Source: Alphaproteobacteria bacterium (GTDB taxonomy: Bacteria; Pseudomonadota; Alphaproteobacteria; Bin95). From it: a DNA stretch of 64,000 nt. The stretch covers positions 3,584,001 to 3,648,000 of the forward strand of contig CBDBGH010000003.1 in NCBI GenBank assembly GCA_965205265.1, written 5' to 3'. Numbering within the stretch: position 1 is the first letter of the stretch; every line of letters starts with the position of its first letter. Made by a program: the position numbers and the translations under genes. Of this stretch, positions 1 through 64,000 are shown piece by piece. The notes under the pieces are model-generated. The model had not been told where the DNA came from. It searched no databases and saw only the letters and a program-made list of their open reading frames with translations.

Positions 1-913
1 CGCGGCCGAGAATGGCGAAATCGACCCCCTCGCGCCGGTGCGGGTCCGCCATGCTCTCGATCAGCGCCGTCAAGGGCATGCGGAGATAGGAGGCCCCGCG
101 CGCATCCGGCCGGCGCGACAGCTCCGTCAGGATCGCCTTGCAGCGCTCGGCCTGGCTCTTCAGCAGATGGGCGTCCTCGGCGAGCGGGCTGTCCGCCGGC
201 ACTTCGCGCGCGAGTTCCGAGGCGATGACGGTGATGGTGGCGAGCGGGGTGCCGAGTTCATGCGCGGCCGCGGCCGCGAGCGTGCCAAGATCGGCGACGC
301 GCTGCTCGCGCGCCAGCGCGTCCTGCGCGGCCGAGACCGCATCGGTCATCCGGCGCCGCTCGATCGCCACCTGCCCCACATAGACGGCGAGGAAGGCGAT
401 GGCGGTGATGGTGGCGAACCATATGCCCAGCACCAGCTCCGCCGGCATGGCGGGCGGCGGCCCGTCCCAGGGCAGCGGCAAATGCCAGACCGACAGCGCG
501 CTGGCGGCCGCCGCGGCCAGCACGACGAGCTTGATGCAGCTCGCTCGGGACAGCACCGACGCCGCCACCGTCACCGGCGCCAGCAGCAGGAGTGCGAACG
601 GGTTCTGGAGCCCGCCCGTGAGGAACAGCAGCAGGGCGAGCTGCAGCGTGTCGAAGGCGAGGAAGCCGAAGGCCTGCGGCTCCGGCAGGCCGGCCCCGGC
701 GCGATGGTGCAGGCTGGCATACAGGTTGACGACCGCCGACATCGCGATGACCGCCGCCGCCGCCTCGATCGGCAGCCGGTATCCGAAGCCGAAATGGACG
801 ACCAGCACCGTGCCCGCCTGCCCCGCCACCGCGACCCAGCGAATCAGCACCAGCGTGCGCGTCTGCACGATGCCGGTCTCGCCCCGGGGCGGCGCGGGCT
901 CTAAAACCTTCAT
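1..913 (-). CDS. regB: RegB/PrrB/ActS redox sensor histidine kinase, 3' end cut off by the window edge
   Basis: Manual translation from ATG 913: MKVLEPAPPRGETGIVQTRTLVLIRWVAVAGQ..., several TM segments, H-box LAAAAAHELGTPLATI. Absent from the ORF track because it has no stop in the window. Confidence 0.88.
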   Translation of the reverse strand, partial: MKVLEPAPPRGETGIVQTRTLVLIRWVAVAGQAGTVLVVHFGFGYRLPIEAAAAVIAMSAVVNLYASLHHRAGAGLPEPQAFGFLAFDTLQLALLLFLTGGLQNPFALLLLAPVTVAASVLSRASCIKLVVLAAAAASALSVWHLPLPWDGPPPAMPAELVLGIWFATITAIAFLAVYVGQVAIERRRMTDAVSAAQDALAREQRVADLGTLAAAAAHELGTPLATITVIASELAREVPADSPLAEDAHLLKSQAERCKAILTELSRRPDARGASYLRMPLTALIESMADPHRREGVDFAILGR

Positions 914-957
914 GGGGCGCCGGGCGCTCCTGCCGGTGTCGGAGAGGGAAACATAGC

Positions 958-1710
958 ATGAGCGAATGGGCCGTCTCGGTGCGCGACCTCTCGAAGGAAT
1001 TCGGGACCGTGAAGGCCGTGGACGGGCTGACCTTCGATCTCGAGCATGGCGGCATCGTGGCGCTGCTCGGCGGCAACGGCGCCGGCAAGACGACCACCAT
1101 CGCCATGCTGCTCGGCCTGCTGCTGCCGACCTCCGGGACGGTGCATGCGCTCGGCGCCGACATGACCCGCGACCGCTACCGGGCGCTGGAGCGCATGAAC
1201 TTCTCCTCCCCCTATGTCGAGCTTCCGGGCCGGCTGACGGCCGAGGAGAACCTGCTGGTCTATGCGCGCCTCTACGGCGTGGCGCGGGCGGGCCGGCATG
1301 TGCGGGAGCTTGCCGAAGCGCTGGAGCTCACCCCGCTGCTGAAACAGCGGACCCGCACGCTCTCCGCCGGCCAGAAATCCCGCCTCGCGCTCGCCAAGGC
1401 GCTGGTGAACGAGCCGCAGCTCCTGCTGCTGGACGAGCCGACCGCCTCGCTCGACCCGGAGACCGCCGATTGGGCGCGCTCCTATCTCGCCGCTTATGTG
1501 CAGCGGACCGGCGCCACCATCCTGCTCGCCTCGCACAACATGCTGGAGGTGGAGCGGCTGTGCCGCGACGTGCTGATGATGAAGGACGGGCAGCTGGTGG
1601 ACCGGGGCGCCCCGGACGCGCTGATCGCCCGCTACGGGCGGCGCAACATGGAGGAGGTGTTCCTCGACATCGCCCGCGGCGGGGTTAGCTCTCGCCGGCG
1701 GCTTCCGTGA
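958..1710 (+). CDS. ABC-2 type transporter ATP-binding protein
   Basis: Walker A GGNGAGKTT, signature LSAGQ, Walker B LLLLDEPT, H-loop SHNM. Confidence 0.92.
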   Translation: MSEWAVSVRDLSKEFGTVKAVDGLTFDLEHGGIVALLGGNGAGKTTTIAMLLGLLLPTSGTVHALGADMTRDRYRALERMNFSSPYVELPGRLTAEENLLVYARLYGVARAGRHVRELAEALELTPLLKQRTRTLSAGQKSRLALAKALVNEPQLLLLDEPTASLDPETADWARSYLAAYVQRTGATILLASHNMLEVERLCRDVLMMKDGQLVDRGAPDALIARYGRRNMEEVFLDIARGGVSSRRRLP

Positions 1711-2803
1711 GCTGGGCGAGGCGGGTGCGGAACTTGTCGGTCTTGTAGTCGGTGACGCGGTAGGCCCAGCCGCCGGCGGTGGCGTTGATCTCCGCGACCT
1801 CCCCGGCCACCTCGTCGGGCGTCTTCAGCGCCATTTGCAGCGAGCCTTCGAGCTTGTCGGCATCCATCGTCTTCCGCGCATCCAGCAGGGGCTGGACGCG
1901 CGGGTCCGCCGTTCCGGGCGAGGCGGCCAGCACCACCCAGTAGTCGTCGTCCGCCTCGGCCATCTTCACCTCAACGACGAGGCCGTCGAAGGTCGCGAAC
2001 CGGCCGGAGACCAGCGGTTTCGAGAAGTCCACTTCGGCGGCCGGGCGCACGTCGTCGAAGATCAGGAAATCGAGCCAGCTCGTCAGCGGCGACAGCTCGT
2101 GGCTCGCCTTCGCCTTCCGTCCCTCGCCCGGCGGCTCTTCCAGGTTCCAGACGGTCTCCTCCGGCCCGACCTTCGAAACCGTGACCGTCTCGCCGTCGGC
2201 ATGGGTCAGGCGGGTGCGATGAAGGCGGCGCTGCTCCACGTTGCAGATATTGCGGTCGAGGAAGCGCGTGAGCAGCTGCACCGGCTGGAACCCGCCCCTG
2301 GCGAGCCAGGATTGCGCCTCGCCGCTCTTGCGCAGGAAGACGCCGCCGCCCGCCTCTTCCGGGCGCGCCAGGCCGACCAGCAGGTCCGCCACCGTCTCAT
2401 CGCCCGCTTTCGCCGCGATCCGGATGGAGAGCGCGCTCCTGTCTCCGAGGTCCTCCACGCGGATCTTCGGATAGAGCGCGGGCTTGGCAGTGCGCGGCTC
2501 GATCAGTTCGAGGCGCGCAAGGTCGTAAAGCATCCGGCTCAGCATCCTGAAGTCGGCGGGATAGCCGTGGCGCTGCACCACGCCCCAGCGCCCGTCCTCG
2601 CGCCGGGCCGACACGGTGCCGTCCGCCGTCGTGGAAACCTCGACGAAGTCGATGTCGTTCACGCGCTCCAGCAGGCCGGGATACAGCATGGCGCCGGCAG
2701 CCGGGTCGGCGCCCTGGACGCGCTCCTCGAGCAGAACCGCAGTGGCGGCTGCGGCCGTGACAGCCGTCAAAATCAACAGGATCAGGAAACTGCGTGCCTT
2801 CAT
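1685..2803 (-). CDS. DUF4340-like exported protein of the Gld-type ABC operon
   Basis: Start MKARSFLILLILTAVTAAA (signal/anchor) inside ORF 1685..3784; GYPADF motif; last gene of a GldA/F/G-like operon. Confidence 0.75.
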   Translation of the reverse strand: MKARSFLILLILTAVTAAAATAVLLEERVQGADPAAGAMLYPGLLERVNDIDFVEVSTTADGTVSARREDGRWGVVQRHGYPADFRMLSRMLYDLARLELIEPRTAKPALYPKIRVEDLGDRSALSIRIAAKAGDETVADLLVGLARPEEAGGGVFLRKSGEAQSWLARGGFQPVQLLTRFLDRNICNVEQRRLHRTRLTHADGETVTVSKVGPEETVWNLEEPPGEGRKAKASHELSPLTSWLDFLIFDDVRPAAEVDFSKPLVSGRFATFDGLVVEVKMAEADDDYWVVLAASPGTADPRVQPLLDARKTMDADKLEGSLQMALKTPDEVAGEVAEINATAGGWAYRVTDYKTDKFRTRLAQLTEAAGES

Positions 2804-2811
2804 GCGCGTCG

Positions 2812-4788
2812 CTAAGCCTCCTGCACCGGGCGCCGACGGGCGCGCCGGGCAAAGGCGACCACCGCCGCAAACACGGCGACCAGCGCGGGAACGAGAGCGA
2901 TGTTGACGAGTTCGAGCCAGGAGGTCAGCGCCTCGACATCGCGGCGCAGGCGGTGCTGGACGTCGCGCAGCTCGCGGCGCAGGCGGATCACGTCGGCACG
3001 CATGGTCTTGAGCGAGTCGGCCTGGGAGGCCGTCAACACCACCTGCTCCTCGGCCGCGGAGTCCCTCTCGAGCCGGTTCAACCGTCCCATCGCCTCTTCC
3101 AGGCGGTCCAGCAATTCCTTTTCCTTCTTCCGGTGCTTGTTTTCCGCCTCGCGCCGGATTTTCTCCACCAGGGTGAAGGGGCGCTGGAAACTGCCGCGGG
3201 AGCGCAGCGACGAGAGATCGTCGCGGCCGGTCATGTTTTCGACCGCATTCAGGAACAAGGCCGCGTTGTCGGCTATCGCCTGGCCGGTAAGCCCGCCGTC
3301 GAACCGGTTCGGGACCATCCACATCGGGTCGGCGAGCATATCGACATCGGCCACCGCAATGACGTCCATCGGCGCCGCGGAGCGCGCCAGATGGGCCGCC
3401 TTCAGGGCCTCCCATGCGGCCCTGGCCTCTTCGTCGATCTCCGCCTCTTCGCCTTCGGCCGCCTGCTCCCCGCCGTTCTCCGGCTTCGGTTCCGGCGGTC
3501 CGTCCGGAAAGGCGCTCTCCACCTCGCCCGACAGTCTGGCGGCGAGCACCAGCGGCGCTTCGGCCGGCTTGAAGGCATGGAGCACCGCGACCGGATCGGC
3601 CGGTCCCTGGACAAGCGAGACCGGCACGGTGCCGCCGTCCTTCGAGGTGGTCACCAGCGGCGTCACCGTGGCCCCGGCGCTTTCGAGCGTCCGGATATGG
3701 CCGGGCGAAGCGATATTCAGCAGCGAGAGTTCGTTCGAAACCGAATCCCCGCGGGAAATGCCTCTCCTGTCGATGCCGAGCCACAGCGGATAGTCGATCG
3801 CCATCAACCGCGTCCTGGACCGGTCGGGCACCTGCACACGGCGCGCGAATCCGACATCGCCCGCCAGCTCGCCCGCCGGCATCTCAATGCCCCAGGCCTC
3901 GAACAGCCGCCCGAGATTGGAAGCGAACCCTCCGGGCGGCATGCCGCGGCGCAGCAGTTCCGGGTTCTGCGCCTCGCCTTCGGAGTGCGGGTCCACGAAG
4001 ACGAGCAGCTTGCCGCCGCGCAGCACGAATTGGTCGAGCGCGTAGAGGGTTTCGTCGGTGAGCCCTTTCGGATGCACGAGCACCACGACATCGACGCCCT
4101 CCGGCACGGACGTGGCCGTGCTGACGATCTGGCGCACATCCACAGACTTGAGCAGCAGGTTGTAGATCGTCCAGGCGTCGTTCCGGCCCCGGCCCGACTG
4201 GGACATGGGCGAGCCCGCAATCGGAAGGCCGGTAATCAGCCCGACGGCCGGCAATTCCGGGTTGGCGAGGCTATAGACGGCGCGGGCGATGTCGTATTCG
4301 AGGTCGCGCTCCCGGCTCTCGTCGAAAAACGGGATCAGCTCGACATCGTCGGTCGAATTGGTGCCGGCGAGGCCGAAGAACACGCGCTCGCCCGAACGGT
4401 CCACCGGCAGCCCCTGGAGGCCGAACGAGTCGGCCCGGTCTTCGGCGTCGGTGAACGGTTCGGGGTCGAATATCCGGAGGTCGATCTTGCCGTCGGAGTG
4501 GCTGGCGAACTCTTCCAGAAGGTCGCGCACATGGCGCGCATAAACACCCACCTGGGGGATTTCCCGCGCGATCCGGCTGGAGAAGTAGAAGCGGAGCACG
4601 ATCGGCTCGTCGATCTCCCGGACCACCCGCTTCGAGTCCTCGGCGAGCGTGAAGGCGCCCTCTTCGGTCAGGTCGAGGCGGGCGTGGCGCAACAGCCGGT
4701 CCGACAGGCTGACCCCGGCCACGAACAGAACCGCCAGCAGGACCAGCGCCAGCCTGGCGAACAGATTGCGTTGCCGGAAACGCTCCAT
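2812..4788 (-). CDS. GldG-family ABC transporter auxiliary component
   Basis: N-terminal TM, RLDLTE..FTL, DPEPFTDAEDRA, LYALDQFVLRGGKLLVFVDP, C-terminal coiled coil plus TM. Confidence 0.85.
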   Translation of the reverse strand: MERFRQRNLFARLALVLLAVLFVAGVSLSDRLLRHARLDLTEEGAFTLAEDSKRVVREIDEPIVLRFYFSSRIAREIPQVGVYARHVRDLLEEFASHSDGKIDLRIFDPEPFTDAEDRADSFGLQGLPVDRSGERVFFGLAGTNSTDDVELIPFFDESRERDLEYDIARAVYSLANPELPAVGLITGLPIAGSPMSQSGRGRNDAWTIYNLLLKSVDVRQIVSTATSVPEGVDVVVLVHPKGLTDETLYALDQFVLRGGKLLVFVDPHSEGEAQNPELLRRGMPPGGFASNLGRLFEAWGIEMPAGELAGDVGFARRVQVPDRSRTRLMAIDYPLWLGIDRRGISRGDSVSNELSLLNIASPGHIRTLESAGATVTPLVTTSKDGGTVPVSLVQGPADPVAVLHAFKPAEAPLVLAARLSGEVESAFPDGPPEPKPENGGEQAAEGEEAEIDEEARAAWEALKAAHLARSAAPMDVIAVADVDMLADPMWMVPNRFDGGLTGQAIADNAALFLNAVENMTGRDDLSSLRSRGSFQRPFTLVEKIRREAENKHRKKEKELLDRLEEAMGRLNRLERDSAAEEQVVLTASQADSLKTMRADVIRLRRELRDVQHRLRRDVEALTSWLELVNIALVPALVAVFAAVVAFARRARRRPVQEA

Positions 4789-4792
4789 CGCC

Positions 4793-5527
4793 TCAGTCCG
4801 CCTTCTTGAGGTCTACGGCGATGGCGGCCGCGGCCAGCCAGACGCCGATGACGAGCGCGTAATAGGCGAGGTCGCGCAGGTCTATCACGCCCTTGACGAT
4901 ATTGTTGAAGTGGCTGAGCAGGCTGAAGGAGGCGAGCGTCTCCAGGAACGCCGCCGGCACCGCGTCGCCGAGCACGGCCTGCAGGGCCCCCGCCCCCAGC
5001 ACGTTGAACAGGAAGCAGACGGTCACGGTGAGCACGAAGGCGATCACCTGGTTCCTGGTCAGCGCGGAAAGGCAGGAACCGATGGCCAGATAGGCGCCGG
5101 CCAGCAGGAAGGAGCCGATATAGCTGGCGGCGATGACCCCGTTGTCCGGCTCCCCGAGATAGTTGACGGTGAGCCAGATCGGGAATGTCAGCGCCAGCGC
5201 GAGCCCGGCGAACACCCAGGCCGCCAGGAACTTGCCCACCACGGCCGCAGCGGTCGAGACCGGGAGGGTCAGGAAGAGCTCGATGGTGCCCGTCTTGCGC
5301 TCCTCGGCCCAGAGCCGCATCGAGATCGCGGGCATGAAGAAGAGGTAGAGCCAGGGGTGCCACTGGAAGAAGGACAGCAGGTCCGCCCGCCCGCGCTCGA
5401 AGAACGAGCCGACATAGAAGGTCAGCGCCGCCGCCAGCGCCAGGAAGATGACGATGAACACATAGGCGACCGGCGTGATGAAGTAGCCGGCGAACTCGCG
5501 GCGGAAGATAGTGCCGATGCTAGCCAT
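4793..5527 (-). CDS. ABC-2 permease (GldF-like)
   Basis: IFRREFAGYFITPVAYVF, MRLWAEERKTGTIELFLTLP; about six TM segments. Confidence 0.9.
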   Translation of the reverse strand: MASIGTIFRREFAGYFITPVAYVFIVIFLALAAALTFYVGSFFERGRADLLSFFQWHPWLYLFFMPAISMRLWAEERKTGTIELFLTLPVSTAAAVVGKFLAAWVFAGLALALTFPIWLTVNYLGEPDNGVIAASYIGSFLLAGAYLAIGSCLSALTRNQVIAFVLTVTVCFLFNVLGAGALQAVLGDAVPAAFLETLASFSLLSHFNNIVKGVIDLRDLAYYALVIGVWLAAAAIAVDLKKAD

Positions 5528-6485
5528 GCTCCGCCGCCTCCGCATCCGGCTGCGTCATCCGCCGGAAAACGTCGTCGAGCGCTCCCGCCTCGGTCCGCAG
5601 GTCCTCGACCTCCCAGCCATGCGCCTGAACCAGCAGCCCGACATCCGCGAGGATGGGCGCGCCGTCGCCCGAGAGCGCCGTCAGGCTCACGGCGTCCGGG
5701 CCCGCCGGCTCGCGCCGGACCCCTGCCACACGGTCCAGGCCGTCGAGCGAGGCGGCGGCCGCATCGGCGAACCGGGCGGCAAGCGTCAGCGAAACGGCAT
5801 TGTGCAGCGGCGACAGCGCGGCAAGCTCCGCCGGCGCGGCGTCCGCCAGAAGCCGCCCGCCGGCAATGACCGCCGCGCGGGTGCAGACGGCGTCCACCTC
5901 CTCCAGGATATGGGTCGAGATGACGATGGCCTTCGAGGGACGGATTTCGCGGATGAGCGCGCGCATTTCGTGTTTCTGGTTCGGATCGAGCCCGTCCGTG
6001 GGCTCGTCAAGGATCAGCACCGGCGGGTCGTGCAGCAGCGCCTGCGCGAGGCCGACGCGGCGCTTGAACCCCTTGGACAGCGTGTCGATGGGCTGGGCGA
6101 GCACCTCGGCGAGGTCGGTGCGTTCGACCGCAAGCCCGATAGCGGTCCGGCCCTGCCGGCCGGAGAGGCCGCGCATGGCCGCCGCGAAGGCGAGGAACGC
6201 GCCGGCGGTCATGTCGCCATAGAGCGGAGCGCCTTCCGGCAGATAGCCTAGATTGCGCCGGGCCGGGATCGGATCGTCGGTTACATCGTGGCCGCAGATC
6301 GCCGCGCGGCCTTCGGTCGGGGCGAGGAACCCGGCGATCATCTTCATGGTCGTGGACTTGCCGGCGCCGTTGGGGCCGAGGAACCCCAGCACCTCGCCCG
6401 CGCCGACCTCGAGGTCCACGCGGTCCACGGCCACATGCGCATCGAAGCGCTTTGTCAGGCCCTCGGCGGCAACCAGCGCCAACAT
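5520..6485 (-). CDS. ABC transporter ATP-binding protein (GldA-like)
   Basis: GPNGAGKST, LSKGFKRR, LILDEPTDGLDP; start taken at MLALV (ATG 6485). Confidence 0.9.
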   Translation of the reverse strand: MLALVAAEGLTKRFDAHVAVDRVDLEVGAGEVLGFLGPNGAGKSTTMKMIAGFLAPTEGRAAICGHDVTDDPIPARRNLGYLPEGAPLYGDMTAGAFLAFAAAMRGLSGRQGRTAIGLAVERTDLAEVLAQPIDTLSKGFKRRVGLAQALLHDPPVLILDEPTDGLDPNQKHEMRALIREIRPSKAIVISTHILEEVDAVCTRAAVIAGGRLLADAAPAELAALSPLHNAVSLTLAARFADAAAASLDGLDRVAGVRREPAGPDAVSLTALSGDGAPILADVGLLVQAHGWEVEDLRTEAGALDDVFRRMTQPDAEAAEHG

Positions 6486-6611
6486 TCCATCCCCAATCCC
6501 GGCGGCTGCTCCGGGCCGCTCCGGCCGGCGCGGGATATAGCCAACCGCACCGCGACGCGCCACTTAACTATTGGTAAGGTTCCGCCCCCCGAAGAACCGG
6601 ATCCCGATGTC

Positions 6612-8033
6612 ATGTCCGACGATCTCTGCCGACTCACCGCCCGCGAAACCGTTGCAAGGCTCAAGGCCGGCGACATCACGCCGCTCGACGCCATCGACGC
6701 CGCGATGGCGCGTATAGAGGCGGTTGACCGCCGGGTCAATGCGCTGCCGACGCTCGCGCCGGAACGCGCGCGCGAGCGGGCCCGCAGGCTGATGGAGCGC
6801 GCGCCTGCCGAGCGCGGCCTGCTGGCCGGCCTGCCGGTGGCGATCAAGGACCTGAATCCCGTGGCGGGCGTGCGCACCACATACGGCTCGCCGATCTATG
6901 CCGACCATGTGCCGGACGAGTCGGACATCGCCGTGCTGCGGATCGAGGCCGCAGGCGGCGTTGTGCTCGCGAAATCGAACACGCCCGAATTCGGCGCAGG
7001 CGGGCAGACCTTCAACGAGGTGTTCGGCGCCACCCGCAATCCGTGGAACACCTCGCTCACCTGCGCGGGCTCCTCCGGCGGCGCGGCGGTGGCGCTCGCC
7101 ACGGGGCAGGTCTGGCTCGCGCACGGGTCGGACCTTGGCGGCAGCCTGCGCACGCCGGGCGCCTTCTGCTCGGTGGTGGGCCTGCGCCCGTCGCCCGGCC
7201 GCGTGCCGAGAGGCCCTTCCGACGGCGCCTTCAACTACCTCGCCGTGAACGGCCCGATGGCGCGCAATGTCGCGGACACCGCCCTTTTCCTCGATGTCAT
7301 GGCCGGGCTCGATCCGCGCGACCCGCTGTCCTGGCCGGCTCCGTCCGTGCCCTATCGCGAGGCGGTGGCCGCGCCGGCCGCGCCCCGCCGCATCGCCTTC
7401 AGCCCCGATCTCGGCTTCATGCCGGTCGATCCGGAAGTGCGCGACATCTGCGCCCGCGCCATGGCGCATTTCGAGACCATGGGCGTGGCCGTGGACGAGC
7501 ATGCGCCGGACTTTTCGGGCGCCATGGAAGCCTTCCACACCTTCCGGGCCGTCCTGTTCGTCACCGATCATGCCGAGCGGATGAAGGCGCATCGCGACAA
7601 GTTCAAGCCGGAGATCGTCTGGAACTACAAAAAGGGCCTGGCGCTCACCGCGGCGGACATCGCGCGGGCGGAGGCCGGGCGGGCGGCGCTCTTCCAGCGC
7701 ATGGCGGATTTCTTCCAGGAGTTCGACCTGCTCGCCTGCCCGACCGCGGCGGTGCCGCCCTATTCGCTGGACCAGCGCTATGTGGACCGGATCGGCGACA
7801 CCGTGTTCGACAATTATGTGGACTGGATGGGCCTGCAATGCGTGGTCACGGTCACCTCCTCGCCCGCGATCAGCATCCCCTGCGGCTTCACCGCGGACGG
7901 GCGGCCCGTCGGGCTGCAGCTGGTCGCCCGGCCGCGCGGCGAGGCGGAGCTGCTGCAGGCGGCCGCGCTGTTCGAGCAGGCCGCCGGCCTCCACAACCTG
8001 CTGCCCATCGACCCGAAGGACCCCGCCTCCTAG
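6612..8033 (+). CDS. Amidase signature family protein
   Basis: GLPVAIKD, GSSGGAAVA, GSDLGGSLRTP (Lys-Ser-Ser triad motifs); start at MSDDLC. Confidence 0.92.
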   Translation: MSDDLCRLTARETVARLKAGDITPLDAIDAAMARIEAVDRRVNALPTLAPERARERARRLMERAPAERGLLAGLPVAIKDLNPVAGVRTTYGSPIYADHVPDESDIAVLRIEAAGGVVLAKSNTPEFGAGGQTFNEVFGATRNPWNTSLTCAGSSGGAAVALATGQVWLAHGSDLGGSLRTPGAFCSVVGLRPSPGRVPRGPSDGAFNYLAVNGPMARNVADTALFLDVMAGLDPRDPLSWPAPSVPYREAVAAPAAPRRIAFSPDLGFMPVDPEVRDICARAMAHFETMGVAVDEHAPDFSGAMEAFHTFRAVLFVTDHAERMKAHRDKFKPEIVWNYKKGLALTAADIARAEAGRAALFQRMADFFQEFDLLACPTAAVPPYSLDQRYVDRIGDTVFDNYVDWMGLQCVVTVTSSPAISIPCGFTADGRPVGLQLVARPRGEAELLQAAALFEQAAGLHNLLPIDPKDPAS

Positions 8034-8046
8034 AGCGTCCGCCCCG

Positions 8047-8436
8047 TCAGGGCAGGATTTCTATGGCATCGACCTTGTCGGCATAGAAGGCGGCGTGGCC
8101 GGCAATCGCCGCGCATTCGTCGAACGGCGCCGGATAGCTCCAGACCGCGTCCTCGGCGATGCGCCCGTCCGCCTCCAGCGTGCGGTAGCCGGCGTCGCCC
8201 TTGAAGGGGCAATGGCTCGTCCGCGCGCTCGGGCGCATGAGGCTCCGGTCGAGGTCTTCCTCGGGAATGTAGTGGACCGGCGGGTAGCCGCTCTCGCGCA
8301 TGAGCAGCGCGCGGCGGCTGTCGGCCACCCTCCGCCCGGCGAAGGTCACGACGACCCGGCCTTCCGCCGGCTCGATGTCGATGCGGTGGTCCGGCCGCTT
8401 GCGGAAGCCGGGGGCGGGATTCGCCGCGGCGTTCAT
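8047..8436 (-). CDS. DUF427 domain protein
   Basis: SHCPFKGDA and AVWSYPAP motifs. Confidence 0.85.
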   Translation of the reverse strand: MNAAANPAPGFRKRPDHRIDIEPAEGRVVVTFAGRRVADSRRALLMRESGYPPVHYIPEEDLDRSLMRPSARTSHCPFKGDAGYRTLEADGRIAEDAVWSYPAPFDECAAIAGHAAFYADKVDAIEILP

Positions 8437-9077
8437 CGCCTTTCTCCCCTGAGCGCGTTCACGAAGTCGGTCAGGCCCGTCTGGCGCGTCCGCCTGCGGC
8501 GCTCGGCGCGAAGAATGCTGCGGACCTCCTCAATGCTCGTCTCCAGGTCGCTGTTGATAACGACATAGTCGTATTCGGCATAGTGGCTTACCTCGTCGAG
8601 CGCCTTGGCCATGCGCGCGCGCACCACTTCGGAACTGTCCTGGGCGCGGGCGTGCAGGCGCCGTTCCAGCTCCTCGATGGACGGCGGGAGCACGAAGACG
8701 CCGACCAGGTCGGTCCGGGCTTTCTCGGCGATCTGCTGCGCGCCCTGCCAGTCGATGTCGAACAGCATGTCGCGCCCTTCCTCGAGCGCCGCTTCGACGG
8801 GCGCGCGCGGCGTGCCGTAGCGGTGCCCGAAGACCTCGGCATGCTCTAGGAAGCCGTCCTTCTCGACCATCGCCCGGAACGCGGCGTCATCGACGAAAAT
8901 GTAGTCGCGGCCGTCCTCCTCGCCCTTGCGGGGCGGGCGCGTCGTCAGGCTGACCGAGAGCGCGATGTTCTCCTCGCGCTCCAGCACGGCGCGGCTGATC
9001 GTGCTCTTGCCCGCGCCCGAAGGCGAGGAGAGCACCAGCATCAGGCCGCGCGTCGCTACGGGTCGGGCGGGCTTCAT
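8433..9077 (-). CDS. gmk: Guanylate kinase
   Basis: SSPSGAGKST, TTRPPRKGEEDGRDY, DIDWQGA; canonical position after yicC. Confidence 0.96.
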   Translation of the reverse strand: MKPARPVATRGLMLVLSSPSGAGKSTISRAVLEREENIALSVSLTTRPPRKGEEDGRDYIFVDDAAFRAMVEKDGFLEHAEVFGHRYGTPRAPVEAALEEGRDMLFDIDWQGAQQIAEKARTDLVGVFVLPPSIEELERRLHARAQDSSEVVRARMAKALDEVSHYAEYDYVVINSDLETSIEEVRSILRAERRRRTRQTGLTDFVNALRGERR

Positions 9078-9913
9078 TCGAGGTTCCGCGCCTGCTCGCG
9101 AAAGGCTTCCAGCGCGGCCTTGAGGTCCAGCACGGTGCGGGTGAGGTCGAGGTCCGCCGATTTGGAGCCGAGCGTGTTGGCCTCGCGGTGGATTTCCTGG
9201 CAGAGGAAATCGAGCTTGCGGCCAACCGCCTCGCCCGAGGCGATAAGCGCCCCGGCCGCTTCCAGATGCGCGTCGAGCCGGTCTAGCTCCTCGCGCACAT
9301 CGGCCTTTGCGGCCAGCAGCGCGACTTCCTGCGCGAGCCGTTCCTCGGGAAGCCCGGCGTCCAGCGCAGCGACGGCGGCGGCGAGACGGTCCCTGAGCGC
9401 GGCCGGCTGCGAGGCCGCCATGCCCCGCGCCGCAAGAGCGCCGGCCTTCATGGCGCGGAGATGCCCGTCGAGCGCCGCAGCGAGCGCCCGGCCCTCCCTG
9501 CGCCGCGCTTCCAGCAGCCCGTCCAGAGCGTCTGCCAGGGTTGCAAGCAGCGCCGCCTCGTCGCGCGCTTCGAGGTCGGGATCGACCGCCTCGATGACGC
9601 CCCGCAGGCCCATCAGGCCGGCCAGGTCTCCGCCTCCCCGGCTTTCGGCGATGGCCGCCAGTTCGTCGAGCCACGCCTCGTCCACCCGGTAGCGCTGCCG
9701 TCCCTCAGCCTGCCCGAACCGCAATTCCAGCGAGATGCTGCCGCGCTCGAACCGCGTCTGCACCGCCTTGCGGACCGCCGGCTCCAACCCGTCGCAGCCG
9801 GAAGGCAGGCGCAGCCGCAGGTCGAGGCCGCGATGGTTGACCGAACGGACCTCCCAGCGCCAGTCGGGGCCGGCGGCAGCGGCGAAACCGGTCATGGAGG
9901 AAAGCTCTGTCAC
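9074..9913 (-). CDS. yicC: YicC/YloC family endoribonuclease
   Basis: SMTGF, EVRSVNHR, EELDRL, GRKLDFLCQEIHREANTLGSK, REQARNLE. Confidence 0.93.
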   Translation of the reverse strand: MTELSSMTGFAAAAGPDWRWEVRSVNHRGLDLRLRLPSGCDGLEPAVRKAVQTRFERGSISLELRFGQAEGRQRYRVDEAWLDELAAIAESRGGGDLAGLMGLRGVIEAVDPDLEARDEAALLATLADALDGLLEARRREGRALAAALDGHLRAMKAGALAARGMAASQPAALRDRLAAAVAALDAGLPEERLAQEVALLAAKADVREELDRLDAHLEAAGALIASGEAVGRKLDFLCQEIHREANTLGSKSADLDLTRTVLDLKAALEAFREQARNLE

Positions 9914-10884
9914 TGCATGCGCCTCAACAGCCTGCGGTAGCGCGCGGCATTGCGATTGTGCTCCCGCAGCGTCCGTGCGAACAGATGACCGCCCTCGCCG
10001 TCGGCGACGAAATAGAGCGCGTCCGTTTCCGCCGGGCGGGCCGCCGCCTCCAGCGCCGCCAGGCCGGGATTGGCGATCGGGCCCGGCGGCAGCCCGTGGA
10101 TGCGGTAGGTGTTGTAGGGGTGGTCCGCGCGGAGGTCGGCACGGGTGAGCGGGCGCCCGAGCTCCCGCCGGCCGCCGGTGAGCGCATAGATGACCGTCGG
10201 ATCCGTCTGGAGGCGCATGCCGCGCTTCAGCCGGTTGACGAACACGCCGGCGATCCGGGCGCGCTCTCCCGACAGGCCGGTTTCCTTTTCGACGATCGAG
10301 GCCAGCGTGAGCAGCTCGGTCTCGCTCCCGAGCGGCGAGCCGGCCGGCCGGTCGCGGAACAGGCGCGCCAGTTCCCTGTCCATGGCGCGCTGCATCCGCG
10401 CCACAAGGTCCGCGCGGCTGTCGCCATGGCTGTAATGGTATGTCTCCGGCAGCAGCCGCCCCTCGCCGGGGTCGGGCGCCTCGCCCACCAGACCTTCGGT
10501 GTTCCGCAGAAGGTCCAGCACGGCGGCGGTGGTGAGCCCCTCCGGCACCGTCAACCGGCGCACGACGGTCTCGCCCGCCACCAGCAGGTCACGAACGGAG
10601 GCGGCGCTGATGCCGGCGGGAAAGTCGTATTCGCCCGCTTTCAGGCGGCTCTCGGCGCCGTCCACGATCACGAAGATCCGGAACGCCAGCGGGTGGCGCA
10701 GCACGCCCCGTTCGGCGAGCAGCGCCGCCAGCGGCGCCAGGCCCGCGCCCTTCGGCACGACGACCCGGCGCGTCTCGGCGAGCGGGCCGGGCGCGTTGAA
10801 GTCCTGCCAGGCCCGGAACGCGAACCCGGCAGCGGCCGCCGCCAACAGTGCCAGGAGGACGCCGACAAGCCGGCGGCGGCGCAT
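9910..10884 (-). CDS. mltG: Endolytic transglycosylase MltG
   Basis: LASIVEKET, RLQTDPTVIY, YNTY..GLPPGPIANPG. Confidence 0.95.
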   Translation of the reverse strand: MRRRRLVGVLLALLAAAAAGFAFRAWQDFNAPGPLAETRRVVVPKGAGLAPLAALLAERGVLRHPLAFRIFVIVDGAESRLKAGEYDFPAGISAASVRDLLVAGETVVRRLTVPEGLTTAAVLDLLRNTEGLVGEAPDPGEGRLLPETYHYSHGDSRADLVARMQRAMDRELARLFRDRPAGSPLGSETELLTLASIVEKETGLSGERARIAGVFVNRLKRGMRLQTDPTVIYALTGGRRELGRPLTRADLRADHPYNTYRIHGLPPGPIANPGLAALEAAARPAETDALYFVADGEGGHLFARTLREHNRNAARYRRLLRRMQ

Positions 10885-10890
10885 CGAGGG

Positions 10891-12153
10891 TCAGGGCGCG
10901 CCGGCGAAGACCAGCGAGGTATTGGTGCCGCCGAACCCGAAGGAATTGGAAAGCGCATGCTCGATCCTGCGTTCCTTTGCCGCGCCGGGCACGAGGTCGA
11001 GGTCGCAGCCATCCGAGGGGTCTTCGAGATTCAGCGTCGGCGGCGCGATACCGCATTGCACGGCCTTGATGGTGAAGATCGCCTCGATGGCCCCGGCCGC
11101 GCCGAGCAGGTGGCCGTGGGCGGACTTGGTGGAGGACATGGAAAGCTCGTAGGCATGGTCTCCGAACAGGCGCTTCACGGCACCGAGTTCGATCTCGTCG
11201 CCGAGCGGCGTCGAGGTCCCGTGGGCGTTGATGTAGTCGATGTTGTCGGGGTCGAGCCCGGCCCGCTTCAGCGCCGCCTCCATGGCGCGGTAGCCGCCGT
11301 CGCCGTCGGCTGCGGGTGCGGTGATGTGGTGGGCGTCGCCGGAGAGGCCGTAGCCGATGACCTCGGCATAGATCCGGGCCCCGCGCGCCTTCGCGTGCTC
11401 ATACTCCTCCAGCACGATGCAGCCCGCGCCCTCGCCCATGACGAAACCGTCGCGCGCCTTGTCCCATGGCCGGGAGGCGCGCTCGGGCTCGTCGTTGAAA
11501 TTCGTCGAAAGCGCCCGGGAGGCGGCGAAACCGGCGATGCCGAGCCGGCAGATCGCGGCCTCCGCCCCGCCCGCCACCATGACGTCGGCGTCGTCCAGCG
11601 CGATCAGCCGGGCCGCATCGCCGATGGCGTGCGCCGCCGTCGCGCAGGCGGTGACCACCGAATGGTTGGGGCCCTTGAAGCCGTATCTGATCGAAACCTG
11701 CCCGGAGACGAGGTTGATGAGCGCGGACGGGATGAAAAACGGGCTGATGCGCCGGGGGCCGCGTTCCTGCAGCAGGATCGAGGCGTCGTGGATGGTCTGC
11801 AGGCCGCCGATGCCGGAGCCGATCATGACGCCGGTGCGGTTCCGGCCCTCCTCGTCCTCCGGCTCCCAACCCGAATCTCCGACCGCCTGGTCGGCTGCGA
11901 CCATGCCGTAGATGATGAACGGGTCGAGCTTGCGCCGGTCCCTGGCGGGCATCCACTCTTCCGGGTCCCAGCGGCCGTCCTCGCGGCTGCCCGCCGGCAG
12001 GTATGCGGCGATGCGGCAAGGCAGGTCGGACACATCGAAGGTGTCTATGGGGCCGATCCCGGACTCGCTCTCGATCAGCCTCTTCCAGGAGGGTTCGACG
12101 CCGATTCCCATCGGCGAAACCAGCCCCATCCCGGTGACCACCACGCGGCGCAT
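10891..12153 (-). CDS. fabF: 3-oxoacyl-ACP synthase II
   Basis: TACAT, AHGTST, GHLLGAAG, SNSFGFGG. Confidence 0.97.
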   Translation of the reverse strand: MRRVVVTGMGLVSPMGIGVEPSWKRLIESESGIGPIDTFDVSDLPCRIAAYLPAGSREDGRWDPEEWMPARDRRKLDPFIIYGMVAADQAVGDSGWEPEDEEGRNRTGVMIGSGIGGLQTIHDASILLQERGPRRISPFFIPSALINLVSGQVSIRYGFKGPNHSVVTACATAAHAIGDAARLIALDDADVMVAGGAEAAICRLGIAGFAASRALSTNFNDEPERASRPWDKARDGFVMGEGAGCIVLEEYEHAKARGARIYAEVIGYGLSGDAHHITAPAADGDGGYRAMEAALKRAGLDPDNIDYINAHGTSTPLGDEIELGAVKRLFGDHAYELSMSSTKSAHGHLLGAAGAIEAIFTIKAVQCGIAPPTLNLEDPSDGCDLDLVPGAAKERRIEHALSNSFGFGGTNTSLVFAGAP

Positions 12154-12174
12154 GCCGTTTCCCCCGGGGCCGCG

Positions 12175-12408
12175 TCAGGCGTTCTCGTTGATATAGTCGA
12201 TCGCGTTCTTGACTGTCACGATCTTCTCTGCGGCATCGTCGGGTATCTCGACGCCGAATTCCTCTTCGAACGCCATCACCAGTTCGACCGTGTCGAGACT
12301 GTCGGCGCCCAGATCGTCGATAAAACTCGCCCCTTCAACGACCTTGCTCTCTTCCACGCCGAGATGCTCCACGACGATTTTCTTCACGCGATCGGCGATA
12401 TCGCTCAT
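12175..12408 (-). CDS. acpP: Acyl carrier protein
   Basis: [20 protein letters not shown]. Confidence 0.98.
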
Positions 12409-12518
12409 TCAATCCCCTCCCTTCAGGAATGTTCTTGCAGGTCCGCCGCTGCGGCCTCCGGGCCCCGGCACGGGGGCAAGGCTCATAGCACAGCCCGCAG
12501 GGCCGGGCCAGAGCCGCG

Positions 12519-13253
12519 TCATATCATCGCCATGCCGCCGTTCACATGCAGCGTCTGGCCGGTGACATAGGCCGCCTCGTCGCTCGCCAGGAACACCGCC
12601 GCGGCGGCGACATCCTCGGGCAGGCCGAAACGCCCGGCCGGCACGCGGCCGAGCGCGTCGGCCCGTTGCTTCTGGTTCAGCTCCTGCGTCATGGCGGTGT
12701 CGATGAAGCCGGGCGCGATGCAATTGACTGTCACGCCCCGCCCCGCGACCTCGGCGGCGACGGCCTTGGTCATGCCGATCATGCCGGCCTTGGAGGCCGC
12801 GTAATTAGCCTGGCCCGGATTGCCGGTGACGCCAACCACGGAGGAGACCGCGATAATGCGCCCGCGCCGGCGGCGCATCATGCCGCGCAGCGCGGAACGG
12901 GCGAGCCGGAAGCCCGCCGTCAGGTTGATGTCGAGCACGGTCTGCCAGTCCTCGTCGCGCATGCGCAGGAAGAGGCCGTCGCGCGTGACGCCGGCATTGC
13001 TGATCAGGATGTCGAGAGGCCCGAGCGCCTCTTCCGCGCGCGCGACCAGGCCGTCGGCGGCTTCGCTGTCGGCAAGATTGCAGGGCAGCACGGCCGCGCC
13101 GTCGAACTCGCCCGCCAGCGCCTCCAGCGCCGCCTCGCGGGTGCCGGACAGTCCGACGCGGGCGCCTTGCGCCGCCAGCGCGCGCGCGATCGCGGCGCCG
13201 ATGCCGCCCGATGCGCCGGTAACCAGCGCGGTTCTGTCGGAGAGGTCGAACAT
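12519..13253 (-). CDS. fabG: 3-oxoacyl-ACP reductase
   Basis: TGASGGIG, NAGVTRD, YAASK, GQTLHVNGG; upstream of acpP. Confidence 0.95.
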   Translation of the reverse strand: MFDLSDRTALVTGASGGIGAAIARALAAQGARVGLSGTREAALEALAGEFDGAAVLPCNLADSEAADGLVARAEEALGPLDILISNAGVTRDGLFLRMRDEDWQTVLDINLTAGFRLARSALRGMMRRRRGRIIAVSSVVGVTGNPGQANYAASKAGMIGMTKAVAAEVAGRGVTVNCIAPGFIDTAMTQELNQKQRADALGRVPAGRFGLPEDVAAAAVFLASDEAAYVTGQTLHVNGGMAMI

Positions 13254-13271
13254 GGGGCTAAAGCCGCCTTT

Positions 13272-14090
13272 CTAGCTGTCGAGCGCGAGTTCTGACATCG
13301 GGTAGCCGGCGCTGCGGGGAATGCGCAGCACCCGCCCGCCCGGCGTGGCGGCGACGCGCGTCATCACCGTTTCCACGGGCTCGGCCTCCGCGCGCCTCAG
13401 CGCGTCGGCCACGGTGCCGGACCGCGCCAGCCGGGAGAGGATGGCGCGGGTCGGGAACATGATCGGCCGGTTCCCCTCGGCCGCGTCGCGAAGCGCTGTC
13501 TGCGGCCGGATCCAGAGCGAGTCCACGGATTCGGAGCCGTCATGGCTGCCGTCCTGGCCCGGCGGCAGGGCGGCCAGGTAGAAATGCACGTCGAAGCGCC
13601 GGGCCGAGTGCTCGGGCGTGATCCAGTGCGCGCAATGGCAGAGCGCCGCCGTATCGGCAACGAGGTCCTCGGCTTCGAGGAAGCTGTCGAAGAGCACGCT
13701 GCCGTCATGCACGCCGGCCCGCCAGCGCGCGACGATCCGCCCGGCGTCTTCCGGAGGCAGCATCGTCTCCGCGCGCCGCGCCAGCAGCACGCCCGTCTCC
13801 TCGAACGCCTCGCGCACGGCCGCGATGCGATGCGCCCTCGCCCTCTCGCCGAAGCGCCCGGTGGCGCGCGCAGCGAGCGCAGGGCAGGCGTCTTCCGGAT
13901 CGACCTTGCCGCCCGGAAAGACCAGCGCGCCGGAAGAGAAGTCGAGTTCCGGGCTGCGCAGCACCATGAAGACTTCGAGGCCGTCCGGCCCGTCGCGCAG
14001 GATGAGCACGCTGGCGGCGGGCTTCGGAATCGCCGGGGACCGTTCCATGCCGGCCCTTATAGCGGCGGCGGAGGGCGAGGGCACGGGCAT
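13272..14090 (-). CDS. NUDIX hydrolase (NUDT19-like); start may be 14048
   Basis: FPGGKVD...AAVREAFEETG Nudix box, HWITP..RRFD. Confidence 0.85.
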   Translation of the reverse strand: MPVPSPSAAAIRAGMERSPAIPKPAASVLILRDGPDGLEVFMVLRSPELDFSSGALVFPGGKVDPEDACPALAARATGRFGERARAHRIAAVREAFEETGVLLARRAETMLPPEDAGRIVARWRAGVHDGSVLFDSFLEAEDLVADTAALCHCAHWITPEHSARRFDVHFYLAALPPGQDGSHDGSESVDSLWIRPQTALRDAAEGNRPIMFPTRAILSRLARSGTVADALRRAEAEPVETVMTRVAATPGGRVLRIPRSAGYPMSELALDS

Positions 14091-14145
14091 TCCGTCGCGC
14101 AGGGCATGCAGGGCTTGAAATCCGTATCGATCCGGTCCAGTTTCT

Positions 14146-14170
14146 AATCCGGAGTGAATGACTACGGATT
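14146..14170. promoter_or_regulatory. Palindromic operator upstream of the suf operon (likely Rrf2 autoregulation site)
   Basis: AATCCGGAGT-gaatg-ACTACGGATT, arms match 9/10, 6 bp before the Rrf2 ATG; TTGAAA at 14115. Confidence 0.55.
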
Positions 14171-14176
14171 GAGGCG

Positions 14177-14617
14177 ATGCTGAGACTGAGCCGGATGAAC
14201 GACTATGCCGTCGTCGTTCTGGGGCAATTGGCGTCCCGGCCGGAACGGCCGCGGTCGGCGAGCGAGGTCGCCGAGGCGACCGGCCTTGCCGCCTCCACCG
14301 TGTCCCAGGTGCTCAAGGCGCTGGCCCATGCCGGGCTGGTGGCCTCGGTCCGGGGCGCGCATGGCGGCTATACGGCCGACCGGCCGCCGGAAGACATTTC
14401 CGTCGCCGAGATCGTGCTGGCGGTGGACGGGCCGGTGGCGCTCACCGCCTGCGTGGACGGCGGCGACTGCGCCATAGAGGCGACCTGCCTGCTGCGCGGC
14501 TCCTGGGACCGGATCAACAATGCTGTCCGGGACGCGCTGGAAGAGGTGACGCTCGCCGACATGCTGGCCCCGATGCGGGATTTCTCGCGTTTCGAGCCCG
14601 AGGAGTTGCGCCCATGA
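14177..14617 (+). CDS. Rrf2-family SUF system Fe-S regulator (IscR-like)
   Basis: SVRGAHGGY wing, C-x5-C-x5-C cluster ligands; first gene of the suf operon. Confidence 0.9.
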
Positions 14618-16067
14618 GCCGCGTTGCCGCCGAAACCGTCGAGCAGGTCCGCTCGCTGGGCGACCGCTACAAATACGGCTTCGTCACCGATATCGAGTCC
14701 GAGCAGGCCCCCAAGGGGCTGAACGAGGACATCGTGCGCTTCATCTCCGCCATCAAGGACGAGCCCGAATGGCTGCTGGAATGGCGCCTCGAGGCCTTCC
14801 GCCACTGGCAGACCATGACCGAGCCGAACTGGGCGAAGCTCGGTATCCCGATGATCGACTACCAGGACGCCTACTACTATTCCGCGCCCAAGCAGAAGGA
14901 AGGGCCGAAATCGCTCGACGAGGTGGACCCCGAATTGCTGGCCACCTACGACAAGCTCGGCATCCCGCTCCGCGAGCAGGAAATGCTGGCGGGCGTCGCC
15001 GTGGACGCAGTGTTCGACAGCGTCTCGGTCGCCACCACCTTCAAGGCGAAGCTGGAGGAGCACGGCGTCATCTTCTGCCCGATCTCCGAGGCGGTGCAGA
15101 ACCACCCGGACCTGGTGCGGAAATATCTGGGTTCGGTGGTCCCCTACACCGACAATTTCTTCGCCACGCTCAACTCCGCCGTCTTCACCGACGGGTCTTT
15201 CGTGTTCGTGCCGAAGGGCGTGCGCTGCCCGATGGAGCTGTCCACCTATTTCCGCATCAACGCCGCCAATACCGGGCAGTTCGAGCGCACGCTCATCATC
15301 GCGGAGGACTCCTCCTATGTGAGCTATCTGGAGGGCTGCACGGCGCCGATGCGCGACGAACACCAGCTCCATGCCGCAGTCGTCGAGCTGGTGGCGCTGG
15401 ACGACGCCGAGATCAAGTATTCGACCGTTCAGAACTGGTATCCGGGCGACGAGAACGGCGTCGGCGGCATCTTCAACTTCGTCACCAAGCGGGGAGCCTG
15501 CATCGGCGCGCGCTCGAAGATTTCCTGGACGCAGGTCGAGACGGGCTCTGCGATCACCTGGAAGTATCCGAGCTGCATGCTGCACGGCGCGGACTCGGTC
15601 GGCGAGTTCTATTCCATCGCCATCACCAACAACTGCCAGCAGGCGGACACCGGCACCAAGATGGTGCATATGGGCCCGCGTTCGCGCTCGCGCGTGATCT
15701 CCAAGGGCATCTCAGCGGGCCGCGCGAGCAACGCCTATCGCGGCCTCGTCAAGATGCTGCCGGGCGCAGCCAGCGCCCGAAACTACACGCAATGCGACTC
15801 GCTTCTGATCGGCTCGCAATGCGGCGCGCACACCTTCCCCTACATCGAGAGCCAGAACCGCTCGGCCCGCGTCGAGCACGAGGCCACGACCTCGAAGATC
15901 GACGACGACCAGCTTTTCTACTGCCGCCAGCGCGGCATCGGCGAGGAGGAAGCGGTGGCGCTGATCGTCAACGGGTTCTGCCGCGAAGTGCTGCAGCAAT
16001 TGCCGATGGAGTTCGCGGTCGAGGCCCAGAAGCTCGTCGGTATCTCTCTCGAAGGATCGGTCGGCTG

Positions 16068-16068
<1 letters not shown>
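14614..16068 (+). CDS. sufB: Fe-S cluster assembly protein SufB
   Basis: [34 protein letters not shown]. Confidence 0.97.
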
Positions 16069-16813
<745 letters not shown>

Positions 16814-16817
<4 letters not shown>

Positions 16818-18019
16818 CGCTCGGCGTCGACAGCTACCGGGAGGCGTTCGAGAGCATCCGCGCCTCGCTGCCGGGCGAACGCGGCGCCGCCTTCAACGCC
16901 TTCGCCGCGAAGGGCTTCCCGACCAACCGGGTCGAGGCGTGGAAATATACGAGCCTGCGCCCGCTCGCGCGTCAGCGCTTCCGGCCGGCGGAGCCCGACT
17001 TGGAGGCCGCGGTGCCCCTCCTCGGCGACGGGCCGCGTATCGTGCTGGTGAACGGCTTCCTCCGCGAGGACCTCACGACCGTCCCCGTCGGCCGCTGGGC
17101 CGGGCCGAACGGCCGGGCGGACGCGGATGGAGAGCCGCTGGTCGCGCTCAACGCCGCCATGGCGGGCGACGGCTATGTGCTTGAGATCGCCGACACGCAG
17201 GAAGAGCCTATCGAGATCGTCCATGCGACCGTTCCGGGCCAGACCGGTCCGGTAGCCCAGTCGCGCAACCGCATTACGGTCGAGGCCGGGGGCGCGGCCC
17301 ATGTCATCGAGCGGCATATCGCACTCGGCAACGGCGCCTATTTCGTCAACGGCGTGACCGGGATCGAAGTGGCGGCCGGCGGCAGGCTCCGCCATACCAA
17401 GCTCCAGGAGGAAGGGGCGGACGCGCACCATCTCTGGTTCATGCCCGCCCGGCTCGGCCGGAAGGCGGCGCTGGAGAGCACGGTCTTTACCTTCGGCGCG
17501 CGGCTTTCGCGCAACCAGATCGAGGCGGACATCCTGGGCGAAGGCGCGGAACTGTCGCTCAAGGGGGCCTATGCCGTCGCCGGCCGGCAGCTTGCCGACC
17601 ATACGAGCCGCATCGAGCACCGCGCGGCGGGTGCGACCAGCCGGCAGGTGTACAAGGGCGCCATCGGCGGGCAGGCGCGCGGCGTCTTCCAGGGCCATAT
17701 CGTCGTCGCCGAGGGCGCGCAGAAGACCGACGGCCACCAGCTCAACCGCGCGCTGCTGCTCTCCGGCCGGGCCGAGATCGACGCCAAGCCCGTGCTCGAA
17801 ATCTATGCCGACGACGTGCAGTGCAGCCACGGCGCAACCGCCGGCGACATAGACGGCGACGCCCTGTTCTACCTGCGCTCGCGCGGCATCCCGGCCGACG
17901 CCGCCCGCGGGCTGCTGGTGCGGGCGTTCCTTTCCGAGATTCTGGACGAAACGCCCGGCGACGCGCTGCGCAGGGCGGTCGAAGAACGAATAGACGCTTT
18001 TCTGGAGGCCGGCGCATGA
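16814..18019 (+). CDS. sufD: Fe-S assembly protein SufD
   Basis: EAWKYT, AQKTD, KPVLEIYADDVQCSHGAT, LFYLRSRGI. Confidence 0.95.
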
Positions 18020-19269
18020 GCCCGGACAGCACCCCGTCCCTCAGGCCGAATTACGATGTAATGGCGATCCGCGAGGATTTCCCGATCCTCGCGCGCGAGG
18101 TGTTCGGCAAGCCGCTGGTCTATCTGGACACGGGTGCCAGCGCCCAGAAGCCCCGCCAGGTCATCCGCGCGATGACGCAAGTGATGGAGGAGACCTACTC
18201 CAATGTCCACCGGGGCGTGCATTTCCTCTCCCAGGCCTGCACGGACCAGTTCGAGGCGGCGAGGGAGACGGTGGCGCGCTTCATCAATGCGCGCGAGGCC
18301 GACGAGATCGTCTGGACGCGGGGCGCGACGGAGGCCCTCAACCTCGTCGCCTCCGCCTGGGGCCGGGCGAATCTCGGGCCCGGCGACCGGATCGTAATCT
18401 CGACGCTGGAGCACCATTCCAACATCGTGCCGTGGCAATTGCTGCGCGACGGGACGGGGGCGGAGCTTGCCGTCATTCCTGTGGACGATGCGGGCGAGGT
18501 CGATCTCGACGCCTATGCCGTCCTGCTGGACGGGCGGGTGAAGCTCGTCTCGGTCACCCATGTCTCCAACGCCATCGGCACCGTGCTGCCGATCGGGCAG
18601 ATGGCGCGGATGGCGCATGAGGCGGGCGCGCTGTTCATGGTGGACGGCTGCCAGGCCGCGCCGCATATGGCCGTCGATGTGCAGGAGCTCGACGTCGATT
18701 TCTACTGCTTCTCCGGGCACAAGACCTACGGGCCGACGGGCATCGGCGCGCTCTGGGGCCGGAAGGCGCTGCTCGACGCCATGCCCCCCTACCAGGGCGG
18801 CGGCGAGATGATCGCGCATGTCACCTTCGAGAAGAGCACCTTCAAGGACGCCCCGCACAAATTCGAGGCCGGCACGCCCGCCATCGTCGAGGCGGTGGGG
18901 CTGGGCGCGGCGCTCGACTATATCGAGGCCGTCGGGCGCGACGCGATCCTGGCGCACGAAACGGATGTCGCCGAATATGCCCGCGAGCGCCTCGCCGCCG
19001 TGCCGGGGGTGCGCATCGTCGGCCATGCGCGCGAGCGGGGCGCCATCGTCTCCTTCACCATGGAGCAGGCGCATCCCCACGATATCGGCACCATCATCGA
19101 CCGGGCGGGCGTGGCGGTGCGCGCCGGCCATCACTGCGCCTTTCCGGTCATGGAGCGCTTCGATGTCGGGGCTACGGCCAGGGCCTCTTTCGGGCTCTAC
19201 AACATGAAGAGCGAGGTGGACCGGCTGGTCGAGGCGCTGGACGAGGTCGCGGAGATTTTCGGGCGATGA
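18016..19269 (+). CDS. sufS: Cysteine desulfurase SufS
   Basis: YLDTGASAQKP, EHHSNIVPW, SGHK (PLP lysine), RAGHHCA. Confidence 0.96.
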   Translation: MSPDSTPSLRPNYDVMAIREDFPILAREVFGKPLVYLDTGASAQKPRQVIRAMTQVMEETYSNVHRGVHFLSQACTDQFEAARETVARFINAREADEIVWTRGATEALNLVASAWGRANLGPGDRIVISTLEHHSNIVPWQLLRDGTGAELAVIPVDDAGEVDLDAYAVLLDGRVKLVSVTHVSNAIGTVLPIGQMARMAHEAGALFMVDGCQAAPHMAVDVQELDVDFYCFSGHKTYGPTGIGALWGRKALLDAMPPYQGGGEMIAHVTFEKSTFKDAPHKFEAGTPAIVEAVGLGAALDYIEAVGRDAILAHETDVAEYARERLAAVPGVRIVGHARERGAIVSFTMEQAHPHDIGTIIDRAGVAVRAGHHCAFPVMERFDVGATARASFGLYNMKSEVDRLVEALDEVAEIFGR

Positions 19270-19733
19270 ACGAGCTGCGCGAACTTTACCAGGAGGTGAT
19301 CCTCGACCATGGCCGCAATCCGCGCAATTTCCGCCGCATCGAGGACGCCGACGGCGAGGCGAAGGGCGACAACCCGCTCTGCGGCGACCGGGTGCATGTC
19401 TATGTCAAGCTGGACGGGGCGGGCGGGCTCGGCGACGTGGCCTTCCAGGGCCGCGGCTGCGCGATTTCGACCGCTTCGGCCTCGATGATGACCGAGTTGC
19501 TGAAGGGGCGGAGCGAGGCGGAGGCGCGGCGGCTGTTCGACGTGTTCCACGCTGTCTGCACGGACGAGGCGTTCGACCCGCTGGACGTGCCGGCGGAGTT
19601 CGAGGACGAGGCGGACCGGCTCCAGGTCATGGCGGGTGTGCGCCAGTTCCCGATGCGGGTAAAATGCGCGACCTTGCCGTGGCATACTTTCGCGGCCGCG
19701 CTCGACGGCAAACAGACGGCGACAACGGAATAG
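19266..19733 (+). CDS. sufU: SufU (NifU-like) sulfur-transfer protein
   Basis: NPLCGD, GCAISTAS, RVKCATL. Confidence 0.93.
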   Translation: MNELRELYQEVILDHGRNPRNFRRIEDADGEAKGDNPLCGDRVHVYVKLDGAGGLGDVAFQGRGCAISTASASMMTELLKGRSEAEARRLFDVFHAVCTDEAFDPLDVPAEFEDEADRLQVMAGVRQFPMRVKCATLPWHTFAAALDGKQTATTE

Positions 19734-19750
19734 GCGGGGACGGAAGGACG

Positions 19751-20149
19751 ATGGAAGGGACCTTGCCTTTCGAGCAGTGGATGGGCGGCGAGCCGCTGCA
19801 GGAGTTCCGCGCCGAGGCGGGAGTGCCGCTGGAGCCGGGCTCGCCGATTGCGCCGCGCGACAACCTGATCGCGGCGCTCAAGACCGTGTACGACCCCGAG
19901 ATTCCGGTGGACATTTACGAACTCGGCCTCATTTACGATCTCGAGCAGGCGGAGGACGGGTCGGTGCGCGTCGAGATGAGCCTGACCGCGCCCGGCTGCC
20001 CGGTCGCCGGCGAGATGCCGGGCATGGTGGCGGACGCCGTGGCCGCCGTGCAGGGCGTCGGCGAGGTCGAGGTCCGGCTGGTGTGGGAGCCGGCATGGAC
20101 GATGGAACGGATGAGCGAGGAGGCCCGCCTCGCGCTCGACATGTGGTGA
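19751..20149 (+). CDS. sufT: SufT / DUF59 Fe-S assembly protein
   Basis: DPEIPVDIYELGLIY, LTAPGCPVA, W..ERMSEEARL. Confidence 0.9.
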   Translation: MEGTLPFEQWMGGEPLQEFRAEAGVPLEPGSPIAPRDNLIAALKTVYDPEIPVDIYELGLIYDLEQAEDGSVRVEMSLTAPGCPVAGEMPGMVADAVAAVQGVGEVEVRLVWEPAWTMERMSEEARLALDMW

Positions 20150-20165
20150 GGAAAGGGAGGCGGAC

Positions 20166-20501
20166 ATGCCAGAACCTATGATCCGGATGACGGACGCCGC
20201 CGCCGAGCGGGTGCGCCACCTCATGTCGCTCTCGGAGGAGCCGGCCATCGGCCTGCGCGTCGGCGTGCGCTCGCGCGGCTGCTCGGGCCTCTCCTACTCC
20301 GTCGAATACGCCAAGGAGCGCAAGCCCTACGAGGAAGCCATCGAGTCGAACGGCGTGACCGTGCTGATCGACCCGACCGCGGTCATGTTCCTGATCGGCT
20401 CGGTGATGGACTACCGCGAGGGCATCTTCGAATCCGGCTTCACCTTCGAAAACCCCAACGCCAAAGGCACCTGCGGCTGCGGCGAAAGCTTCCACGTGTA
20501 G
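20166..20501 (+). CDS. sufA: A-type Fe-S carrier (SufA/IscA/HesB)
   Basis: GCSG and CGCGESF motifs. Confidence 0.9.
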   Translation: MPEPMIRMTDAAAERVRHLMSLSEEPAIGLRVGVRSRGCSGLSYSVEYAKERKPYEEAIESNGVTVLIDPTAVMFLIGSVMDYREGIFESGFTFENPNAKGTCGCGESFHV

Positions 20502-20593
20502 GAGGCGCCGACAGCCTGCCGCCGGGGCTTGAACCGGGCGGCTGCAGCCCCGATATTGGCGGCCGGTACCGACAACGCTAACGGAGACCGCAA

Positions 20594-21355
20594 ATGGCCT
20601 TCGACAATCTGAGGACGACGGCGCGCGCCGCCGGCCGCAGCACGACCCGCACGGCGGAGCTCGATGCCGGCCTGCGCAGGCATATGCTCGGCATCTACAA
20701 CTACATGGCCTCGGGCGTGCTGCTCACGGGCATCGTCGCCTATCTGGTGTTCACCATGGCGGTGGCCCAGACGCCAAGCGGCCAGATGGCGCTGACGACC
20801 TTCGGGCAGGCGATCTACCTCTCGCCGCTCAAATGGGTGCTGATGCTCTCGCCGCTCGCCTTCATCCTAGTGCTGAGCTTCGGCGTCCACCGCCTGAGCA
20901 CGCCCGCAACGCAGGGCCTGTTCTGGGTGTTCTGCGCGCTCATGGGCGCCAGCATCAGCTCGATCTTCCTGCAATATACGGGCACCAGCATCGCGCGCGT
21001 GTTCTTCATTACCGCGGCCGCCTTCGCCGGGCTCAGCCTCTACGGCTACACCACGAAGCGCGACCTTTCGGGCATGCGCTCCTTCCTGGTGATGGGGCTG
21101 ATCGGCGTCATCATCGCCTCGCTGGTCAACCTCTTCCTCGCCTCGAGCGCGCTGCATTTCGCCGTGTCGGTGATCGGCGTGCTGGTGTTCGCCGGCTTCA
21201 CCGCCTACGACACGCAGCGCATCAAGAGCGAGTACTATCACGGCTACGACGCCGCCGTGATGGCCAAGAAGTCGGTGATGGACGCGCTGATGCTCTATCT
21301 GAGCTTCATCAACATGTTCCTGCTGCTGCTGAGCCTGTTCGGCAACAGGGAATAG
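20594..21355 (+). CDS. Bax inhibitor-1/YccA family membrane protein
   Basis: DAGLRRHM..IYNYM, YGYTTKRDL, AYDTQRIK; seven TM segments. Confidence 0.92.
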   Translation: MAFDNLRTTARAAGRSTTRTAELDAGLRRHMLGIYNYMASGVLLTGIVAYLVFTMAVAQTPSGQMALTTFGQAIYLSPLKWVLMLSPLAFILVLSFGVHRLSTPATQGLFWVFCALMGASISSIFLQYTGTSIARVFFITAAAFAGLSLYGYTTKRDLSGMRSFLVMGLIGVIIASLVNLFLASSALHFAVSVIGVLVFAGFTAYDTQRIKSEYYHGYDAAVMAKKSVMDALMLYLSFINMFLLLLSLFGNRE

Positions 21356-21356
21356 C

Positions 21357-21665
21357 TCAGAGGCCGATCGTCACCGTTCCCCCGTCGTCGATAACCGGGC
21401 GCTTCACCAGGGCCGGATGCGCGAGCATCAGGCCCCGCGCCCGGCCGGCGTCGAGTTCCGCCTTCTCGGCCTCGTCGAGCGCCCGCCAGGTCGTGCTGCG
21501 CCGGTTGAGCAGCGCCTCCCAGCCGAGCGCGCCGATCCAGCGGTCCAGCATCGCGGCGTCCAGCCCGTCCTCGCGCAGGTCGTGGAACCGGTGTTCACGA
21601 TCCCCCAGCGCCTTCCGCGCCTTGCGGCAGGCATCGCAGCTCTTCAGGCCATAGACGGTCAGCAT
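21357..21665 (-). CDS. ArsC/Spx family protein (YffB-like)
   Basis: YGLKSCDACRKA, LNRRSTTWR, HPALVKRPV. Confidence 0.88.
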   Translation of the reverse strand: MLTVYGLKSCDACRKARKALGDREHRFHDLREDGLDAAMLDRWIGALGWEALLNRRSTTWRALDEAEKAELDAGRARGLMLAHPALVKRPVIDDGGTVTIGL

Positions 21666-21767
21666 GGGCGCGCATTCCTCGGTCTTGCGGGTCCGCTATA
21701 GTCGCATGGCCGCGTTCCGGAGGGGAAGCGCCGCCGGCCATATATGACGCTTCCGGGGAGACCGTTC

Positions 21768-22649
21768 ATGCAGGGTCCTGAGAGCCATTCCTATTTCTCG
21801 CAGCGGCTCAGGCTGCACTATGTCGATTGGGGCAACCCGGGCGCGCCGCCGCTGCTGCTGATCCACGGGGGCCGCGACCATTGCCGCAATTGGGACTGGG
21901 TGGCCGAGGCGCTCCGCGACGACTACCGCATCGTCGCGCCGGACCTGCGCGGCCATGGCGACAGCGCCTGGTTCGTCGGAGGCGCCTATGCGATGGCGGA
22001 CTATGTCTATGACATCGCGCAGCTCGTCCACCAGAAGCGGCTCGCCCCGGTGACCGTCATCGGCCACTCGCTCGGCGGCTCCATCGCGCTCCACTATGCG
22101 GGCGTCTATCCGGAGACGGTGAAGGCGCTGGTCGCCATCGAGGGGCTCGGCCCCTCGCCCGCGCAGATCGAGGCGCGCAAGGACCGGGCCATCGACGACC
22201 GGCTCAGGGAATGGATCGACACGCAGCGCGGCCTCTCCGGCCGGCTGCCGCGCCGCTACCCGACTCTGGAGGACGCCTACCGGCGCATGCAGGAGGCCAA
22301 CCCCCGCCTGACCGAGGCCCAGGCCCGGCATCTCACCGTCCACGGCGCCAACCAGAACGAGGACGGCACCTATAGCTGGAAGTTCGACAATTACAGCCGC
22401 GCGGACCGCCCGGTCGGCATCTATCCGGAGGAGAGCTTCCGGCTCTGGTCCCGGATAAGCTGTCCGACCCTGCTGGTGCGCGGCCTCGAAAGCTGGGTCG
22501 GCGACCCGGAGGAGGACGGCCGCGCCGCGCATTTCGGCAATGCCCGCTTCGTCGATGTCGCCGGCGCCGGCCACTGGGTGCATCACGACCGGCTGGACCA
22601 TTTCCTCGGCCTCGTGCGCGGCTTCCTCGCCGAAGCGGAGGCGCGTTAG
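21768..22649 (+). CDS. Alpha/beta hydrolase
   Basis: HGG, DLRGHGDS, GHSLGG nucleophile elbow, GHWVH; GGAG RBS before ATG 21768. Confidence 0.88.
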   Translation: MQGPESHSYFSQRLRLHYVDWGNPGAPPLLLIHGGRDHCRNWDWVAEALRDDYRIVAPDLRGHGDSAWFVGGAYAMADYVYDIAQLVHQKRLAPVTVIGHSLGGSIALHYAGVYPETVKALVAIEGLGPSPAQIEARKDRAIDDRLREWIDTQRGLSGRLPRRYPTLEDAYRRMQEANPRLTEAQARHLTVHGANQNEDGTYSWKFDNYSRADRPVGIYPEESFRLWSRISCPTLLVRGLESWVGDPEEDGRAAHFGNARFVDVAGAGHWVHHDRLDHFLGLVRGFLAEAEAR

Positions 22650-22673
22650 GGAATCGTGCTATAGCCTGACGGT

Positions 22674-24860
22674 ATGGACGATGCCCTGCCCGCCGCGACC
22701 GCCGACGATCCTCCCTGGCTCGCCGGGCTGAACCCCCCGCAGCGCGAGGCGGTCGAGACGCTGGAAGGGCCGCTTCTCGTGCTCTCCGGCGCCGGCACCG
22801 GCAAGACGCGGGTGCTGACCGCGAGGCTGGCGCTGCTGCTGGCGATGAAGCGCGCCTGGCCCAGCCAGATTCTCGCCGTCACCTTCACCAACCGGGCGGC
22901 GAACGAAATGCGCGAGCGGGTGGAGGCGCTGATCGGCGAGATGAGCGCCGGCCTCTGGCTCGGCACCTTCCACGCGCTCGGCCTGCGCATATTGCGCCGC
23001 CATCCCGAGCTGGCGGGCCTCAGGCCCTCCTTCTCGATCCTCGACCCGGACGACCAGGAACGGCTTCTCAAACAAGTGCTGGCGGACGCGAATGTGGATG
23101 CGAAGCACTGGCCCGCGCGCCAGCTTTCGACCATCGTCCAGCGCTGGAAGGACAAGGGGTGGCGCCCGGAGCAGGTGACGGCCCACGAGGCGGGCAGCTT
23201 CGCCAATGGCCGCGCCCCGGCGCTTTACGAGGCCTATCAGGAACGGCTTGCCGACCTCAACGCCGTCGATTTCGGCGACCTGCTGCTCCACAACCTGACG
23301 ATCTTCCAGCGCGATACGGAGGTGCTGGCGCAATACCAGGAGCGGTTCCGCTACATCCTCGTGGACGAATACCAGGACACCAACATCGCCCAGTATCTCT
23401 GGCTTCGCCTGCTCGCCCAGCGGCGCCGCAATATCTGCTGCGTCGGCGACGACGACCAGTCCATCTACGGCTGGCGCGGGGCGGAGGTCGGCAACATCCT
23501 GCGCTTCGAGAACGACTTCGAGGGCGCGAAGATCGTCCGGCTGGAGCAGAACTACCGCTCGACCGGCGATATTCTGGGAGCCGCCTCGGGGCTGATCGCC
23601 AACAATCGAGGGCGACTCGGCAAGACGCTCTGGACGACCCGCGAGGACTCCCGCCCGATCGCCGTCCACACCGTTCCCGACGGAGAGGCGGAGGCGCGGC
23701 TCGTCGGCGGGGAAATCGAGGCGCTGCAACGCGCCGGCGCCGGCCTCGGACAGATGGCGGTGCTGGTGCGCGCGTCCTTCCAGATGCGCGCCTTCGAGGA
23801 GCGCTTCGTCGCGCTCGGCCTCAACTACCGGGTCATAGGCGGCCCGCGCTTCTATGAGCGCCGCGAGGTGAGAGACGCTATCGCCTATCTGCGCGCCGTG
23901 CTGTTCCCCGAAGACGACCTCGCCTTCGAGCGCATCGTCAACCTGCCGAAACGCGGCATCGGCGACGCCACCCTGCAACCGGTGCGCCGCCTCGCCCGCG
24001 CCGGGCGGCTTCCGTTAGGCGAAGCGGCGCGCCGGCTGGTCGAGACGGAAGAACTGAAGGCCCGCGCGCGCAATGCGCTCGCGGGCTTTTGCCGCGCCAT
24101 CGACGGCTGGCGCGCCCGGCTCGGCAGCGAGCCCCATGCGGACCTCGCGGACGCGATCCTCGAAGAGAGCGGCTACCGGGAGATGTGGCGGAAGGACAAG
24201 GGGCTCGACGCCCCCGGCCGGCTGGAGAATCTGGGCGAACTCGTACAGCAGATCGCCCGGTTCGACACCCTCGAGGAGTTTCTGGAGCATGTCGCCCTGG
24301 TGATGGAGGCCGAAGGCGGCAGCGAGGCGGAAAGCATCTCCCTGATGACGCTTCACGGCGCCAAGGGGCTCGAATTCGACATCGTGTTCCTGCCGGGCTG
24401 GGAGGAGGGCCTGTTCCCCCACCAGCGCGCCCTTGCAGAGAACGGGCTTGCCGGGCTGGAGGAGGAACGCCGCCTCGCCTATGTCGGCATCACCCGCGCG
24501 CGCCGCCATGTCACCGTCTCGTCCGCCATGAGCCGCATGGTCATGGGACGATGGCTCAGTCCGCTGCCGTCCCGCTTCATCGACGAGCTGCCGGACGAGC
24601 ATGTGGAGCGCCAGCTGGAGAATGCGTTCGGCGAGGCTCCCGCGTGGCGCTATGGCGCGGGTAGCGGGCAGGTGATCGACGCCCCGGCCTGGGAAGTGAA
24701 GGAGCGTGCTGACCGCATCGGCCAATTCGAGGTCGGCCAGCGCGTGTTCCACGAGAAATTCGGCTATGGAGCTGTACGCGCCACCGACCGGGAAAAGCTC
24801 ACTGTCGCCTTCGAAACCGGCGACAAGAAAGTGATCGGCAGCTTCGTCAGGCCCGTCTGA
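22674..24860 (+). CDS. uvrD: UvrD/PcrA superfamily 1 DNA helicase
   Basis: GAGTGKT, TFTNRAA, DEYQDTN, VGDDDQSIY, QNYRS, TLHGAKGLEF, EERRLAYVGITRA. Confidence 0.95.
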   Translation: MDDALPAATADDPPWLAGLNPPQREAVETLEGPLLVLSGAGTGKTRVLTARLALLLAMKRAWPSQILAVTFTNRAANEMRERVEALIGEMSAGLWLGTFHALGLRILRRHPELAGLRPSFSILDPDDQERLLKQVLADANVDAKHWPARQLSTIVQRWKDKGWRPEQVTAHEAGSFANGRAPALYEAYQERLADLNAVDFGDLLLHNLTIFQRDTEVLAQYQERFRYILVDEYQDTNIAQYLWLRLLAQRRRNICCVGDDDQSIYGWRGAEVGNILRFENDFEGAKIVRLEQNYRSTGDILGAASGLIANNRGRLGKTLWTTREDSRPIAVHTVPDGEAEARLVGGEIEALQRAGAGLGQMAVLVRASFQMRAFEERFVALGLNYRVIGGPRFYERREVRDAIAYLRAVLFPEDDLAFERIVNLPKRGIGDATLQPVRRLARAGRLPLGEAARRLVETEELKARARNALAGFCRAIDGWRARLGSEPHADLADAILEESGYREMWRKDKGLDAPGRLENLGELVQQIARFDTLEEFLEHVALVMEAEGGSEAESISLMTLHGAKGLEFDIVFLPGWEEGLFPHQRALAENGLAGLEEERRLAYVGITRARRHVTVSSAMSRMVMGRWLSPLPSRFIDELPDEHVERQLENAFGEAPAWRYGAGSGQVIDAPAWEVKERADRIGQFEVGQRVFHEKFGYGAVRATDREKLTVAFETGDKKVIGSFVRPV

Positions 24861-24878
24861 GTGAGGACAACACCGCCC

Positions 24879-25664
24879 ATGACCCAATCGCCCGTTCTGG
24901 AACGCCGCGAAGGCGCGGTCGCCGTGGTGACCCTGAACCGCCCGGAGGCGCTGAACGCGCTCAACATCGAAATGCGGGACCTGCTGCCGCGCGTGCTGAA
25001 CGGCCTGAACGGCGACGAGGCGGCGCGCGCGGTCGTGCTGACCGGGGCGGGCGAGCGCGCCTTCTCCGCCGGGCAGGACCTGAACGACTCGGCGGGCTTC
25101 GACGAAAAGACCGTGCAGGAGCATTTCCTGCATCTGGGCGCGCTCTACCAGTCCGTGCGCGCGCTGGAGAAGCCCGTCGTCGTGGCGCTGAACGGGCTCG
25201 CTGCCGGCTTCGGCCTGCAGACCGCGCTGCATGCCGATATCCGCATCGCGCATGCAGGCGTGCGCATGGGCCAGCCGGAGGTGCGCGCCGGCATTCCGAG
25301 CACGGTCGGCCCCTTCATCATCGAGCGCGCGGTCGGCCATGCCCGCGCGGTGGAGCTTTCGCTCACCGGCAGGCTGCTGGATGCCGAAACCTGCCTCGCC
25401 TGGGGCATGGTCAACGAGATCGTGCCGCGCGAGCGCGTGATGGAGCGGGCGATGGAGCTTGCCGGGGAACTGGCCGCCCTGCCGCCGCTTGCCGTTCGCC
25501 TCACCAAGCGCCGCCTGCTGGAGCGCACCCAGGCGGAATACGATGAGACCGTCCAGGCCGCGATGCGCTACCAGCAGGCCGCCTATCTGGACGGCGAACC
25601 GCAGCGCGTCGCCGCCGCCTTCTTCGCAGAGCGGGCGGCGCGGCGCAGCAGGGAGACGGCGTGA
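24879..25664 (+). CDS. Enoyl-CoA hydratase/isomerase family protein
   Basis: LNRPEALNAL, FSAGQDL, KPVVVALNG, PEVRAG. Confidence 0.88.
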   Translation: MTQSPVLERREGAVAVVTLNRPEALNALNIEMRDLLPRVLNGLNGDEAARAVVLTGAGERAFSAGQDLNDSAGFDEKTVQEHFLHLGALYQSVRALEKPVVVALNGLAAGFGLQTALHADIRIAHAGVRMGQPEVRAGIPSTVGPFIIERAVGHARAVELSLTGRLLDAETCLAWGMVNEIVPRERVMERAMELAGELAALPPLAVRLTKRRLLERTQAEYDETVQAAMRYQQAAYLDGEPQRVAAAFFAERAARRSRETA

Positions 25665-26479
25665 TGGGAACGGGACGGGTCGGGACGGTCGAGCGGGACG
25701 GGGCGCGGACCGTCTATGAGGTCCACGGCGGTGCGGGAGCACCGGCGCTCCTCTTCGGCCATGCCCAGATCCTCTCCCGCGCCCAGTATGCGCCGCAGGT
25801 CGAGGCATTCGCCGACCGCTACCGCGTGATCGCGCTGGATTTCCGGGGCCACGGCGAGAGCCCCGTCAGCCCCGCGCCCTACCGCATGGAGGACCTGGCG
25901 CAGGATGCGGTTGCGGTTCTGGACGCGGAGGGCGTCGAGCACGCGCACTATCTCGGCTCCTCGCTCGGCGGCATGGTCGGCTTCGCGCTCGCGCTGGAGC
26001 ACGCCCCCCGCCTTGCCAGCGTGACATTCCTTGCCACCCAGGGCGTGCTGCCAGCGGCCAATGGCGAGCGGATTCGCCGGACGGCCGCCCGCCTCGCGGC
26101 CCTCGGCGACAGCATGGCGCCGGCGGCGCAAGAGATCATGGCGCGCTATACGACCGAAGCCTGGCGCGCGGAAAACCCGGAGAGCCACGCCCGCCTGATC
26201 GGGATCGCGTCCGCCAACCCTCTGGCGGGCTACGAGCATTCCGGCGGCGCCATCACGGCCATGGACTATGACGGCCGGCTCGGCGGGATCGACACGCCCG
26301 CCCTGGTCGTCGCCGGCGAACATGACATGCCGACCCCGCCGGAGCGGATGGCGCTCTACCGCGACAAGATCCGGGGCGCGGAAATGGCGGTGATCGAGGG
26401 TGCCGCCCATTTCCCCAACTGGGACCGGGCCGAGGCGTTCAACCGCGTCTATGGAGACTTCCTCGCCCGCTTGGCCTGA
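25661..26479 (+). CDS. Alpha/beta hydrolase (PcaD-like)
   Basis: DFRGHGES, GSSLGG, GEHD, AAHFPN. Confidence 0.85.
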   Translation: MMGTGRVGTVERDGARTVYEVHGGAGAPALLFGHAQILSRAQYAPQVEAFADRYRVIALDFRGHGESPVSPAPYRMEDLAQDAVAVLDAEGVEHAHYLGSSLGGMVGFALALEHAPRLASVTFLATQGVLPAANGERIRRTAARLAALGDSMAPAAQEIMARYTTEAWRAENPESHARLIGIASANPLAGYEHSGGAITAMDYDGRLGGIDTPALVVAGEHDMPTPPERMALYRDKIRGAEMAVIEGAAHFPNWDRAEAFNRVYGDFLARLA

Positions 26480-26590
26480 CGGCCTCCCCTCCCTGAGGGC
26501 TACCGGATTCGCACATCTCCGGCGACCTCGAATCGCATGGCCCCCTGGTCCCCCCGCCATCTTTTATGAGCCGCAGCCCGGCACCGCTGG

Positions 26591-26681
26591 CCCCGGCGTC
26601 CAGCAAGGCTTCCGCCAATTCCGCATGGCCCTTGCGCGCCGCGCCGTGCAGCGGGGTCCGGCCGTGCTTGTTCCGGGCATC
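26591..26681 (-). pseudogene. Single ankyrin-repeat fragment truncated at a REP
   Basis: DARNKHGRTPLHGAARKGHAELAEALLDAGA matches the ankyrin consensus G-TPLH-AA--G-----LL--GA; no intact gene around it. Confidence 0.7.
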
Positions 26682-26854
26682 TCCCACCGAGCGGCCGGAT
26701 GGATACCCGGACTTGTTCCATTGCTGTCCGGTTCAGCCATTGGGTGAGGCTGAACGGGAGTCCGCCGGGGGTTTCGGGGGCGCGCGGCGTCTGCGATCCG
26801 CCCCTTGCCCGTGAGGCTCGAACGCCCCCTTCGACAGGCTCAGGGCAGGCTCTT

Positions 26855-26943
26855 CCGTCATGCCCGGACTTGTTCCGGGTATCCATACGGCCGCCCGGCG
26901 GAGCCGCTTGAGAGAGATACCCGGAACAAGTCCGGGTATGACG
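26855..26943. repeat. REP doublet (REPIN-like), CGTCAT family
   Basis: CCGTCATGCCCGGACTTGTTCCGGGTATC followed by an inverted copy GATACCCGGAACAAGTCCGGGTATGACG. Confidence 0.85.
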
Positions 26944-27182
26944 ATATGGGGGTCGGGCATGACGACTTGGGGGCCGGGCCGCCGGGCGTCGATCCGGGTC
27001 CCGATCCCGCCGAACCCCTCGAAACCCGGTTGAATCCAGGCCATGCGCCCTGCCCGCAAATCCTGAACCGGACAGCCATCGGGGGGAGCCGAACGGGGTG
27101 TCGGGAGCGCACCGCGTCTGCGATCCGCCCCTTGCCCGTGAGGCTCGAACGCCCTCCTTCGACAAGCTCAGGACAGGCTTCT

Positions 27183-27271
27183 CCGTCATACCCGGACTTG
27201 TTCCGGGTATCCACACGGCCGCCCGGCTGAGCCGCTTGAGAGAGATACCCGGAACAAGTCCGGGTATGACG
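27183..27271. repeat. REP doublet
   Basis: Same inverted pair as 26855-26943. Confidence 0.85.
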
Positions 27272-27597
27272 ATATGGGGCGGGTATGACGATGTGAGGGT
27301 CGGGACGCCGGGCGTCGATCCGGGTCCCGATCCCGCCGAACCCCTCGAAACCCGATTGAATCCAAGCCATGCGCCCTGCCCGCAAATCCTGAACCGGACA
27401 GCAATGGAACAAGTCCGGGTATGACGAAAGAGCTTGCCCTGAGCCTGCCGAAGGGGGGCGTTCGGACATGACGGGGGTGTTCATGCATGACAAATCCGAA
27501 AGCGATTGCCCTGCCGCAAAAGCCTCGGCCAACACGCTTTCCGATCCTGCAAATATGAAATATTCCCGATAATTTCGATTTCGTTCTTTTTCATGAC

Positions 27598-27624
27598 TTG
27601 ACATCTGGCGAATTGTGGTATGAT
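27598..27624 (+). promoter_or_regulatory. Sigma70-like promoter with extended -10
   Basis: TTGACA-15 bp-TATGAT with TGn before the -10 and an AT-rich upstream tract; conserved in copy 2. The spacer is shorter than the canonical 17 bp. Confidence 0.55.
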
Positions 27625-27630
27625 GGTCCC

Positions 27631-27830
27631 CAGGGAAGCGGACTCCGGAGCCGCTTCCCCGGTGCTGCGCGGCCGAGCGGCGCCACTTTCTGAAAACCCG
27701 TGAGAAGCCGACGGGAGACGTGCGTCCTCTGCCTCGCGCGCGCAATCAGGCGCGCGAACCGCGCCGCCGCGAAACGCGCGCCGGCGCGCGCAGGGGCACC
27801 CGCGCAGGATACGCGCGAAACAGGGACCCG
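27631..27830 (+). ncRNA. Putative structured non-coding RNA, unknown family, copy 1
   Basis: Consecutive hairpins directly after the promoter; differences from copy 2 in hairpin 2 keep pairing through G-U wobbles. Confidence 0.45.
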
Positions 27831-28012
27831 CTCCCCGTCGGGAAAGGAGAGACGATGACCGCAACCGACCCCCGACCCGAACTGGCGGCAATGCTGGCCG
27901 AAAGGCCGGCGCCGGCAGATGGCAGAGCACGCTCCGTCCGGGTTGAAACGGCAGGTCGGGAGCCTGCTCCCTCCCGCTGGGCGGGAGAGAAGGTCGAAGG
28001 GTGGACGGCTTC

Positions 28013-28060
28013 ATGCCCGAACCGGCTACAGCATATGAACCCCGCGCATGCAAAACATGA
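28013..28060 (+). CDS. Putative 15-aa micropeptide MPEPATAYEPRACKT
   Basis: Homologous frame in two more copies (35854-35901, 35647-35694) with synonymous Pro codon changes; weak RBS. Confidence 0.3.
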   Translation: MPEPATAYEPRACKT

Positions 28061-28173
28061 CATCTCAGGACATTTCGGAAGGAGGACTGCCCGCCGGCAA
28101 GGGCCGCGGTCGTTGACAGGGGCGCGGCGGGCTGCCATCGAGCGGGGGCAATAAGGGGCGGAGGAACGAACCC

Positions 28174-28974
28174 ATGCAGGACGGCGATCTCTACGAGATT
28201 TACGCAGTCAAATACGGCGAGGTGGCCGACCGCGCGATGAGCGAGAACATGATCGGCGGCGACCCGCACGACATGTCGGGCCAGCTCGACTTCTATGTCT
28301 GGGCCGTTGTCGGGCGCTCCCGGACCTTCATCGTCGATACCGGCTTCAACCACGAGACGGCGGCGCTCCGGAACCGGAAGCTGCAGCGCCTGCCGAAGGA
28401 GGGCCTCGCCCTTGTCGGCGTCGATGCGGGCGCGGTGCGCGACGTGATCGTGACCCATATGCATTACGACCATGCCGGCACGCTCTCGGACTTCCCCAAT
28501 GCCCGCTTCCACCTCCAGGAGCAGGAGATGGAATACGCCACCGGGCGCTGCATGTGCCATGAGGTGATAAAGGCGCCCTACTATGTCGAGGACGTCTGCA
28601 CCATGGTGCGCAAGGTCTATGCGGGCGAGGTAACCTTCCATGACGGCGACGCCCAACTCGCGCCCGGCGTGTCGGTGCATCATATCGGCGGCCACGCCAA
28701 GGGCCTGATGAGCGTGCGTGTCGAGACCCGGCGCGGGCCGGTGGTGCTGGCCTCGGACTCCGCGCATTTCTACGCCAATCTGGAGCAGCGCCGGCCGTTC
28801 CCGATCGTCTATAACGTCGCCGACCTGCTGGCCGGCTTCGACCGGCTGGAGGCGCTGGCGGGCGCGCCGGACCGGGTGGTGCCGGGCCATGACCCGCGCG
28901 TGCTCCACCGCTACCCGGCCGCCTCCGAGGAGCTCCGGGGCATCGCGGCGCGCCTCGACGCGGACCCCGCCTGA
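28174..28974 (+). CDS. Metallo-beta-lactamase fold protein, N-acyl homoserine lactonase family
   Basis: VDTG, THMHYDHAG (HxHxDH), GGHAKG, LASD, PGHD; GAGG RBS. Confidence 0.85.
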   Translation: MQDGDLYEIYAVKYGEVADRAMSENMIGGDPHDMSGQLDFYVWAVVGRSRTFIVDTGFNHETAALRNRKLQRLPKEGLALVGVDAGAVRDVIVTHMHYDHAGTLSDFPNARFHLQEQEMEYATGRCMCHEVIKAPYYVEDVCTMVRKVYAGEVTFHDGDAQLAPGVSVHHIGGHAKGLMSVRVETRRGPVVLASDSAHFYANLEQRRPFPIVYNVADLLAGFDRLEALAGAPDRVVPGHDPRVLHRYPAASEELRGIAARLDADPA

Positions 28975-28977
28975 GCC

Positions 28978-29988
28978 TTGCGCCTCGGTATTCTGGACCA
29001 GTCGATTGCGGCGGAAGGCCGGCCGCAGGGCGAGGCGATCCGCAACACGGTCGCGCTCGCCGAGCTTTGCGAGCGGCTCGGCTATGACCGCTTCTGGGTC
29101 TCGGAGCACCACAACCACCCGACCATCGTCGGGACGGCGCCGGAAATCCTGGTCGCCGGCATGGCGGCCCGGACCTCGCGCATCCGCATCGGCAGCGCCG
29201 GCGTCATGCTGCCGCATTACGCGCCTTTCAAGGTCGCGGAGCAGTTCCGGGTGCTGGATGCGCTGGCGCCGGGGCGCATCGATCTCGGGCTCGGCCGCGC
29301 GCCGGGATCGGACGGGCTGACGGCCTTCGCCCTCAATCCGCGCGCCAATGAGCGCCCGGCGGAATTTCCCGCCGATATCCGCGACCTGCAGGCCTGGCTC
29401 AAGGCCGAGCCGCTGCCGGAGGGCCACCCGTTCGCCCGGCTCGGCGCCTTTCCGCAGGGCGATACCGTGCCGCAGATCTGGATGCTGGGTTCGTCCAATT
29501 ACGGCGCGCAGGTGGCGGCATGGTTCGGCCTGCCCTACGCCTTCGCCTGGTTCTTCACCGACGGGCGCGGGGCAAGGGAAGCGCTCGGCCTCTACCGCGA
29601 GCACTACCGCCCGAGCGCGGACTGGCCGGAGCCGCATTCGGCCATCTGCGTCTGGGCGCTGGCGGCCGACAGCGAGGAGGAAGCCGGGTTCCACTTCGGC
29701 CCGCGCCTGCGCTGGCGGCTCGGGCGCGACCGGGGCATGTTCCTGCCGCTGGAGTCTGCCGAGAAGGCGGCTGCCTACGAATACAGCGACGGCGAATCGG
29801 CCCGGCTCGCCCGTTTCCGCGAGCAGGCCATCGTCGGCCGGGCGGAGCATGTAGTCGAGCGCATCAGGGCGATCGGCGAGGAACTCGGCGTGGACGAGAT
29901 CGCCATCGTCACCTGGACGCATGACGAAACCGTCCGTCGGCGGAGCTACGAACTCATCGCCCGCGCCTGGGGCCTCGCTCCCGGCTAA
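28978..29988 (+). CDS. LLM-class flavin-dependent oxidoreductase
   Basis: RFWVSEHH, RIGSAGVMLPHY, PGRIDLGLGRAPG. Confidence 0.92.
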   Translation: MRLGILDQSIAAEGRPQGEAIRNTVALAELCERLGYDRFWVSEHHNHPTIVGTAPEILVAGMAARTSRIRIGSAGVMLPHYAPFKVAEQFRVLDALAPGRIDLGLGRAPGSDGLTAFALNPRANERPAEFPADIRDLQAWLKAEPLPEGHPFARLGAFPQGDTVPQIWMLGSSNYGAQVAAWFGLPYAFAWFFTDGRGAREALGLYREHYRPSADWPEPHSAICVWALAADSEEEAGFHFGPRLRWRLGRDRGMFLPLESAEKAAAYEYSDGESARLARFREQAIVGRAEHVVERIRAIGEELGVDEIAIVTWTHDETVRRRSYELIARAWGLAPG

Positions 29989-30956
29989 CCCGCCGCGCGC
30001 CGGGCGAGGTTCAGCAGGTCCGCGAGGTCGAGAATGCGCGCAACCCAGGGCTCGCGCGGGTTGAAGCCGGGGCCGGCCTCGCCGAGCAGGCGGGCTTCGA
30101 GCGCGTCCAGCAGCCGGGAGAGCCGGCGGTCATGCAGGCCGAGATGCGCCTGGACCGGGTCGGCCGCCACGCCGGCGAAGGCGGTCAGCATGGCCGGCAG
30201 GAGGACCAGCGCGCCGGTGAGGCCGGCGATGGCGGCGGTCGAGGCCTTGGCGGGGAAGAGGCCGTACCAGAGGCCGCCGGCGGTCGCGCCGAGCGGGAAG
30301 CCCGCAATCGCGGCCTGCTGCGCCAGCGCCTGCGCGGCGACGGGGCCGAGCGAGAGCGCGCCCGGCGTCCATTGCCGGAAGGCGGCGGCGCCGATGCCGG
30401 CGGCGGCGAGCGAGGCGGCCAGTTCGGCGACCGCCACGCGCGCCTCGCCGTAACTCGCCGCCGCCCGCTCCGCCCAGGCCCGGAAGCCCGGCTCGGCGGC
30501 GGCGGCGGAAAGCCGGTCCAGAAGGGCGCCCACTGCCGGGTCGCGCGCAAGCTCTTCCGCAAGCGCATCGCGCTCCGAGCGGCGTCCGGGCTGCGCATAG
30601 GGCAATTCCAGCAGTTCGGTGAACAGCCGCCATTCGATTTCGCGCGCGACATCGGTGACGAAGACCTTCCGTCCCCGGCGCAGCCCGGTGGCGGCGCCCT
30701 CGTAGCCGCCGCGCTCGGCCAGCCGGGCGGCGCCCTCCAGGGCCAGATTGGGGCCGGCCAGCGCCAGATTGGCGGGCGCGCGCAGCAGGTCCCGCCCGAC
30801 CGCCCGGCGGTGGAGTTCGAGCGTCCCCTTCAGGCGGAAGTTACGCCGCACGAAATCCGGCGCCATCTCCCGGCGGCGCCGGATATAGCGCAGGACCGCC
30901 CGGCGCACCGCCGCATCGGCCTCCTCCGGCCCGAGATGTGGCGCGACATCGCCCAT
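29985..30956 (-). CDS. Conserved hypothetical membrane protein (DUF6635-like)
   Basis: Good codon usage; G.DLLRAPANL and DPVQAHLGLH.RRL motifs. Confidence 0.65.
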   Translation of the reverse strand: MGDVAPHLGPEEADAAVRRAVLRYIRRRREMAPDFVRRNFRLKGTLELHRRAVGRDLLRAPANLALAGPNLALEGAARLAERGGYEGAATGLRRGRKVFVTDVAREIEWRLFTELLELPYAQPGRRSERDALAEELARDPAVGALLDRLSAAAAEPGFRAWAERAAASYGEARVAVAELAASLAAAGIGAAAFRQWTPGALSLGPVAAQALAQQAAIAGFPLGATAGGLWYGLFPAKASTAAIAGLTGALVLLPAMLTAFAGVAADPVQAHLGLHDRRLSRLLDALEARLLGEAGPGFNPREPWVARILDLADLLNLARRAAG

Positions 30957-31010
30957 CCGGGGAATATGGGGTGCGGCCGCGGCCGGCGCGAGGGGCCGGC
31001 CCGCCGCCGC

Positions 31011-31505
31011 TCAGAGCGAGCGGATATAGTAGATCAGGTCGAGTTCCGGCGGTGCGAGCCCGGCCTGGCTCAGCATGTCGTGGACCTGGCCGCGGTGATG
31101 GGTTTCGTGGTTGAACAGGTGCGTGAACACCAGCCGCAGCGGCGTGCGGAACGGCGTTCCGGCGAGGTTGCTGTAGGCGAGGTCGCCCGCCAGCCGTTCC
31201 TCCGTGATCGCCGCGAGCACGCGGCCGATGCGGTCGTCCTCGGCATCCCTCGCGCGGCGCAGTTCGTCGAAATCGTCGAACAGCACGGTGTCGAGCGGGG
31301 TTCCGTCGTCGACCAGCCCCTCGATGCGCCCGAGCCAGATGCGGTCGCCGACCAGGATATGGTTGAGCGTGTTGTGGATCGAGCCGAAGAACGCGGCGCG
31401 GTCCCGTTTGCGCTCCGCGTCGCCGAGGCCCGCGCAGGCATCGTAGAGCCGGCCATTGGCCCAGCGGTTATAGGCGGCCATGGTCTTGAAGTGGTCGAGG
31501 AACAT
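31011..31505 (-). CDS. DinB family protein
   Basis: YNRWAN, FFGSIHNTLNHILVGDRIW, HLFNHETHHRGQ. Confidence 0.92.
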   Translation of the reverse strand: MFLDHFKTMAAYNRWANGRLYDACAGLGDAERKRDRAAFFGSIHNTLNHILVGDRIWLGRIEGLVDDGTPLDTVLFDDFDELRRARDAEDDRIGRVLAAITEERLAGDLAYSNLAGTPFRTPLRLVFTHLFNHETHHRGQVHDMLSQAGLAPPELDLIYYIRSL

Positions 31506-31533
31506 GGGGTTTCTCCGGTGTTCTCGGCAGGCG

Positions 31534-32484
31534 TCATGCTGCCAGCGCCAGATATTCGGTATTGCGCCGGTCGAACAGGAGGCGGACGGCTTCGCCGGCG
31601 CGGGCGAGCGGGACGCGGCGCACCGGGCCGGGCCTGAGCCTGCCGGCGCCGACCAGCTCGAACAGCTCCTCCGAGGCCGCCAGCAGCTCGCCCTCATCGG
31701 CGATCCAGGCCGCAAGCGTCGGCCGGGCGAGGATGAGCGAGCGCGCCTCCAGCCGTTCGGGCGGCAGCGGCCGCGGCGGCCCGGCGACATTGCCGTAGCC
31801 GACAGCCATGCCCATGGGCGCCAGGCAGTCGAGGCAGCGGGCGAAGGCCTCGCCGCCCAGCGAATCGTAGGCGACATCCACGCCCCGGCCCCCGGCGATC
31901 CCGCAGACCTCTGCGGCAAGGTCGCCCGGTCCGGCGACAACCGCATGGGCGCAGCCGTTAGCCCTTGCAATCCCGGCCTTCTCCCCGCTGCCGACCGCGC
32001 CGGCGACCTCCGCGCCGACGGCCGCCGCCCACTGGCAGAGCAGCCGCCCGACGCCGCCGGCCGCGCCCGTCGCCAGCACGGTCTCGCCCGGCTGCACGCG
32101 GCGCAGCCGGCGCAGCAGGTAGTGGACGGCGAGGCCCCGGCGGATGACGGCTGCGGCGGTCGCGTCGTCGATGTCGTCCGGAACCGGGACCAGCCGGCCC
32201 GCCGGGACATTGCGCAGCACGCGCCAGGCGCCCGGCAGATCGGCATAAGCCAGCCGGTCGCCCGGCCGGATGCCCTCGACGCCCGCGCCCACGGCCTCGG
32301 CCTCCCCCGCCGCCGCGACGCCGGGGACGAAGGCCGCGCTGCCCTCCGGCGGCTCGAGGCCGCAGCGGTCGAGGCCCATGGCGGTCTGCCGCAGCCGCAC
32401 CTCGCCGGGGCCGGGCGGCCCGACCGCTTCCTCCCCGACGACCGGTCCTGCGCAGCCGGGCCGGACGCGGACGACCGCCGTCAC
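31534..32484 (-). CDS. NADPH:quinone oxidoreductase-like protein (MDR family), divergent N-terminus
   Basis: GAAGGVG, GVDVAYDSLG, GYGNVAG; GTG start overlaps the upstream TGA. Confidence 0.75.
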   Translation of the reverse strand: MTAVVRVRPGCAGPVVGEEAVGPPGPGEVRLRQTAMGLDRCGLEPPEGSAAFVPGVAAAGEAEAVGAGVEGIRPGDRLAYADLPGAWRVLRNVPAGRLVPVPDDIDDATAAAVIRRGLAVHYLLRRLRRVQPGETVLATGAAGGVGRLLCQWAAAVGAEVAGAVGSGEKAGIARANGCAHAVVAGPGDLAAEVCGIAGGRGVDVAYDSLGGEAFARCLDCLAPMGMAVGYGNVAGPPRPLPPERLEARSLILARPTLAAWIADEGELLAASEELFELVGAGRLRPGPVRRVPLARAGEAVRLLFDRRNTEYLALAA

Positions 32485-33689
32485 GCGCTCTCGGGCCGCA
32501 TATGCTCCGGCACGGTCAGCCCGAACAGCCTGGCCGCGTTCAGGCCGAGGATCTTCGCCCGGTCGGCCTCGTCGAGCCCGCCCATGGTGCGCTCGATGGC
32601 TTCGCCCGAATGCGGCCATGTGCCTTCGTGGTGGGGATAGTCGTTCGCCCACATGAAATTGCCGGCAAGGCCCCAGTCCTTCGCAAGCGCCAGGCCCGCC
32701 GGGTCTTCCTGGAAGGTGGCGTAGCCATGCGCGCGGTAATAGTCCGACGGCAGCCCCTGGAGCTTCGGGCGCACCCACATATGGTGCTTGCGGTAGGCCT
32801 CGTCCATCGCGTCGAGCAGCCAGGGCACCCAGCCGATACCGGCCTCGATGGTGGCGAAGCGGATCTTCGGGAAGCGCTCCAGCACGCCCGAGGCGCAGAG
32901 GTTCGCCACCGGCTCGATGGTCGGCGAGAGCGAATGGGTCACATAGTTGATGACCGCCCCGCCATTGCCCCGCGAGGCGCGCGGGTCGCGCCCGGTGCTG
33001 ACATGGAAGGTGACCGGCATGCCGACCTCCTCGACCAGCGCCCAGAGCGGGTCGAAATGCGGCAGGTTGTAGTTGACGTGATCGACATCGTGCCCGCCCC
33101 AGATGGGCTTGCAGGGCAGGGTGAGCGCCTTGTAGCCGAGCGCCGCGCAGCGCTCGATTTCGGCGAGCGTGCCGTCGAGATCGCCGGTCGCGACCGCGGC
33201 CACGGGCACCATCTTCTCCGGCCAGGCGCCGAACTGCTCCCAGGCCCAGTCGTTCCACACCCGGCACTGGGCGTTGGCGAACACCGGGTCCGGCGTCGCC
33301 CACATGGCGAGGCCCTTGTTCGGGAAGATGATTTCGGCGTCGATCCCGTCCTGCTCATTGTCGCGGATGCGCCCCTCGGGGTCGGCGCCCGCCTGCGAGC
33401 GCACCCAGTCCTCGCCCTCGAAGCTCATGATCCGGATGCGGTCCGGCCGGTAGCCCTCGCAATAGCGCCACTGCACGCCGTTCTCGTCCGTGACGACGCG
33501 GGGCGCGCGTTCGCGGTATTTCTGCGGCAGGCGCGTGGCCCAGAGGTCCGGCGGCTCGTTGGCATGGCTGTCGGTCGAGACCATGTAGTATTTCTTCGGG
33601 TCGCCGGCGCGCGCGGTGCGCGTCCAGCCTTCGTGTCCCGGCGTTTCCAGCCGCCAGAGGTTCTCGGCATTGATGGCGATATCGTTCAT
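32481..33689 (-). CDS. Amidohydrolase_2 family protein
   Basis: STDSHANEP, FHV, IEAGIGW, WANDYPHHEGTW. Confidence 0.9.
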   Translation of the reverse strand: MNDIAINAENLWRLETPGHEGWTRTARAGDPKKYYMVSTDSHANEPPDLWATRLPQKYRERAPRVVTDENGVQWRYCEGYRPDRIRIMSFEGEDWVRSQAGADPEGRIRDNEQDGIDAEIIFPNKGLAMWATPDPVFANAQCRVWNDWAWEQFGAWPEKMVPVAAVATGDLDGTLAEIERCAALGYKALTLPCKPIWGGHDVDHVNYNLPHFDPLWALVEEVGMPVTFHVSTGRDPRASRGNGGAVINYVTHSLSPTIEPVANLCASGVLERFPKIRFATIEAGIGWVPWLLDAMDEAYRKHHMWVRPKLQGLPSDYYRAHGYATFQEDPAGLALAKDWGLAGNFMWANDYPHHEGTWPHSGEAIERTMGGLDEADRAKILGLNAARLFGLTVPEHMRPESA

Positions 33690-33788
33690 GGGGTCCCGGA
33701 TACTCCCTCGGATGGTCGTTCGCACCGGACGCTACCCGCTCGGCCGGGCGCCGTCCATACCGGCCCCGCCCCGGCAAGGAGCAAGCCG

Positions 33789-34823
33789 TTGACCGGGCGG
33801 GAAAAACCCTGGTGGCGGCCGGAGGCCTACGCCGCCCGCCGCCCGGCCCTGCTCCAGCGCGCGGCGCTGCTCAGGCGCATGCGGGACTGGTTTGACGGGC
33901 AGGGCTTCGTCGAGGTCGAGACCCCGGCGCTCCAGGTCGCGGCCGGCATGGAGGTGCATGTCGCGCCCTTCGAGACGGCGTTGCACGAGCCGGACGGGCG
34001 GTCCCGCGCGCTCCGCCTGCACTCTTCGCCCGAATTCGCGATGAAGAAGCTGCTGGCGGCCGGCGAGCCGCGCCTCTTCCAGTTCGCGCGCGTCTTCCGC
34101 AATGGCGAGCGCTCGGCGACGCACCATCCCGAATTCACCCTGTTGGAATGGTATCGCGCGGGCGCCGGCTGGCGTGACCTCATCCCCGACTGCGAGGCGC
34201 TGCTGGCGCTGGCGGGGCCGGAGCTCCGGTGGAACGGCCGGCGCGTGCCGACCTCTCCGCCCTTCGAGCGCCTGTCCGTGGCGGCGGCCTTCCAGCAGCG
34301 CCTCGGCCTCGACATGCTGGCGGCGGACACCGCGAGGCTCGCCGCCGCCTGCCGGGCGGAGGGGCTGGAGCCGGGCGGAGCGGACAGCTGGGAAGACCTG
34401 TTCTTCCGCCTGTTCCTCAACCGCATAGAGCCGCATCTGGGCTTCGCGCGTCCGACCGTGCTGCACGGATGGCCGGCGCGCATGGCCGCACTCGCCCGCC
34501 TCGACCCGGACGACCCGCGCGTGGCGGAGCGCTTCGAGATCTATGTCGGCGGGCTGGAGCTCGCCAACGCCTTCGGGGAGCTGACCGACGCCGCCGAGCA
34601 GCGCCGGCGCTTCGAGGCCGCGGCAAGGCAGCGCCGGGCGCTCCATGGCGACGACCTGCCCCTCGACGAGGACTTCCTTTCCGCGCTCGAACACGGCATG
34701 CCCTCCTCGGCCGGGATCGCGCTCGGCTTCGACCGGCTGGCGATGCTGGCAACGGGCGCGGATAATATCGAGGACGTGCTCTGGGCGCCCGTGGCGGGCG
34801 CGGCGCACGACGAGGAAGGATAA
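33789..34823 (+). CDS. epmA: EF-P lysine aminoacylase EpmA (GenX/PoxA)
   Basis: FVEVETP, LHSSPEFAMKKLLAAG, FRNGE..HHPEFT.LEWY, ELANAF.EL, GIALGFDRL; TTG start after AAGGAG. Confidence 0.93.
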   Translation: MTGREKPWWRPEAYAARRPALLQRAALLRRMRDWFDGQGFVEVETPALQVAAGMEVHVAPFETALHEPDGRSRALRLHSSPEFAMKKLLAAGEPRLFQFARVFRNGERSATHHPEFTLLEWYRAGAGWRDLIPDCEALLALAGPELRWNGRRVPTSPPFERLSVAAAFQQRLGLDMLAADTARLAAACRAEGLEPGGADSWEDLFFRLFLNRIEPHLGFARPTVLHGWPARMAALARLDPDDPRVAERFEIYVGGLELANAFGELTDAAEQRRRFEAAARQRRALHGDDLPLDEDFLSALEHGMPSSAGIALGFDRLAMLATGADNIEDVLWAPVAGAAHDEEG

Positions 34824-34835
34824 GGAGAGGGACGG

Positions 34836-35228
34836 ATGAGCGAAGCGGGCCGGTTTTTCTGGAACGAGCTGATGACGCCGGACATTGAGGGAGCCAAGGC
34901 GTTCTATGGCAGGCTTTTCGGCTGGGAGGGTCAGACCGCGCCGATGCCGGGGCCGGACGGCGCGGACTATACCGGCTTCATGCTGGGCGGCACGCCCGCC
35001 GGCGGCGCGCTCGCGCCCCCGGAGCCCGGCATTCCGCCGCACTGGATGCCCTATGTCCGGGTGGAGGATGCCGATGCGGCCGAGGCGGCGGCGGTCGAGG
35101 CCGGCGGCCAGGTGTGCCGGTCGGCCTTCGACGTGCCGCAGGTCGGGCGGATCGCCGTGCTGCAGGACCCGGCGGGCGCCGTCTTCGCCGTCATCGCGCC
35201 AGCGCCGGAGCTTCTCGCCGGCGGGTAG
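34836..35228 (+). CDS. VOC/glyoxalase family protein
   Basis: WNELMT, FYGRLFGW, W.PYVRV.D.D, DPAGAVF. Confidence 0.9.
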   Translation: MSEAGRFFWNELMTPDIEGAKAFYGRLFGWEGQTAPMPGPDGADYTGFMLGGTPAGGALAPPEPGIPPHWMPYVRVEDADAAEAAAVEAGGQVCRSAFDVPQVGRIAVLQDPAGAVFAVIAPAPELLAGG

Positions 35229-35402
35229 GGCGAGTCCCTCCGGACCGGCCGCGCCGGTCTCCACGCCTCCAATTCGTCTTGCCGGACGGCGAGCCGGGGC
35301 GGCGAATGAGGACGGGCAGGCCCGGGCCGCCGGAAATGCGCGGACCCGGCAGCCCTGCCGGCCCGGACCGCGGGAAGCCCCCTCCCAGGATATGTCATGG
35401 GA

Positions 35403-35636
35403 GGAGATTACAAAGATAGGTTGACGGGGGAGACCGACGACATTTCTTCCGTTATACCTCAACGCTCCCTCCGTCATACCCGGACTTGTTCCGGGTATCT
35501 CTCTCCACCGCTGCCGCCGGACGGCCGCATGGATACCCGGAACAAGTCCGGGTATGACGACATGGGGGCGGGTTGGACGTCGGAGAGAAGGTGCGAAGCC
35601 TCCCAAACCTGTTGTCAACCTATCCATATAAGCCCC
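35403..35636. mobile_element. 234-bp MITE, probably IS1595/IS1016-derived, carrying a REP doublet
   Basis: TIRs GGAGATTACAAAGATAGGTTGAC / GGGGCTTATATGGATAGGTTGAC (18/23); perfect 8-bp TSD TCATGGGA at 35395-35402 and 35637-35644. Confidence 0.8.
35471..35559. repeat. REP doublet
   Basis: CCGTCATACCCGGACTTGTTCCGGGTATC plus inverted copy. Confidence 0.85.
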
Positions 35637-35646
35637 TCATGGGATG

Positions 35647-35694
35647 TCATGATCCGCATGCGGGCGGCGCATATCCCATGGTCGCTTCCGGCAT
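35647..35694 (-). CDS. Putative micropeptide MPEATMGYAPPACGS
   Basis: Paralog of 28013-28060. Confidence 0.3.
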   Translation of the reverse strand: MPEATMGYAPPACGS

Positions 35695-35853
35695 GAAGCC
35701 GCCGGCTTCGCCCCGACGCTCCGGACATGCCGTCCGGTTTCCCGCCCTCCTGTTTTCGGCACGAGGCTTTCCTCCCGTTCCGTCCTGGTTCCGTGCTTTC
35801 CGCCCCCGGTGGGCCCGGCCAGCAGGGAGTCCCCCAGGACATGTCATGGGATG

Positions 35854-35901
35854 TCATGATCGGCATGTGGGTGGCGCATACCCTGTGGCTGTTTCAGGCA
35901 T
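35854..35901 (-). CDS. Putative micropeptide MPETATGYAPPTCRS (may start at upstream ATG 35970 with GAGGAG RBS, 38 aa)
   Basis: Paralog of 28013-28060. Confidence 0.3.
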   Translation of the reverse strand: MPETATGYAPPTCRS

Positions 35902-36073
35902 GCAGCCGCCGGTTTTGCGCCGATGCTCCCGGTATTCCATCCGGTTTTTCCACCTTCCTGTTTTCGGCATGAAACGCTCCTCTCGATTCGCCTTCGCTCC
36001 GTTCTCCCCGCCGCGCCGAACGCGGCGAACGTTACGAATGGCGGCGTTGGCGCCGCCGCCGCGCCGAACGCGG

Positions 36074-36275
36074 CGGGACCCTGATTCGCGCGTATCCTGC
36101 GCGCCCGCGCCTGCGCCCGTCCGCGCGCGTTTCGCGGCGGCGCGAATCGCGCGCCTGATTGCGCGCGCGAGACGCAGGACGCACGTCTCCCGTCGGCTTC
36201 TCACGGGTTTTCAGAAAGTGGCGCCGCCCGGTCGCGCAACGCCAAGGGAAGCGGCTCCGGATGCCTCTTCCCTCA
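36074..36275 (-). ncRNA. Putative structured non-coding RNA, copy 2
   Basis: Same hairpin series as 27631-27830. Confidence 0.45.
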
Positions 36276-36281
36276 GGGGCT

Positions 36282-36308
36282 ATTGTAGCACACTCCGCCA
36301 GATGTCAA
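36282..36308 (-). promoter_or_regulatory. Sigma70-like promoter with extended -10
   Basis: TTGACA-15 bp-TACAAT with TGn. Confidence 0.55.
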
Positions 36309-36502
36309 GCCCCGAAGGCGAACAAAACAGAAATTACCGGGAATATTTCATATCTGCGGGATCGGAAAGCGTGTTGGCCGAGGCTTTCGCGGCAGGGCAA
36401 TCGCTTTCGGATTTGTCATGCCCGAACGCCCCCTTCGACAGACTCAGGGTAGGCCCCTCCGTCATGTCCGAACGGCCCCCTCCGTCATACCCGGACTTGT
36501 TC

Positions 36503-36863
36503 CATTGCTGTCCGGTTCAGCCATTGGGTGAGGCTGAACGGGAGTCCGCGAGGGGTTTCGGGGGCGCGCGGCGTCTGCGATCCGCCCCTTGCCCGTGAGG
36601 CCCCAACGCCCTCCTTCGACAAGCTCAAGACAGGCTTCTCCGTCATACCCGGACTTGTTCCGGGTATCCACACGGCCGCCCGGCTGAGCTGCTTGAGAGA
36701 GATACCCGGAACAAGTCCGGGTATGACGATATGGGGCGGGCATGACGACTTGGGAGCCGGGCCGCCGGGCATCGATCCGGGTCCCGATCCCGCCGAACCC
36801 CTCGAAACCCGGTTGAATTCGAGCCATACGTCCTGTCCACAAAATCTAAACCGGACAGCAATG
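36503..36863. mobile_element. 361-bp MITE (CAT-ended TIRs) inside REP half-sites, containing a REP doublet (36640-36728)
   Basis: CATTGCTGTCCGGTT ... AACCGGACAGCAATG, flanked by CCGTCATACCCGGACTTGTTC / GAACAAGTCCGGGCATGACGG. Confidence 0.75.
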
Positions 36864-36941
36864 GAACAAGTCCGGGCATGACGGGAAAAGGGATGGGAAA
36901 GAGGCGGGGACACCGGGCCCCGGTCCGCCCCATGCGCCTTC

Positions 36942-37931
36942 TCAGAAGAATTGTTCCAGAACCCGGTCCGGCGGACGGTGGCCGTCCGTGAAGGCCTTGA
37001 TGTTGACGATCACCCGCTCGCCCATTTCCAGCCGGCCTTCCAGCGTGGCCGAGCCCATATGCGGCAGCAGCACCACATTGTCGAGCTCGCGCAGCCTCGG
37101 GTCGATGGCCGGCTCGCGCTCGAAGACGTCGAGCGCCGCGCCGGCGAGCCGGCCGGCGAGCAGGGCTTCCAGAAGCGCCGGCTCGTCGATCACCTCGCCG
37201 CGCGAGGTGTTGACGATATAGGCATGCGGCTTCATCAGCGCGAGGCGCCGGCGCGACAGCAGGTGGTAGGTCGCCGGGGTGTGCGGGCAGTTGATCGACA
37301 CGATGTCCATGCGCGCCAGCATCTGGTCGAGGCTCTCCCAGTAGGTCGCCTCCAGCTCGGCCTCGATGTCGGGGTCCGTGCGCCGGCGGTTGTGGTAGTG
37401 GATCGAAATGCCGAAGCCGCGCGCGCGCCGCGCCACCGCCGCCCCGATCCGGCCCATGCCGACAATGCCGAGCCGCTTGCCGTAAATCCGGTGGCCGAGC
37501 AGCGCCGTCGGCGCCCAGCCGAGCCATCCGCCGGTCCGCACCAGGCGCTCGCCCTCGATGAGCCGGCGCGAGACCGAGAGGATCAGCGCCATGGTCATGT
37601 CGGCCGTGTCGCCCGTCAGCACGCCCGGCGTGTTGGTGACCATGATGCCCCGCTCATGCGCGGCCGCGAGGTCGATATGGTCCACGCCCGCGCCGAAGCT
37701 CGCCAGCAGCTTGAGGCCGGGGCCGGCGGCCTCTAGGCACTCCGCGTCGATGCGGTCGGTCACGGTCGGCACCAGCACGTCCGCCCGGCCCATGGCCTCG
37801 AGCAGTTCGGCGCGGTCCCATTGCCGGTCGCTGTCGTTCAGCTCGGTGCGGAACAGCTCCATCATGCGCGTCTCCACCGCGTCCGGGAGCTTCCGCGTGA
37901 CGATGACGAGCGGTTTGGGCGCGGTGGGCAT
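36942..37931 (-). CDS. D-glycerate/glyoxylate reductase (2-hydroxyacid dehydrogenase)
   Basis: FGAGVDHID, GIVGMGRIG, NTSRG, LDVFE.EP, PHMGS. Confidence 0.93.
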   Translation of the reverse strand: MPTAPKPLVIVTRKLPDAVETRMMELFRTELNDSDRQWDRAELLEAMGRADVLVPTVTDRIDAECLEAAGPGLKLLASFGAGVDHIDLAAAHERGIMVTNTPGVLTGDTADMTMALILSVSRRLIEGERLVRTGGWLGWAPTALLGHRIYGKRLGIVGMGRIGAAVARRARGFGISIHYHNRRRTDPDIEAELEATYWESLDQMLARMDIVSINCPHTPATYHLLSRRRLALMKPHAYIVNTSRGEVIDEPALLEALLAGRLAGAALDVFEREPAIDPRLRELDNVVLLPHMGSATLEGRLEMGERVIVNIKAFTDGHRPPDRVLEQFF

Positions 37932-38167
37932 GGACCCGGCGCCTACGGCCCGGCCGCGCAGGACGGCCGGCCGCCGCAGCCGGCGATGGGGGAGACAGGA
38001 ACGGTTCCGTCCATGCCGAAACGCTCTAGCAAGCCCCGCGAACGGAGTCCACCGCGCGGGCGCTCGCGGAGACCCCGTTCCGGCAGAAGTTCCTTCCGGT
38101 CCGGGTCCGAAACCGCTGCCCCGGATTTCTGCTCCGTCGTAAGCGATGCGGGCGGGTCACCCGGATT

Positions 38168-39811
38168 TCAGCTTGACGACGGCTTGAAGTTCCACGGGAG
38201 CAGGTCGTCGATGCGGTCGTTGGGATGGCCGACCGCGATGGCTTCGAGGGTGGCCTTGAGCCAGGCGTAGGGCTCGACCCCGTTCAACCTGGCGGTCTGG
38301 GTGAGTGAAGCGATCCGGCCCCAGGCGACTGCGCCTTCGTCGTGACCCGCGAAGAGCGCGTTTTTCCTTGTAAGGGCAATCGGCCGGGCGAGGTTCTCGA
38401 CGGCATTGCTGTCCATCTCGACGCGGCCGTCGGCGAGGAACAGCCGGAGGCCGTCCCAGTGACGGGCGATATAGGCGAGCTTCTCGCCGAGGCGGGACTT
38501 GGGCGAGATGCGGGCGCGCTGCTGCTTCAGCCAGTCGCCGAAGGCCTCGACCAGGGGCGCGGAGCGCGCGTGTCGTTCTGCGAGACGTTGCTCGGGCGGG
38601 CTGCCGCGGATGTCGGCCTCGATGGCGTAGAGCTCGGCGATCCGGCGCAGGCCCTCTGCCGCGATCTCGGAGCCGCTGCTGTCGTAGATCTCGCGGAGCC
38701 GGCGCCTCGCGTGGGACCAGCAGTAAGCCAGCCGTATCGGCGCGCCGCCCTTGCGGCTCGGTCCAGTCAGCCGGTTGTAGCCGGCATAGCCATCCACCTG
38801 GAGGATACCATCGAAGCCGTCGAGGAAGCGCTCGGCATATTCACCGCCGCGCCCGGGCGCATAGAAGTACACAACGCCCGGCGGGTCGGGTCCGCTCCAG
38901 GCACGGTCGTCGCGGGCCAGCGCCCACAGCCAGCCGGTCTTGGTCCTGCCGCGGCCCGGATCGAGCACCGGCGCCCGCGTCTCGTCCATGAACAGCTTCG
39001 AAGAGCGCTTGAGATGCTCCGCCAGCCGGTCGGCCACCGGTTTCAGATGGAATGACGCCCTGCCGACCCAGCCGGCCAGCGTCGAGCGGTCCAGATCGAG
39101 GCCGGAACGGGCATAGACCTGCGCCTGCCGGTGCAACGGGCAATGGTCCAGGTATTTGGAGACGAGCACATGGGCGATCGCGCCTTCGGTCGGCAACCCG
39201 CCCTCGATCAGCCGGGCCGGCGCCGGCGCCTGGGTGACGCCCTGTTCGCAGGCCCGGCAGGCGTATTTCGGCCGCACCGTGACGATCACCCGAAGCTGCG
39301 CCGGCACGATGTCCAGGCGCTCCGTGCGATCCTCGCCAATCTTCACCATCTCCCCGCAGCCGCAGGGGCAGAGCGTGCTCTCCGGCTCGACCACCTGCTC
39401 GATCCGCTCCAGATGCTCCGGCAAGTGGCCGATATTGCGCGCCGGGCGAGGACGCTTCGGCGATTGGGCCGGCGTCGGATCTTCCGGCGCGGCCGCTGCT
39501 TCGATCTCCGCCGCCGCGCCCTCAAGGTCCTCGAACGCCAGCTGGCGCTCGTCCGCCGACAGCTTCTCCGACCTCTTGCCATACAGAAGGCGGATCAGTT
39601 CGAGGTTCAGATGTTCGAGACGGCGGATGCGCTCCGCCTGAGCCCCGTTGCGGTCCGTCAGAACTTCGTTCTCGCCCGCGAGACAGGCCTTCTCTTCCGC
39701 CAGCGTCTCGTTCTCGGCGCGAAGCACCTCCAGCGCCGCGATTGCCTGCACCGCCGCTTCCCGCTGTTCGGGCGTCAGCGTTCCGAGGTCGATCTCCGCA
39801 AGGGCCGGCAT
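38168..39811 (-). CDS. tnpC: IS66 transposase TnpC
   Basis: GKRSEK, CPCGC zinc finger, MDET, QVDGYAGY, CWSHARR, DSNAVE, DLLPWN. Confidence 0.95.
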   Translation of the reverse strand: MPALAEIDLGTLTPEQREAAVQAIAALEVLRAENETLAEEKACLAGENEVLTDRNGAQAERIRRLEHLNLELIRLLYGKRSEKLSADERQLAFEDLEGAAAEIEAAAAPEDPTPAQSPKRPRPARNIGHLPEHLERIEQVVEPESTLCPCGCGEMVKIGEDRTERLDIVPAQLRVIVTVRPKYACRACEQGVTQAPAPARLIEGGLPTEGAIAHVLVSKYLDHCPLHRQAQVYARSGLDLDRSTLAGWVGRASFHLKPVADRLAEHLKRSSKLFMDETRAPVLDPGRGRTKTGWLWALARDDRAWSGPDPPGVVYFYAPGRGGEYAERFLDGFDGILQVDGYAGYNRLTGPSRKGGAPIRLAYCWSHARRRLREIYDSSGSEIAAEGLRRIAELYAIEADIRGSPPEQRLAERHARSAPLVEAFGDWLKQQRARISPKSRLGEKLAYIARHWDGLRLFLADGRVEMDSNAVENLARPIALTRKNALFAGHDEGAVAWGRIASLTQTARLNGVEPYAWLKATLEAIAVGHPNDRIDDLLPWNFKPSSS

Positions 39812-39866
39812 GGCCAGTCTGGTAGCACAGTGTCGGGACGCGGCACGCCCCGATCCGCCCAGTGAG

Positions 39867-40220
39867 TCATTCGGCCTCAGCCGGGCGCCGTGCCGACAGC
39901 GCTCGCACACGGCGCCAGTCCAGCCCGGAGAACAGCGCCTCGAACTGCGCATGGCTCAGCGACATCACCCCGTCGCGGATCGCCGGCCAGACAAAGCCCT
40001 GGTCCTCCAGACGCTTGTAGACCATCACCAGGCCGGTCCCGTCCCAGTAGATCAGCTTCAGCCTGTCAGCTCGTTTCGTACGGAACGCGAAGACCGTTCC
40101 CGTGAACGGGTCCTTGCGCAATACGCTCTTCACATGCGCAACAAGGCCGTCGTGCTGCTTCCTGAAGTCCACGGGCTTCGTCGCAACCACGATCCGGACC
40201 CGGTTCGATGGGAAGATCAT
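39867..40220 (-). CDS. tnpB: IS66 accessory protein TnpB
   Basis: PVDFRK, DRLKLIYWDGTG, KRLE..F.WP. Confidence 0.95.
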   Translation of the reverse strand: MIFPSNRVRIVVATKPVDFRKQHDGLVAHVKSVLRKDPFTGTVFAFRTKRADRLKLIYWDGTGLVMVYKRLEDQGFVWPAIRDGVMSLSHAQFEALFSGLDWRRVRALSARRPAEAE

Positions 40221-40615
40221 ACCGATGCGTTCAACGCCGACACGATCTCGGCGATCCGGCAAGCCGGTGTCGCGGCGTCCAGACGGAGCGTCACCCGGTC
40301 CTGGATCACTTCCAGGCGGTCGCTGCCCGCAGCGGGAACCCGGCGCTCATCCTGACGCAAGACCACCGGAGCAAAACCCATCTCGCCCTCCGCAGGCAAC
40401 ACCAGAAGGCCCTTCCGTGCCTGGCGGCGCCATTCCGACAGCTGGTTCGAGTTGATCTCGTAGCGACGCGCTACCCCGGCGACCGTCGCGCCTTCCTCCA
40501 GTGTCTCGGCAACAATCCGCGCTTTCACCGAAGCCGGCCAGCGACGGCGAAAGCCGCCACGCGCCGGCAACACTTCAACCCTGGCGTTGGTGAGAAGCTC
40601 TGCTGAGGGCTCCAA
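40217..40615 (-). CDS. tnpA: IS66 accessory HTH protein TnpA
   Basis: RRRW...KARIVAET, VARRYEI..NQL..WR. Confidence 0.9.
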   Translation of the reverse strand: MEPSAELLTNARVEVLPARGGFRRRWPASVKARIVAETLEEGATVAGVARRYEINSNQLSEWRRQARKGLLVLPAEGEMGFAPVVLRQDERRVPAAGSDRLEVIQDRVTLRLDAATPACRIAEIVSALNASV

Positions 40616-40699
40616 TGAGAAATTCCCTTCGTCTCATTCCGAACCCTAACTCCCACATCACCAGGCCTGTATGAAGGTGGGGCGCTCGCACCGCATACG

Positions 40700-40909
40700 A
40701 ACGAGCGGACACAGCAGCTTGACGTTGATGTGTCAGTATGGGTTCCGGAAGGCACACAAGTTGTTCAGGGCATGATTGCGCCGAAGGGGGGACTGACGTT
40801 CGGGGCGCGGTGCTCATTTCCCCGAGAGCCAGACAATCACATAGTAAACGTGGATACGGATCTTGGCCCTGTGGTCGTGCGCATTCACTTACTCCGCGCC
40901 TTCCCCTAG
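40700..40909 (+). pseudogene. 3' fragment of an unknown lower-GC gene cut at the IS66 end
   Basis: 69 open codons from the IS terminus (NERTQQLDVDVSVWVPEG...RIHLLRAFP*). Confidence 0.4.
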
Positions 40910-40989
40910 GCCGCCTTAGGCAAGGCTTGCGATAGCGTCCTCATCCCACCACCCCCGGTATCGCCATGCCGGGCGCGGCTTCAGGCGAC

Positions 40990-41099
40990 GTAAGCGGTTC
41001 GGACGCGGCACGAGGGTTTTAGCTTGACGAGCTGGCGAAGTTCCACGGGAGCAGGTCGTCGATGCGGTCGTTGGGATGGCCGGCCGCGATGGCTTCGAG
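40990..41099 (-). mobile_element. Remnant right end of a second IS66
   Basis: GTAAGCG terminus plus the last codons of tnpC (LEAIAAGHPNDRIDDLLPWNF), near-identical to 38188-38247. Confidence 0.85.
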
Positions 41100-41116
41100 T
41101 GTGTAGCCATCTGCTG

Positions 41117-41569
41117 TCAGCGGCAACATGACTTGCGCAGCGCGACCACGGGATTCGCCCTGGCCGACAAGCCTTGCACCTCTCCGAGAAGCCGGAGTCG
41201 GTCGGGTTCGACCGCAAAGGCGACCGCCGACAGGTATCCCCCGGACCCGGACGATCTGACGGTCACAACGGCGTCGGCGCGGCCGTCCCCGTCGATATCC
41301 TCTGCAAGGAGACGGTCAACGGCGCCGTCACGGTGGCGAACGAGGCCGTGCGCAAAGCTGTCATAGGGCCAGTCCGGATCGACGGGCGCATATAGCCTGA
41401 CGGCATAGCTGCCTATGCTTCGTGGCTCTCCCTGCCCCTCCGTCACGGTAATCAGGTTGCCGGTTTGCGGCATCGAAACCTCGAACCTTGCGGGAGGTTC
41501 CGCCACCGCCTCCTTTAGCGCGAAGATTGCTGCCAGGGCACAGAGAAAACGGCGGCATGGAATGCGCAT
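41117..41569 (-). CDS. pliI: PliI-family inhibitor of invertebrate-type lysozyme
   Basis: Signal peptide; EG.GEPRSIGSY..RLY, RDG, DIDGDG, SSGSGGY (SGxY motif). Confidence 0.85.
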   Translation of the reverse strand: MRIPCRRFLCALAAIFALKEAVAEPPARFEVSMPQTGNLITVTEGQGEPRSIGSYAVRLYAPVDPDWPYDSFAHGLVRHRDGAVDRLLAEDIDGDGRADAVVTVRSSGSGGYLSAVAFAVEPDRLRLLGEVQGLSARANPVVALRKSCCR

Positions 41570-41576
41570 TGCGCGG

Positions 41577-42884
41577 TTACCCGTGCCCGTTCGCGCAGGC
41601 GACGAGGCGCCGGTGCGCAAGCGCGTTCGCCTGTGCCCCGGCCCGGTTGCGAAGCGAGCGGTATCCGTTCGAGAGCAACGCTCCCTCGGTGAAGAGGGCG
41701 GCCGCGAACCGCAATGCGTTCGTCCGGTCGTCGATCCTCGGGCTGTGGAATCCCGACCGGGGCGTGCCCCGCACCACCGGTCCGAACCGCTCGATCCGCC
41801 CCTGCCCGTCGCGCACCGCCAGCTGGACCCTGCGCCCGTCTTCGGGGAATCCGCCGAAATGGGCCGCGACCTCAAGCCTTCGCTCCCGCGCGAAACAGGT
41901 CAGGGCGACGCCGATCCGGTCAGGCCCCCCTCCGACCCGTGCGCGCAGCAGGTAGGCGACATCGGTCCCGAACTCGCCGCTCGTGTCTTCTATGCGCCTG
42001 ACCTCCGGGGTGGGCAGAACCGTCTGTGCTGCCGTGTCTTTCGCCGGATTGAGCCGCGTACCGGCATCGGCTTGTTTCGGTCCCGCGCTCCGTCCGGGGA
42101 AGAACAGGTCATCGAGGATGGCCTCGATGTTTTTCGGTCCCGCGGTCTGTCCGGCCGGCACCGTCCATTCGAGTTGCGTGTCGAGCGTGTCGTACAGGCT
42201 CGCCCGGCGCGTCCAGCCTCCAGTCGGTCCGGGCCCAAAGCCGATGACGTCCTGGACCTCGCCCCTCAGTTCCACCAAAAGCGTGACGCCGGCGAGCTGG
42301 TTCCTGAACGAATGGATCATGGCGGCGAGGTTGTGGCCGGTGAGGCCGGTCTCCGGGCTCAGGAGCGGTGCGAGCACGCCGGGGTCGATCGGTCTTCCGG
42401 GATCGAGAAGCATTTCGCTCACCGTCTCGCAAAGGGCGGGCGAAACCGGCGGCGGCAGGCCGTCGGCGCAATTGGTGAGAATTTCCTGCCGTATGAACTT
42501 TTTGGTCTCCGCCGGCGAGCTGGTGAACCGGTAACCGGTTTCGCTCCCGGTGACGACGGTGCCCTGCTCGCGCATGAACTGCGCGAAGCGTTCCAAGGCG
42601 ACCGGAGGGCCGGTGGACCGCCACTGGTTCGCGCCGTATTTGACGATCTCCCGCTCTCCGAGTTCGGAGAACAGGGTCTCCTCGACAAACGCGCGCCGTT
42701 CCTCTTCGGGCATGCCTTCCAGGACCCCGGCGTTGACGCTGAGCGTGGACTCGACCGTCACCGTGCCGTCCGGGGAGAACGTATAGACCGCGTGCTGGTG
42801 CAGGCAGCCGGACAACGCGAGCGCGCTGGTGAGTGCGAACGGCAGCACGAGCCTCGATGTTTTCGAGGCCTTGCGGGCCGGCAT
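41577..42884 (-). CDS. Hypothetical lipoprotein
   Basis: Start MPARKASK, hydrophobic stretch, lipobox LSGC. Confidence 0.65.
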   Translation of the reverse strand: MPARKASKTSRLVLPFALTSALALSGCLHQHAVYTFSPDGTVTVESTLSVNAGVLEGMPEEERRAFVEETLFSELGEREIVKYGANQWRSTGPPVALERFAQFMREQGTVVTGSETGYRFTSSPAETKKFIRQEILTNCADGLPPPVSPALCETVSEMLLDPGRPIDPGVLAPLLSPETGLTGHNLAAMIHSFRNQLAGVTLLVELRGEVQDVIGFGPGPTGGWTRRASLYDTLDTQLEWTVPAGQTAGPKNIEAILDDLFFPGRSAGPKQADAGTRLNPAKDTAAQTVLPTPEVRRIEDTSGEFGTDVAYLLRARVGGGPDRIGVALTCFARERRLEVAAHFGGFPEDGRRVQLAVRDGQGRIERFGPVVRGTPRSGFHSPRIDDRTNALRFAAALFTEGALLSNGYRSLRNRAGAQANALAHRRLVACANGHG

Positions 42885-43245
42885 CCGGTGGTCCCGTTCT
42901 GCCCGCCGGAAGATTCTGAAGCCGAAGGCAATCGCATCGGAAAGAAGAGCCGTCGCGGCTGCTCGCAATGGCTGGAGAGGTGTCGAGGGATGTGCATGGG
43001 ACATGAAAGCCTCCTGCGGATGGGGAGGCCCGATAGATTATGCATCCCGATCGGGAACGGAACACGGAAATCGTGAAAAATGGGGAAACGCAAATTTTGT
43101 TGTTGCGCATCGTGACAGCTCTCCCCTCTCGCTCGCCGACTTGCGGATAAGCGCCCAGGCTGGCGCCTGCAGCCTACGGCCTGATCCGTCTGCCGAAGTT
43201 CTTGAAGACTGCCGCACGACCGCCGGGACCCGGCGCAGGGCCGCC

Positions 43246-43455
43246 TTAGGGCGCTCCGTCACGTCGGCGCCGGGGCCGGCAAGGCTTCCCGCCTGTCCTC
43301 GCGAAGGCGGGGGTCCGCAGGGCCGCATTGCTGCGCCGAAAAACGCCGCCTATGGAGACCGGGACGCGATAGGGGACGATCACACCCTCGATCACCCCCG
43401 GAGCGACCAGCTCGAACGCGAAGGCGCGCCGCTCGGGCCGTCCGGTCCCCGTCAT
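43246..43455 (-). pseudogene. N-terminal remnant of an HK97-type prohead protease
   Basis: ERRAFAFELVAPGVIEGVIVPY aligns with ERRAFAFDVAAPGVLEGLLIPY at 58439; homology is lost after about 38 codons. Confidence 0.6.
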
Positions 43456-43625
43456 GCACTCTCTCCGGCTTCGCAGCGTTCGCAGACGATGATCGTGCGA
43501 GGGTCGGGTCTCGCGAGGACCGGGCCGTCAGTCTCGGCCTCGTCCTCTATGACGGCCTCGCAGCGTTCGGCGTGTCCGCATCCGGCATGGGCGGCGATTT
43601 CGGCATGCGCGGGAAAGACGATCAC
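43452..43625 (-). CDS. Small Cys/His-rich hypothetical protein (57 aa)
   Basis: GTGA and ATGA overlaps with both neighbours; CGH..RC and CERC. Confidence 0.4.
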   Translation of the reverse strand: MIVFPAHAEIAAHAGCGHAERCEAVIEDEAETDGPVLARPDPRTIIVCERCEAGESA

Positions 43626-43861
43626 GGCGGGGGCCCGGGCGGTGGGGTTTCCTGCGCCGCACGGTCCGCCGCGCGGTCTTCCGGCGTCCGCCAGGCCCGA
43701 GCGCGATGCTCGGCGCAATAGGGCTCGCCGGCGCGTGCGACGGTCGCGCGGCGCAGGAAATCCAGCGCGCGCGGATCGCCGATCGGCCAGTGGCACTGGC
43801 CCGGCGCCAGCGGCGTGCCGATCTCGTCGAGGCGCCGTTCGAGGGCGCGCTTGACGGACAG
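43622..43861 (-). pseudogene. GcrA C-terminal domain fragment without a canonical start
   Basis: Manual translation: CHWPIGDPRALDF...GEPYCAEHRARAW matches the GcrA CTD pattern CxWPIGDP...PYCxxH. Confidence 0.7.
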
Positions 43862-43917
43862 GCGTATTGTCCGGCCGCCGGATTGGCGTGCGGTCTGTGG
43901 TGGCCCGCGCCGGGCGC

Positions 43918-45309
43918 CTACTGCGCCTGCTTGCAGCCGCTGGTGTCCCAGACTCGCTGGCCGTCTGCACCCAGCGTCCAGGTCGCCGTGCCCTCATGGT
44001 CGCCGACGCACTTGCCCGTGCCGCTCGTCGCGGGAGCGGCCTCCGAGGTCCCGGCCGATGCCGACGCCTGCGGCCCGATGCGCTGGCCGTCGGCCGGCGC
44101 CCACAACTCCGGCATCTCCATGCCGAGATGTTCGGCGACCTCCGTCCAGAACACCGCTTTGCGGTTGCCATCGATCGCGACATGCAGCTGGCCGCGCGTC
44201 CAGCGCCAGTGCGCGATGCGGTCCGGACCGCCATCGGCGCGCCGGGCCCGCACCGTGCCGTCGGCCAGGAAGGTGAAGTCCTTCCATTCCGACGGCATCC
44301 AGGGCAGCGCCACCGGCTCGCCCGACTCGACCAGGCGGTCCGTCAGCCGGAACGCCGCATGACGATGACCCGTCGGCAACACCGGGAACGGGTAGCCGAT
44401 GGGATGGCGCAGCGCCGGCTGGCCGGGGATTTCGATAAGCGCCCACTCCTGTCCCCTGGCGTCGATCTCCGTACGCAACACGCCATAGGCCGTGAGCTTG
44501 CCCTCATCGTCCAGCCGCCAGACCTCGTCCGTCCAGATGGTGTCCTGCGAAGTGGCCTGCCCGCCCACGAAGACGTAACCCGTCTCCGACGGAGACAGCA
44601 GGATGTTGCCGTTCTGCGCCTTCACGAACGCCAGCACTTCTTTCCTCGTCGTGGTCGGCGCGCCGCGCGAGGCCCCCAGGCCGGTCCGGCCCGGCGCCGT
44701 CAGGTGCGAGCCCGGGAAGTGGCGGACCGGCGCGTCCGGGTCCTGGCGGCGCAACTCGTCCATCTTCAGGGACGTCTGCTTCTCGTTGATCCGGATATGG
44801 TCAGGGAGCTTCAGCTGCGGGCAGGCGTCCGCAAGGGCGCGCGGCCATGTGTCCTGGATTTGCGCCGCGTTCGACACGATCCAGCGGCCCTTGCTCCATA
44901 TCTCGGTGTTGAACGCGCCCGTTTCCGGATCGTAGAACTTCGACGCATATTTCCTGACGCCGCCGCCATAGTTCCATTCGGTCCACATCCCGGACCGCTT
45001 TTTGACGAGCGCCCAGCGGGTGTTGGTCCGGCTGATCCAGTGCAGCTTCCCGTCCAGGCGCAGGCGGCCGGCGCATTCGATTACCGTCCCGTCGGACGCG
45101 TAAACGAGACCCTGGACGACATTGCTGAACCTGCCGAGCCCGGTGAACACATTGACCCGGCCGGTCATGAGCTCCCGGTAGAACGCCTCGCTATAGGGCG
45201 AGTAGTTCACATGCACCCTGGGATCGATCTTCCGGGCCTGCCCATGCGCCACGCATGCCGCCAGCAGCGCGCAGGACAGCAGGACAGCCAGTCCTCTCAT
45301 GACACTCAT
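43918..45309 (-). CDS. Hypothetical exported protein or lipoprotein (463 aa)
   Basis: Signal peptide with LAAC; Trp-rich; good coding pattern. Confidence 0.7.
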   Translation of the reverse strand: MSVMRGLAVLLSCALLAACVAHGQARKIDPRVHVNYSPYSEAFYRELMTGRVNVFTGLGRFSNVVQGLVYASDGTVIECAGRLRLDGKLHWISRTNTRWALVKKRSGMWTEWNYGGGVRKYASKFYDPETGAFNTEIWSKGRWIVSNAAQIQDTWPRALADACPQLKLPDHIRINEKQTSLKMDELRRQDPDAPVRHFPGSHLTAPGRTGLGASRGAPTTTRKEVLAFVKAQNGNILLSPSETGYVFVGGQATSQDTIWTDEVWRLDDEGKLTAYGVLRTEIDARGQEWALIEIPGQPALRHPIGYPFPVLPTGHRHAAFRLTDRLVESGEPVALPWMPSEWKDFTFLADGTVRARRADGGPDRIAHWRWTRGQLHVAIDGNRKAVFWTEVAEHLGMEMPELWAPADGQRIGPQASASAGTSEAAPATSGTGKCVGDHEGTATWTLGADGQRVWDTSGCKQAQ

Positions 45310-45417
45310 CGTCTTCTCCTCTGCGCCCCTGCCGTCCGGCTGTCCTGCCGGATCCGCGGGCGCCGCTTCGCAATTGTCTCCGCGGCGGTCTGCCGGACCG
45401 GCCGGCGCCTTCCGCCT

Positions 45418-46332
45418 TCAGCGTTGCCTGACGTCAAGGCGCTGATGGCGGAAGGCGCCGGCCGACCAGGCCCGGCTCACATGCGCGAACCGGTCCATCC
45501 ACAAACGCGCGTGCGAGGGCAGCATCCCCCTCTGCGCCCTCCGCCTCATCCGCGCCGCCTGCACCGCGAGGATCCGTGCATTCGGCAGGCCCGGCCCGGA
45601 CAGGTCCTCGATCCCGACAAGGTCGAGCCCCGCGGCGCGGACCTTTGCGGCAAGGCTTTCCGCATCTTCCAGCGCGCACTCCATCCACGATTCGCAGATC
45701 GGCGCGATATAGGCGCGCACGGTCTCCGGGGCGAGCCCCGACGCCATCATGTGGTCGAGGCCCACCAGGCGGCCGCCGGGCTTCAGCACCCGGGCGCACT
45801 CCCGCAGGAACCGCCCCCGGTCCGCCATGTGGCACATCGCTTCGATGGTCACCACCGCGTCCACGGACCCGTCCGGCAGCGGAAGCCGCTCCGAGCAGTC
45901 GGCCTGGCGGAACTCCACGAGGTCCTCCAGGCCGTCCTGCGACGCCAGCTCCCGGGCGAGGCCAAGCTGCCGCCCGCTGATATTCAGCCCAAGGACCCGG
46001 CATCCCTTCGCCGCCGCCAGGTGCAGCGCCGTTCCGCCGACGCCGCAGCCCGCGTCCACGACCAGCTGTCCGGCGCCGATCGCGGCCGGCGCAACGACAG
46101 CGTCGATCATCCTCACCACGGCGTCATGGAGCCGGCTCCGGTCGAGCCAGTCCCCCTCCCCGCTCCCGCAAAGCATCGGCTCCTCGCCGGGCTCGAAGAG
46201 CCCGAAATGCAGGTGCCGCGGATGCCAGGCCGACAGGTAGTAACCGCCCTCATCGTCGTAATGCGCGGCGACGATCTCCGCCTGACGCGACCGGTCGACC
46301 GACGTCGCTCCGGATGCAAGGGCCACCGTCAT
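45418..46332 (-). CDS. Class I SAM methyltransferase, sterol/tocopherol/prenyl C-methyltransferase-like
   Basis: HY...W..HLHFG, VDAGCGVGG, IEAMCH, RVLKPGG; TGATG overlap with the upstream gene. Confidence 0.85.
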   Translation of the reverse strand: MTVALASGATSVDRSRQAEIVAAHYDDEGGYYLSAWHPRHLHFGLFEPGEEPMLCGSGEGDWLDRSRLHDAVVRMIDAVVAPAAIGAGQLVVDAGCGVGGTALHLAAAKGCRVLGLNISGRQLGLARELASQDGLEDLVEFRQADCSERLPLPDGSVDAVVTIEAMCHMADRGRFLRECARVLKPGGRLVGLDHMMASGLAPETVRAYIAPICESWMECALEDAESLAAKVRAAGLDLVGIEDLSGPGLPNARILAVQAARMRRRAQRGMLPSHARLWMDRFAHVSRAWSAGAFRHQRLDVRQR

Positions 46333-47357
46333 CAATGCCTCCTCTCGACGCAAAACGCCGCAAACCCGCCCAGCGCCGCACGCACGGCGCCTTCCGGGAA
46401 GAACCCGAGGGAGTCCACGGCCAAGTCCACGCGGGCGTGCGCGAGGGCCCATGTCCTCGCCAGCGCGCCCCGCCGGTCCAGGACCGCGAGCGCCCGCTCG
46501 AAGTCCCCGGGACGCCGGTCGCCCTCCTCCAGGGTGCGGCGCCAGAACGCCCGCTCGGCTTCGTCGCCGTACCGGAACGCCAGCACGACCGGCAAGGTCA
46601 CCTTGCCGCCGGCGAAGTCGTCGCCGACCGTCTTGCCCAGTTCGGCCTCCCGGCCTGACCAGTCCAGCGCATCGTCCGCCAGCTGGAACGCAATCCCCAG
46701 GTTCTTCCCGAAGGCCTCCAGCGCCGCTGCCGCCTCCCGCGAGGCGCCGGCGGACAGGGCGCCGAGCCGGCAGCAGGCCGCGAACAGCGAGGCCGTCTTC
46801 TTCGATACGGCTTCCAGACAGGCCTGCTCATCGATATCCGGGCTCCCGACATCCTGCATCTGGCGCAGCTCGCCATCGACCATGACAGAGGTCACGTCGG
46901 CGAACAGTTCCACCGCTTCCCGGGGGCCGGACTCCAGCATCAGCTGCAAGGCTCGCCCGAGCAGGTAATCGCCGACCAGGACGCTGGCCTTGTTGCCCCA
47001 GAGCGCATTGGCGCTCGCCGCCCCGCGCCGCAGTGCGCTCGTATCGACGACATCGTCATGCAGCAGAGACACCATGTGGAACAGCTCCACGGCCGCCGCC
47101 AGAGCCGCCGGGCCTTCTCCCGACGACCCGCAGAGACGCGCGGAGGTCAGGGTCAGGATCGGGCGAAGGCGCTTGCCGCCCGCCCGGGCGATATGGCCGC
47201 CCAGGAGAGGGATCAAGGCCGTCCCGGCTTCCATCCGCTCCGCGATCAGGACCTCGACCCGGGCCATGTCCGCGCTCACGAGACTGCGCAGCCGCGCAAG
47301 CGCCGAAGCCGGAGAGGCCTCCCGGGCCGGGACCGCGAACCCGCCATCCGCCATCAT
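46332..47357 (-). CDS. trans-Polyprenyl diphosphate synthase (IspB-like accessory paralog)
   Basis: GGKRLRP, FARM LLHDDVVD..LRRG, KTASLF, SARM FQLADDALD, GKVTLP. Confidence 0.92.
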   Translation of the reverse strand: MMADGGFAVPAREASPASALARLRSLVSADMARVEVLIAERMEAGTALIPLLGGHIARAGGKRLRPILTLTSARLCGSSGEGPAALAAAVELFHMVSLLHDDVVDTSALRRGAASANALWGNKASVLVGDYLLGRALQLMLESGPREAVELFADVTSVMVDGELRQMQDVGSPDIDEQACLEAVSKKTASLFAACCRLGALSAGASREAAAALEAFGKNLGIAFQLADDALDWSGREAELGKTVGDDFAGGKVTLPVVLAFRYGDEAERAFWRRTLEEGDRRPGDFERALAVLDRRGALARTWALAHARVDLAVDSLGFFPEGAVRAALGGFAAFCVERRH

Positions 47358-47363
47358 GGGCCT

Positions 47364-49472
47364 TCAGCCGCCGGACCCCCAGCGCTGGTCGAGTTCGCGC
47401 ATGGCGCCGACATACATGCCGAACGCCGCCTCGTCGTCACCGGCCCGGATGGCGGCCACGGCCTCGTCGATCCGCGCCCCGATCCAGTCCCACTCGGGAT
47501 GGTCCTGCGGGATCGCGGCGACGATCGCCGGGGCCCGGCGATAGTATTGCGCCACCATCGCCATGCGCTCCGGCGACGTCATCATGTAGCGGTCGCGGAA
47601 CGCGCGCAGCGCCGTCAGCGTCGGGCCGTCATCCGCCTCGCCCCTGCGCTCCACGACAGCCGTCGTCAGGAAACAGCTGCCGCCGCCGCCGCCATCGCCG
47701 CCGCTGCCGCCTTGGCTACCGGAATTGCTCTGGCCGGGGGCATGACCGCCCGTCACCCCGCCGTCGACACCGCCGATCCCGCCGACCTCGCCTCCGCCGC
47801 TGCCTCCGCCGCTGCCTCCGCCGCTGTTTCCGTCACCATCACCATCACCGTCACCGTCACCATCACCGTCACCATCACCGTCACCATCACCGTCACCGTC
47901 ACCATCACCGTCACCGTCACCATCACCGTCACCATCACCGTCACCGTCACCATCGCCATCACCGTCACCGGACGGCGGCGGAGGCGGTGCGACGCAGGCC
48001 GAGCAGGCGCAGGTGTCGGCCTGGATGATATGCGGGTTGGATGTGTGGCGGGCGTCGTGCCGATGGTAGTACCACCGGATTTCCGGGTACCCGGAGGGGT
48101 CGCCACCGCTGTGCCCGGGCGGGCATGAGCAGCGCGAGGCGCAGGAGGAGTCCGTCTGCGCGTCGTAGCAACCGACGAAGTTCTCCTGGATCCACTGGTC
48201 GCCCCGGAAGACGCCCGTGACGCCCGTCGAGGACAGGCCGCCCGGCTCCACATACACCCGCGTGTGCGGCTGGCTCCAGCCATAGGGCTGCGAGGCCGGA
48301 GAGTCCCAGCCCGGTTTTTGTTCCTTCCAGACCGAACGATGCTTGCGCAGCAGCGTCCGGCTGCCCACGGCGCCGCCGGATGTGTATCCCGACGGGCAGT
48401 ATGACGAGGTCGCGCAGCCCACCGTCGGCGGCGTGGACGGCGTCGGGAACGGCGCGCCCGTGCCGGCGTAATCCGTCTGATCGTAGAAATTGCTGCCGTC
48501 CGCCTTCGAGACCGGCACCGTATGGCTCGAGGCCCCGCCCGTCACCGTGTTCGGGCTCGAGGCCGCAGAGCACAACTGGTCGAAATGGTGCCACCGGGGT
48601 GCCGTCGTCCCCCGGATGTCAACCGGTAGGTGGCAGCCATTGTGGACCACCGCCTCGATAATATGCGCCCCCGATTCCCCGTCGCCCGGCGGCGCGCACT
48701 GGCCGTGCGCCGGCAGCGCAACCGTCACGCCGTTATAGACGAAAGTCCCGGCGGCCCGGGCCGCGCAGGTCCCTGGCCAGCGCGCCATGTCCGCCCCCGA
48801 CCAGGGATGCAGCTCGACCGGGCGCGTCTGGCTGTAGCGGATCTCCCCGACCGTCGCCGTCGGGTCGCCGCCCGGCATCGGGCAAGCGCGCTCCCAGTCG
48901 GTATGTTCGTTGCGCCGCTGGGTATTCCCCCAGCCGAACGGGTCGGTCACCTCCGAGACGAGCCCCACGCGGCGCGCCGGCAGGCTCATGCAGCCGGGCA
49001 GTGCCACCGTGGGGTGCCCGGACTGCGGCATGCCCACCGCCTGACCGCCGGTGATCCACTGCAGCCCGCCCTCGGTCTGTACGGTTCTCTGGTCCGTGCC
49101 CCTTAGCCTTACGTCGCTCGCATAGACCGCCAGCACGTCGTCACAATACGCGAACGACAGGCCCCGGTCGGTCCATTCCGCTTGCCAGATGGCAGAAACG
49201 GCCGCTGGCAGGCCCGGGCTCGACGGGCCGGACAGCCAGGAATACGGGGCCCTTTCGTTCGTCGCGTCGGGATCCGCCGCTGGCGGGCGGCGCTCGATCC
49301 AGGCCGACAGGGCCGCCCATGCCTGCTGGATCGCCGACGCATGCGCCCGCGCCGCATCGCGGCGGTTGTCGCGGTCGATGTCAGCCGCAATGGGGGTCAG
49401 TGGTATTAGCCACAGGGCGGCCGCGATCAGCGCGGCCGCCCCCAGCCGAGAAGGTGTGCGTGCATGTGACAT
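47364..49472 (-). CDS. Secreted Cys-rich protein with (GD)23 tract and C-terminal CFI-box-CTERM-like domain
   Basis: Signal peptide, many Cys, Pro5-(GD)23-Gly linker, GGGGSCFLTTAV...LRAFRD.YM...YY..AP.IV. Confidence 0.8.
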   Translation of the reverse strand: MSHARTPSRLGAAALIAAALWLIPLTPIAADIDRDNRRDAARAHASAIQQAWAALSAWIERRPPAADPDATNERAPYSWLSGPSSPGLPAAVSAIWQAEWTDRGLSFAYCDDVLAVYASDVRLRGTDQRTVQTEGGLQWITGGQAVGMPQSGHPTVALPGCMSLPARRVGLVSEVTDPFGWGNTQRRNEHTDWERACPMPGGDPTATVGEIRYSQTRPVELHPWSGADMARWPGTCAARAAGTFVYNGVTVALPAHGQCAPPGDGESGAHIIEAVVHNGCHLPVDIRGTTAPRWHHFDQLCSAASSPNTVTGGASSHTVPVSKADGSNFYDQTDYAGTGAPFPTPSTPPTVGCATSSYCPSGYTSGGAVGSRTLLRKHRSVWKEQKPGWDSPASQPYGWSQPHTRVYVEPGGLSSTGVTGVFRGDQWIQENFVGCYDAQTDSSCASRCSCPPGHSGGDPSGYPEIRWYYHRHDARHTSNPHIIQADTCACSACVAPPPPPSGDGDGDGDGDGDGDGDGDGDGDGDGDGDGDGDGDGDGDGDGDGDGDGNSGGGSGGGSGGGEVGGIGGVDGGVTGGHAPGQSNSGSQGGSGGDGGGGGSCFLTTAVVERRGEADDGPTLTALRAFRDRYMMTSPERMAMVAQYYRRAPAIVAAIPQDHPEWDWIGARIDEAVAAIRAGDDEAAFGMYVGAMRELDQRWGSGG
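47832..47969 (-). repeat. Coding hexamer tandem repeat (GGYGAY)x23 = (Gly-Asp)23
   Basis: 138 bp read directly. Confidence 0.95.
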
Positions 49473-49805
49473 GAGACGGGCTCCGGGTCGATCCGATCAA
49501 TGGGGAGCCCTCTCGCGCATGCGAGATTGGGGAGGTCGCGGCAGGCAGAAAAAAGATCGCCCTGGATTATCCGCGTCGTCACGCGACCGGCCCGCGACAT
49601 GGGACGCTACATGAGCCTGCCGTGCGTATGTCGTTGGGGACATTATGCGCGCATCGATTACGAATGCAACTTTGTTTTGCGGAGCGGCCGGACCTCCTCC
49701 CTTGGACGCCCGGCCGACGCCCGGGACGGTTTCGGACCGCCGGCGCCCTTGGAAGGCGCTGACGCGCATTTTTGCGGCTGCGCTCTGTGAGAACCGCCTT
49801 TATTG

Positions 49806-49842
49806 CCGATTGTCAAAACAATCGGATTGTTTTGACAATCGG
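49806..49842. promoter_or_regulatory. Perfect 37-bp nested palindrome in a divergent intergenic region
   Basis: CCGATTGTCAAAACAATC-G-GATTGTTTTGACAATCGG; function unknown. Confidence 0.6.
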
Positions 49843-50206
49843 TTTGGCATAGGTTCAGCATCGGCAAACAGGTCAGCGGACGATGATCTCTGGGCGACAA
49901 GCAAAGGCCTGAATCGATCATCGCATCGGACGATCCCCCGGTAGAAACCGGCCCGGCCGCGGTGTGACGGACCCCGGCGGGCGAGGAGCCCGGCAGCAGC
50001 CGGGGACCCGCTGTGCGAGCCCTTCTTTCCCGCTCCGGCCGGAGCGCCGCTGACCGGCCCGTTTCCGGCCCGCCGGCCGCGGCGTTCACGCCGCCCCCGC
50101 TTGCCCTGACTTGTACCGGGTATCGCGAGAGCCTGCCCCATTCCCCCTGCAATGAACGAACGCCGCGGCCCTTCACGGGGGCGCGGCCTCCGAACGGAGT
50201 CCCGTC

Positions 50207-51412
50207 ATGCACATGCATAGCGTCAGGGTGCTCGACCTGCCCGATCACGACACCGACAGCGACACGATCCGGGAGCGTCTGGAGGCCTTCCTGACCGGTC
50301 TGCGCCAACGGCGCGCGCTGACGGTGTATTTCGATCTCGTCGAGGAGCGGAAGCGGCGCCATGCGCCGGACCCGCCGCCGCCTCTCACCCGGGACGACCT
50401 CACTGACGTGAAGGACGCGGTCGGGCTGCACAGCTTCAAGGCCCGTTCCGGGGGCCCCCCGTCTTGGCCGCGCCGGGGGGAGCCGCTCCCCTCCGACGCC
50501 CTGAGCCGCATCGGCCGCCGGGTGAAGACCCTTGTGGAACGCCGCAGGCGGGCGAACGGCCTCACCCATCTCAAGGAAAAGGACAAGGACCAGGCGAGGC
50601 GCATCCGCGCCCTGATAGGCGAGGTGCCGGCCCCGGGCCTGGAGTCCGAGGACCGGGCGGACGAGATCGCGGCCGCCCTGCACGAGGAGATGCCCTGGAT
50701 GGCCCCGGCGACGGAGGCGGCCTGGCATGCCTGCCGGCGCAGCGGACGCCTGGGCGAGCCGGTGCGGCTCGGGCCGATGCTGCTGGTCGGTCCGCCCGGC
50801 ATCGGCAAGACCCATTGGGCCCGCCGGATCTCCGACAGGCTCGGCACCCCCTCCTGCACCATCGACGCCTCGCAGGGGCTTGCCTCCTTCTCCCTTGTCG
50901 GCACGGAGAGCGGCTGGTCCAGCTCCCAGCCCGGGCGCCCGCTCGAGACCATGCTCCAGCATCGCATCGCCAATCCCGTGATTGTAGTCGATGAGGTGTG
51001 CAAGGCCAGCGCCCCGCGGTCGTCAGCCGGCTTCTCGGCGGCCTTCTTGCCGGCGCTGTTGGGCCTGCTGGAGCCGGAAAGCGCGCGCGAGTGGACCTGC
51101 CCCTTCTTCAAGGTGAAGCTGGACATGCGCAATCTCAGCTGGGTGATGCTGGCCAATACGCTCGCCACCGTGCCGGAGCCGGTGCTGAGCCGCGCCCACG
51201 TGCTGCCGATCCCGGATGTGACGCCGGCGCAGTTGACGGATTTCGCCAGGCGCCGGGCCGCGGCCCTGGGGCTGGAGCCGCCGGCGGTGGACGCGGTGCT
51301 CGAGACCCTCGACCGCGCCCCCGCCCTGCTGCCGCGCCGCCTCTCCCTGCGTGATGTGAACCGCGTATTGGAGCGCGCCGTCGAACTCGCCGCGCGTCCG
51401 ACGATGCACTGA
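50207..51412 (+). CDS. Stand-alone Lon-like AAA+ ATPase (no protease domain)
   Basis: LLVGPPGIGKT, W.SSQPG, NPVIVVDEVCK, VPEPVLSR. Confidence 0.85.
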   Translation: MHMHSVRVLDLPDHDTDSDTIRERLEAFLTGLRQRRALTVYFDLVEERKRRHAPDPPPPLTRDDLTDVKDAVGLHSFKARSGGPPSWPRRGEPLPSDALSRIGRRVKTLVERRRRANGLTHLKEKDKDQARRIRALIGEVPAPGLESEDRADEIAAALHEEMPWMAPATEAAWHACRRSGRLGEPVRLGPMLLVGPPGIGKTHWARRISDRLGTPSCTIDASQGLASFSLVGTESGWSSSQPGRPLETMLQHRIANPVIVVDEVCKASAPRSSAGFSAAFLPALLGLLEPESAREWTCPFFKVKLDMRNLSWVMLANTLATVPEPVLSRAHVLPIPDVTPAQLTDFARRRAAALGLEPPAVDAVLETLDRAPALLPRRLSLRDVNRVLERAVELAARPTMH

Positions 51413-51432
51413 ACCCCCGGAAGGAGACGAAC

Positions 51433-51675
51433 ATGTTCAAACTGCTCGACGGCCTTTCCGCGCTGGCGAAGCTCCCGTTCCCCGTGTTACTCGCGGTCGC
51501 GCTGGTTCTGGCCGCTGCGGGCCTCGTCCCGATCGGCTGGCATGTGCTGTGGTGCATCGAGACGGCCGCGCAAGGCTGGCAGTCCCTGGCCTTGCTGGTC
51601 GCCGGTCTGGCCATCCCGCCGCTCGGCTGGGCCCATGGCATGTCGCTGCTGCTGGGTTTCGGCGGATGGCTGTAG
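51433..51675 (+). CDS. Small membrane protein
   Basis: AAGGAG RBS; two to three hydrophobic segments. Confidence 0.65.
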   Translation: MFKLLDGLSALAKLPFPVLLAVALVLAAAGLVPIGWHVLWCIETAAQGWQSLALLVAGLAIPPLGWAHGMSLLLGFGGWL

Positions 51676-52724
51676 GTCCGGCAGAGTCGCGCGGCATCCC
51701 GGAGGAGCTGCGCGCCCGGGCGCGGGCCGCCTTGGCGGCCGACCGCAATGTCCGGGCGGTGCTGCTCTACGGCTCGCGGGCGCGCGGCGACCACCGCCCG
51801 GAAAGCGACTGGGACATTGCGCTCGTCACCCGCCGGGGCGGCTGGCGGCTCTGCTGGCGGCCGCCCGCGGGCTGGGGGGACGGGCCTGGGTTCCGGACGC
51901 CCTGGTTCCTGCGCCTGCCGGAGGGCGAGTTGCGGCGGAAGAAGGATGCGGTGGGCCATCCGGCCTTCGCGCTCGCGCGCGACGGGATTGTGCTGGCGGG
52001 TTCCTGGCGCCGTCCGGTTCCGGGACCGCCGCAGCCGGTGGGAGCGGACGACCATGCCCGCATCCTCGACATCGCCCTTCGCTGTCTCGGGCGGGCCGTC
52101 CACGGCGCCGGGGCGCTGCTGACGACGGACCGGAAACACGCCCTGCGATACGACGACTGCGACTACGCGCGCTGGGTGTTCCACACGACGTGTTTCCGGA
52201 TTTCGCGGGACAGCGGGTGGGCGGCCTCCGGGCTTGCCGTGGCCGCCCTGGCGCGGTTCGCGAAGCCCGGCGCGTGCAAGCATCCGCCCGAGCGGCTGGC
52301 CCGCTCCATATCCGACTCCGTGCTGGCCGCCGAACTTGCCCGGCTCGGCGGCCGGATCGTCGAAGAGGGTGCGGCCGGGGAGGAGGCCGGCGGCCCGGAG
52401 GACCTGCGGGCGGCGTTCGTGCGCATCGCGCGGATTGCGGAACGCCTGCCGGCGGAACTTCTGGAGGCTGCGCGCGCCCCGCAGCTCCGGCGCAAGGCGC
52501 CCGGCTTCGCGCTCCGGCAGGTCCGGACCCTGCGGTGGATGGCCACGCTGTTGCGCGAGGCCCGCATGGAAGCGGACGCCGGGGATCCGGGGGGGCAGGC
52601 GGATTTCCCGGTGAGCGCGGAAGTGCTGGCGGACTACGACCTGATGGCGCCCGCGCTGGAGGCGGCGGCGCGCGGCCTGATGGCGGTCCCGCGCCTCCTG
52701 AAGCACGACATGGGGGGTCCGTAA
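51666..52724 (+). CDS. Minimal nucleotidyltransferase (MNT) domain protein with helical C-terminal region
   Basis: LYGSRARGDHRPESDWDIALV = Pol-beta GS..DxD motif. Confidence 0.75.
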   Translation: MAVGPAESRGIPEELRARARAALAADRNVRAVLLYGSRARGDHRPESDWDIALVTRRGGWRLCWRPPAGWGDGPGFRTPWFLRLPEGELRRKKDAVGHPAFALARDGIVLAGSWRRPVPGPPQPVGADDHARILDIALRCLGRAVHGAGALLTTDRKHALRYDDCDYARWVFHTTCFRISRDSGWAASGLAVAALARFAKPGACKHPPERLARSISDSVLAAELARLGGRIVEEGAAGEEAGGPEDLRAAFVRIARIAERLPAELLEAARAPQLRRKAPGFALRQVRTLRWMATLLREARMEADAGDPGGQADFPVSAEVLADYDLMAPALEAAARGLMAVPRLLKHDMGGP

Positions 52725-53190
52725 TGCTCACGGTTGCCGGAGACATCTACATGAAGAAAACAGGACCCCTGCCCGCCGCGACGCAGATCCTGGACGCCTG
52801 CCTGTCCGGGGCGGTATCCCGCGAGGAGGCGGTGGACCTGCTCCGCATGTCGGGCTATGCGGAACTGCTGAACGCGCTCGCGGACAGGGGCGCCGCCTCG
52901 CCGGAGCCGCCTTCCGGGCCGGTCGGGTTCGAGCTTGCCGGGGCGATGCCGGTCCTGCGCATGCTGGAAGCGGCCGGCCACAGGGCCGGGCTGGCGCCGC
53001 CCCGGGCGGCGGAGCGCGAGATCGAGGTGCAGGCCGCCCTGTTCAGCTGCGTCCGGGGCAAGCGCGCCACGCTCCTGATTGCCGAGGACGCGCCGCTCCA
53101 GAGCTTCCGGGCGGCCGGGCGACTGGACCTGCTGCTCCGGCTCGGCGCCCGGGTCCTCGTCCCGGACGGCGTTCTGGATGCGGTTGCTGG
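52724..53190 (+). pseudogene. Antitoxin-like N-terminus fused to a truncated PIN (DUF3368-like) domain
   Basis: G.VSREEA..LL...YAELL, then LLIAEDAPL.S...GRLDLL....VLVPD.V; protein-like sequence ends near 53190. Confidence 0.45.
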
Positions 53191-53198
53191 AGGTCTAA

Positions 53199-53582
53199 GC
53201 CATCCGCGACTGGGAGTCGTCCGAAGGCGACGGCTTGCTGACTACAGGCGAAACCGCACGCCGCCATGCCCGGGACCGCGCCTTCATCGAGGCGGAGATC
53301 GCGGCGGCCCACGAGGCCGGGCTGGAGGCCGCGGTCATCACCCACCATGCGCCGAGCCCCGCGTCGATCCACCACCGCTATGCGGACAGCCCGCTCAACC
53401 CGGCCTTCGTTTCCGACCTGGACGCGATGATCGTGCATCTGCGCCCGGCGCTCTGGATCCACGGCCATGTCCACCACGCCATCAGCGCGACGGTCGGGCG
53501 GACGCATGTCGTCGCCAATCCGCTCGGCATCGGCCCCGCGGAAGAGGCGGATTTCACGCCGGACCTCGTCGTCGAACTGTGA
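53199..53582 (+). pseudogene. C-terminal half of a metallophosphoesterase
   Basis: VITHHAP, AFVSDL, LWIHGHVH, ANPLG; N-terminal DxH/GD/GNH motifs absent; TAA at 53196. Confidence 0.75.
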
Positions 53583-53592
53583 AGGGACCCTC

Positions 53593-54091
53593 ATGATGAC
53601 CGCTGCAACCGCCAGATTTTCGCCTGTCGTGCGGCTCGGGCCGAACCCCGGGAAGGGCCGCGACCTAGTCGTGGGCGACGTTCACGGGCATTTCGCGACG
53701 CTGCGCCATGCGCTCGCCGAACTGGAATTGGGCGCGGGCGACCGGCTCTTCTCGGTCGGCGACCTGGTCGACCGCGGCCCGGACCCCTTCCAGGCCCTGT
53801 CATGGATCGCCGGGGGCCCGCCCGATCCGGGGGACGGTTCCGCGGCCCGCTTCGACCTTGTCATCCGCGGCAATCACGAACAGCTGATGCTCGACGCCCT
53901 GGCCTCGGAAGCCTCGCCGGACTACGAGCCGCTCTGGCCGACCGGGCGGGACCTCTGGTACGACAATGGCGGCTGCTGGTGGCGGAACCGGGAGCGTCGG
54001 CCGAAGCCGCCGGCCGAGGCCTGGACGGCGGCCCTGGCGGCGCTGCCCTTTGCGGCGCGCATCGAGACCCCGCGCGGCCCGGTCGGCCTGG
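53593..54091 (+). pseudogene. Ser/Thr protein phosphatase (lambda NinI/PphA-like), 5' part, interrupted by IS21
   Basis: GDVHG, GDLVDRG, RGNHE; GLV|HA split by the IS. Confidence 0.85.
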
Positions 54092-54258
54092 TGCGGCGCG
54101 TCAATCAAGCTGAGACGTTTGCGTCAATCAGGATGAGACGGGGGAAGGCGGCGGCCTGGAACGCAGGGAGGGCGTAGCCCGACCGGAGTTCCGGGCCGCC
54201 GGCTCGAAAAATTTCCCCCGGGCCTTCTGGCGGCCAGGGCCGGCCGGGCGAACGGTGA

Positions 54259-56627
<2,369 letters not shown>

Positions 56628-56890
56628 GCCGCCGCCTGCTCAGGTAGAGCGGCCACGACAATCAGGGCCCGCGGGGATCGTCTCCGCGCGCCGTCTCTTC
56701 TCCGACCCGACGGCCTGCCGCGACAATCAAAACCATTCCCGAAAACACTGTTTGTCGCGCCGCGACAATCAAAACCGGAAACCGCTTGCAATCCACCCCC
56801 CGCGCGGCAATCATCAACTCGCCGCTGCCGCCGGGAATCTCATCCTGATTGACGCGCAGCTCTCACCCAGATTGTCGCGCCATAGCCTGG

Positions 56891-57149
56891 TGCATGCCTG
56901 CCCGCTCTTCCCCTCCTGGGAGGAGCTGGAAGCGGCGCTCGCGGTTATCTCCATACCGGGGCGGTGGCGGGCGTGCGCGCGGTGGTGACCGGCCACACGC
57001 CGGTGCAAGAGCCCGTCTGGCGGGCGAATGTGCTCGATATCGACACCGGCATCGCCAGGGCGGGCCTGCGCCGCCTCACCATTGCGCGCATCGACAGCGC
57101 GGAGATCGGCACATGGACTTTCGACCGGGTCCCGGAGGACAGGAGGTGA
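56891..57149 (+). pseudogene. Ser/Thr phosphatase 3' part (frameshifted)
   Basis: VHACP... continues the 53593 frame; GHTP...IDTG lies in a different frame. Confidence 0.75.
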
Positions 57150-57169
57150 GCGCAATAGCGGGGCGGCGC

Positions 57170-58933
57170 ATGACGAAGCCATCCTGGCGCTTCTACGGGC
57201 GCGAGGCGGAGATGGCCCGGCTCAGGGCCGCCTTCCTCGCCCCGCAATTCGGGCTGGCCGCCATCCGCGGCCGCCGGGTCGTCGGCAGGTCGCGCATCCT
57301 CCGGGAGACCGTACGGAGCCTGCCGGAAGACAGGCCGGCCTTCCTGTTCCGCGCGAAGCCCTGGGACAGTCCGGAGGACCTGCAGGGGGCTCTGCAGGAC
57401 GCGCTGCGCCGGGCCTGCGCGAAGCGGCCCGGCATCGGGCGGCCGCTCGACAGCGCCGGCAACCCGCTCCGGGACCTGCCGCAGGTCCTCGAAAGCCTGC
57501 TGCGGCGGGGCGTCGGCGTGGCGATCGACGACGCGCACTACCTCCTGTCGGACAGGCTGCCCAGTCTCGTCCCGGAGATCGCCGCCATGGCCCGCAGGCT
57601 CCGGCGGGAGGCGCAGGGCGCGGGGTCCGGACTGCTGTCCGACCGCAGGCGGGGCGCGCTGGTCCTCGCCGGCTGGGACCATCTCCGGATGCGGGACCTG
57701 CTCGCCGCCTTCGGCCCGGCCGTCAGCATCTCCATGCCGCTGGAGCCCTGGCCGGCCGCGACGGTGCTCGCCGTCGCGCGCGACCGGGGCTGGCTGGGCT
57801 GGCCGCGCCGCCTGGCGCTGGTCAGGGCCGCATATGGCGGCATGCCGCTGGACTGGGCGCGGTTCTCGGGCGACAGGATGGCCGACTTCGCGGCATGGCC
57901 GGACGACGGCAAGTGGCGGCGGGCCTTCGCCGAGCGCATCGGCGAGAGCGTGACGTCCTGGGGCAATGTCGCGGCCCGCGCGGCATCCGAGCCGCCAGAG
58001 ACCTTGCGGATCCTCGAACATATCGCCCGCTCTCCGGAGGGGGAGGCCGGCGCCGGGGCGCTCGGCGCCGCCTTCCCCGACATGGCGCCGGACCGCCTGG
58101 AGGCCCGGCTCGAGGAGCTGTGCGACAGGCAGTTGCGGCTGGAGACGGTTCCCGCCTTTCCGGGCGCGGAGGGCGGAGCGTCGGAGGAGCGCTGGCGGAT
58201 CTACGATCCGGAGTTCCGCTTCTGGGTCGATGCCGGCATGCCGCGCATCTTCAATGAATCGATACGGCGCTATAGCCCGCCGCATTCCGCAACCCGGCTC
58301 CTGGCCGGGCGCATGGAAGCCATGGAGAAAGTCGCCCTTGCGCAGTTCAAGCGCGACTGCGGGGACGACTGGACCGAGCCGGTCAAGCGGGACCGCCTCC
58401 CGATCCGGGGTAGCAGCCGCTCTCCCGATCCGGAGGTCGAGAGGCGCGCCTTCGCCTTCGACGTGGCCGCGCCCGGCGTGCTGGAAGGCTTGCTGATCCC
58501 CTATGGCGTCCCCATCCGCGTCGGCGACAGGTTCGAGGAGGTCTTCGAGCCCGGTTCCCTCGTAGTGAACGGCCTGCTCGTGGCTGTCCCGCCGGAGCTG
58601 GCCCCGACGCGTCCCCAAGGCAAGTTGAGGAAGGCTCTCCCGCGGACCCGCCCGCTCGCCCGGCCCGGACAGGGCCTGGAGCTGCATGACGGCCCCGACG
58701 GCCTGCGTGCGACGGTAACCCTGCCGGACACGATCGACGGGCGCCGGGTCCGGGACCGCGTCGAGGCGGGCGAACTGACGGCGTTCAGCGCCGCGTTCCA
58801 GGCGCTCGAGGAGGAATGGCCCGCCCCCGACCGGCGCATCGTCCGCCGGGCGCTGCTCGTGGGACTCTCCTTGGTGGGCAAGCCGAAGCAGGAGGAGGGC
58901 AGGTCATGCCGTTCGTTCCCGTGGTCGATCTGA
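57170..58933 (+). CDS. Archaeal-type AAA ATPase (degenerate P-loop) fused to a C-terminal HK97 prohead-protease domain
   Basis: FYGREAE..L, GRRVVGRS, VAIDD, GGMP, I.DP.F.FW; C-terminal ~150 aa LEG..IPYG, F.EVF.PGS, RPLAR, GL...LPDT..GR, FSA.F, LSLV..P. Confidence 0.7.
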   Translation: MTKPSWRFYGREAEMARLRAAFLAPQFGLAAIRGRRVVGRSRILRETVRSLPEDRPAFLFRAKPWDSPEDLQGALQDALRRACAKRPGIGRPLDSAGNPLRDLPQVLESLLRRGVGVAIDDAHYLLSDRLPSLVPEIAAMARRLRREAQGAGSGLLSDRRRGALVLAGWDHLRMRDLLAAFGPAVSISMPLEPWPAATVLAVARDRGWLGWPRRLALVRAAYGGMPLDWARFSGDRMADFAAWPDDGKWRRAFAERIGESVTSWGNVAARAASEPPETLRILEHIARSPEGEAGAGALGAAFPDMAPDRLEARLEELCDRQLRLETVPAFPGAEGGASEERWRIYDPEFRFWVDAGMPRIFNESIRRYSPPHSATRLLAGRMEAMEKVALAQFKRDCGDDWTEPVKRDRLPIRGSSRSPDPEVERRAFAFDVAAPGVLEGLLIPYGVPIRVGDRFEEVFEPGSLVVNGLLVAVPPELAPTRPQGKLRKALPRTRPLARPGQGLELHDGPDGLRATVTLPDTIDGRRVRDRVEAGELTAFSAAFQALEEEWPAPDRRIVRRALLVGLSLVGKPKQEEGRSCRSFPWSI

Positions 58934-59337
58934 CGGACCCCGAACGCGAACCCTCGGATGAGGAACTGGAAGCCTTGATGCAGTCGGTTTGCGAGAAGGT
59001 CGTCGAAAACAATCGCCGGGCCCGGGAGCGGTTCCTTGCGGACCTCAAGGACAGCATCGCCCGGGCGGCGCAGGGCGGGACAGACCCTGTGCCGGACGCC
59101 GTCAGGCGCGCCGACGCGGCCCGCCAGGCAAAGCCGGAGACGACAATGACCGGAACAGCGAAGCCCGACCATGAACCCGATTGGGCCTATCTCTGCGAGA
59201 ACTGCAGCCAGCCCATGCTCGCCGGCGACGAATATACCGTCTGGTGGGAAGGCATGTGGCAATGCTGGGCCTGCGCCAAACCGAAATGCGGGGACGCCGA
59301 ACCGTTGTCCCTGGCCGAATGGAAGGCCGGGCGATGA
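58906..59337 (+). CDS. Hypothetical protein with C-terminal CxxC...CxxC zinc finger (possible second start at 59146)
   Basis: GGAGGAGG RBS; EPSDEEL..LM; CENC...CWAC. Confidence 0.55.
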   Translation: MPFVPVVDLTDPEREPSDEELEALMQSVCEKVVENNRRARERFLADLKDSIARAAQGGTDPVPDAVRRADAARQAKPETTMTGTAKPDHEPDWAYLCENCSQPMLAGDEYTVWWEGMWQCWACAKPKCGDAEPLSLAEWKAGR

Positions 59338-59453
59338 AAGACCGGAGACGCTGACATGGCGGACGGCGCCGAACCGCAATACCGCGCGAAACTCCGGCGC
59401 CCCGCCCTGCACCCCGGCCGTGAACCGTTGAGCGAGAGGCGCGATCCCGGTTC

Positions 59454-59714
59454 TCAGCAGGTCCCTCCATCCGGTCCGGACCGGTAACCCGGTCCGGGAT
59501 CCGGCGTGCCATGCCATGGCGGGGGCGGTTTGCGGAAGAACCGCAGGCCGCAGAGTTCGAGATGCGCAAGAATCTTTCCGGCGAGAGGTTTGAAGCGGTC
59601 GTGATCGCCGGGCCTGTAGCGCTTCGGCCACAGCTTTTCGCCTTTCCGGAGCGCCATCTCGATGTCGAAAAGGACCTCGTCCCGCGGAACTGGCCGGCTG
59701 TCTTCCCCGTGCAT
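59454..59714 (-). CDS. Hypothetical protein (86 aa), probably SOS-regulated
   Basis: GGAG RBS, promoter and LexA box upstream; a paralogous start sits at 62645. Confidence 0.6.
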   Translation of the reverse strand: MHGEDSRPVPRDEVLFDIEMALRKGEKLWPKRYRPGDHDRFKPLAGKILAHLELCGLRFFRKPPPPWHGTPDPGPGYRSGPDGGTC

Positions 59715-59800
59715 GAAGCGTCTCCCCGAATGGAACATTATAGCAACATATAGCCTGTCGAGGCGCAGGGGCCAAGCATGCGGCCGGGCTGACGGCGTCC
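59695..59800. repeat. ~110-bp direct repeat, copy 1 (SOS promoter plus gene start)
   Basis: Similar to 62625-62730. Confidence 0.85.
59733..59747 (-). promoter_or_regulatory. Alphaproteobacterial LexA box
   Basis: GAAC-N7-CAAC just downstream of TTGGCC-17-TATATG on the minus strand. Confidence 0.65.
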
Positions 59801-59971
59801 GGTCCGGGGTCGCCCTCATGTCCTGCATGGCTTCTGTTGTCCGGCGCGCAGATTGGACGCCGCTCAGTCCTGCAACATGTCGATCGCCGTGACTCCAAGG
59901 AATCAAGCAACACGTATGGTGCAGCCTCCCGATCGGGTACGCTTGCCCACCCGCAAACGAGGAGCACCGAT

Positions 59972-60328
59972 ATGCCCATCGGCACCCGCTACGTCTTCAT
60001 CGCAAGCATGGATGTGGACCCGGAGAAGGAGGATCTGTTCAACGAAGTCTATGACACCGAGCATGTGCCCTACTTGCTGGAGGTGCCGGGCGTGATAGCG
60101 GTCACGCGCCTGAAGGCGCTGGACTTCGAGAGGTCGATCGGCGGCGAGCTGCAGTCGGTGCCACGCGGCGAGACCCCGACATGGCACGCCATCTACGAGA
60201 TCGAAAGCCCCGACGTTTTGAAGAGCGCGGCGTGGGCGGAGGCCGCCGAGCGTGGCCGCTGGCCCGGCGAGGTGCGTCCGCACACCCGCAACCGGCGCCA
60301 TTCGCTCCAGCGGGTGACGGGGGCGTAG
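59972..60328 (+). CDS. Small alpha/beta-barrel protein (EthD/DUF4286-like)
   Basis: GAGGAG RBS; MDVDPE.E..FN..YD.EHVP.LL.VPG, AIYE. Confidence 0.75.
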   Translation: MPIGTRYVFIASMDVDPEKEDLFNEVYDTEHVPYLLEVPGVIAVTRLKALDFERSIGGELQSVPRGETPTWHAIYEIESPDVLKSAAWAEAAERGRWPGEVRPHTRNRRHSLQRVTGA

Positions 60329-60501
60329 CAGCCCGCGTACCGAATCCTCGAAGGTCCGCGGATCTCGAGGCGTCCGCGTTCGTCGCAGCGGAGCAACGTG
60401 GTGATGGTGCAGATCACCGGGCCAGCGCCCACGTGTCGTTAAGAGCGTATGTCCTTCAGCGGCAGGCTTGTGATGGGGTGGTCCGCCCTACACTGGCGGC
60501 A

Positions 60502-60625
60502 TTCAACGAGGGTTGCTCGGCGCGCCGAGCAACAATCCACAAGACCGGCCGGGTCACGGGCGCGATCCGCCATGGCCACCTGTCGATCGAGGAAGGCGGC
60601 AAGGTCGCCGGCGACGTCGCCGCGG
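60502..60625 (+). pseudogene. Bactofilin C-terminal fragment
   Basis: TIHKTGRVTGAIRHGHLSIEEGGKVAGDV resembles the bactofilin beta-helix end; no start or N-terminal half. Confidence 0.45.
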
Positions 60626-60699
60626 CAGATGGCGACGTCGCTGTTGTCCAAGCCCAACCCAGTTACGGTCAGGAATACAAAAGCGTCGGAAAAAGCCGA

Positions 60700-62430
60700 C
60701 TACATCAGGCACATCTCGCTGCTGGGGCCGAGATCGTCTTTCGCTTCGGCGATCAGGCCGGCCCAGTCGGCCGGCAGATCGACCGGTTGACCGGCGACGA
60801 TCGCCGACCACCCCTGCATCCAGAAATTATGCGTCGGATGCGCGCCGCCAGCGACGGCCAGGATGATCTGCGACGGATCGCGGCAGATTGCCCAGGGATC
60901 GTCGTTGGCGGTGGCGGCGGTGTTCGGGTTCGACGCGTCGTCGATCCACTGCCACAGGCCGGTCCGCTTGACCTCTTCGTGCGGGATCCTGGAATGCTCC
61001 CACAGGAAGGCCTTGACCTTTTCCTTGGTCCAGCCGAGATCGGCCAACTGCCTGGCGACGATCCGCGGCACCAGCAAGGCGCCCGGCGTGCCATTCCAAT
61101 GGCCTTGCATGTAATGCCCGCTGGGGCTGGCAAGATAAGACGCGACGCGATGCAGGCCCTGCTCCGCCTCCTCTTCCTGCGTTTCCTTGCCGACGCCGCG
61201 GCGCATGACGTTCGACGCGCCGGTCGCGATATAGACTGTCACCGCATTCTCGCCGCGTTTGGCATGCCCGAAATCGACGCTGACCGGGTCCCAGCCCTCA
61301 GGCAGCCCGTCCTCGTCCTCGGCGATGACCACGTTCGTGTAGCGCATGGCGCCGAAGATCGCCATCGTGCCCACACCGGGCAGCGCGCCGCCGACATTCT
61401 GCTGGATCAGGCGCAGCGCGCGGCCGATCGAGGCGCCCGCCGGATGCTGCGGATCGGGACCGAGCAGGCCGAAGCCGGAATTGAGCCGGATCTCCTTCGC
61501 CATCGGCCCGTTGACGATGACCACCGGGAAGGTGCTGCCCGAGGTCGCCTGGATCTTGTCGTGTTCCAGCCCCGGATCGATCAGTCCCGCCGTTGCCGCG
61601 ATCAGCACCGGCAGATACTCCGGCCGGCCGCCGGCCATTGCCAGCGAAATCGCGATCGTCTCGATCGTCGCCACGCCGCCGCGCGGCATGACCTTGCCGA
61701 TGACATGATCCCGCGGCAAATCGGTACCCTTCAGGATCCAGTCGACCCGTTCGACTGTCGGTGCGTTGACCGGCAGCCCATCGCCCCAGCTGCTGGTGAG
61801 GAACAGGCGGTTCATCTTGTCGAGCGCCGCTTCGTAGCCATTGGCTTCGATGCGCATTCTCGACGGCTCCTGCAGTCCGGTTTCGGTCGTCGCCGACTGC
61901 CAGTCGGTCAACCCCTCGCCAAACTTCCCGATCGCGCACTCGATCGGCGTCAGGTCACTGCCGACCAGGAACGGGTCAATCGGGAAGACCACCATGGCGG
62001 CGTCCTGGCCGAAACCCAGACCGGACACCGCATTGCGGACGACGCCCACGAAGTCCTCGCGGGCCAGGGTAACGGTGGGAATGCCCCTGCTTTCAATTCG
62101 AGCGGCAACACGGCCGCATGCTGTCGCGCAGGCGCCTCAAGAGGCGTTGCCGACAATGACCGCTTCGGCGCCGCGCGCCACGACCATGTCGACGGTTTCA
62201 TCCGTATCGATCTGCTGCGTTCCCATCGGGAACTCGGTCTCCGGAATGAATACGGCATCCGGATAGCGTTCCTGCAGCTTCTCGCGTACCAGCGGCAGTA
62301 TGCGGTGCGCCTGCCACATATCGTCGGACAGAAAGGCGACGGTCTTGCCGGCCAGCGTGTCAAGCCGCGGAGCGTGCAGGTTGATCACCTCTGTCGCTCC
62401 CGTCGGATCAAAGATTTCCAAGGCATCCAT
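60700..62430 (-). CDS. UGSC-family selenoprotein (576 aa, Sec98 at TGA 62139-62137, UGAC motif) fused to a DGLP domain
   Basis: ORFs 62137..62430 and 60700..62049 are in one frame separated only by TGA: VIVGNAS-U-GACATAC...ESRGIPTV; SECIS-like hairpin follows. Confidence 0.85.
62102..62127 (-). promoter_or_regulatory. Bacterial SECIS-like hairpin
   Basis: GCGACAGCATG-CGGC-CGTGTTGCCGC; 11-position stem with one mismatch; loop 20 nt after the UGA with G at loop position 2. Confidence 0.7.
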
Positions 62431-62624
62431 GAACGGTTCCTCCTCGTTTCGTGAATTGTTGCCAGACGTAGCGCAGTCGGCGCGCGTCTTCCAATTTCAT
62501 GTCCGAAGCCCTTTTGTTGTTCGGCTCCGTCTCATGAACCCCATGCTCGCTGCTGTCGCAACGGGTTGGCAGGATTATAGGCGTCCAACGGCGACGCCGA
62601 ACAACACTCGTCCCGCGATGCCGG

Positions 62625-62730
62625 CCGGCTGTCTTCCCTGTGCATGAAGCGTCTCCCGGATTGGAACATTCAGGCAACATATAGCCTGTCGATGCGCGTC
62701 GGCCAAGCATGCGGCCGGGCTGACGGGCCC
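62625..62730. repeat. ~110-bp direct repeat, copy 2, with a frameshifted paralog start (MHREDSRPASRDE)
   Basis: Similar to 59695-59800. Confidence 0.85.
62664..62678 (-). promoter_or_regulatory. Alphaproteobacterial LexA box
   Basis: GAAC-ATTCAGG-CAAC, between the selenoprotein gene and SRAP. Confidence 0.65.
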
Positions 62731-62838
62731 GGAGCCGGACGCCGTCAGGCATGCAAGCCTGTTGCAGGCGCGCCTGAAACAAGGTTCATGGGGCGGCGCC
62801 GAACGACACCTGCCGCTGACAGGGACAATCGGGCCAGA

Positions 62839-63549
62839 ATGTGCGGTCGATTCACCCAGCGCCTCTCATGGGCGGAACTGCACGAGCTGATGAACCTCAT
62901 CGGCCCGCCCCGCAACCTGGAGCCCCGCTACAACGTCGCTCCGGGCCAGGATGTCGCCATTGTCCGCGCCGCGGAACACGGATCGCAGTCGGGCGACGGC
63001 CGCCGTCTCTCCATGCTGCGCTGGGGGTTGGTACCCGCCTGGTCGAAGGATCCCTCCATCGGCAACAGGCTCATCAATGCGCGGTCCGAGACGGTCGCGG
63101 AGAAGCCGGCCTTCCGCGCCGCATACCGGCGCCGGCGCTGCCTGGTCCCGGCCGACGGCTTCTACGAATGGCAGCACCGGGGCGCGACCCGCCAGCCCTG
63201 GCTGTTCGGCCTCCGCGGTGGCGCGCCCTTCGCGTTCGCCGGCCTCTGGGAGCGCTGGACCGGATCGGAGGGTCCGGGGCCGACAGGTTCGCTCTTCGGC
63301 CCGGAACCCGGCTGGCCGGTTGAGACGTTCACCATCCTCACCACCGCCGCCAACGAGACCGTGGCGCAAGTCCACGGCCGCATGCCGGTCATCCTGCCCC
63401 CGGACGCCTGGGGTGCTTGGCTTGCGGGCGAGGACATTCCGCTCGGCCCCTGTCCCGCGGATGAAATGCACGCGCATCCGGTGAGCACGCTGGTCAACAA
63501 GCCCGCCAATGACGATCCACGCTGCGTCGAGCCGGTCTCCCTCTGCTGA
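62839..63549 (+). CDS. SOS response-associated peptidase (SRAP/YedK/HMCES)
   Basis: MCGRF N-terminus, RYNVAP, WGLVP.W, INARSET, GFYEW, H.RMPVIL. Confidence 0.95.
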   Translation: MCGRFTQRLSWAELHELMNLIGPPRNLEPRYNVAPGQDVAIVRAAEHGSQSGDGRRLSMLRWGLVPAWSKDPSIGNRLINARSETVAEKPAFRAAYRRRRCLVPADGFYEWQHRGATRQPWLFGLRGGAPFAFAGLWERWTGSEGPGPTGSLFGPEPGWPVETFTILTTAANETVAQVHGRMPVILPPDAWGAWLAGEDIPLGPCPADEMHAHPVSTLVNKPANDDPRCVEPVSLC

Positions 63550-63657
63550 TCGCCGGCAACCGTTCCCGACTTCGCCGACCGGTCCGGATGAAGCGGCGCC
63601 TGAGCGCCCTGGGACCGGCCGGTTACAGGCAGCCCTTATGCTTGTATCTCTTCGGCG

Positions 63658-64000
63658 CTACGGGTCGGGATTTCCAGCCTGGGCCTCGATTTGCCACAAT
63701 TCCGTTTCCCACCACTCGATGGATGCCTCTATGGCCTGCAACGGCGAATAGGCGCGATCTCCTATCAGTATTGCCGGATAAATTGATGGAGCATCCAACA
63801 TTTCCTGTTTTTCGGCAGGCGATGGAAATAGCGATGATCGATATTCTTTCAGAATCGTATTTCTTTCCTTCTCGATGAATTCATTAAAGATCAGATGTTG
63901 AAATGGTTGGGATTTCCAACGGTTCCAGGCGGCATCTATTGCCGAGCGGAGTGCATTGGATCGTGTTGCATCCATGTTTCGCAAGGCATGTCCTACCGCC
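63658..64000 (-). CDS. Hypothetical protein, lower GC, 5' end outside the window
   Basis: Open frame from the window edge: AVGHALRNMD...FIEKERNTILKEY...WW. Confidence 0.6.
   Translation of the reverse strand, partial: AVGHALRNMDATRSNALRSAIDAAWNRWKSQPFQHLIFNEFIEKERNTILKEYRSSLFPSPAEKQEMLDAPSIYPAILIGDRAYSPLQAIEASIEWWETELWQIEAQAGNPDP

Follow-up and report, generated by a model that had tools for sequence, protein, structure and literature searches.

Two diverged copies of one repeat lie in the 64-kb window (the whole stretch of DNA analysed, from an uncultured alphaproteobacterium), and positions 27387-27836 of the plus strand align with 36520-36073 of the minus strand at 83% identity without large gaps (query 3-445). 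All the promoter hexamers and hairpins that an earlier sequence-only reading had listed can be read in both copies. Copy 1, on the plus strand, opens with an AT-rich tract (TGAAATATTCCCGATAATTTCG.., 27551-27597), which is the 5' boundary at family level, similarity among the long copies beginning at query 165-169, that is, at window positions 27551-27555. The predicted promoter follows at 27598-27624, with TTGACA at 27598-27603, a 15-nt spacer, TG at 27616-27617 and TATGAT at 27619-27624. The putative leader, a 5' UTR of about 225 nt, would span 27631-27854, its start being placed from the position of the -10 hexamer alone. Within it are the hairpins P1 (27633-27659; GGGAAGCGG at 27633-27641 with CCGCTTCCC at 27651-27659), P2 (GGTGCTGC at 27661-27668 with GCGGCGCC at 27677-27684) and P3 (CCCGT..ACGGG, 27697-27715), then TCGCGCGC at 27734-27741 facing GCGCGCGA at 27750-27757. 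A candidate long-range helix joins CGTGCGTCCT (27719-27728) to AGGATACGCG (27806-27815) with one mismatch. The CG-rich core, GCAATCAGGCGCGCGAACCGCGCCGCCGCGAAACG, occupies 27742-27776 and is near-identical throughout alignments of 75 and 114 sequences.

The leader of copy 1 ends in a Shine-Dalgarno (SD) site, GGAG at 27846-27849, with a CUCC just 5' of it that is able to pair with it. The element had been described as covered by no credible conserved ORF; this holds inside the leader, but not for the element, as an SD-preceded ORF begins at 27855 directly behind it. This remnant ORF (27855-28154, 99 codons) starts with 16 codons of a 198-aa acidic protein family (MTATDPRPELAAMLAE) and continues out of register, some 600 bp having been deleted internally. 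A 48-nt 3' block (ATGCC..CATGA) lies at 28013-28060, with one CATGACAT repeat at 28056-28063 and a degenerate second one, CAGGACAT, at 28066-28073; relatives retain more of these 3' repeats at this locus. At family level the repeat therefore runs from about 27551 to about 28073, so the end given in the sequence-only reading, 28080, already takes in the 3' block. The orthologous cassette in a sister species (G012) has an intact ORF of 209 aa (L096:645-1274), and by sequence comparison copy 1 is its internally deleted orthologue.

Copy 2, on the minus strand, has the same front end at 36282-36352: an AT-rich tract at 36352-36309, then a predicted promoter with TTGACA at 36308-36303, a 15-nt spacer and TACAAT at 36287-36282. 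Its leader (35971-36275) repeats the P1-P3 series of copy 1, with the core at 36162-36128, and has additional GC-rich hairpins ahead of the SD. For P2 it has GGCGTTGC, which carries both of the base-pair swaps described earlier. The ORF behind this leader (35854-35970) has 38 codons (MPKTGRWKNRMEYREHRRKTGGCMPETATGYAPPTCRS, MPKT class), passes through the 3' block and has its stop codon, TGA, within CATGAC; copy 2 is a short-ORF member. Its 48-nt block (35901-35854) and two CATGACAT repeats (35858-35851 and 35848-35841) complete the 3' end at 35841-35901. Further 3', at 35637-35838 on the same strand, lies a partial second unit with a purine-rich SD region, a GTG-start mini-ORF, a 3' block at 35694-35647 and CATGAC repeats, recognised from the direct repeats D10 and D11 and a 3'-block match at C3:3619701. 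A separate MITE (35400-35636, minus strand) has been inserted directly after the CATGA of this unit's repeat; it is no part of the cassette and marks the repeat as an insertion target.

Upstream of each copy is a cluster of REPs, which are a separate repeat family: at 26700-27480 for copy 1 (GGAACAAGTCCGGGTATGACG hairpins, repeat families D2-D7 and I3-I8) and at 36430-36900 for copy 2. The exact REP pattern has 257 matches on contig C3, and the REPs of this genome (G000) also contain YATGAC. Proximity to REPs, claimed for both noted copies, is correct for these two, but family-wide a REP lies within 300 nt in only 13 of the 71 cassettes, as against 1.8% of random genome positions. Since cassettes and REPs are both confined to intergenic DNA, this excess is not counted as linkage, and the suggestion that the element travels with REPs does not hold in general.

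An nhmmer search of the genome recovered 71 leader cores above 60 bits, a recurrence far beyond chance, which bears out the proposal of a multicopy, dispersed, promoter-carrying unit. All 71 copies have a TTGTTC..AATAATTC-like AT-rich tract at the equivalent place. In the general plan of a cassette the predicted sigma70-type promoter (TTGACA, a 15-nt spacer and a TG-extended -10) comes next. The leader, of about 225 nt, then runs through P1, a purine/pyrimidine-asymmetric hairpin, P2, a GC hairpin, P3, which is small and has its loop rich in purines, and the 35-nt CG-rich core. Downstream are the SD site and a single variable ORF. Its product is the acidic protein of 198 aa, a protein of 305 aa that contains a terminase-small-subunit (TerS) domain, or short peptides. 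A 3' block is found on the same strand within 5 kb downstream of 55 of the 71 cores; its length is exactly 48 nt in all 55, and its CATG motifs are 21, 12 and 10 nt apart, a phasing of about one helical turn. It is followed by two to four CATGACATNN repeats of period 10 (the phased CATGACAT repeats), which put TGA and ATG into all reading frames, so that any ORF terminates there.

By ORF class, the 71 copies comprise 14 acidic (9 intact, 5 broken), 11 TerS-like (7 intact, 4 broken), 18 MPKT-type, 6 MQDA-type and 22 others. A long ORF is thus present in 16 copies, 9 of the 25 copies of the long classes are broken, and 46 of the 71 have a short or unclassified ORF only. In nearly all copies the SD stands at the correct distance ahead of an ATG. 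Within the genus, 13 of the 16 other genomes have the cassette; in two sister genera, none of 20 genomes does. We consider it probable that the two stretches in the window, each a promoter and leader, stand at the head of two decayed members of a cassette family restricted to this genus, whose members are small self-contained transcription units of 0.35-1.4 kb, with 71 in the genome. The family appears to be previously undescribed; searches of an open-access literature collection found no account of it.

Despite great sequence differences in this region, hexamers resembling -35 and -10 elements occur in 71 of 71 copies. In a set of 75 distinct copies, the spacer of the best pair of hexamers is 15 nt in 41, 16 nt in 18 and 17 nt in 9, and TG precedes the -10 in 56. 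A consensus promoter scan that requires a spacer of 16-18 nt made no call on the cassette promoter, whose spacer is 15 nt. The promoter would be expected to fire near 27631 in copy 1 and near 36275 in copy 2. The 35-nt core is almost unchanged in both alignments; promoters, P1 and ORFs differ. One could suppose that all this is an unexpressed DNA mosaic of REP-like repeats, promoter and hairpins being by-products of spreading palindromes and the core and CATG arrays serving as protein-binding DNA sites only. The leader is indeed dominated by GC-rich palindromes, with P2 being CGCGCCGGCGCG in most copies, shuffled sequence folds almost equally well, the CATG phasing suits DNA binding, the REPs share YATGAC and the promoter spacer is atypical. 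Such a mosaic is nevertheless hard to reconcile with -35, -10, TG, SD and ATG holding their positions in otherwise diverged copies, with a -10 that switches between two good variants (TATGAT and TACAAT), or with a selected protein gene exactly behind the SD. Moreover, the changes that preserve G-U in the GUGCGY/ACGCGC pairing (GUGUGU variants) fit pairing of RNA, not of DNA. We regard the mosaic as highly improbable.

In the named P1-P3 helices of the leader 87.7% of cells pair, compared with 49-55% when the partner is slid. Two-sided changes were seen in eight pairs; shuffles give 5.9 +/- 1.3, and this count was attained in 42 of 500 of them. Covariation support is thus weak, as the sequence-only reading had cautioned from two copies. 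Because the hairpins vary in length, RNAalifold recovered hardly any consensus from MAFFT alignments, whether of 75 whole leaders or of 75 5' domains. Alignment-free folding of P1 yielded 11.9 bp as against 10.0 bp in shuffled sequence, a test that does not discriminate since GC-rich shuffles fold nearly as strongly. A column-pair scan of 114 leaders is likewise uninformative for the core, which is (CG)n-rich, so that any CGCG stretch can pair with any other and numerous alternative helices are equally good.

These results bear on whether the product of the family is the transcript itself, either the leader or the leader plus 3' block (about 330-420 nt where the member is short, as copy 2 is), with the short ORFs incidental and the protein classes passengers. 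The 46 copies with short or unclassified ORFs only would fit this, as would the core, invariant at every position unlike coding sequence, and the 48-nt block, which has no three-base periodicity (entropy 0.70, 0.73 and 0.81). The MPKT peptides also show no clear coding signal, their dN/dS being 0.47 compared with 0.54-0.71 in other frames (6 sequences). Against a non-coding product stand the SD and ATG in nearly all copies, the weak covariation and the Rfam search, which had no match to the leader. No hairpin-plus-U terminator-like site was found between leader and ORF in any of the 71 copies, all of which continue into an SD and ORF, so the notion of a self-contained ncRNA gene of about 200 nt had to be abandoned. 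The statement that the RNA belongs to no recognised family stood: Rfam had no match in the 64-kb window, and at E up to 10 across 26500-37500 it gave nothing on the leader, only chance miRNA-type matches on REP palindromes. Logan contigs of two RNA runs (X1 and X2, on 27300-29300) cover the leader, contigs being unable to give starts, ends or strand. Relative to a DNA run (X3), depth over the leader core (1134 / 158180) is lower than over the neighbouring gene (12.3 / 287.7), with multicopy collapse confounding the comparison; the leader is thus covered no more strongly than that gene. For the family as a whole a non-coding product is quite unlikely; for short-ORF members such as copy 2 a mainly non-coding transcript is possible. 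Under the cassette reading, the leader may govern the stability or translation of its ORF, as the CUCC-GGAG pairing in copy 1 would suggest.

For the 198-aa class, dN/dS is 0.27 in the reading frame and 2.2 in a shifted one, which shows purifying selection. This protein has 132 homologue clusters, nothing above cut-off in Pfam or NCBIfam, no PDB match to its model at E <= 0.001 (Foldseek) and a best ESM Atlas score of 0.85. The 305-aa protein matches PF03592 over residues 11-85, its N-terminal DNA-binding domain (50.6 bits, cut-off 26.1), and phrog_51, among the PHROG terminase-small-subunit families, at E 5.5e-14; TerS chains in the PDB were reached only at E ~0.01. Its homologues of similar length form 346 clusters, and in its predicted model the HTH region exceeds pLDDT 90 and the rest is helical and disordered acidic. 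PADLOC assigned neither cargo protein to a defence family. There was no match among 50,697 phage records or among plasmid records, and four viral contigs contained only distant N-terminal matches to the TerS-like protein (28-36% identity). In the short peptides, of 31-41 aa, K, R and E abound; these peptides are basic and hydrophilic.

Comparison with relatives reveals presence or absence at one site and decay at another. At the site of one 1350-bp TerS-like cassette in G000, three relatives (G007, G016 and G012) have 65-98 nt instead. The intergenic flanks of filled and empty sites in these four genomes are 86-90% identical, too diverged for placing the junctions, so that exact ends and target duplications are unreadable; the mobility reading draws on this one clean orthologous comparison. 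The cassette upstream of an MBL-fold gene is syntenic in at least four species and has decayed by lineage: G012 keeps it intact, G005 lacks the 5' part, G007 retains the 3' block alone, and in G000 it is internally deleted and forms copy 1. In broken TerS-like members the first ~17 codons are fused to the terminal HDK..CATGAC part, a pattern read here as that of internal-deletion derivatives, which the short members also look like. Seven TerS-like copies are nearly identical at unrelated loci, and cassettes are located at a synteny break.

Such a pattern must be weighed against a regulon, in which the ~70 units would be ordinary paralogous host genes with a common promoter, operator and 5' UTR, leader and core acting as a cis-regulatory switch (protein-binding or riboswitch-like) on translation. 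Promoter features and core are conserved amid drifting surroundings, as selection on regulation predicts, and the MBL-linked cassette is old; selection on the 198-aa protein and the failure to find a transposase, terminal inverted repeat or target duplication would agree with host genes too. A regulon does not account for the near-identical copies, the site lacking a copy in three relatives, the broken long-class copies whose orthologues decay differently per lineage, dozens of copies per genome within one genus, or unrelated proteins behind identical front and back ends. Repeated near-identical copies, absence in relatives, decay, narrow range and unrelated cargo characterise selfish repeats rather than a regulon, and we consider this explanation unlikely.

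No terminal inverted repeats were found when copy ends were compared, in agreement with the sequence-only reading; at loci L005 and L029 no end-to-end pair is common to the copies, and both ends share the palindromic CATG alone. No known transposase or recombinase was found inside or beside the cassettes, and Y1 (HUH) transposase (PF01797) had no match in G000 (98.98% complete), the control search being positive in 6 of 14 known genomes. An RNA-based mobile element, as once proposed, is not borne out, there being no linked reverse transcriptase, Y1 transposase or other enzyme; every copy also carries the promoter upstream of its start, which argues against copying via its own transcript. The cassettes would multiply as DNA, and the best candidate agent may be a protein that recognises the array of phased CATG motifs; the TerS-like protein could itself be that agent. 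A fuller version of this idea, a new type of mobile DNA, is speculative and decidedly improbable in our estimation: autonomous members without a transposase would have their TerS-like protein recognise the phased CATG/CATGACAT array, a recruited packaging or recombination machine would move the cassette or spread it horizontally, the leader core would be an RNA/DNA cofactor site, and about 45 short cassettes, including copy 2, would be non-autonomous derivatives.

Among the closest known systems are putative mobile promoters (PMC3575422). With these, and with Correia and other MITEs, the cassette shares dozens of intergenic copies per genome, its own promoter, long and short forms and a single lineage. 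Unlike Correia elements and MITEs, it has no terminal inverted repeats and carries a whole leader, SD, ORF and three-frame stop/start end, and its long forms encode a TerS-like HTH or acidic protein where the parent of a MITE bears a transposase. Correia elements, of Neisseria, are themselves promoter-bearing dispersed repeats. As with insertion sequences and their deletion derivatives, a few long copies with an intact ORF (7 TerS-like) are near-identical and are outnumbered by short ones that have the two ends in common, while in broken ones the first codons are joined to the end region; in contrast to autonomous insertion sequences, long cassettes encode no recognisable transposase or recombinase, only the PF03592 HTH or the acidic protein.

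The cargo resembles the terminase small subunit of tailed phages in its N-terminal domain, above the Pfam cut-off, and in its PHROG families. Small terminases of phage satellites redirect packaging, and pac sites have a layout of phased short repeats resembling the cassette end. Unlike phage TerS genes, however, the cassette gene is solitary and flanked by host genes, with no large terminase or phage genes beside it, occurs at least seven times per chromosome and matches no phage record. The long conserved 5' UTR, its hairpins and an invariant stretch directly 5' of the SD recall riboswitches and other structured leaders, from which the cassette differs in its want of an Rfam match, its weak covariation and the unrelated ORFs behind one leader. 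Type I toxin-antitoxin loci such as hok/sok, which encode a small hydrophobic, membrane-like toxin peptide and an overlapping antisense RNA, are also multicopy, with a long structured leader ahead of a short ORF and with long-range 5'-3' pairing proposed, but the cassette peptides are not membrane-like and no antisense promoter was seen. A stand-alone sRNA gene would share the promoter-like hexamers, but here no terminator-like site was found between leader and ORF, and an SD and ATG follow.

If the cassette reading is right, an entire genus of uncultured Alphaproteobacteria has, by the dozen in each genome, compact self-expressing units that combine promoter, invariant-core leader, one ORF and three-frame end and match no known mobility enzyme; the repertoire of mobile-element mechanisms may thereby be extended. 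For symbiont genome evolution, the cassettes stand out through their position at a synteny break and as insertion targets for another MITE. In annotation, databases label the 305-aa proteins as phage 'terminase small subunit', leaders could pass for sRNA genes and short ORFs go uncalled. Given proof of transcription, the leader would be ready to be proposed as a new family of the Rfam type.

Of the coding-like ORFs downstream of the 71 cassettes, as called by a crude GC3-based method, the nearest has the same orientation as the cassette in 27 cases and the opposite one in 40, with none in 4, so driving neighbours is not the cassette's general effect. Donation of a promoter or start codon to the next gene was likewise rejected as a general function, single loci being possible exceptions; as the repeats hold stops in all frames, open frames beginning in them are expected anyway. 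A degenerate pattern of the core found 40 loci in public MAGs, the public records with the core being MAGs, and two RNA-library runs, labelled sponge metagenome (X1) and coral metagenome (X2), contain small shares of the stretch.

Both stretches, at the front of the cassette at 27551-28073 on the plus strand (copy 1) and of its minus-strand counterpart (copy 2), most likely represent the promoter and leader that open each member of a family of selfish cassettes carried as DNA. The sequence-only reading had described two copies of a promoter followed by a hairpin series, and that description was confirmed item by item by reading the sequence and aligning both places. On the plus strand, the copy 1 promoter comprises TTGACA (27598-27603), a 15-nt spacer, TG and TATGAT (27619-27624), and is followed by helices P1 (27633-27641/27651-27659) and P2 (27661-27668/27677-27684), the hairpin CCCGT..ACGGG (27697-27715), the pairing TCGCGCGC/GCGCGCGA (27734-27741/27750-27757) and a long-range pair, CGTGCGTCCT/AGGATACGCG (27719-27728/27806-27815). 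The same series stands behind the copy 2 promoter (36308-36282, minus strand), where the two swaps claimed in P2 are present. A consensus scan called no promoter at either copy because it demands a spacing of 16-18 nt; the missing call counts as evidence against a canonical strong promoter. No Rfam family reached its gathering score in the whole window, and a search of 26500-37500 with the E limit relaxed to 10 placed no match over the leader.

A 454-nt query from copy 1 matched the genome of the window 49 times. With longer BLAST queries, many copies proved to continue beyond 27840 into an ORF; a second conserved block, equivalent to window 27973-28076, occurs in other copies 0.1-1 kb farther downstream. 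Iterated nhmmer searches recovered 71 leader cores scoring above 60 bits, every one on the contig that carries the window (C3), and 65 matches to the 3' block, which follows 55 of the 71 cores within 5 kb on the same strand, mostly at a distance of 94-400 nt. An AT-rich tract with -35/-10-like hexamers lies upstream of every core (71/71), in regions that have diverged almost past alignability. Among 75 distinct copies drawn from this genome and its relatives, the top-scoring hexamers are separated by 15 nt in 41, 16 in 18 and 17 in 9, and TG precedes the -10 in 56. Two pairs of distant cassettes on C3 share the same scores and sequences (346-628 and 4632913-4633195; 42608-43041 and 5413600-5414033), which could be segmental duplication or assembly duplication. 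The listed contamination of this genome is 7.28%.

A start codon preceded by a Shine-Dalgarno sequence was found behind the leader in nearly every one of the 71 copies. The ORFs encode an acidic protein (intact in nine copies at 195-206 aa, broken in five including copy 1), a TerS-like protein (seven intact at 303-311 aa, four broken), MPKT-type short peptides (18, copy 2 among them) and an MQDA-type (six); the other 22 are different or unclassified. The acidic protein (P0001) has no Pfam or NCBIfam family and no PADLOC match, and its 132 homologue clusters are unnamed. Its AF2 model (mean pLDDT 76.8) consists of a helical hairpin and two beta-hairpin-helix repeats, with nothing in the PDB at E <= 0.001. 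A dN/dS of 0.27 in frame versus 2.2 in a shifted frame (five sequences, 10 pairs) indicates that this reading frame evolves under purifying selection. The TerS-like protein (P0122) matches Terminase_2 (PF03592) over residues 11-85 at 50.6 bits (cut-off 26.1) as well as PHROG terminase-small-subunit families; confidence in its model is confined to the HTH region, the remainder being acidic and either helical or disordered. Its homologues of similar length form 346 clusters, and among the 120 listed one carries a source name, 'terminase small subunit'. The phage records searched held no relative, and among viral contigs four gave a distant N-terminal match. The short peptides, whose dN/dS is 0.47 in frame and 0.71 and 0.54 out of frame (six sequences), give no clear coding signal.

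The 3' block, from ATGCC to CATGA, measures exactly 48 nt in all 55 copies. It lacks three-base periodicity (column entropy 0.70, 0.73 and 0.81 by codon position), and conservation falls on CATG-type motifs at spacings of 21, 12 and 10 nt. Behind it lie two to four CATGACATNN repeats; as their period is 10, three repeats supply TGA and ATG in every frame. Whatever their class, the ORFs close with ..HD(I/K)(S/A/T) and a stop, which fits such three-frame stops. Comparison of the cassette ends revealed no terminal inverted repeat, the palindromic CATG being the sole shared element.

The structure of the leader was assessed in an alignment of 23 diverse 5' domains, with P1, P2 and P3 taken as 13, six and three pairs. 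Standard pairing holds in 87.7% of cells; sliding the 3' partner by 1-3 columns lowers this to 49-55%. Eight pairs change on both sides versus 5.9 +/- 1.3 in shuffles, 42 of 500 of which reach eight; this is not significant, in part because purines always dominate the 5' strand of P1 and pyrimidines its 3' strand, which lets shuffled partners still pair. The 35-nt core (27742-27776) yields no covariation signal since it is near-invariant and (CG)n-rich. RNAalifold found no consensus structure, and single-sequence MFE folds are not alike from copy to copy. The leader hairpins are conserved in position and pairing potential, with a defined higher-order fold a candidate only. Contigs of two RNA libraries, which give neither transcript ends nor strand, cover the leader at a strength relative to a DNA run no greater than over the neighbouring gene.

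The interpretation first offered is partly supported: what stands is a promoter-bearing unit that is present in many copies and belongs to no known family. A free ncRNA gene is not borne out, in view of the ribosome-binding site and start codon behind the leader; nor is a mobile element that is based on RNA and travels with REPs. The cassettes contain no mobility enzyme, and the genome has no Y1 transposase gene. Movement is suggested by seven almost identical TerS-like copies at unrelated loci. For one of 1350 bp (L029), the relatives G007, G016 and G012 have 65-98 nt in its place at the orthologous intergenic site, and G010 has an unrelated 1.55-kb insert (L046, G010:C2, about 311530-313083) with ORFs on the opposite strand; the site seems prone to insertions. 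Flank identity between filled and empty sites is only 86-90%, too low to place exact junctions or to read a target duplication. In the TerS-like members that are broken, the first ~17 codons are fused to the terminal HDK..CATGAC part, an arrangement typical of internal-deletion derivatives. Donation of a promoter or start codon to neighbours is not supported as the general role, as the nearest downstream coding-like ORF, by a crude caller, is co-oriented in 27 of 71 cases, opposite in 40 and absent in four.

The family is narrowly distributed. A first search found it in 14 of 16 genomes of the genus, with weak matches only elsewhere; at E <= 1e-8 the leader core occurs in 13 of 16 further genomes from the genus, and in none of 20 from two sister genera that share its family and order. 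A degenerate core pattern hit 40 loci in public species-representative genomes, 37 titled as MAG Alphaproteobacteria bacterium, two on one 'Bryobacterales' MAG contig and one from a 'bacterium' MAG. Plasmid records held no similar sequence. Correia elements, promoter-bearing MITE-like repeats, are among the nearest known kinds; unlike these, the cassettes lack inverted ends, form a whole small transcription/translation unit and carry variable cargo. The same differences separate them from another near kind, the 'putative mobile promoters' (PMC3575422). The open-access literature searched contained no description of the family.

Of the acidic protein, copy 1 retains the 16 initial codons. The loss of ~600 bp of the ORF and a mutated second CATGAC repeat then leave it out of register, for 99 codons that end at 28154. 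At the same locus G012 has a whole cassette, its 209-aa ORF (L096:645-1274) intact and the MBL-fold gene (Pfam; window 28174-28974) downstream of it, G005 the 3' part only, behind a different insertion, G007 nothing but the 3' block, and G014 a partial unit at a contig end. Judged by these differing states in four relatives, the cassette at this site is old, and its decay takes a different course in each lineage. Copy 2 is a short member whose ORF (35970-35854, minus strand) reads through the 3' block (35901-35854), and a partial second unit follows to 35637 on the same strand. Copy 2 converges with a tRNA-synthetase-like gene, whose 3' end it faces, and therefore drives no neighbouring gene.

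Several other repeats touch the cassettes. A 237-bp MITE (35636-35400, minus strand; ends GGGGCTTATATGGATAGGTTGAC .. GTCAACCTATCTTTGTAATCTCCTCC), which contains a REP hairpin, sits immediately behind CATGA of the CATGAC repeat, after the partial unit downstream of copy 2. The same MITE end lies behind CATGA in cassettes at C3:979342, 1205083, 1589470 and 4008778, and a longer, possibly IS1595-like relative that bears a zinc-ribbon transposase-like ORF occupies the equivalent place at C3:1923609; the repeat seems to be a preferred target of this MITE. Both window copies share a further upstream block of ~160 nt (27387-27550 and 36353-36520; a REP unit and CATGCATGACAAATCCGAAAGCGATTGCC..), part of which (27406-27516) recurs at about 10 further places without a cassette. 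The REP family (core GGAACAAGYCCGGGYATGAC) has 257 exact-pattern matches on C3, with window clusters at 26700-27480 and 36430-36900, yet the genome lacks a RAYT-type (Y1) transposase gene. An alpha/beta-hydrolase gene (25661-26479) and the MBL-fold gene flank the REP cluster and copy 1; they are not adjacent in G005, G007 or G012, so these repeats sit at a synteny break. Elsewhere in the window, a tandem repeat at 47753-47980 (12/18-nt units, ..GTCACCATCACC.., 11 copies in register) is probably a repetitive coding stretch.

Follow-up and report, generated by a model that had tools for sequence, protein, structure and literature searches.

Our analysis shows that an extra IspB paralog and a methyltransferase form, together with a CFI-box domain, an optional block that occurs behind different cargos. 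In the R64-like type IVb pilus operons that conjugative elements carry, this block is flanked by the secreted cargo region on one side and by a lipoprotein gene on the other. The window (by which we mean the whole stretch of 64,000 nucleotides analysed here, from an Alphaproteobacteria bacterium) is a detached accessory module of such operons, and, as phylogenies of its parts indicate, the CFI domain moves along with the synthase and not with its own cargo. There are hints that this cysteine-led tail attaches an isoprenoid lipid, and lipid anchoring of the cargo is a live hypothesis. The explanation we lean to, tentatively and at somewhat less than an even chance, is that the invariant cysteine of the CFI domain receives a methylated prenyl group from the block.

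In the pilus operons the module runs in the order secreted cargo, CFI-box domain, extra IspB paralog, methyltransferase and lipoprotein, and in the window its genes all lie on the minus strand. P0001 (47364..49472, 702 aa) is a secreted cargo protein made up of a signal peptide, a Cys-containing N-terminal region, a Gly-Asp linker and the CFI-box domain; its N-terminal hydrophobic stretch (19-residue hydropathy 2.0), its 17 Cys residues and its match to NF041770 agree with a preliminary description of this DNA, which had read it as a secreted protein with many cysteines. The ORF coordinates likewise bear out three tightly linked genes: a gap of 6 bp (47363-47358) separates P0001 from P0002, an extra trans-polyprenyl diphosphate synthase paralogous to IspB (46332..47357, 341 aa), whose stop codon has one base in common (TGATG) with the ATG of P0003, a class I SAM methyltransferase of RebM/MitM/TleD type by its PDB matches (45418..46332, 304 aa). 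What the three-gene operon of the preliminary description missed is a fourth co-oriented gene (43918..45309), coding for a predicted lipoprotein of 463 aa with the lipobox LAAC. In 11/11 loci of the family this lipoprotein is encoded after the CFI gene or the block, and in L028 after a CFI-less cargo; its model is mostly beta (pLDDT 72.7), and it gave no match in Pfam or NCBIfam, only diffuse beta matches with Foldseek (TM 0.15 or less) and no usable match in the Atlas. A 24-bp inverted repeat with one mismatch (45400..45463, no strand assigned) spans the methyltransferase stop codon, the block's downstream edge, and is absent from the terminator-like sites found. Contig depth in run X3 was higher over 45526-47785 (599 vs 314 and 224), a depth that is no copy number and has both its edges at repeats. 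Because the gene order of the window is repeated in G011 and both enzymes are under purifying selection (rough dN/dS 0.29 and 0.39, window vs G011), the linkage goes beyond the chance juxtaposition that had been considered earlier.

Conserved linkage in other genomes, on which the preliminary description had staked its proposal, recurs, with the CFI domain staying with the synthase while the cargos change. Within the cargo-CFI-lipoprotein family the synthase lies directly behind the CFI gene in 3 of 11 loci seen in DNA, and four further synthase-CFI cases are suggested by contigs matched by length; 8 of 10 CFI representatives looked up had no enzyme contig of matching length and were scored as unknown, not as negative. 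Prenylation at the CFI cysteine is weakened by the other 8/11 family loci, which are block-less, and by the CFI loci outside this family, where a synthase was found nearby in 0/38 (16 of the 38 with 1.5-kb flanks only). A third PF00348 gene, however, is present in exactly 3/17 genomes of the genus and in all three directly behind a CFI gene (spaced by 6 bp, by 3 bp and by a GTGA overlap), and none of the 17 has an extra synthase away from CFI genes. In G009 a very divergent synthase (41-44% to the clade) is retained at this position, with no methyltransferase, and L028, with the closest cargo (62%) and a similar lipoprotein, misses the CFI domain and both enzymes together, as does L001. All of this argues for prenylation and against hitchhiking, its close rival, according to which the enzyme pair would make a methylated isoprenoid that stays free, as a membrane lipid, a signal or a metabolite directed at the host, would have been inserted once behind a CFI gene and kept there by upstream repeat-linker exchanges, and the CFI domain would do something else. 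Such hitchhiking is quite possible in our view, if not the explanation we lean to: contigs of 5 kb or more, matched by length, suggest that synthase and methyltransferase co-occur on 14/15 and 14/16, P0003 being a near-obligate partner of P0002, and the pair is far more tightly linked to itself than the CFI domain is to the pair (3/11, 0/38). Moreover, methyltransferase-prenyltransferase operons without terpene synthases are known, excerpts of PMC9401056 describing humMT, catMT, azuMT and longestin operons in which a methyltransferase is encoded with a prenyl-chain synthase; the window differs from these in that its synthase is IspB-derived and the pair lies in a pilus operon.

As for that pilus setting, distant kin of the P0001 cargo are encoded in type IVb pilus operons, behind pilN-pilO. 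Like the R64/IncI thin-pilus operon, G011 has PilN-like, ATPase, PilS and shufflon-N-like genes, with PF08805 (33.1 bits, cut-off 22) and PF00437 above their cut-offs and TIGR02520 (142.9, cut-off 287.65) and PF04917 (21.7, cut-off 27.5) below theirs, and a DotG/TraO-type transfer region is seen in G009. The difference from R64/IncI is that pilO and the ATPase region are separated by the cargo-CFI-(enzymes)-lipoprotein module; the window has this module alone and none of the genes for PilN secretin, assembly ATPase, PilS pilin or shufflon-type adhesin. The preliminary description had overlooked both the type IVb pilus context and the optional nature of a block that most family loci (8/11) do without.

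Residues 1-500 of P0001 have seven homologs (36-63% identity), three with a CFI box and four with none, and cargo and CFI trees conflict across the (Gly-Asp)23 low-complexity linker, a 23-unit repeat at residues 502-548 (47829..47969, minus strand), which is a candidate recombination point between cargo and block. While the cargo tree rejects a clade of the six synthase-linked proteins (p-AU 0.003), the CFI tree unites them (71/87, unstarred), and this argues for prenylation; G011 and G015 are sisters by their cargos, and kinship of their CFI domains is rejected (p-AU 0.0004). The synthase-linked CFI domains probably share one origin: a grouping of all of them with G009 is not rejected (p-AU 0.70), nor is a single origin of the synthases (p-AU 0.19). 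Because one origin is rejected for neither, the synthase-CFI cases are not independent. A single event that may lie behind all synthase-linked CFI domains therefore counts against prenylation and in favour of hitchhiking, and against prenylation counts also that recombination in a repeat linker drags along everything downstream, function or not. Further in favour of hitchhiking, the methyltransferase gene of G011 is followed by 20 nt that are identical to the last part of the CFI gene in block-less G015 together with its spacer, the kind of remnant expected from a simple insertion or deletion. A cargo-alignment scan of metagenomes gave no match.

The CFI-box domain itself (P0001 residues 600-702; 47364..47675, minus strand) scores 43.4 bits against CFI-box-CTERM (NF041770; curated cut-off 40) over residues 600-656 of 702 and is, like that family, C-terminal, Cys-led and preceded by a flexible linker. 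It differs in belonging to a subfamily without a membrane tail (no membrane helix in the domain, maximum 19-residue hydropathy 0.72) that is coupled to isoprenoid enzymes. On the term 'CFI-box' the searched literature is silent, though the family is large and catalogued (7,080 representatives with E of 0.001 or less), with secreted, phage-particle and injected proteins among its hosts. Over 89 rows C600, T603, A605, G611, R626 and Y643 are invariant and D614, R623, D627, Y644, P648 and Y687 nearly so; the Cys and the polar Asp, Arg and Tyr residues, kept in 87-89 of the 89, look catalytic rather than structural, and this adds to the case for prenylation. The AlphaFold2 model is a five-helix bundle with no strand (pLDDT 91.6; DSSP). 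Nothing usable came from searches with PDB Foldseek (best E 1.4), VIA folds (best Z 5.2), viral folds (best E 1.5) or PDB sequence profiles (best E 0.098), and matches in the Atlas were all <0.9 and unnamed; from blanks of this kind a new fold does not follow. P0001 resembles Hedgehog Hint-SRR cholesterolysis in that a secreted N-terminal part is followed by a C-terminal domain headed by Cys. Hint, going by excerpts of PMC9163320, is all-beta with a TxxH motif and Gly before the Cys, whereas in P0001 the CFI domain is modelled as five helices, lacks TxxH and has Ser at that position. The Hedgehog parallel drawn previously is thus without structural basis, and the accompanying remark that no Hint fold could be seen fits the predicted structure. 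Cys600 in the junction once proposed as G-S/C-F is preceded by Ser599 and not by Gly, which occupies this position in 87/144 parsed family representatives.

Nor does P0003 suit the sterol C24-methyltransferase reading that had gone with the Hedgehog parallel. SMT hallmark motifs are region I (GWGxSFHF type), which is also visible in the genome's own SMT, and IEATCH; neither occurs in any of 120 P0003 homologs. P0003 matches Methyltransf_11 and does carry the HLHFG and IEAMCH reported earlier, but IEAMCH is not conserved in its own clade, where 10/15 members have IDGACH. Sterol_MT_C (PF08498), which parts of PMC10070321 use to define SMTs, is missing from the Pfam matches of P0003, 11 in all, and is found in the genome's true SMT, at C3:2418071, to which P0003 is about 28% identical. 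A scheme in which P0003 alkylates a host sterol that is then ligated in a Hedgehog-like reaction could appeal to the presence of this SMT and to the frequent Gly before the CFI Cys; with the all-helical model, the missing TxxH and each of the above P0003 results against it, we regard it as extremely improbable.

Of the families compared, P0003 is closer to RebM/MitM/TleD than to the SMT and GPP-methyltransferases considered for it earlier. Its best PDB profile matches (5GM1, 3BUS, 6UV6 and 8ZC8; 96-119 bits) are of that type, 3BUS being presumably RebM, and its alignment to TleD covers profile positions 12-249, IESLCHM among them, with the motif after the SAM site in common and only distant identity. 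Such a match shows kinship of P0003, not substrate. As TleD methylates an attached terpene moiety (PMC9715568, in part), the alignment speaks for prenylation; speaking against it, the best structural relatives are sugar O-methyltransferase-type enzymes and the next-nearest kin (41-45%) sit in NHLP/YcaO peptide clusters with no synthase (L023, L024). Against solved prenyl-diphosphate C-methyltransferases P0003 is weak (36-50 bits), as it is against NF041943 (GPP/IPP/FPP C-methyltransferases; 47.2 bits, cut-off 400), another difference from the IPP/DMAPP methyltransferase operons excerpted from PMC9401056. These weak scores, the NHLP precursors and YcaO enzymes beside its kin and the best NCBIfam match (N-methyltransferase NF041675; 87.5 bits, far under the cut-off of 550) would also suit a P0003 that acts on protein, not lipid, and caps the terminus freed at Cys600 by N-, S- or carboxyl methylation, in analogy to the last step of CAAX maturation. 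We hold this for unlikely, with G009 lacking a methyltransferase and no Rce1/CPBP protease (PF02517) in 5/5 carrier genomes (97-100% complete; controls positive in 11/14); PF00432 was not matched in any genome either, but controls were likewise blank, hence it is uninformative. In a methyltransferase-alignment scan of metagenomes the best 80 of 501 loci were all distant, with no close-clade member. Two distant methyltransferase loci (L043, L078) had a synthase nearby in housekeeping-looking contexts and were excluded from our counts.

P0002, with 226.6 bits to PF00348 and both DDVVD and DDALD intact, is the IspB-like synthase with two DDxxD motifs that had been recognised before. It is 56% identical to the housekeeping IspB at C3:1519854, reaches 244.6 bits with the housekeeping IspB model NF008140 (equivalog cut-off 412; P0002 alone scored) and belongs to a clade separate from housekeeping IspB in synthase trees. 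Tunnel changes I93F, T95M, L152F, I159M and V164L are fixed in 12/12 clade members vs 25/25 housekeeping sequences and fall on floor positions of the three-floors model of the chain-length tunnel (PMC7261888, in excerpt), in support of prenylation. Against it, one tunnel position goes to a smaller residue (F133 to L/I) and, according to part of PMC9409350, the floor model mispredicted some long-chain bacterial enzymes; overall, the floor positions of P0002 give mixed signals on chain length. Among solved structures the closest to it are those of octa- and decaprenyl synthases, which make long chains, and most clade members keep small residues at -5 and -4 relative to the first Asp motif, as might be expected if P0002 merely supplemented or altered quinone side chains, with P0003 in quinone synthesis and the pilus module unrelated. 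Given the housekeeping IspB, the fixed tunnel changes and the UbiE/UbiG/MenG scores of P0003 (33-47 bits, far under their cut-offs), a role in quinone synthesis is quite improbable.

If, instead, prenylation takes place at the CFI cysteine, P0002 would, fairly likely, make a prenyl diphosphate that differs in length from the housekeeping quinone tail and is probably shorter, and P0003 would, with similar likelihood, methylate that chain in a TleD-like manner or cap the product. Less certainly, the Asp/Arg/Tyr cluster of the CFI domain may bind the prenyl donor, and the domain may attach the prenyl group at or beside Cys600, which would give the pilus-associated cargo a lipid anchor. Block-less CFI domains might use housekeeping prenyl diphosphates, the block providing a tailored one. 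Topology argues against this scheme, as the cargo has a signal peptide and the enzymes, both without one, are presumably cytoplasmic. MYXO-CTERM/myxosortase and CAAX processing offer a likeness in the invariant Cys near the C-terminus of exported proteins, and Cys lipid modification ahead of cleavage is discussed for MYXO-CTERM in 10.1101/2023.06.07.544157, a preprint that makes no mention of CFI. CFI differs in being a folded 100-residue domain, not a short motif with a membrane helix, and in the absence of a CPBP protease from its 5/5 carrier genomes; that, for this reason, no myxosortase-type partner was found is a further point in favour of prenylation.

Taken further, the CFI box may be a self-contained prenylation module, in which a small helical domain binds prenyl diphosphate via Asp/Arg/Tyr and, at the invariant Cys, lipidates the protein that carries it and perhaps cleaves that protein too, with the dedicated synthase and methyltransferase customising the anchor. 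We consider this rather doubtful; if true, it would amount to cis-acting bacterial protein prenylation for which a separate transferase is not needed. The locus family is a concrete genomic clue to the CFI-box substrate class and a natural experiment among close relatives that have the block (G011), the synthase alone (G009) or neither (G015, L028). Should the prenyl link be true, it would mean a new lipid-anchoring route in bacteria and phages and possibly a one-domain lipidation tag; should it fail, the enzyme pair would represent an unstudied methylated-isoprenoid pathway on conjugative elements.

All three linked genes of the window (G000:C3:3584001-3648000, G000 being the host genome) have the spacing and motifs initially ascribed to them, encoding P0001, whose secreted part (cargo) precedes a C-terminal CFI-box domain, P0002, an extra IspB-like synthase, and P0003, a SAM methyltransferase. 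Ser precedes the CFI cysteine (Cys600), and a fourth gene, 108 bp downstream of the methyltransferase gene (45309-43918), codes for a predicted lipoprotein. The window holds this cargo-to-lipoprotein module only, without type IVb pilus genes, and its GC content gave no boundary. Flanking the module are transposase-like genes, which their motifs suggest to be IS66-like and IS21-like, and an AAA ATPase gene resembling, as judged by eye, the ATPase gene in a larger degraded conjugative region of G000. That region (G000:C3:4775000-4997000; L001, L169-L171), with type IVb pilus genes scattered across ~200 kb, includes paralogs of the lipoprotein and of the cargo, the latter without a CFI domain. 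As for other features of the window, positions 50207-51412 encode a Lon-like AAA ATPase domain without protease domain; a palindrome between module and ATPase gene (49810-49838) has a sigma-70-like promoter score on both strands and is a possible regulator-binding site; a 24-bp inverted repeat lacking a T tract (45400-45463) spans the methyltransferase stop codon; and the same island carries a PliI-type periplasmic lysozyme inhibitor gene (41120-41575; PF16743, 117 bits).

Searches with NF041770 of overlapping genome sets (61 relatives, 401 of the class, 8 of another family, 37 of the order and 401 of the phylum) yielded one mobile family of 11 CFI loci, window included. Type IVb pilus genes, some truncated, are kept in 10 of these, the order being pilN, pilO, cargo-CFI and lipoprotein, then ATPase, PilR, PilS and PilV-like genes. 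With the loci read as DNA, CFI domain, synthase and methyltransferase (the block) occur together in the window and in genome G011 (71% and 59% identity), G009 has CFI and a divergent synthase without methyltransferase, and neither enzyme is found at the other eight (one on G000-C1, one in G015 and two apiece in G030, G191 and G226). The linkage, whose absence elsewhere would have refuted the preliminary description, recurs; within the genus a third PF00348 gene (3/17 genomes) stands behind CFI every time. Among the remaining 20 family genomes, three gave a third match to PF00348 (two short fragments and, in G052, one longer gene), and no CFI match occurs in any of the 20, these three included. 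The block is conserved, optional and under selection. Separately, six pilus-operon elements (L025, L026, L115-L118; two each in G030, G191 and G226) are near-identical, with CFI domains 97-99% identical in the three loci compared, and their presence twice per genome in genomes from two different families suggests recent transfer. The second CFI gene of G000, on small contig C1 (L002:8909-11671), has a frame that continues past the CFI domain across a lipoprotein-like region in another frame.

On unread public contigs, enzyme co-occurrence was deduced from equal longest-contig sizes, a matching that correctly recovered G000 and G011, with cluster members looked up for some proteins only. By this measure 14 of 18 methyltransferase-clade contigs would pair with a synthase-clade contig (14/15 among those of at least 5 kb), and the source contigs of two CFI proteins (P0170, P0185) equal in size those of both enzymes and that of a third (P0007) that of the synthase, a shared 94-kb or 188-kb contig being no proof of adjacent genes. 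A 4,119-nt contig from run X6, the same size as the contig of protein P0009, covers window 46427-47785 at ~95% identity. Outside the pilus family, a synthase was nearby at none of 38 CFI loci (16 viral, 4 plasmid/phage records, 2 loci of the class and 16 of the phylum, these 16 covered with flanks of 1.5 kb). Among their contexts are a dynamin operon, clusters of phage head genes and proteins with a membrane tail. The CFI domains at L123:2826-5279, L124:2412-5396 and L137-L152 belong to a protein adjoining a dynamin gene in a plasmid of E. coli and to large phage proteins, the latter beside portal, capsid or tail-like genes.

Trees (LG+G4) of the cargo region (21 sequences) and the CFI domain (23 sequences) tell what moves together. 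The six proteins linked to a synthase are dispersed over the cargo tree (single clade p-AU 0.003), and the CFI tree places them in two starred groups that join at 71/87. By their cargo, G011 and G015 are sisters (70% identity), and their grouping as CFI kin, picked after an earlier tree was seen, is rejected (p-AU 0.0004); L028 carries the closest cargo, together with a similar lipoprotein, without CFI domain or enzymes. From this discordance and from L028, the exchanged unit is CFI-synthase-methyltransferase. Since adding G009 to the synthase-linked CFI clade is not rejected (p-AU 0.70), one origin suffices, so that the synthase-linked cases are not independent evidence and the CFI/enzyme association probably rests on a single origin. 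That the synthase-methyltransferase pair hitchhikes behind the CFI gene, for which a single origin speaks, has a likelihood somewhat below even, only slightly less than that of the mechanism proposed below.

P0002 belongs to a 12-member clade separate from housekeeping IspB, in which five positions of the tunnel region have changed to a larger residue (I93F, T95M, L152F, I159M, V164L), fixed in 12/12 versus 25/25 housekeeping sequences, and F133 changes in the opposite direction, to L or I (one member having an A-preceded L). In our own mapping onto CrtE by motif spacing, positions 93, 133 and 152 match the CrtE pocket residues I84, L126 and L151, and 159 falls three residues ahead of G(Q/E), at a site where a larger residue shortened the product of a plant GGPPS (PMC7261888). 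The chain-length floor model has known failures among bacterial enzymes (PMC9409350). We infer a changed P0002 product, probably shorter than the housekeeping one to judge from sequence; quinone supply by the extra synthase is, next to these fixed changes, quite improbable.

P0003 (METHYLTRANSFERASE), initially likened to sterol C24-methyltransferases (SMT), is not one of them, since PF08498 (the SMT criterion in PMC10070321) is absent, SMT motifs occur in 0/120 homologs and the genome has its true SMT elsewhere; sterol chemistry is accordingly most improbable. This true SMT (G000:C3:2417240-2418271; PF08498, 84.5 bits) lies outside the window, another is present in G009, and bacterial SMTs bear on biomarker questions. 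Nor did family and structure profile scores relate P0003 closely to prenyl-diphosphate C-methyltransferases. Its best structure matches are 3BUS, 6UV6, MitM and 5GM1, and its next kin are located in NHLP/YcaO clusters. Two such NHLP-leader/YcaO peptide clusters (L023:5836-15366 in G008; L024:8054-13901 in G005) have two convergent methyltransferases each, one of which shares 41-45% identity with P0003. P0003 may C-methylate an alkene of a prenyl group or act by O/N-methylation; capping of the protein by the methyltransferase strikes us as unlikely. Operons pairing a methyltransferase with a prenyltransferase are already known (PMC9401056, PMC8677530).

Six CFI residues (Cys600, Thr603, Ala605, Gly611, Arg626, Tyr643) are invariant in an 89-row alignment, and Asp614, Arg623, Asp627, Tyr644 and Tyr687 are kept in 87-88 rows. 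Clusters of Arg and Tyr bind diphosphates in other prenyltransferases. The CFI domain is confidently modelled as a five-helix bundle, unlike the Hedgehog Hint fold, which is all-beta (PMC9163320), so the predicted structure speaks against the Hint analogy drawn earlier. Among the best 150 of 7,080 family representatives, a scan of 74 longer ones found no prenyl-synthase domain; other domains were eCIS-core (n=5), RTX repeats (n=2) and LysM (n=1).

In the mechanism we propose, the synthase would make an altered prenyl product, which the methyltransferase would methylate; that the CFI domain itself transfers the prenyl group to Cys600 is speculative, with a likelihood somewhat below even. Topology is the main problem, as the cytoplasmic enzymes would have to reach the protein ahead of its export, or else the lipid would have to be flipped. 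'CFI-box' was not found as a term in openly searchable papers, the accessible part of the myxosortase preprint (10.1101/2023.06.07.544157) makes no mention of it, and the literature searched held nothing relevant on type IVb pili with polyprenyl or isoprenoid. The association between CFI and isoprenoid enzymes is real, conserved and apparently unpublished. It offers, with the chemistry as a proposal, a testable lead on the uncharacterised CFI domain family.
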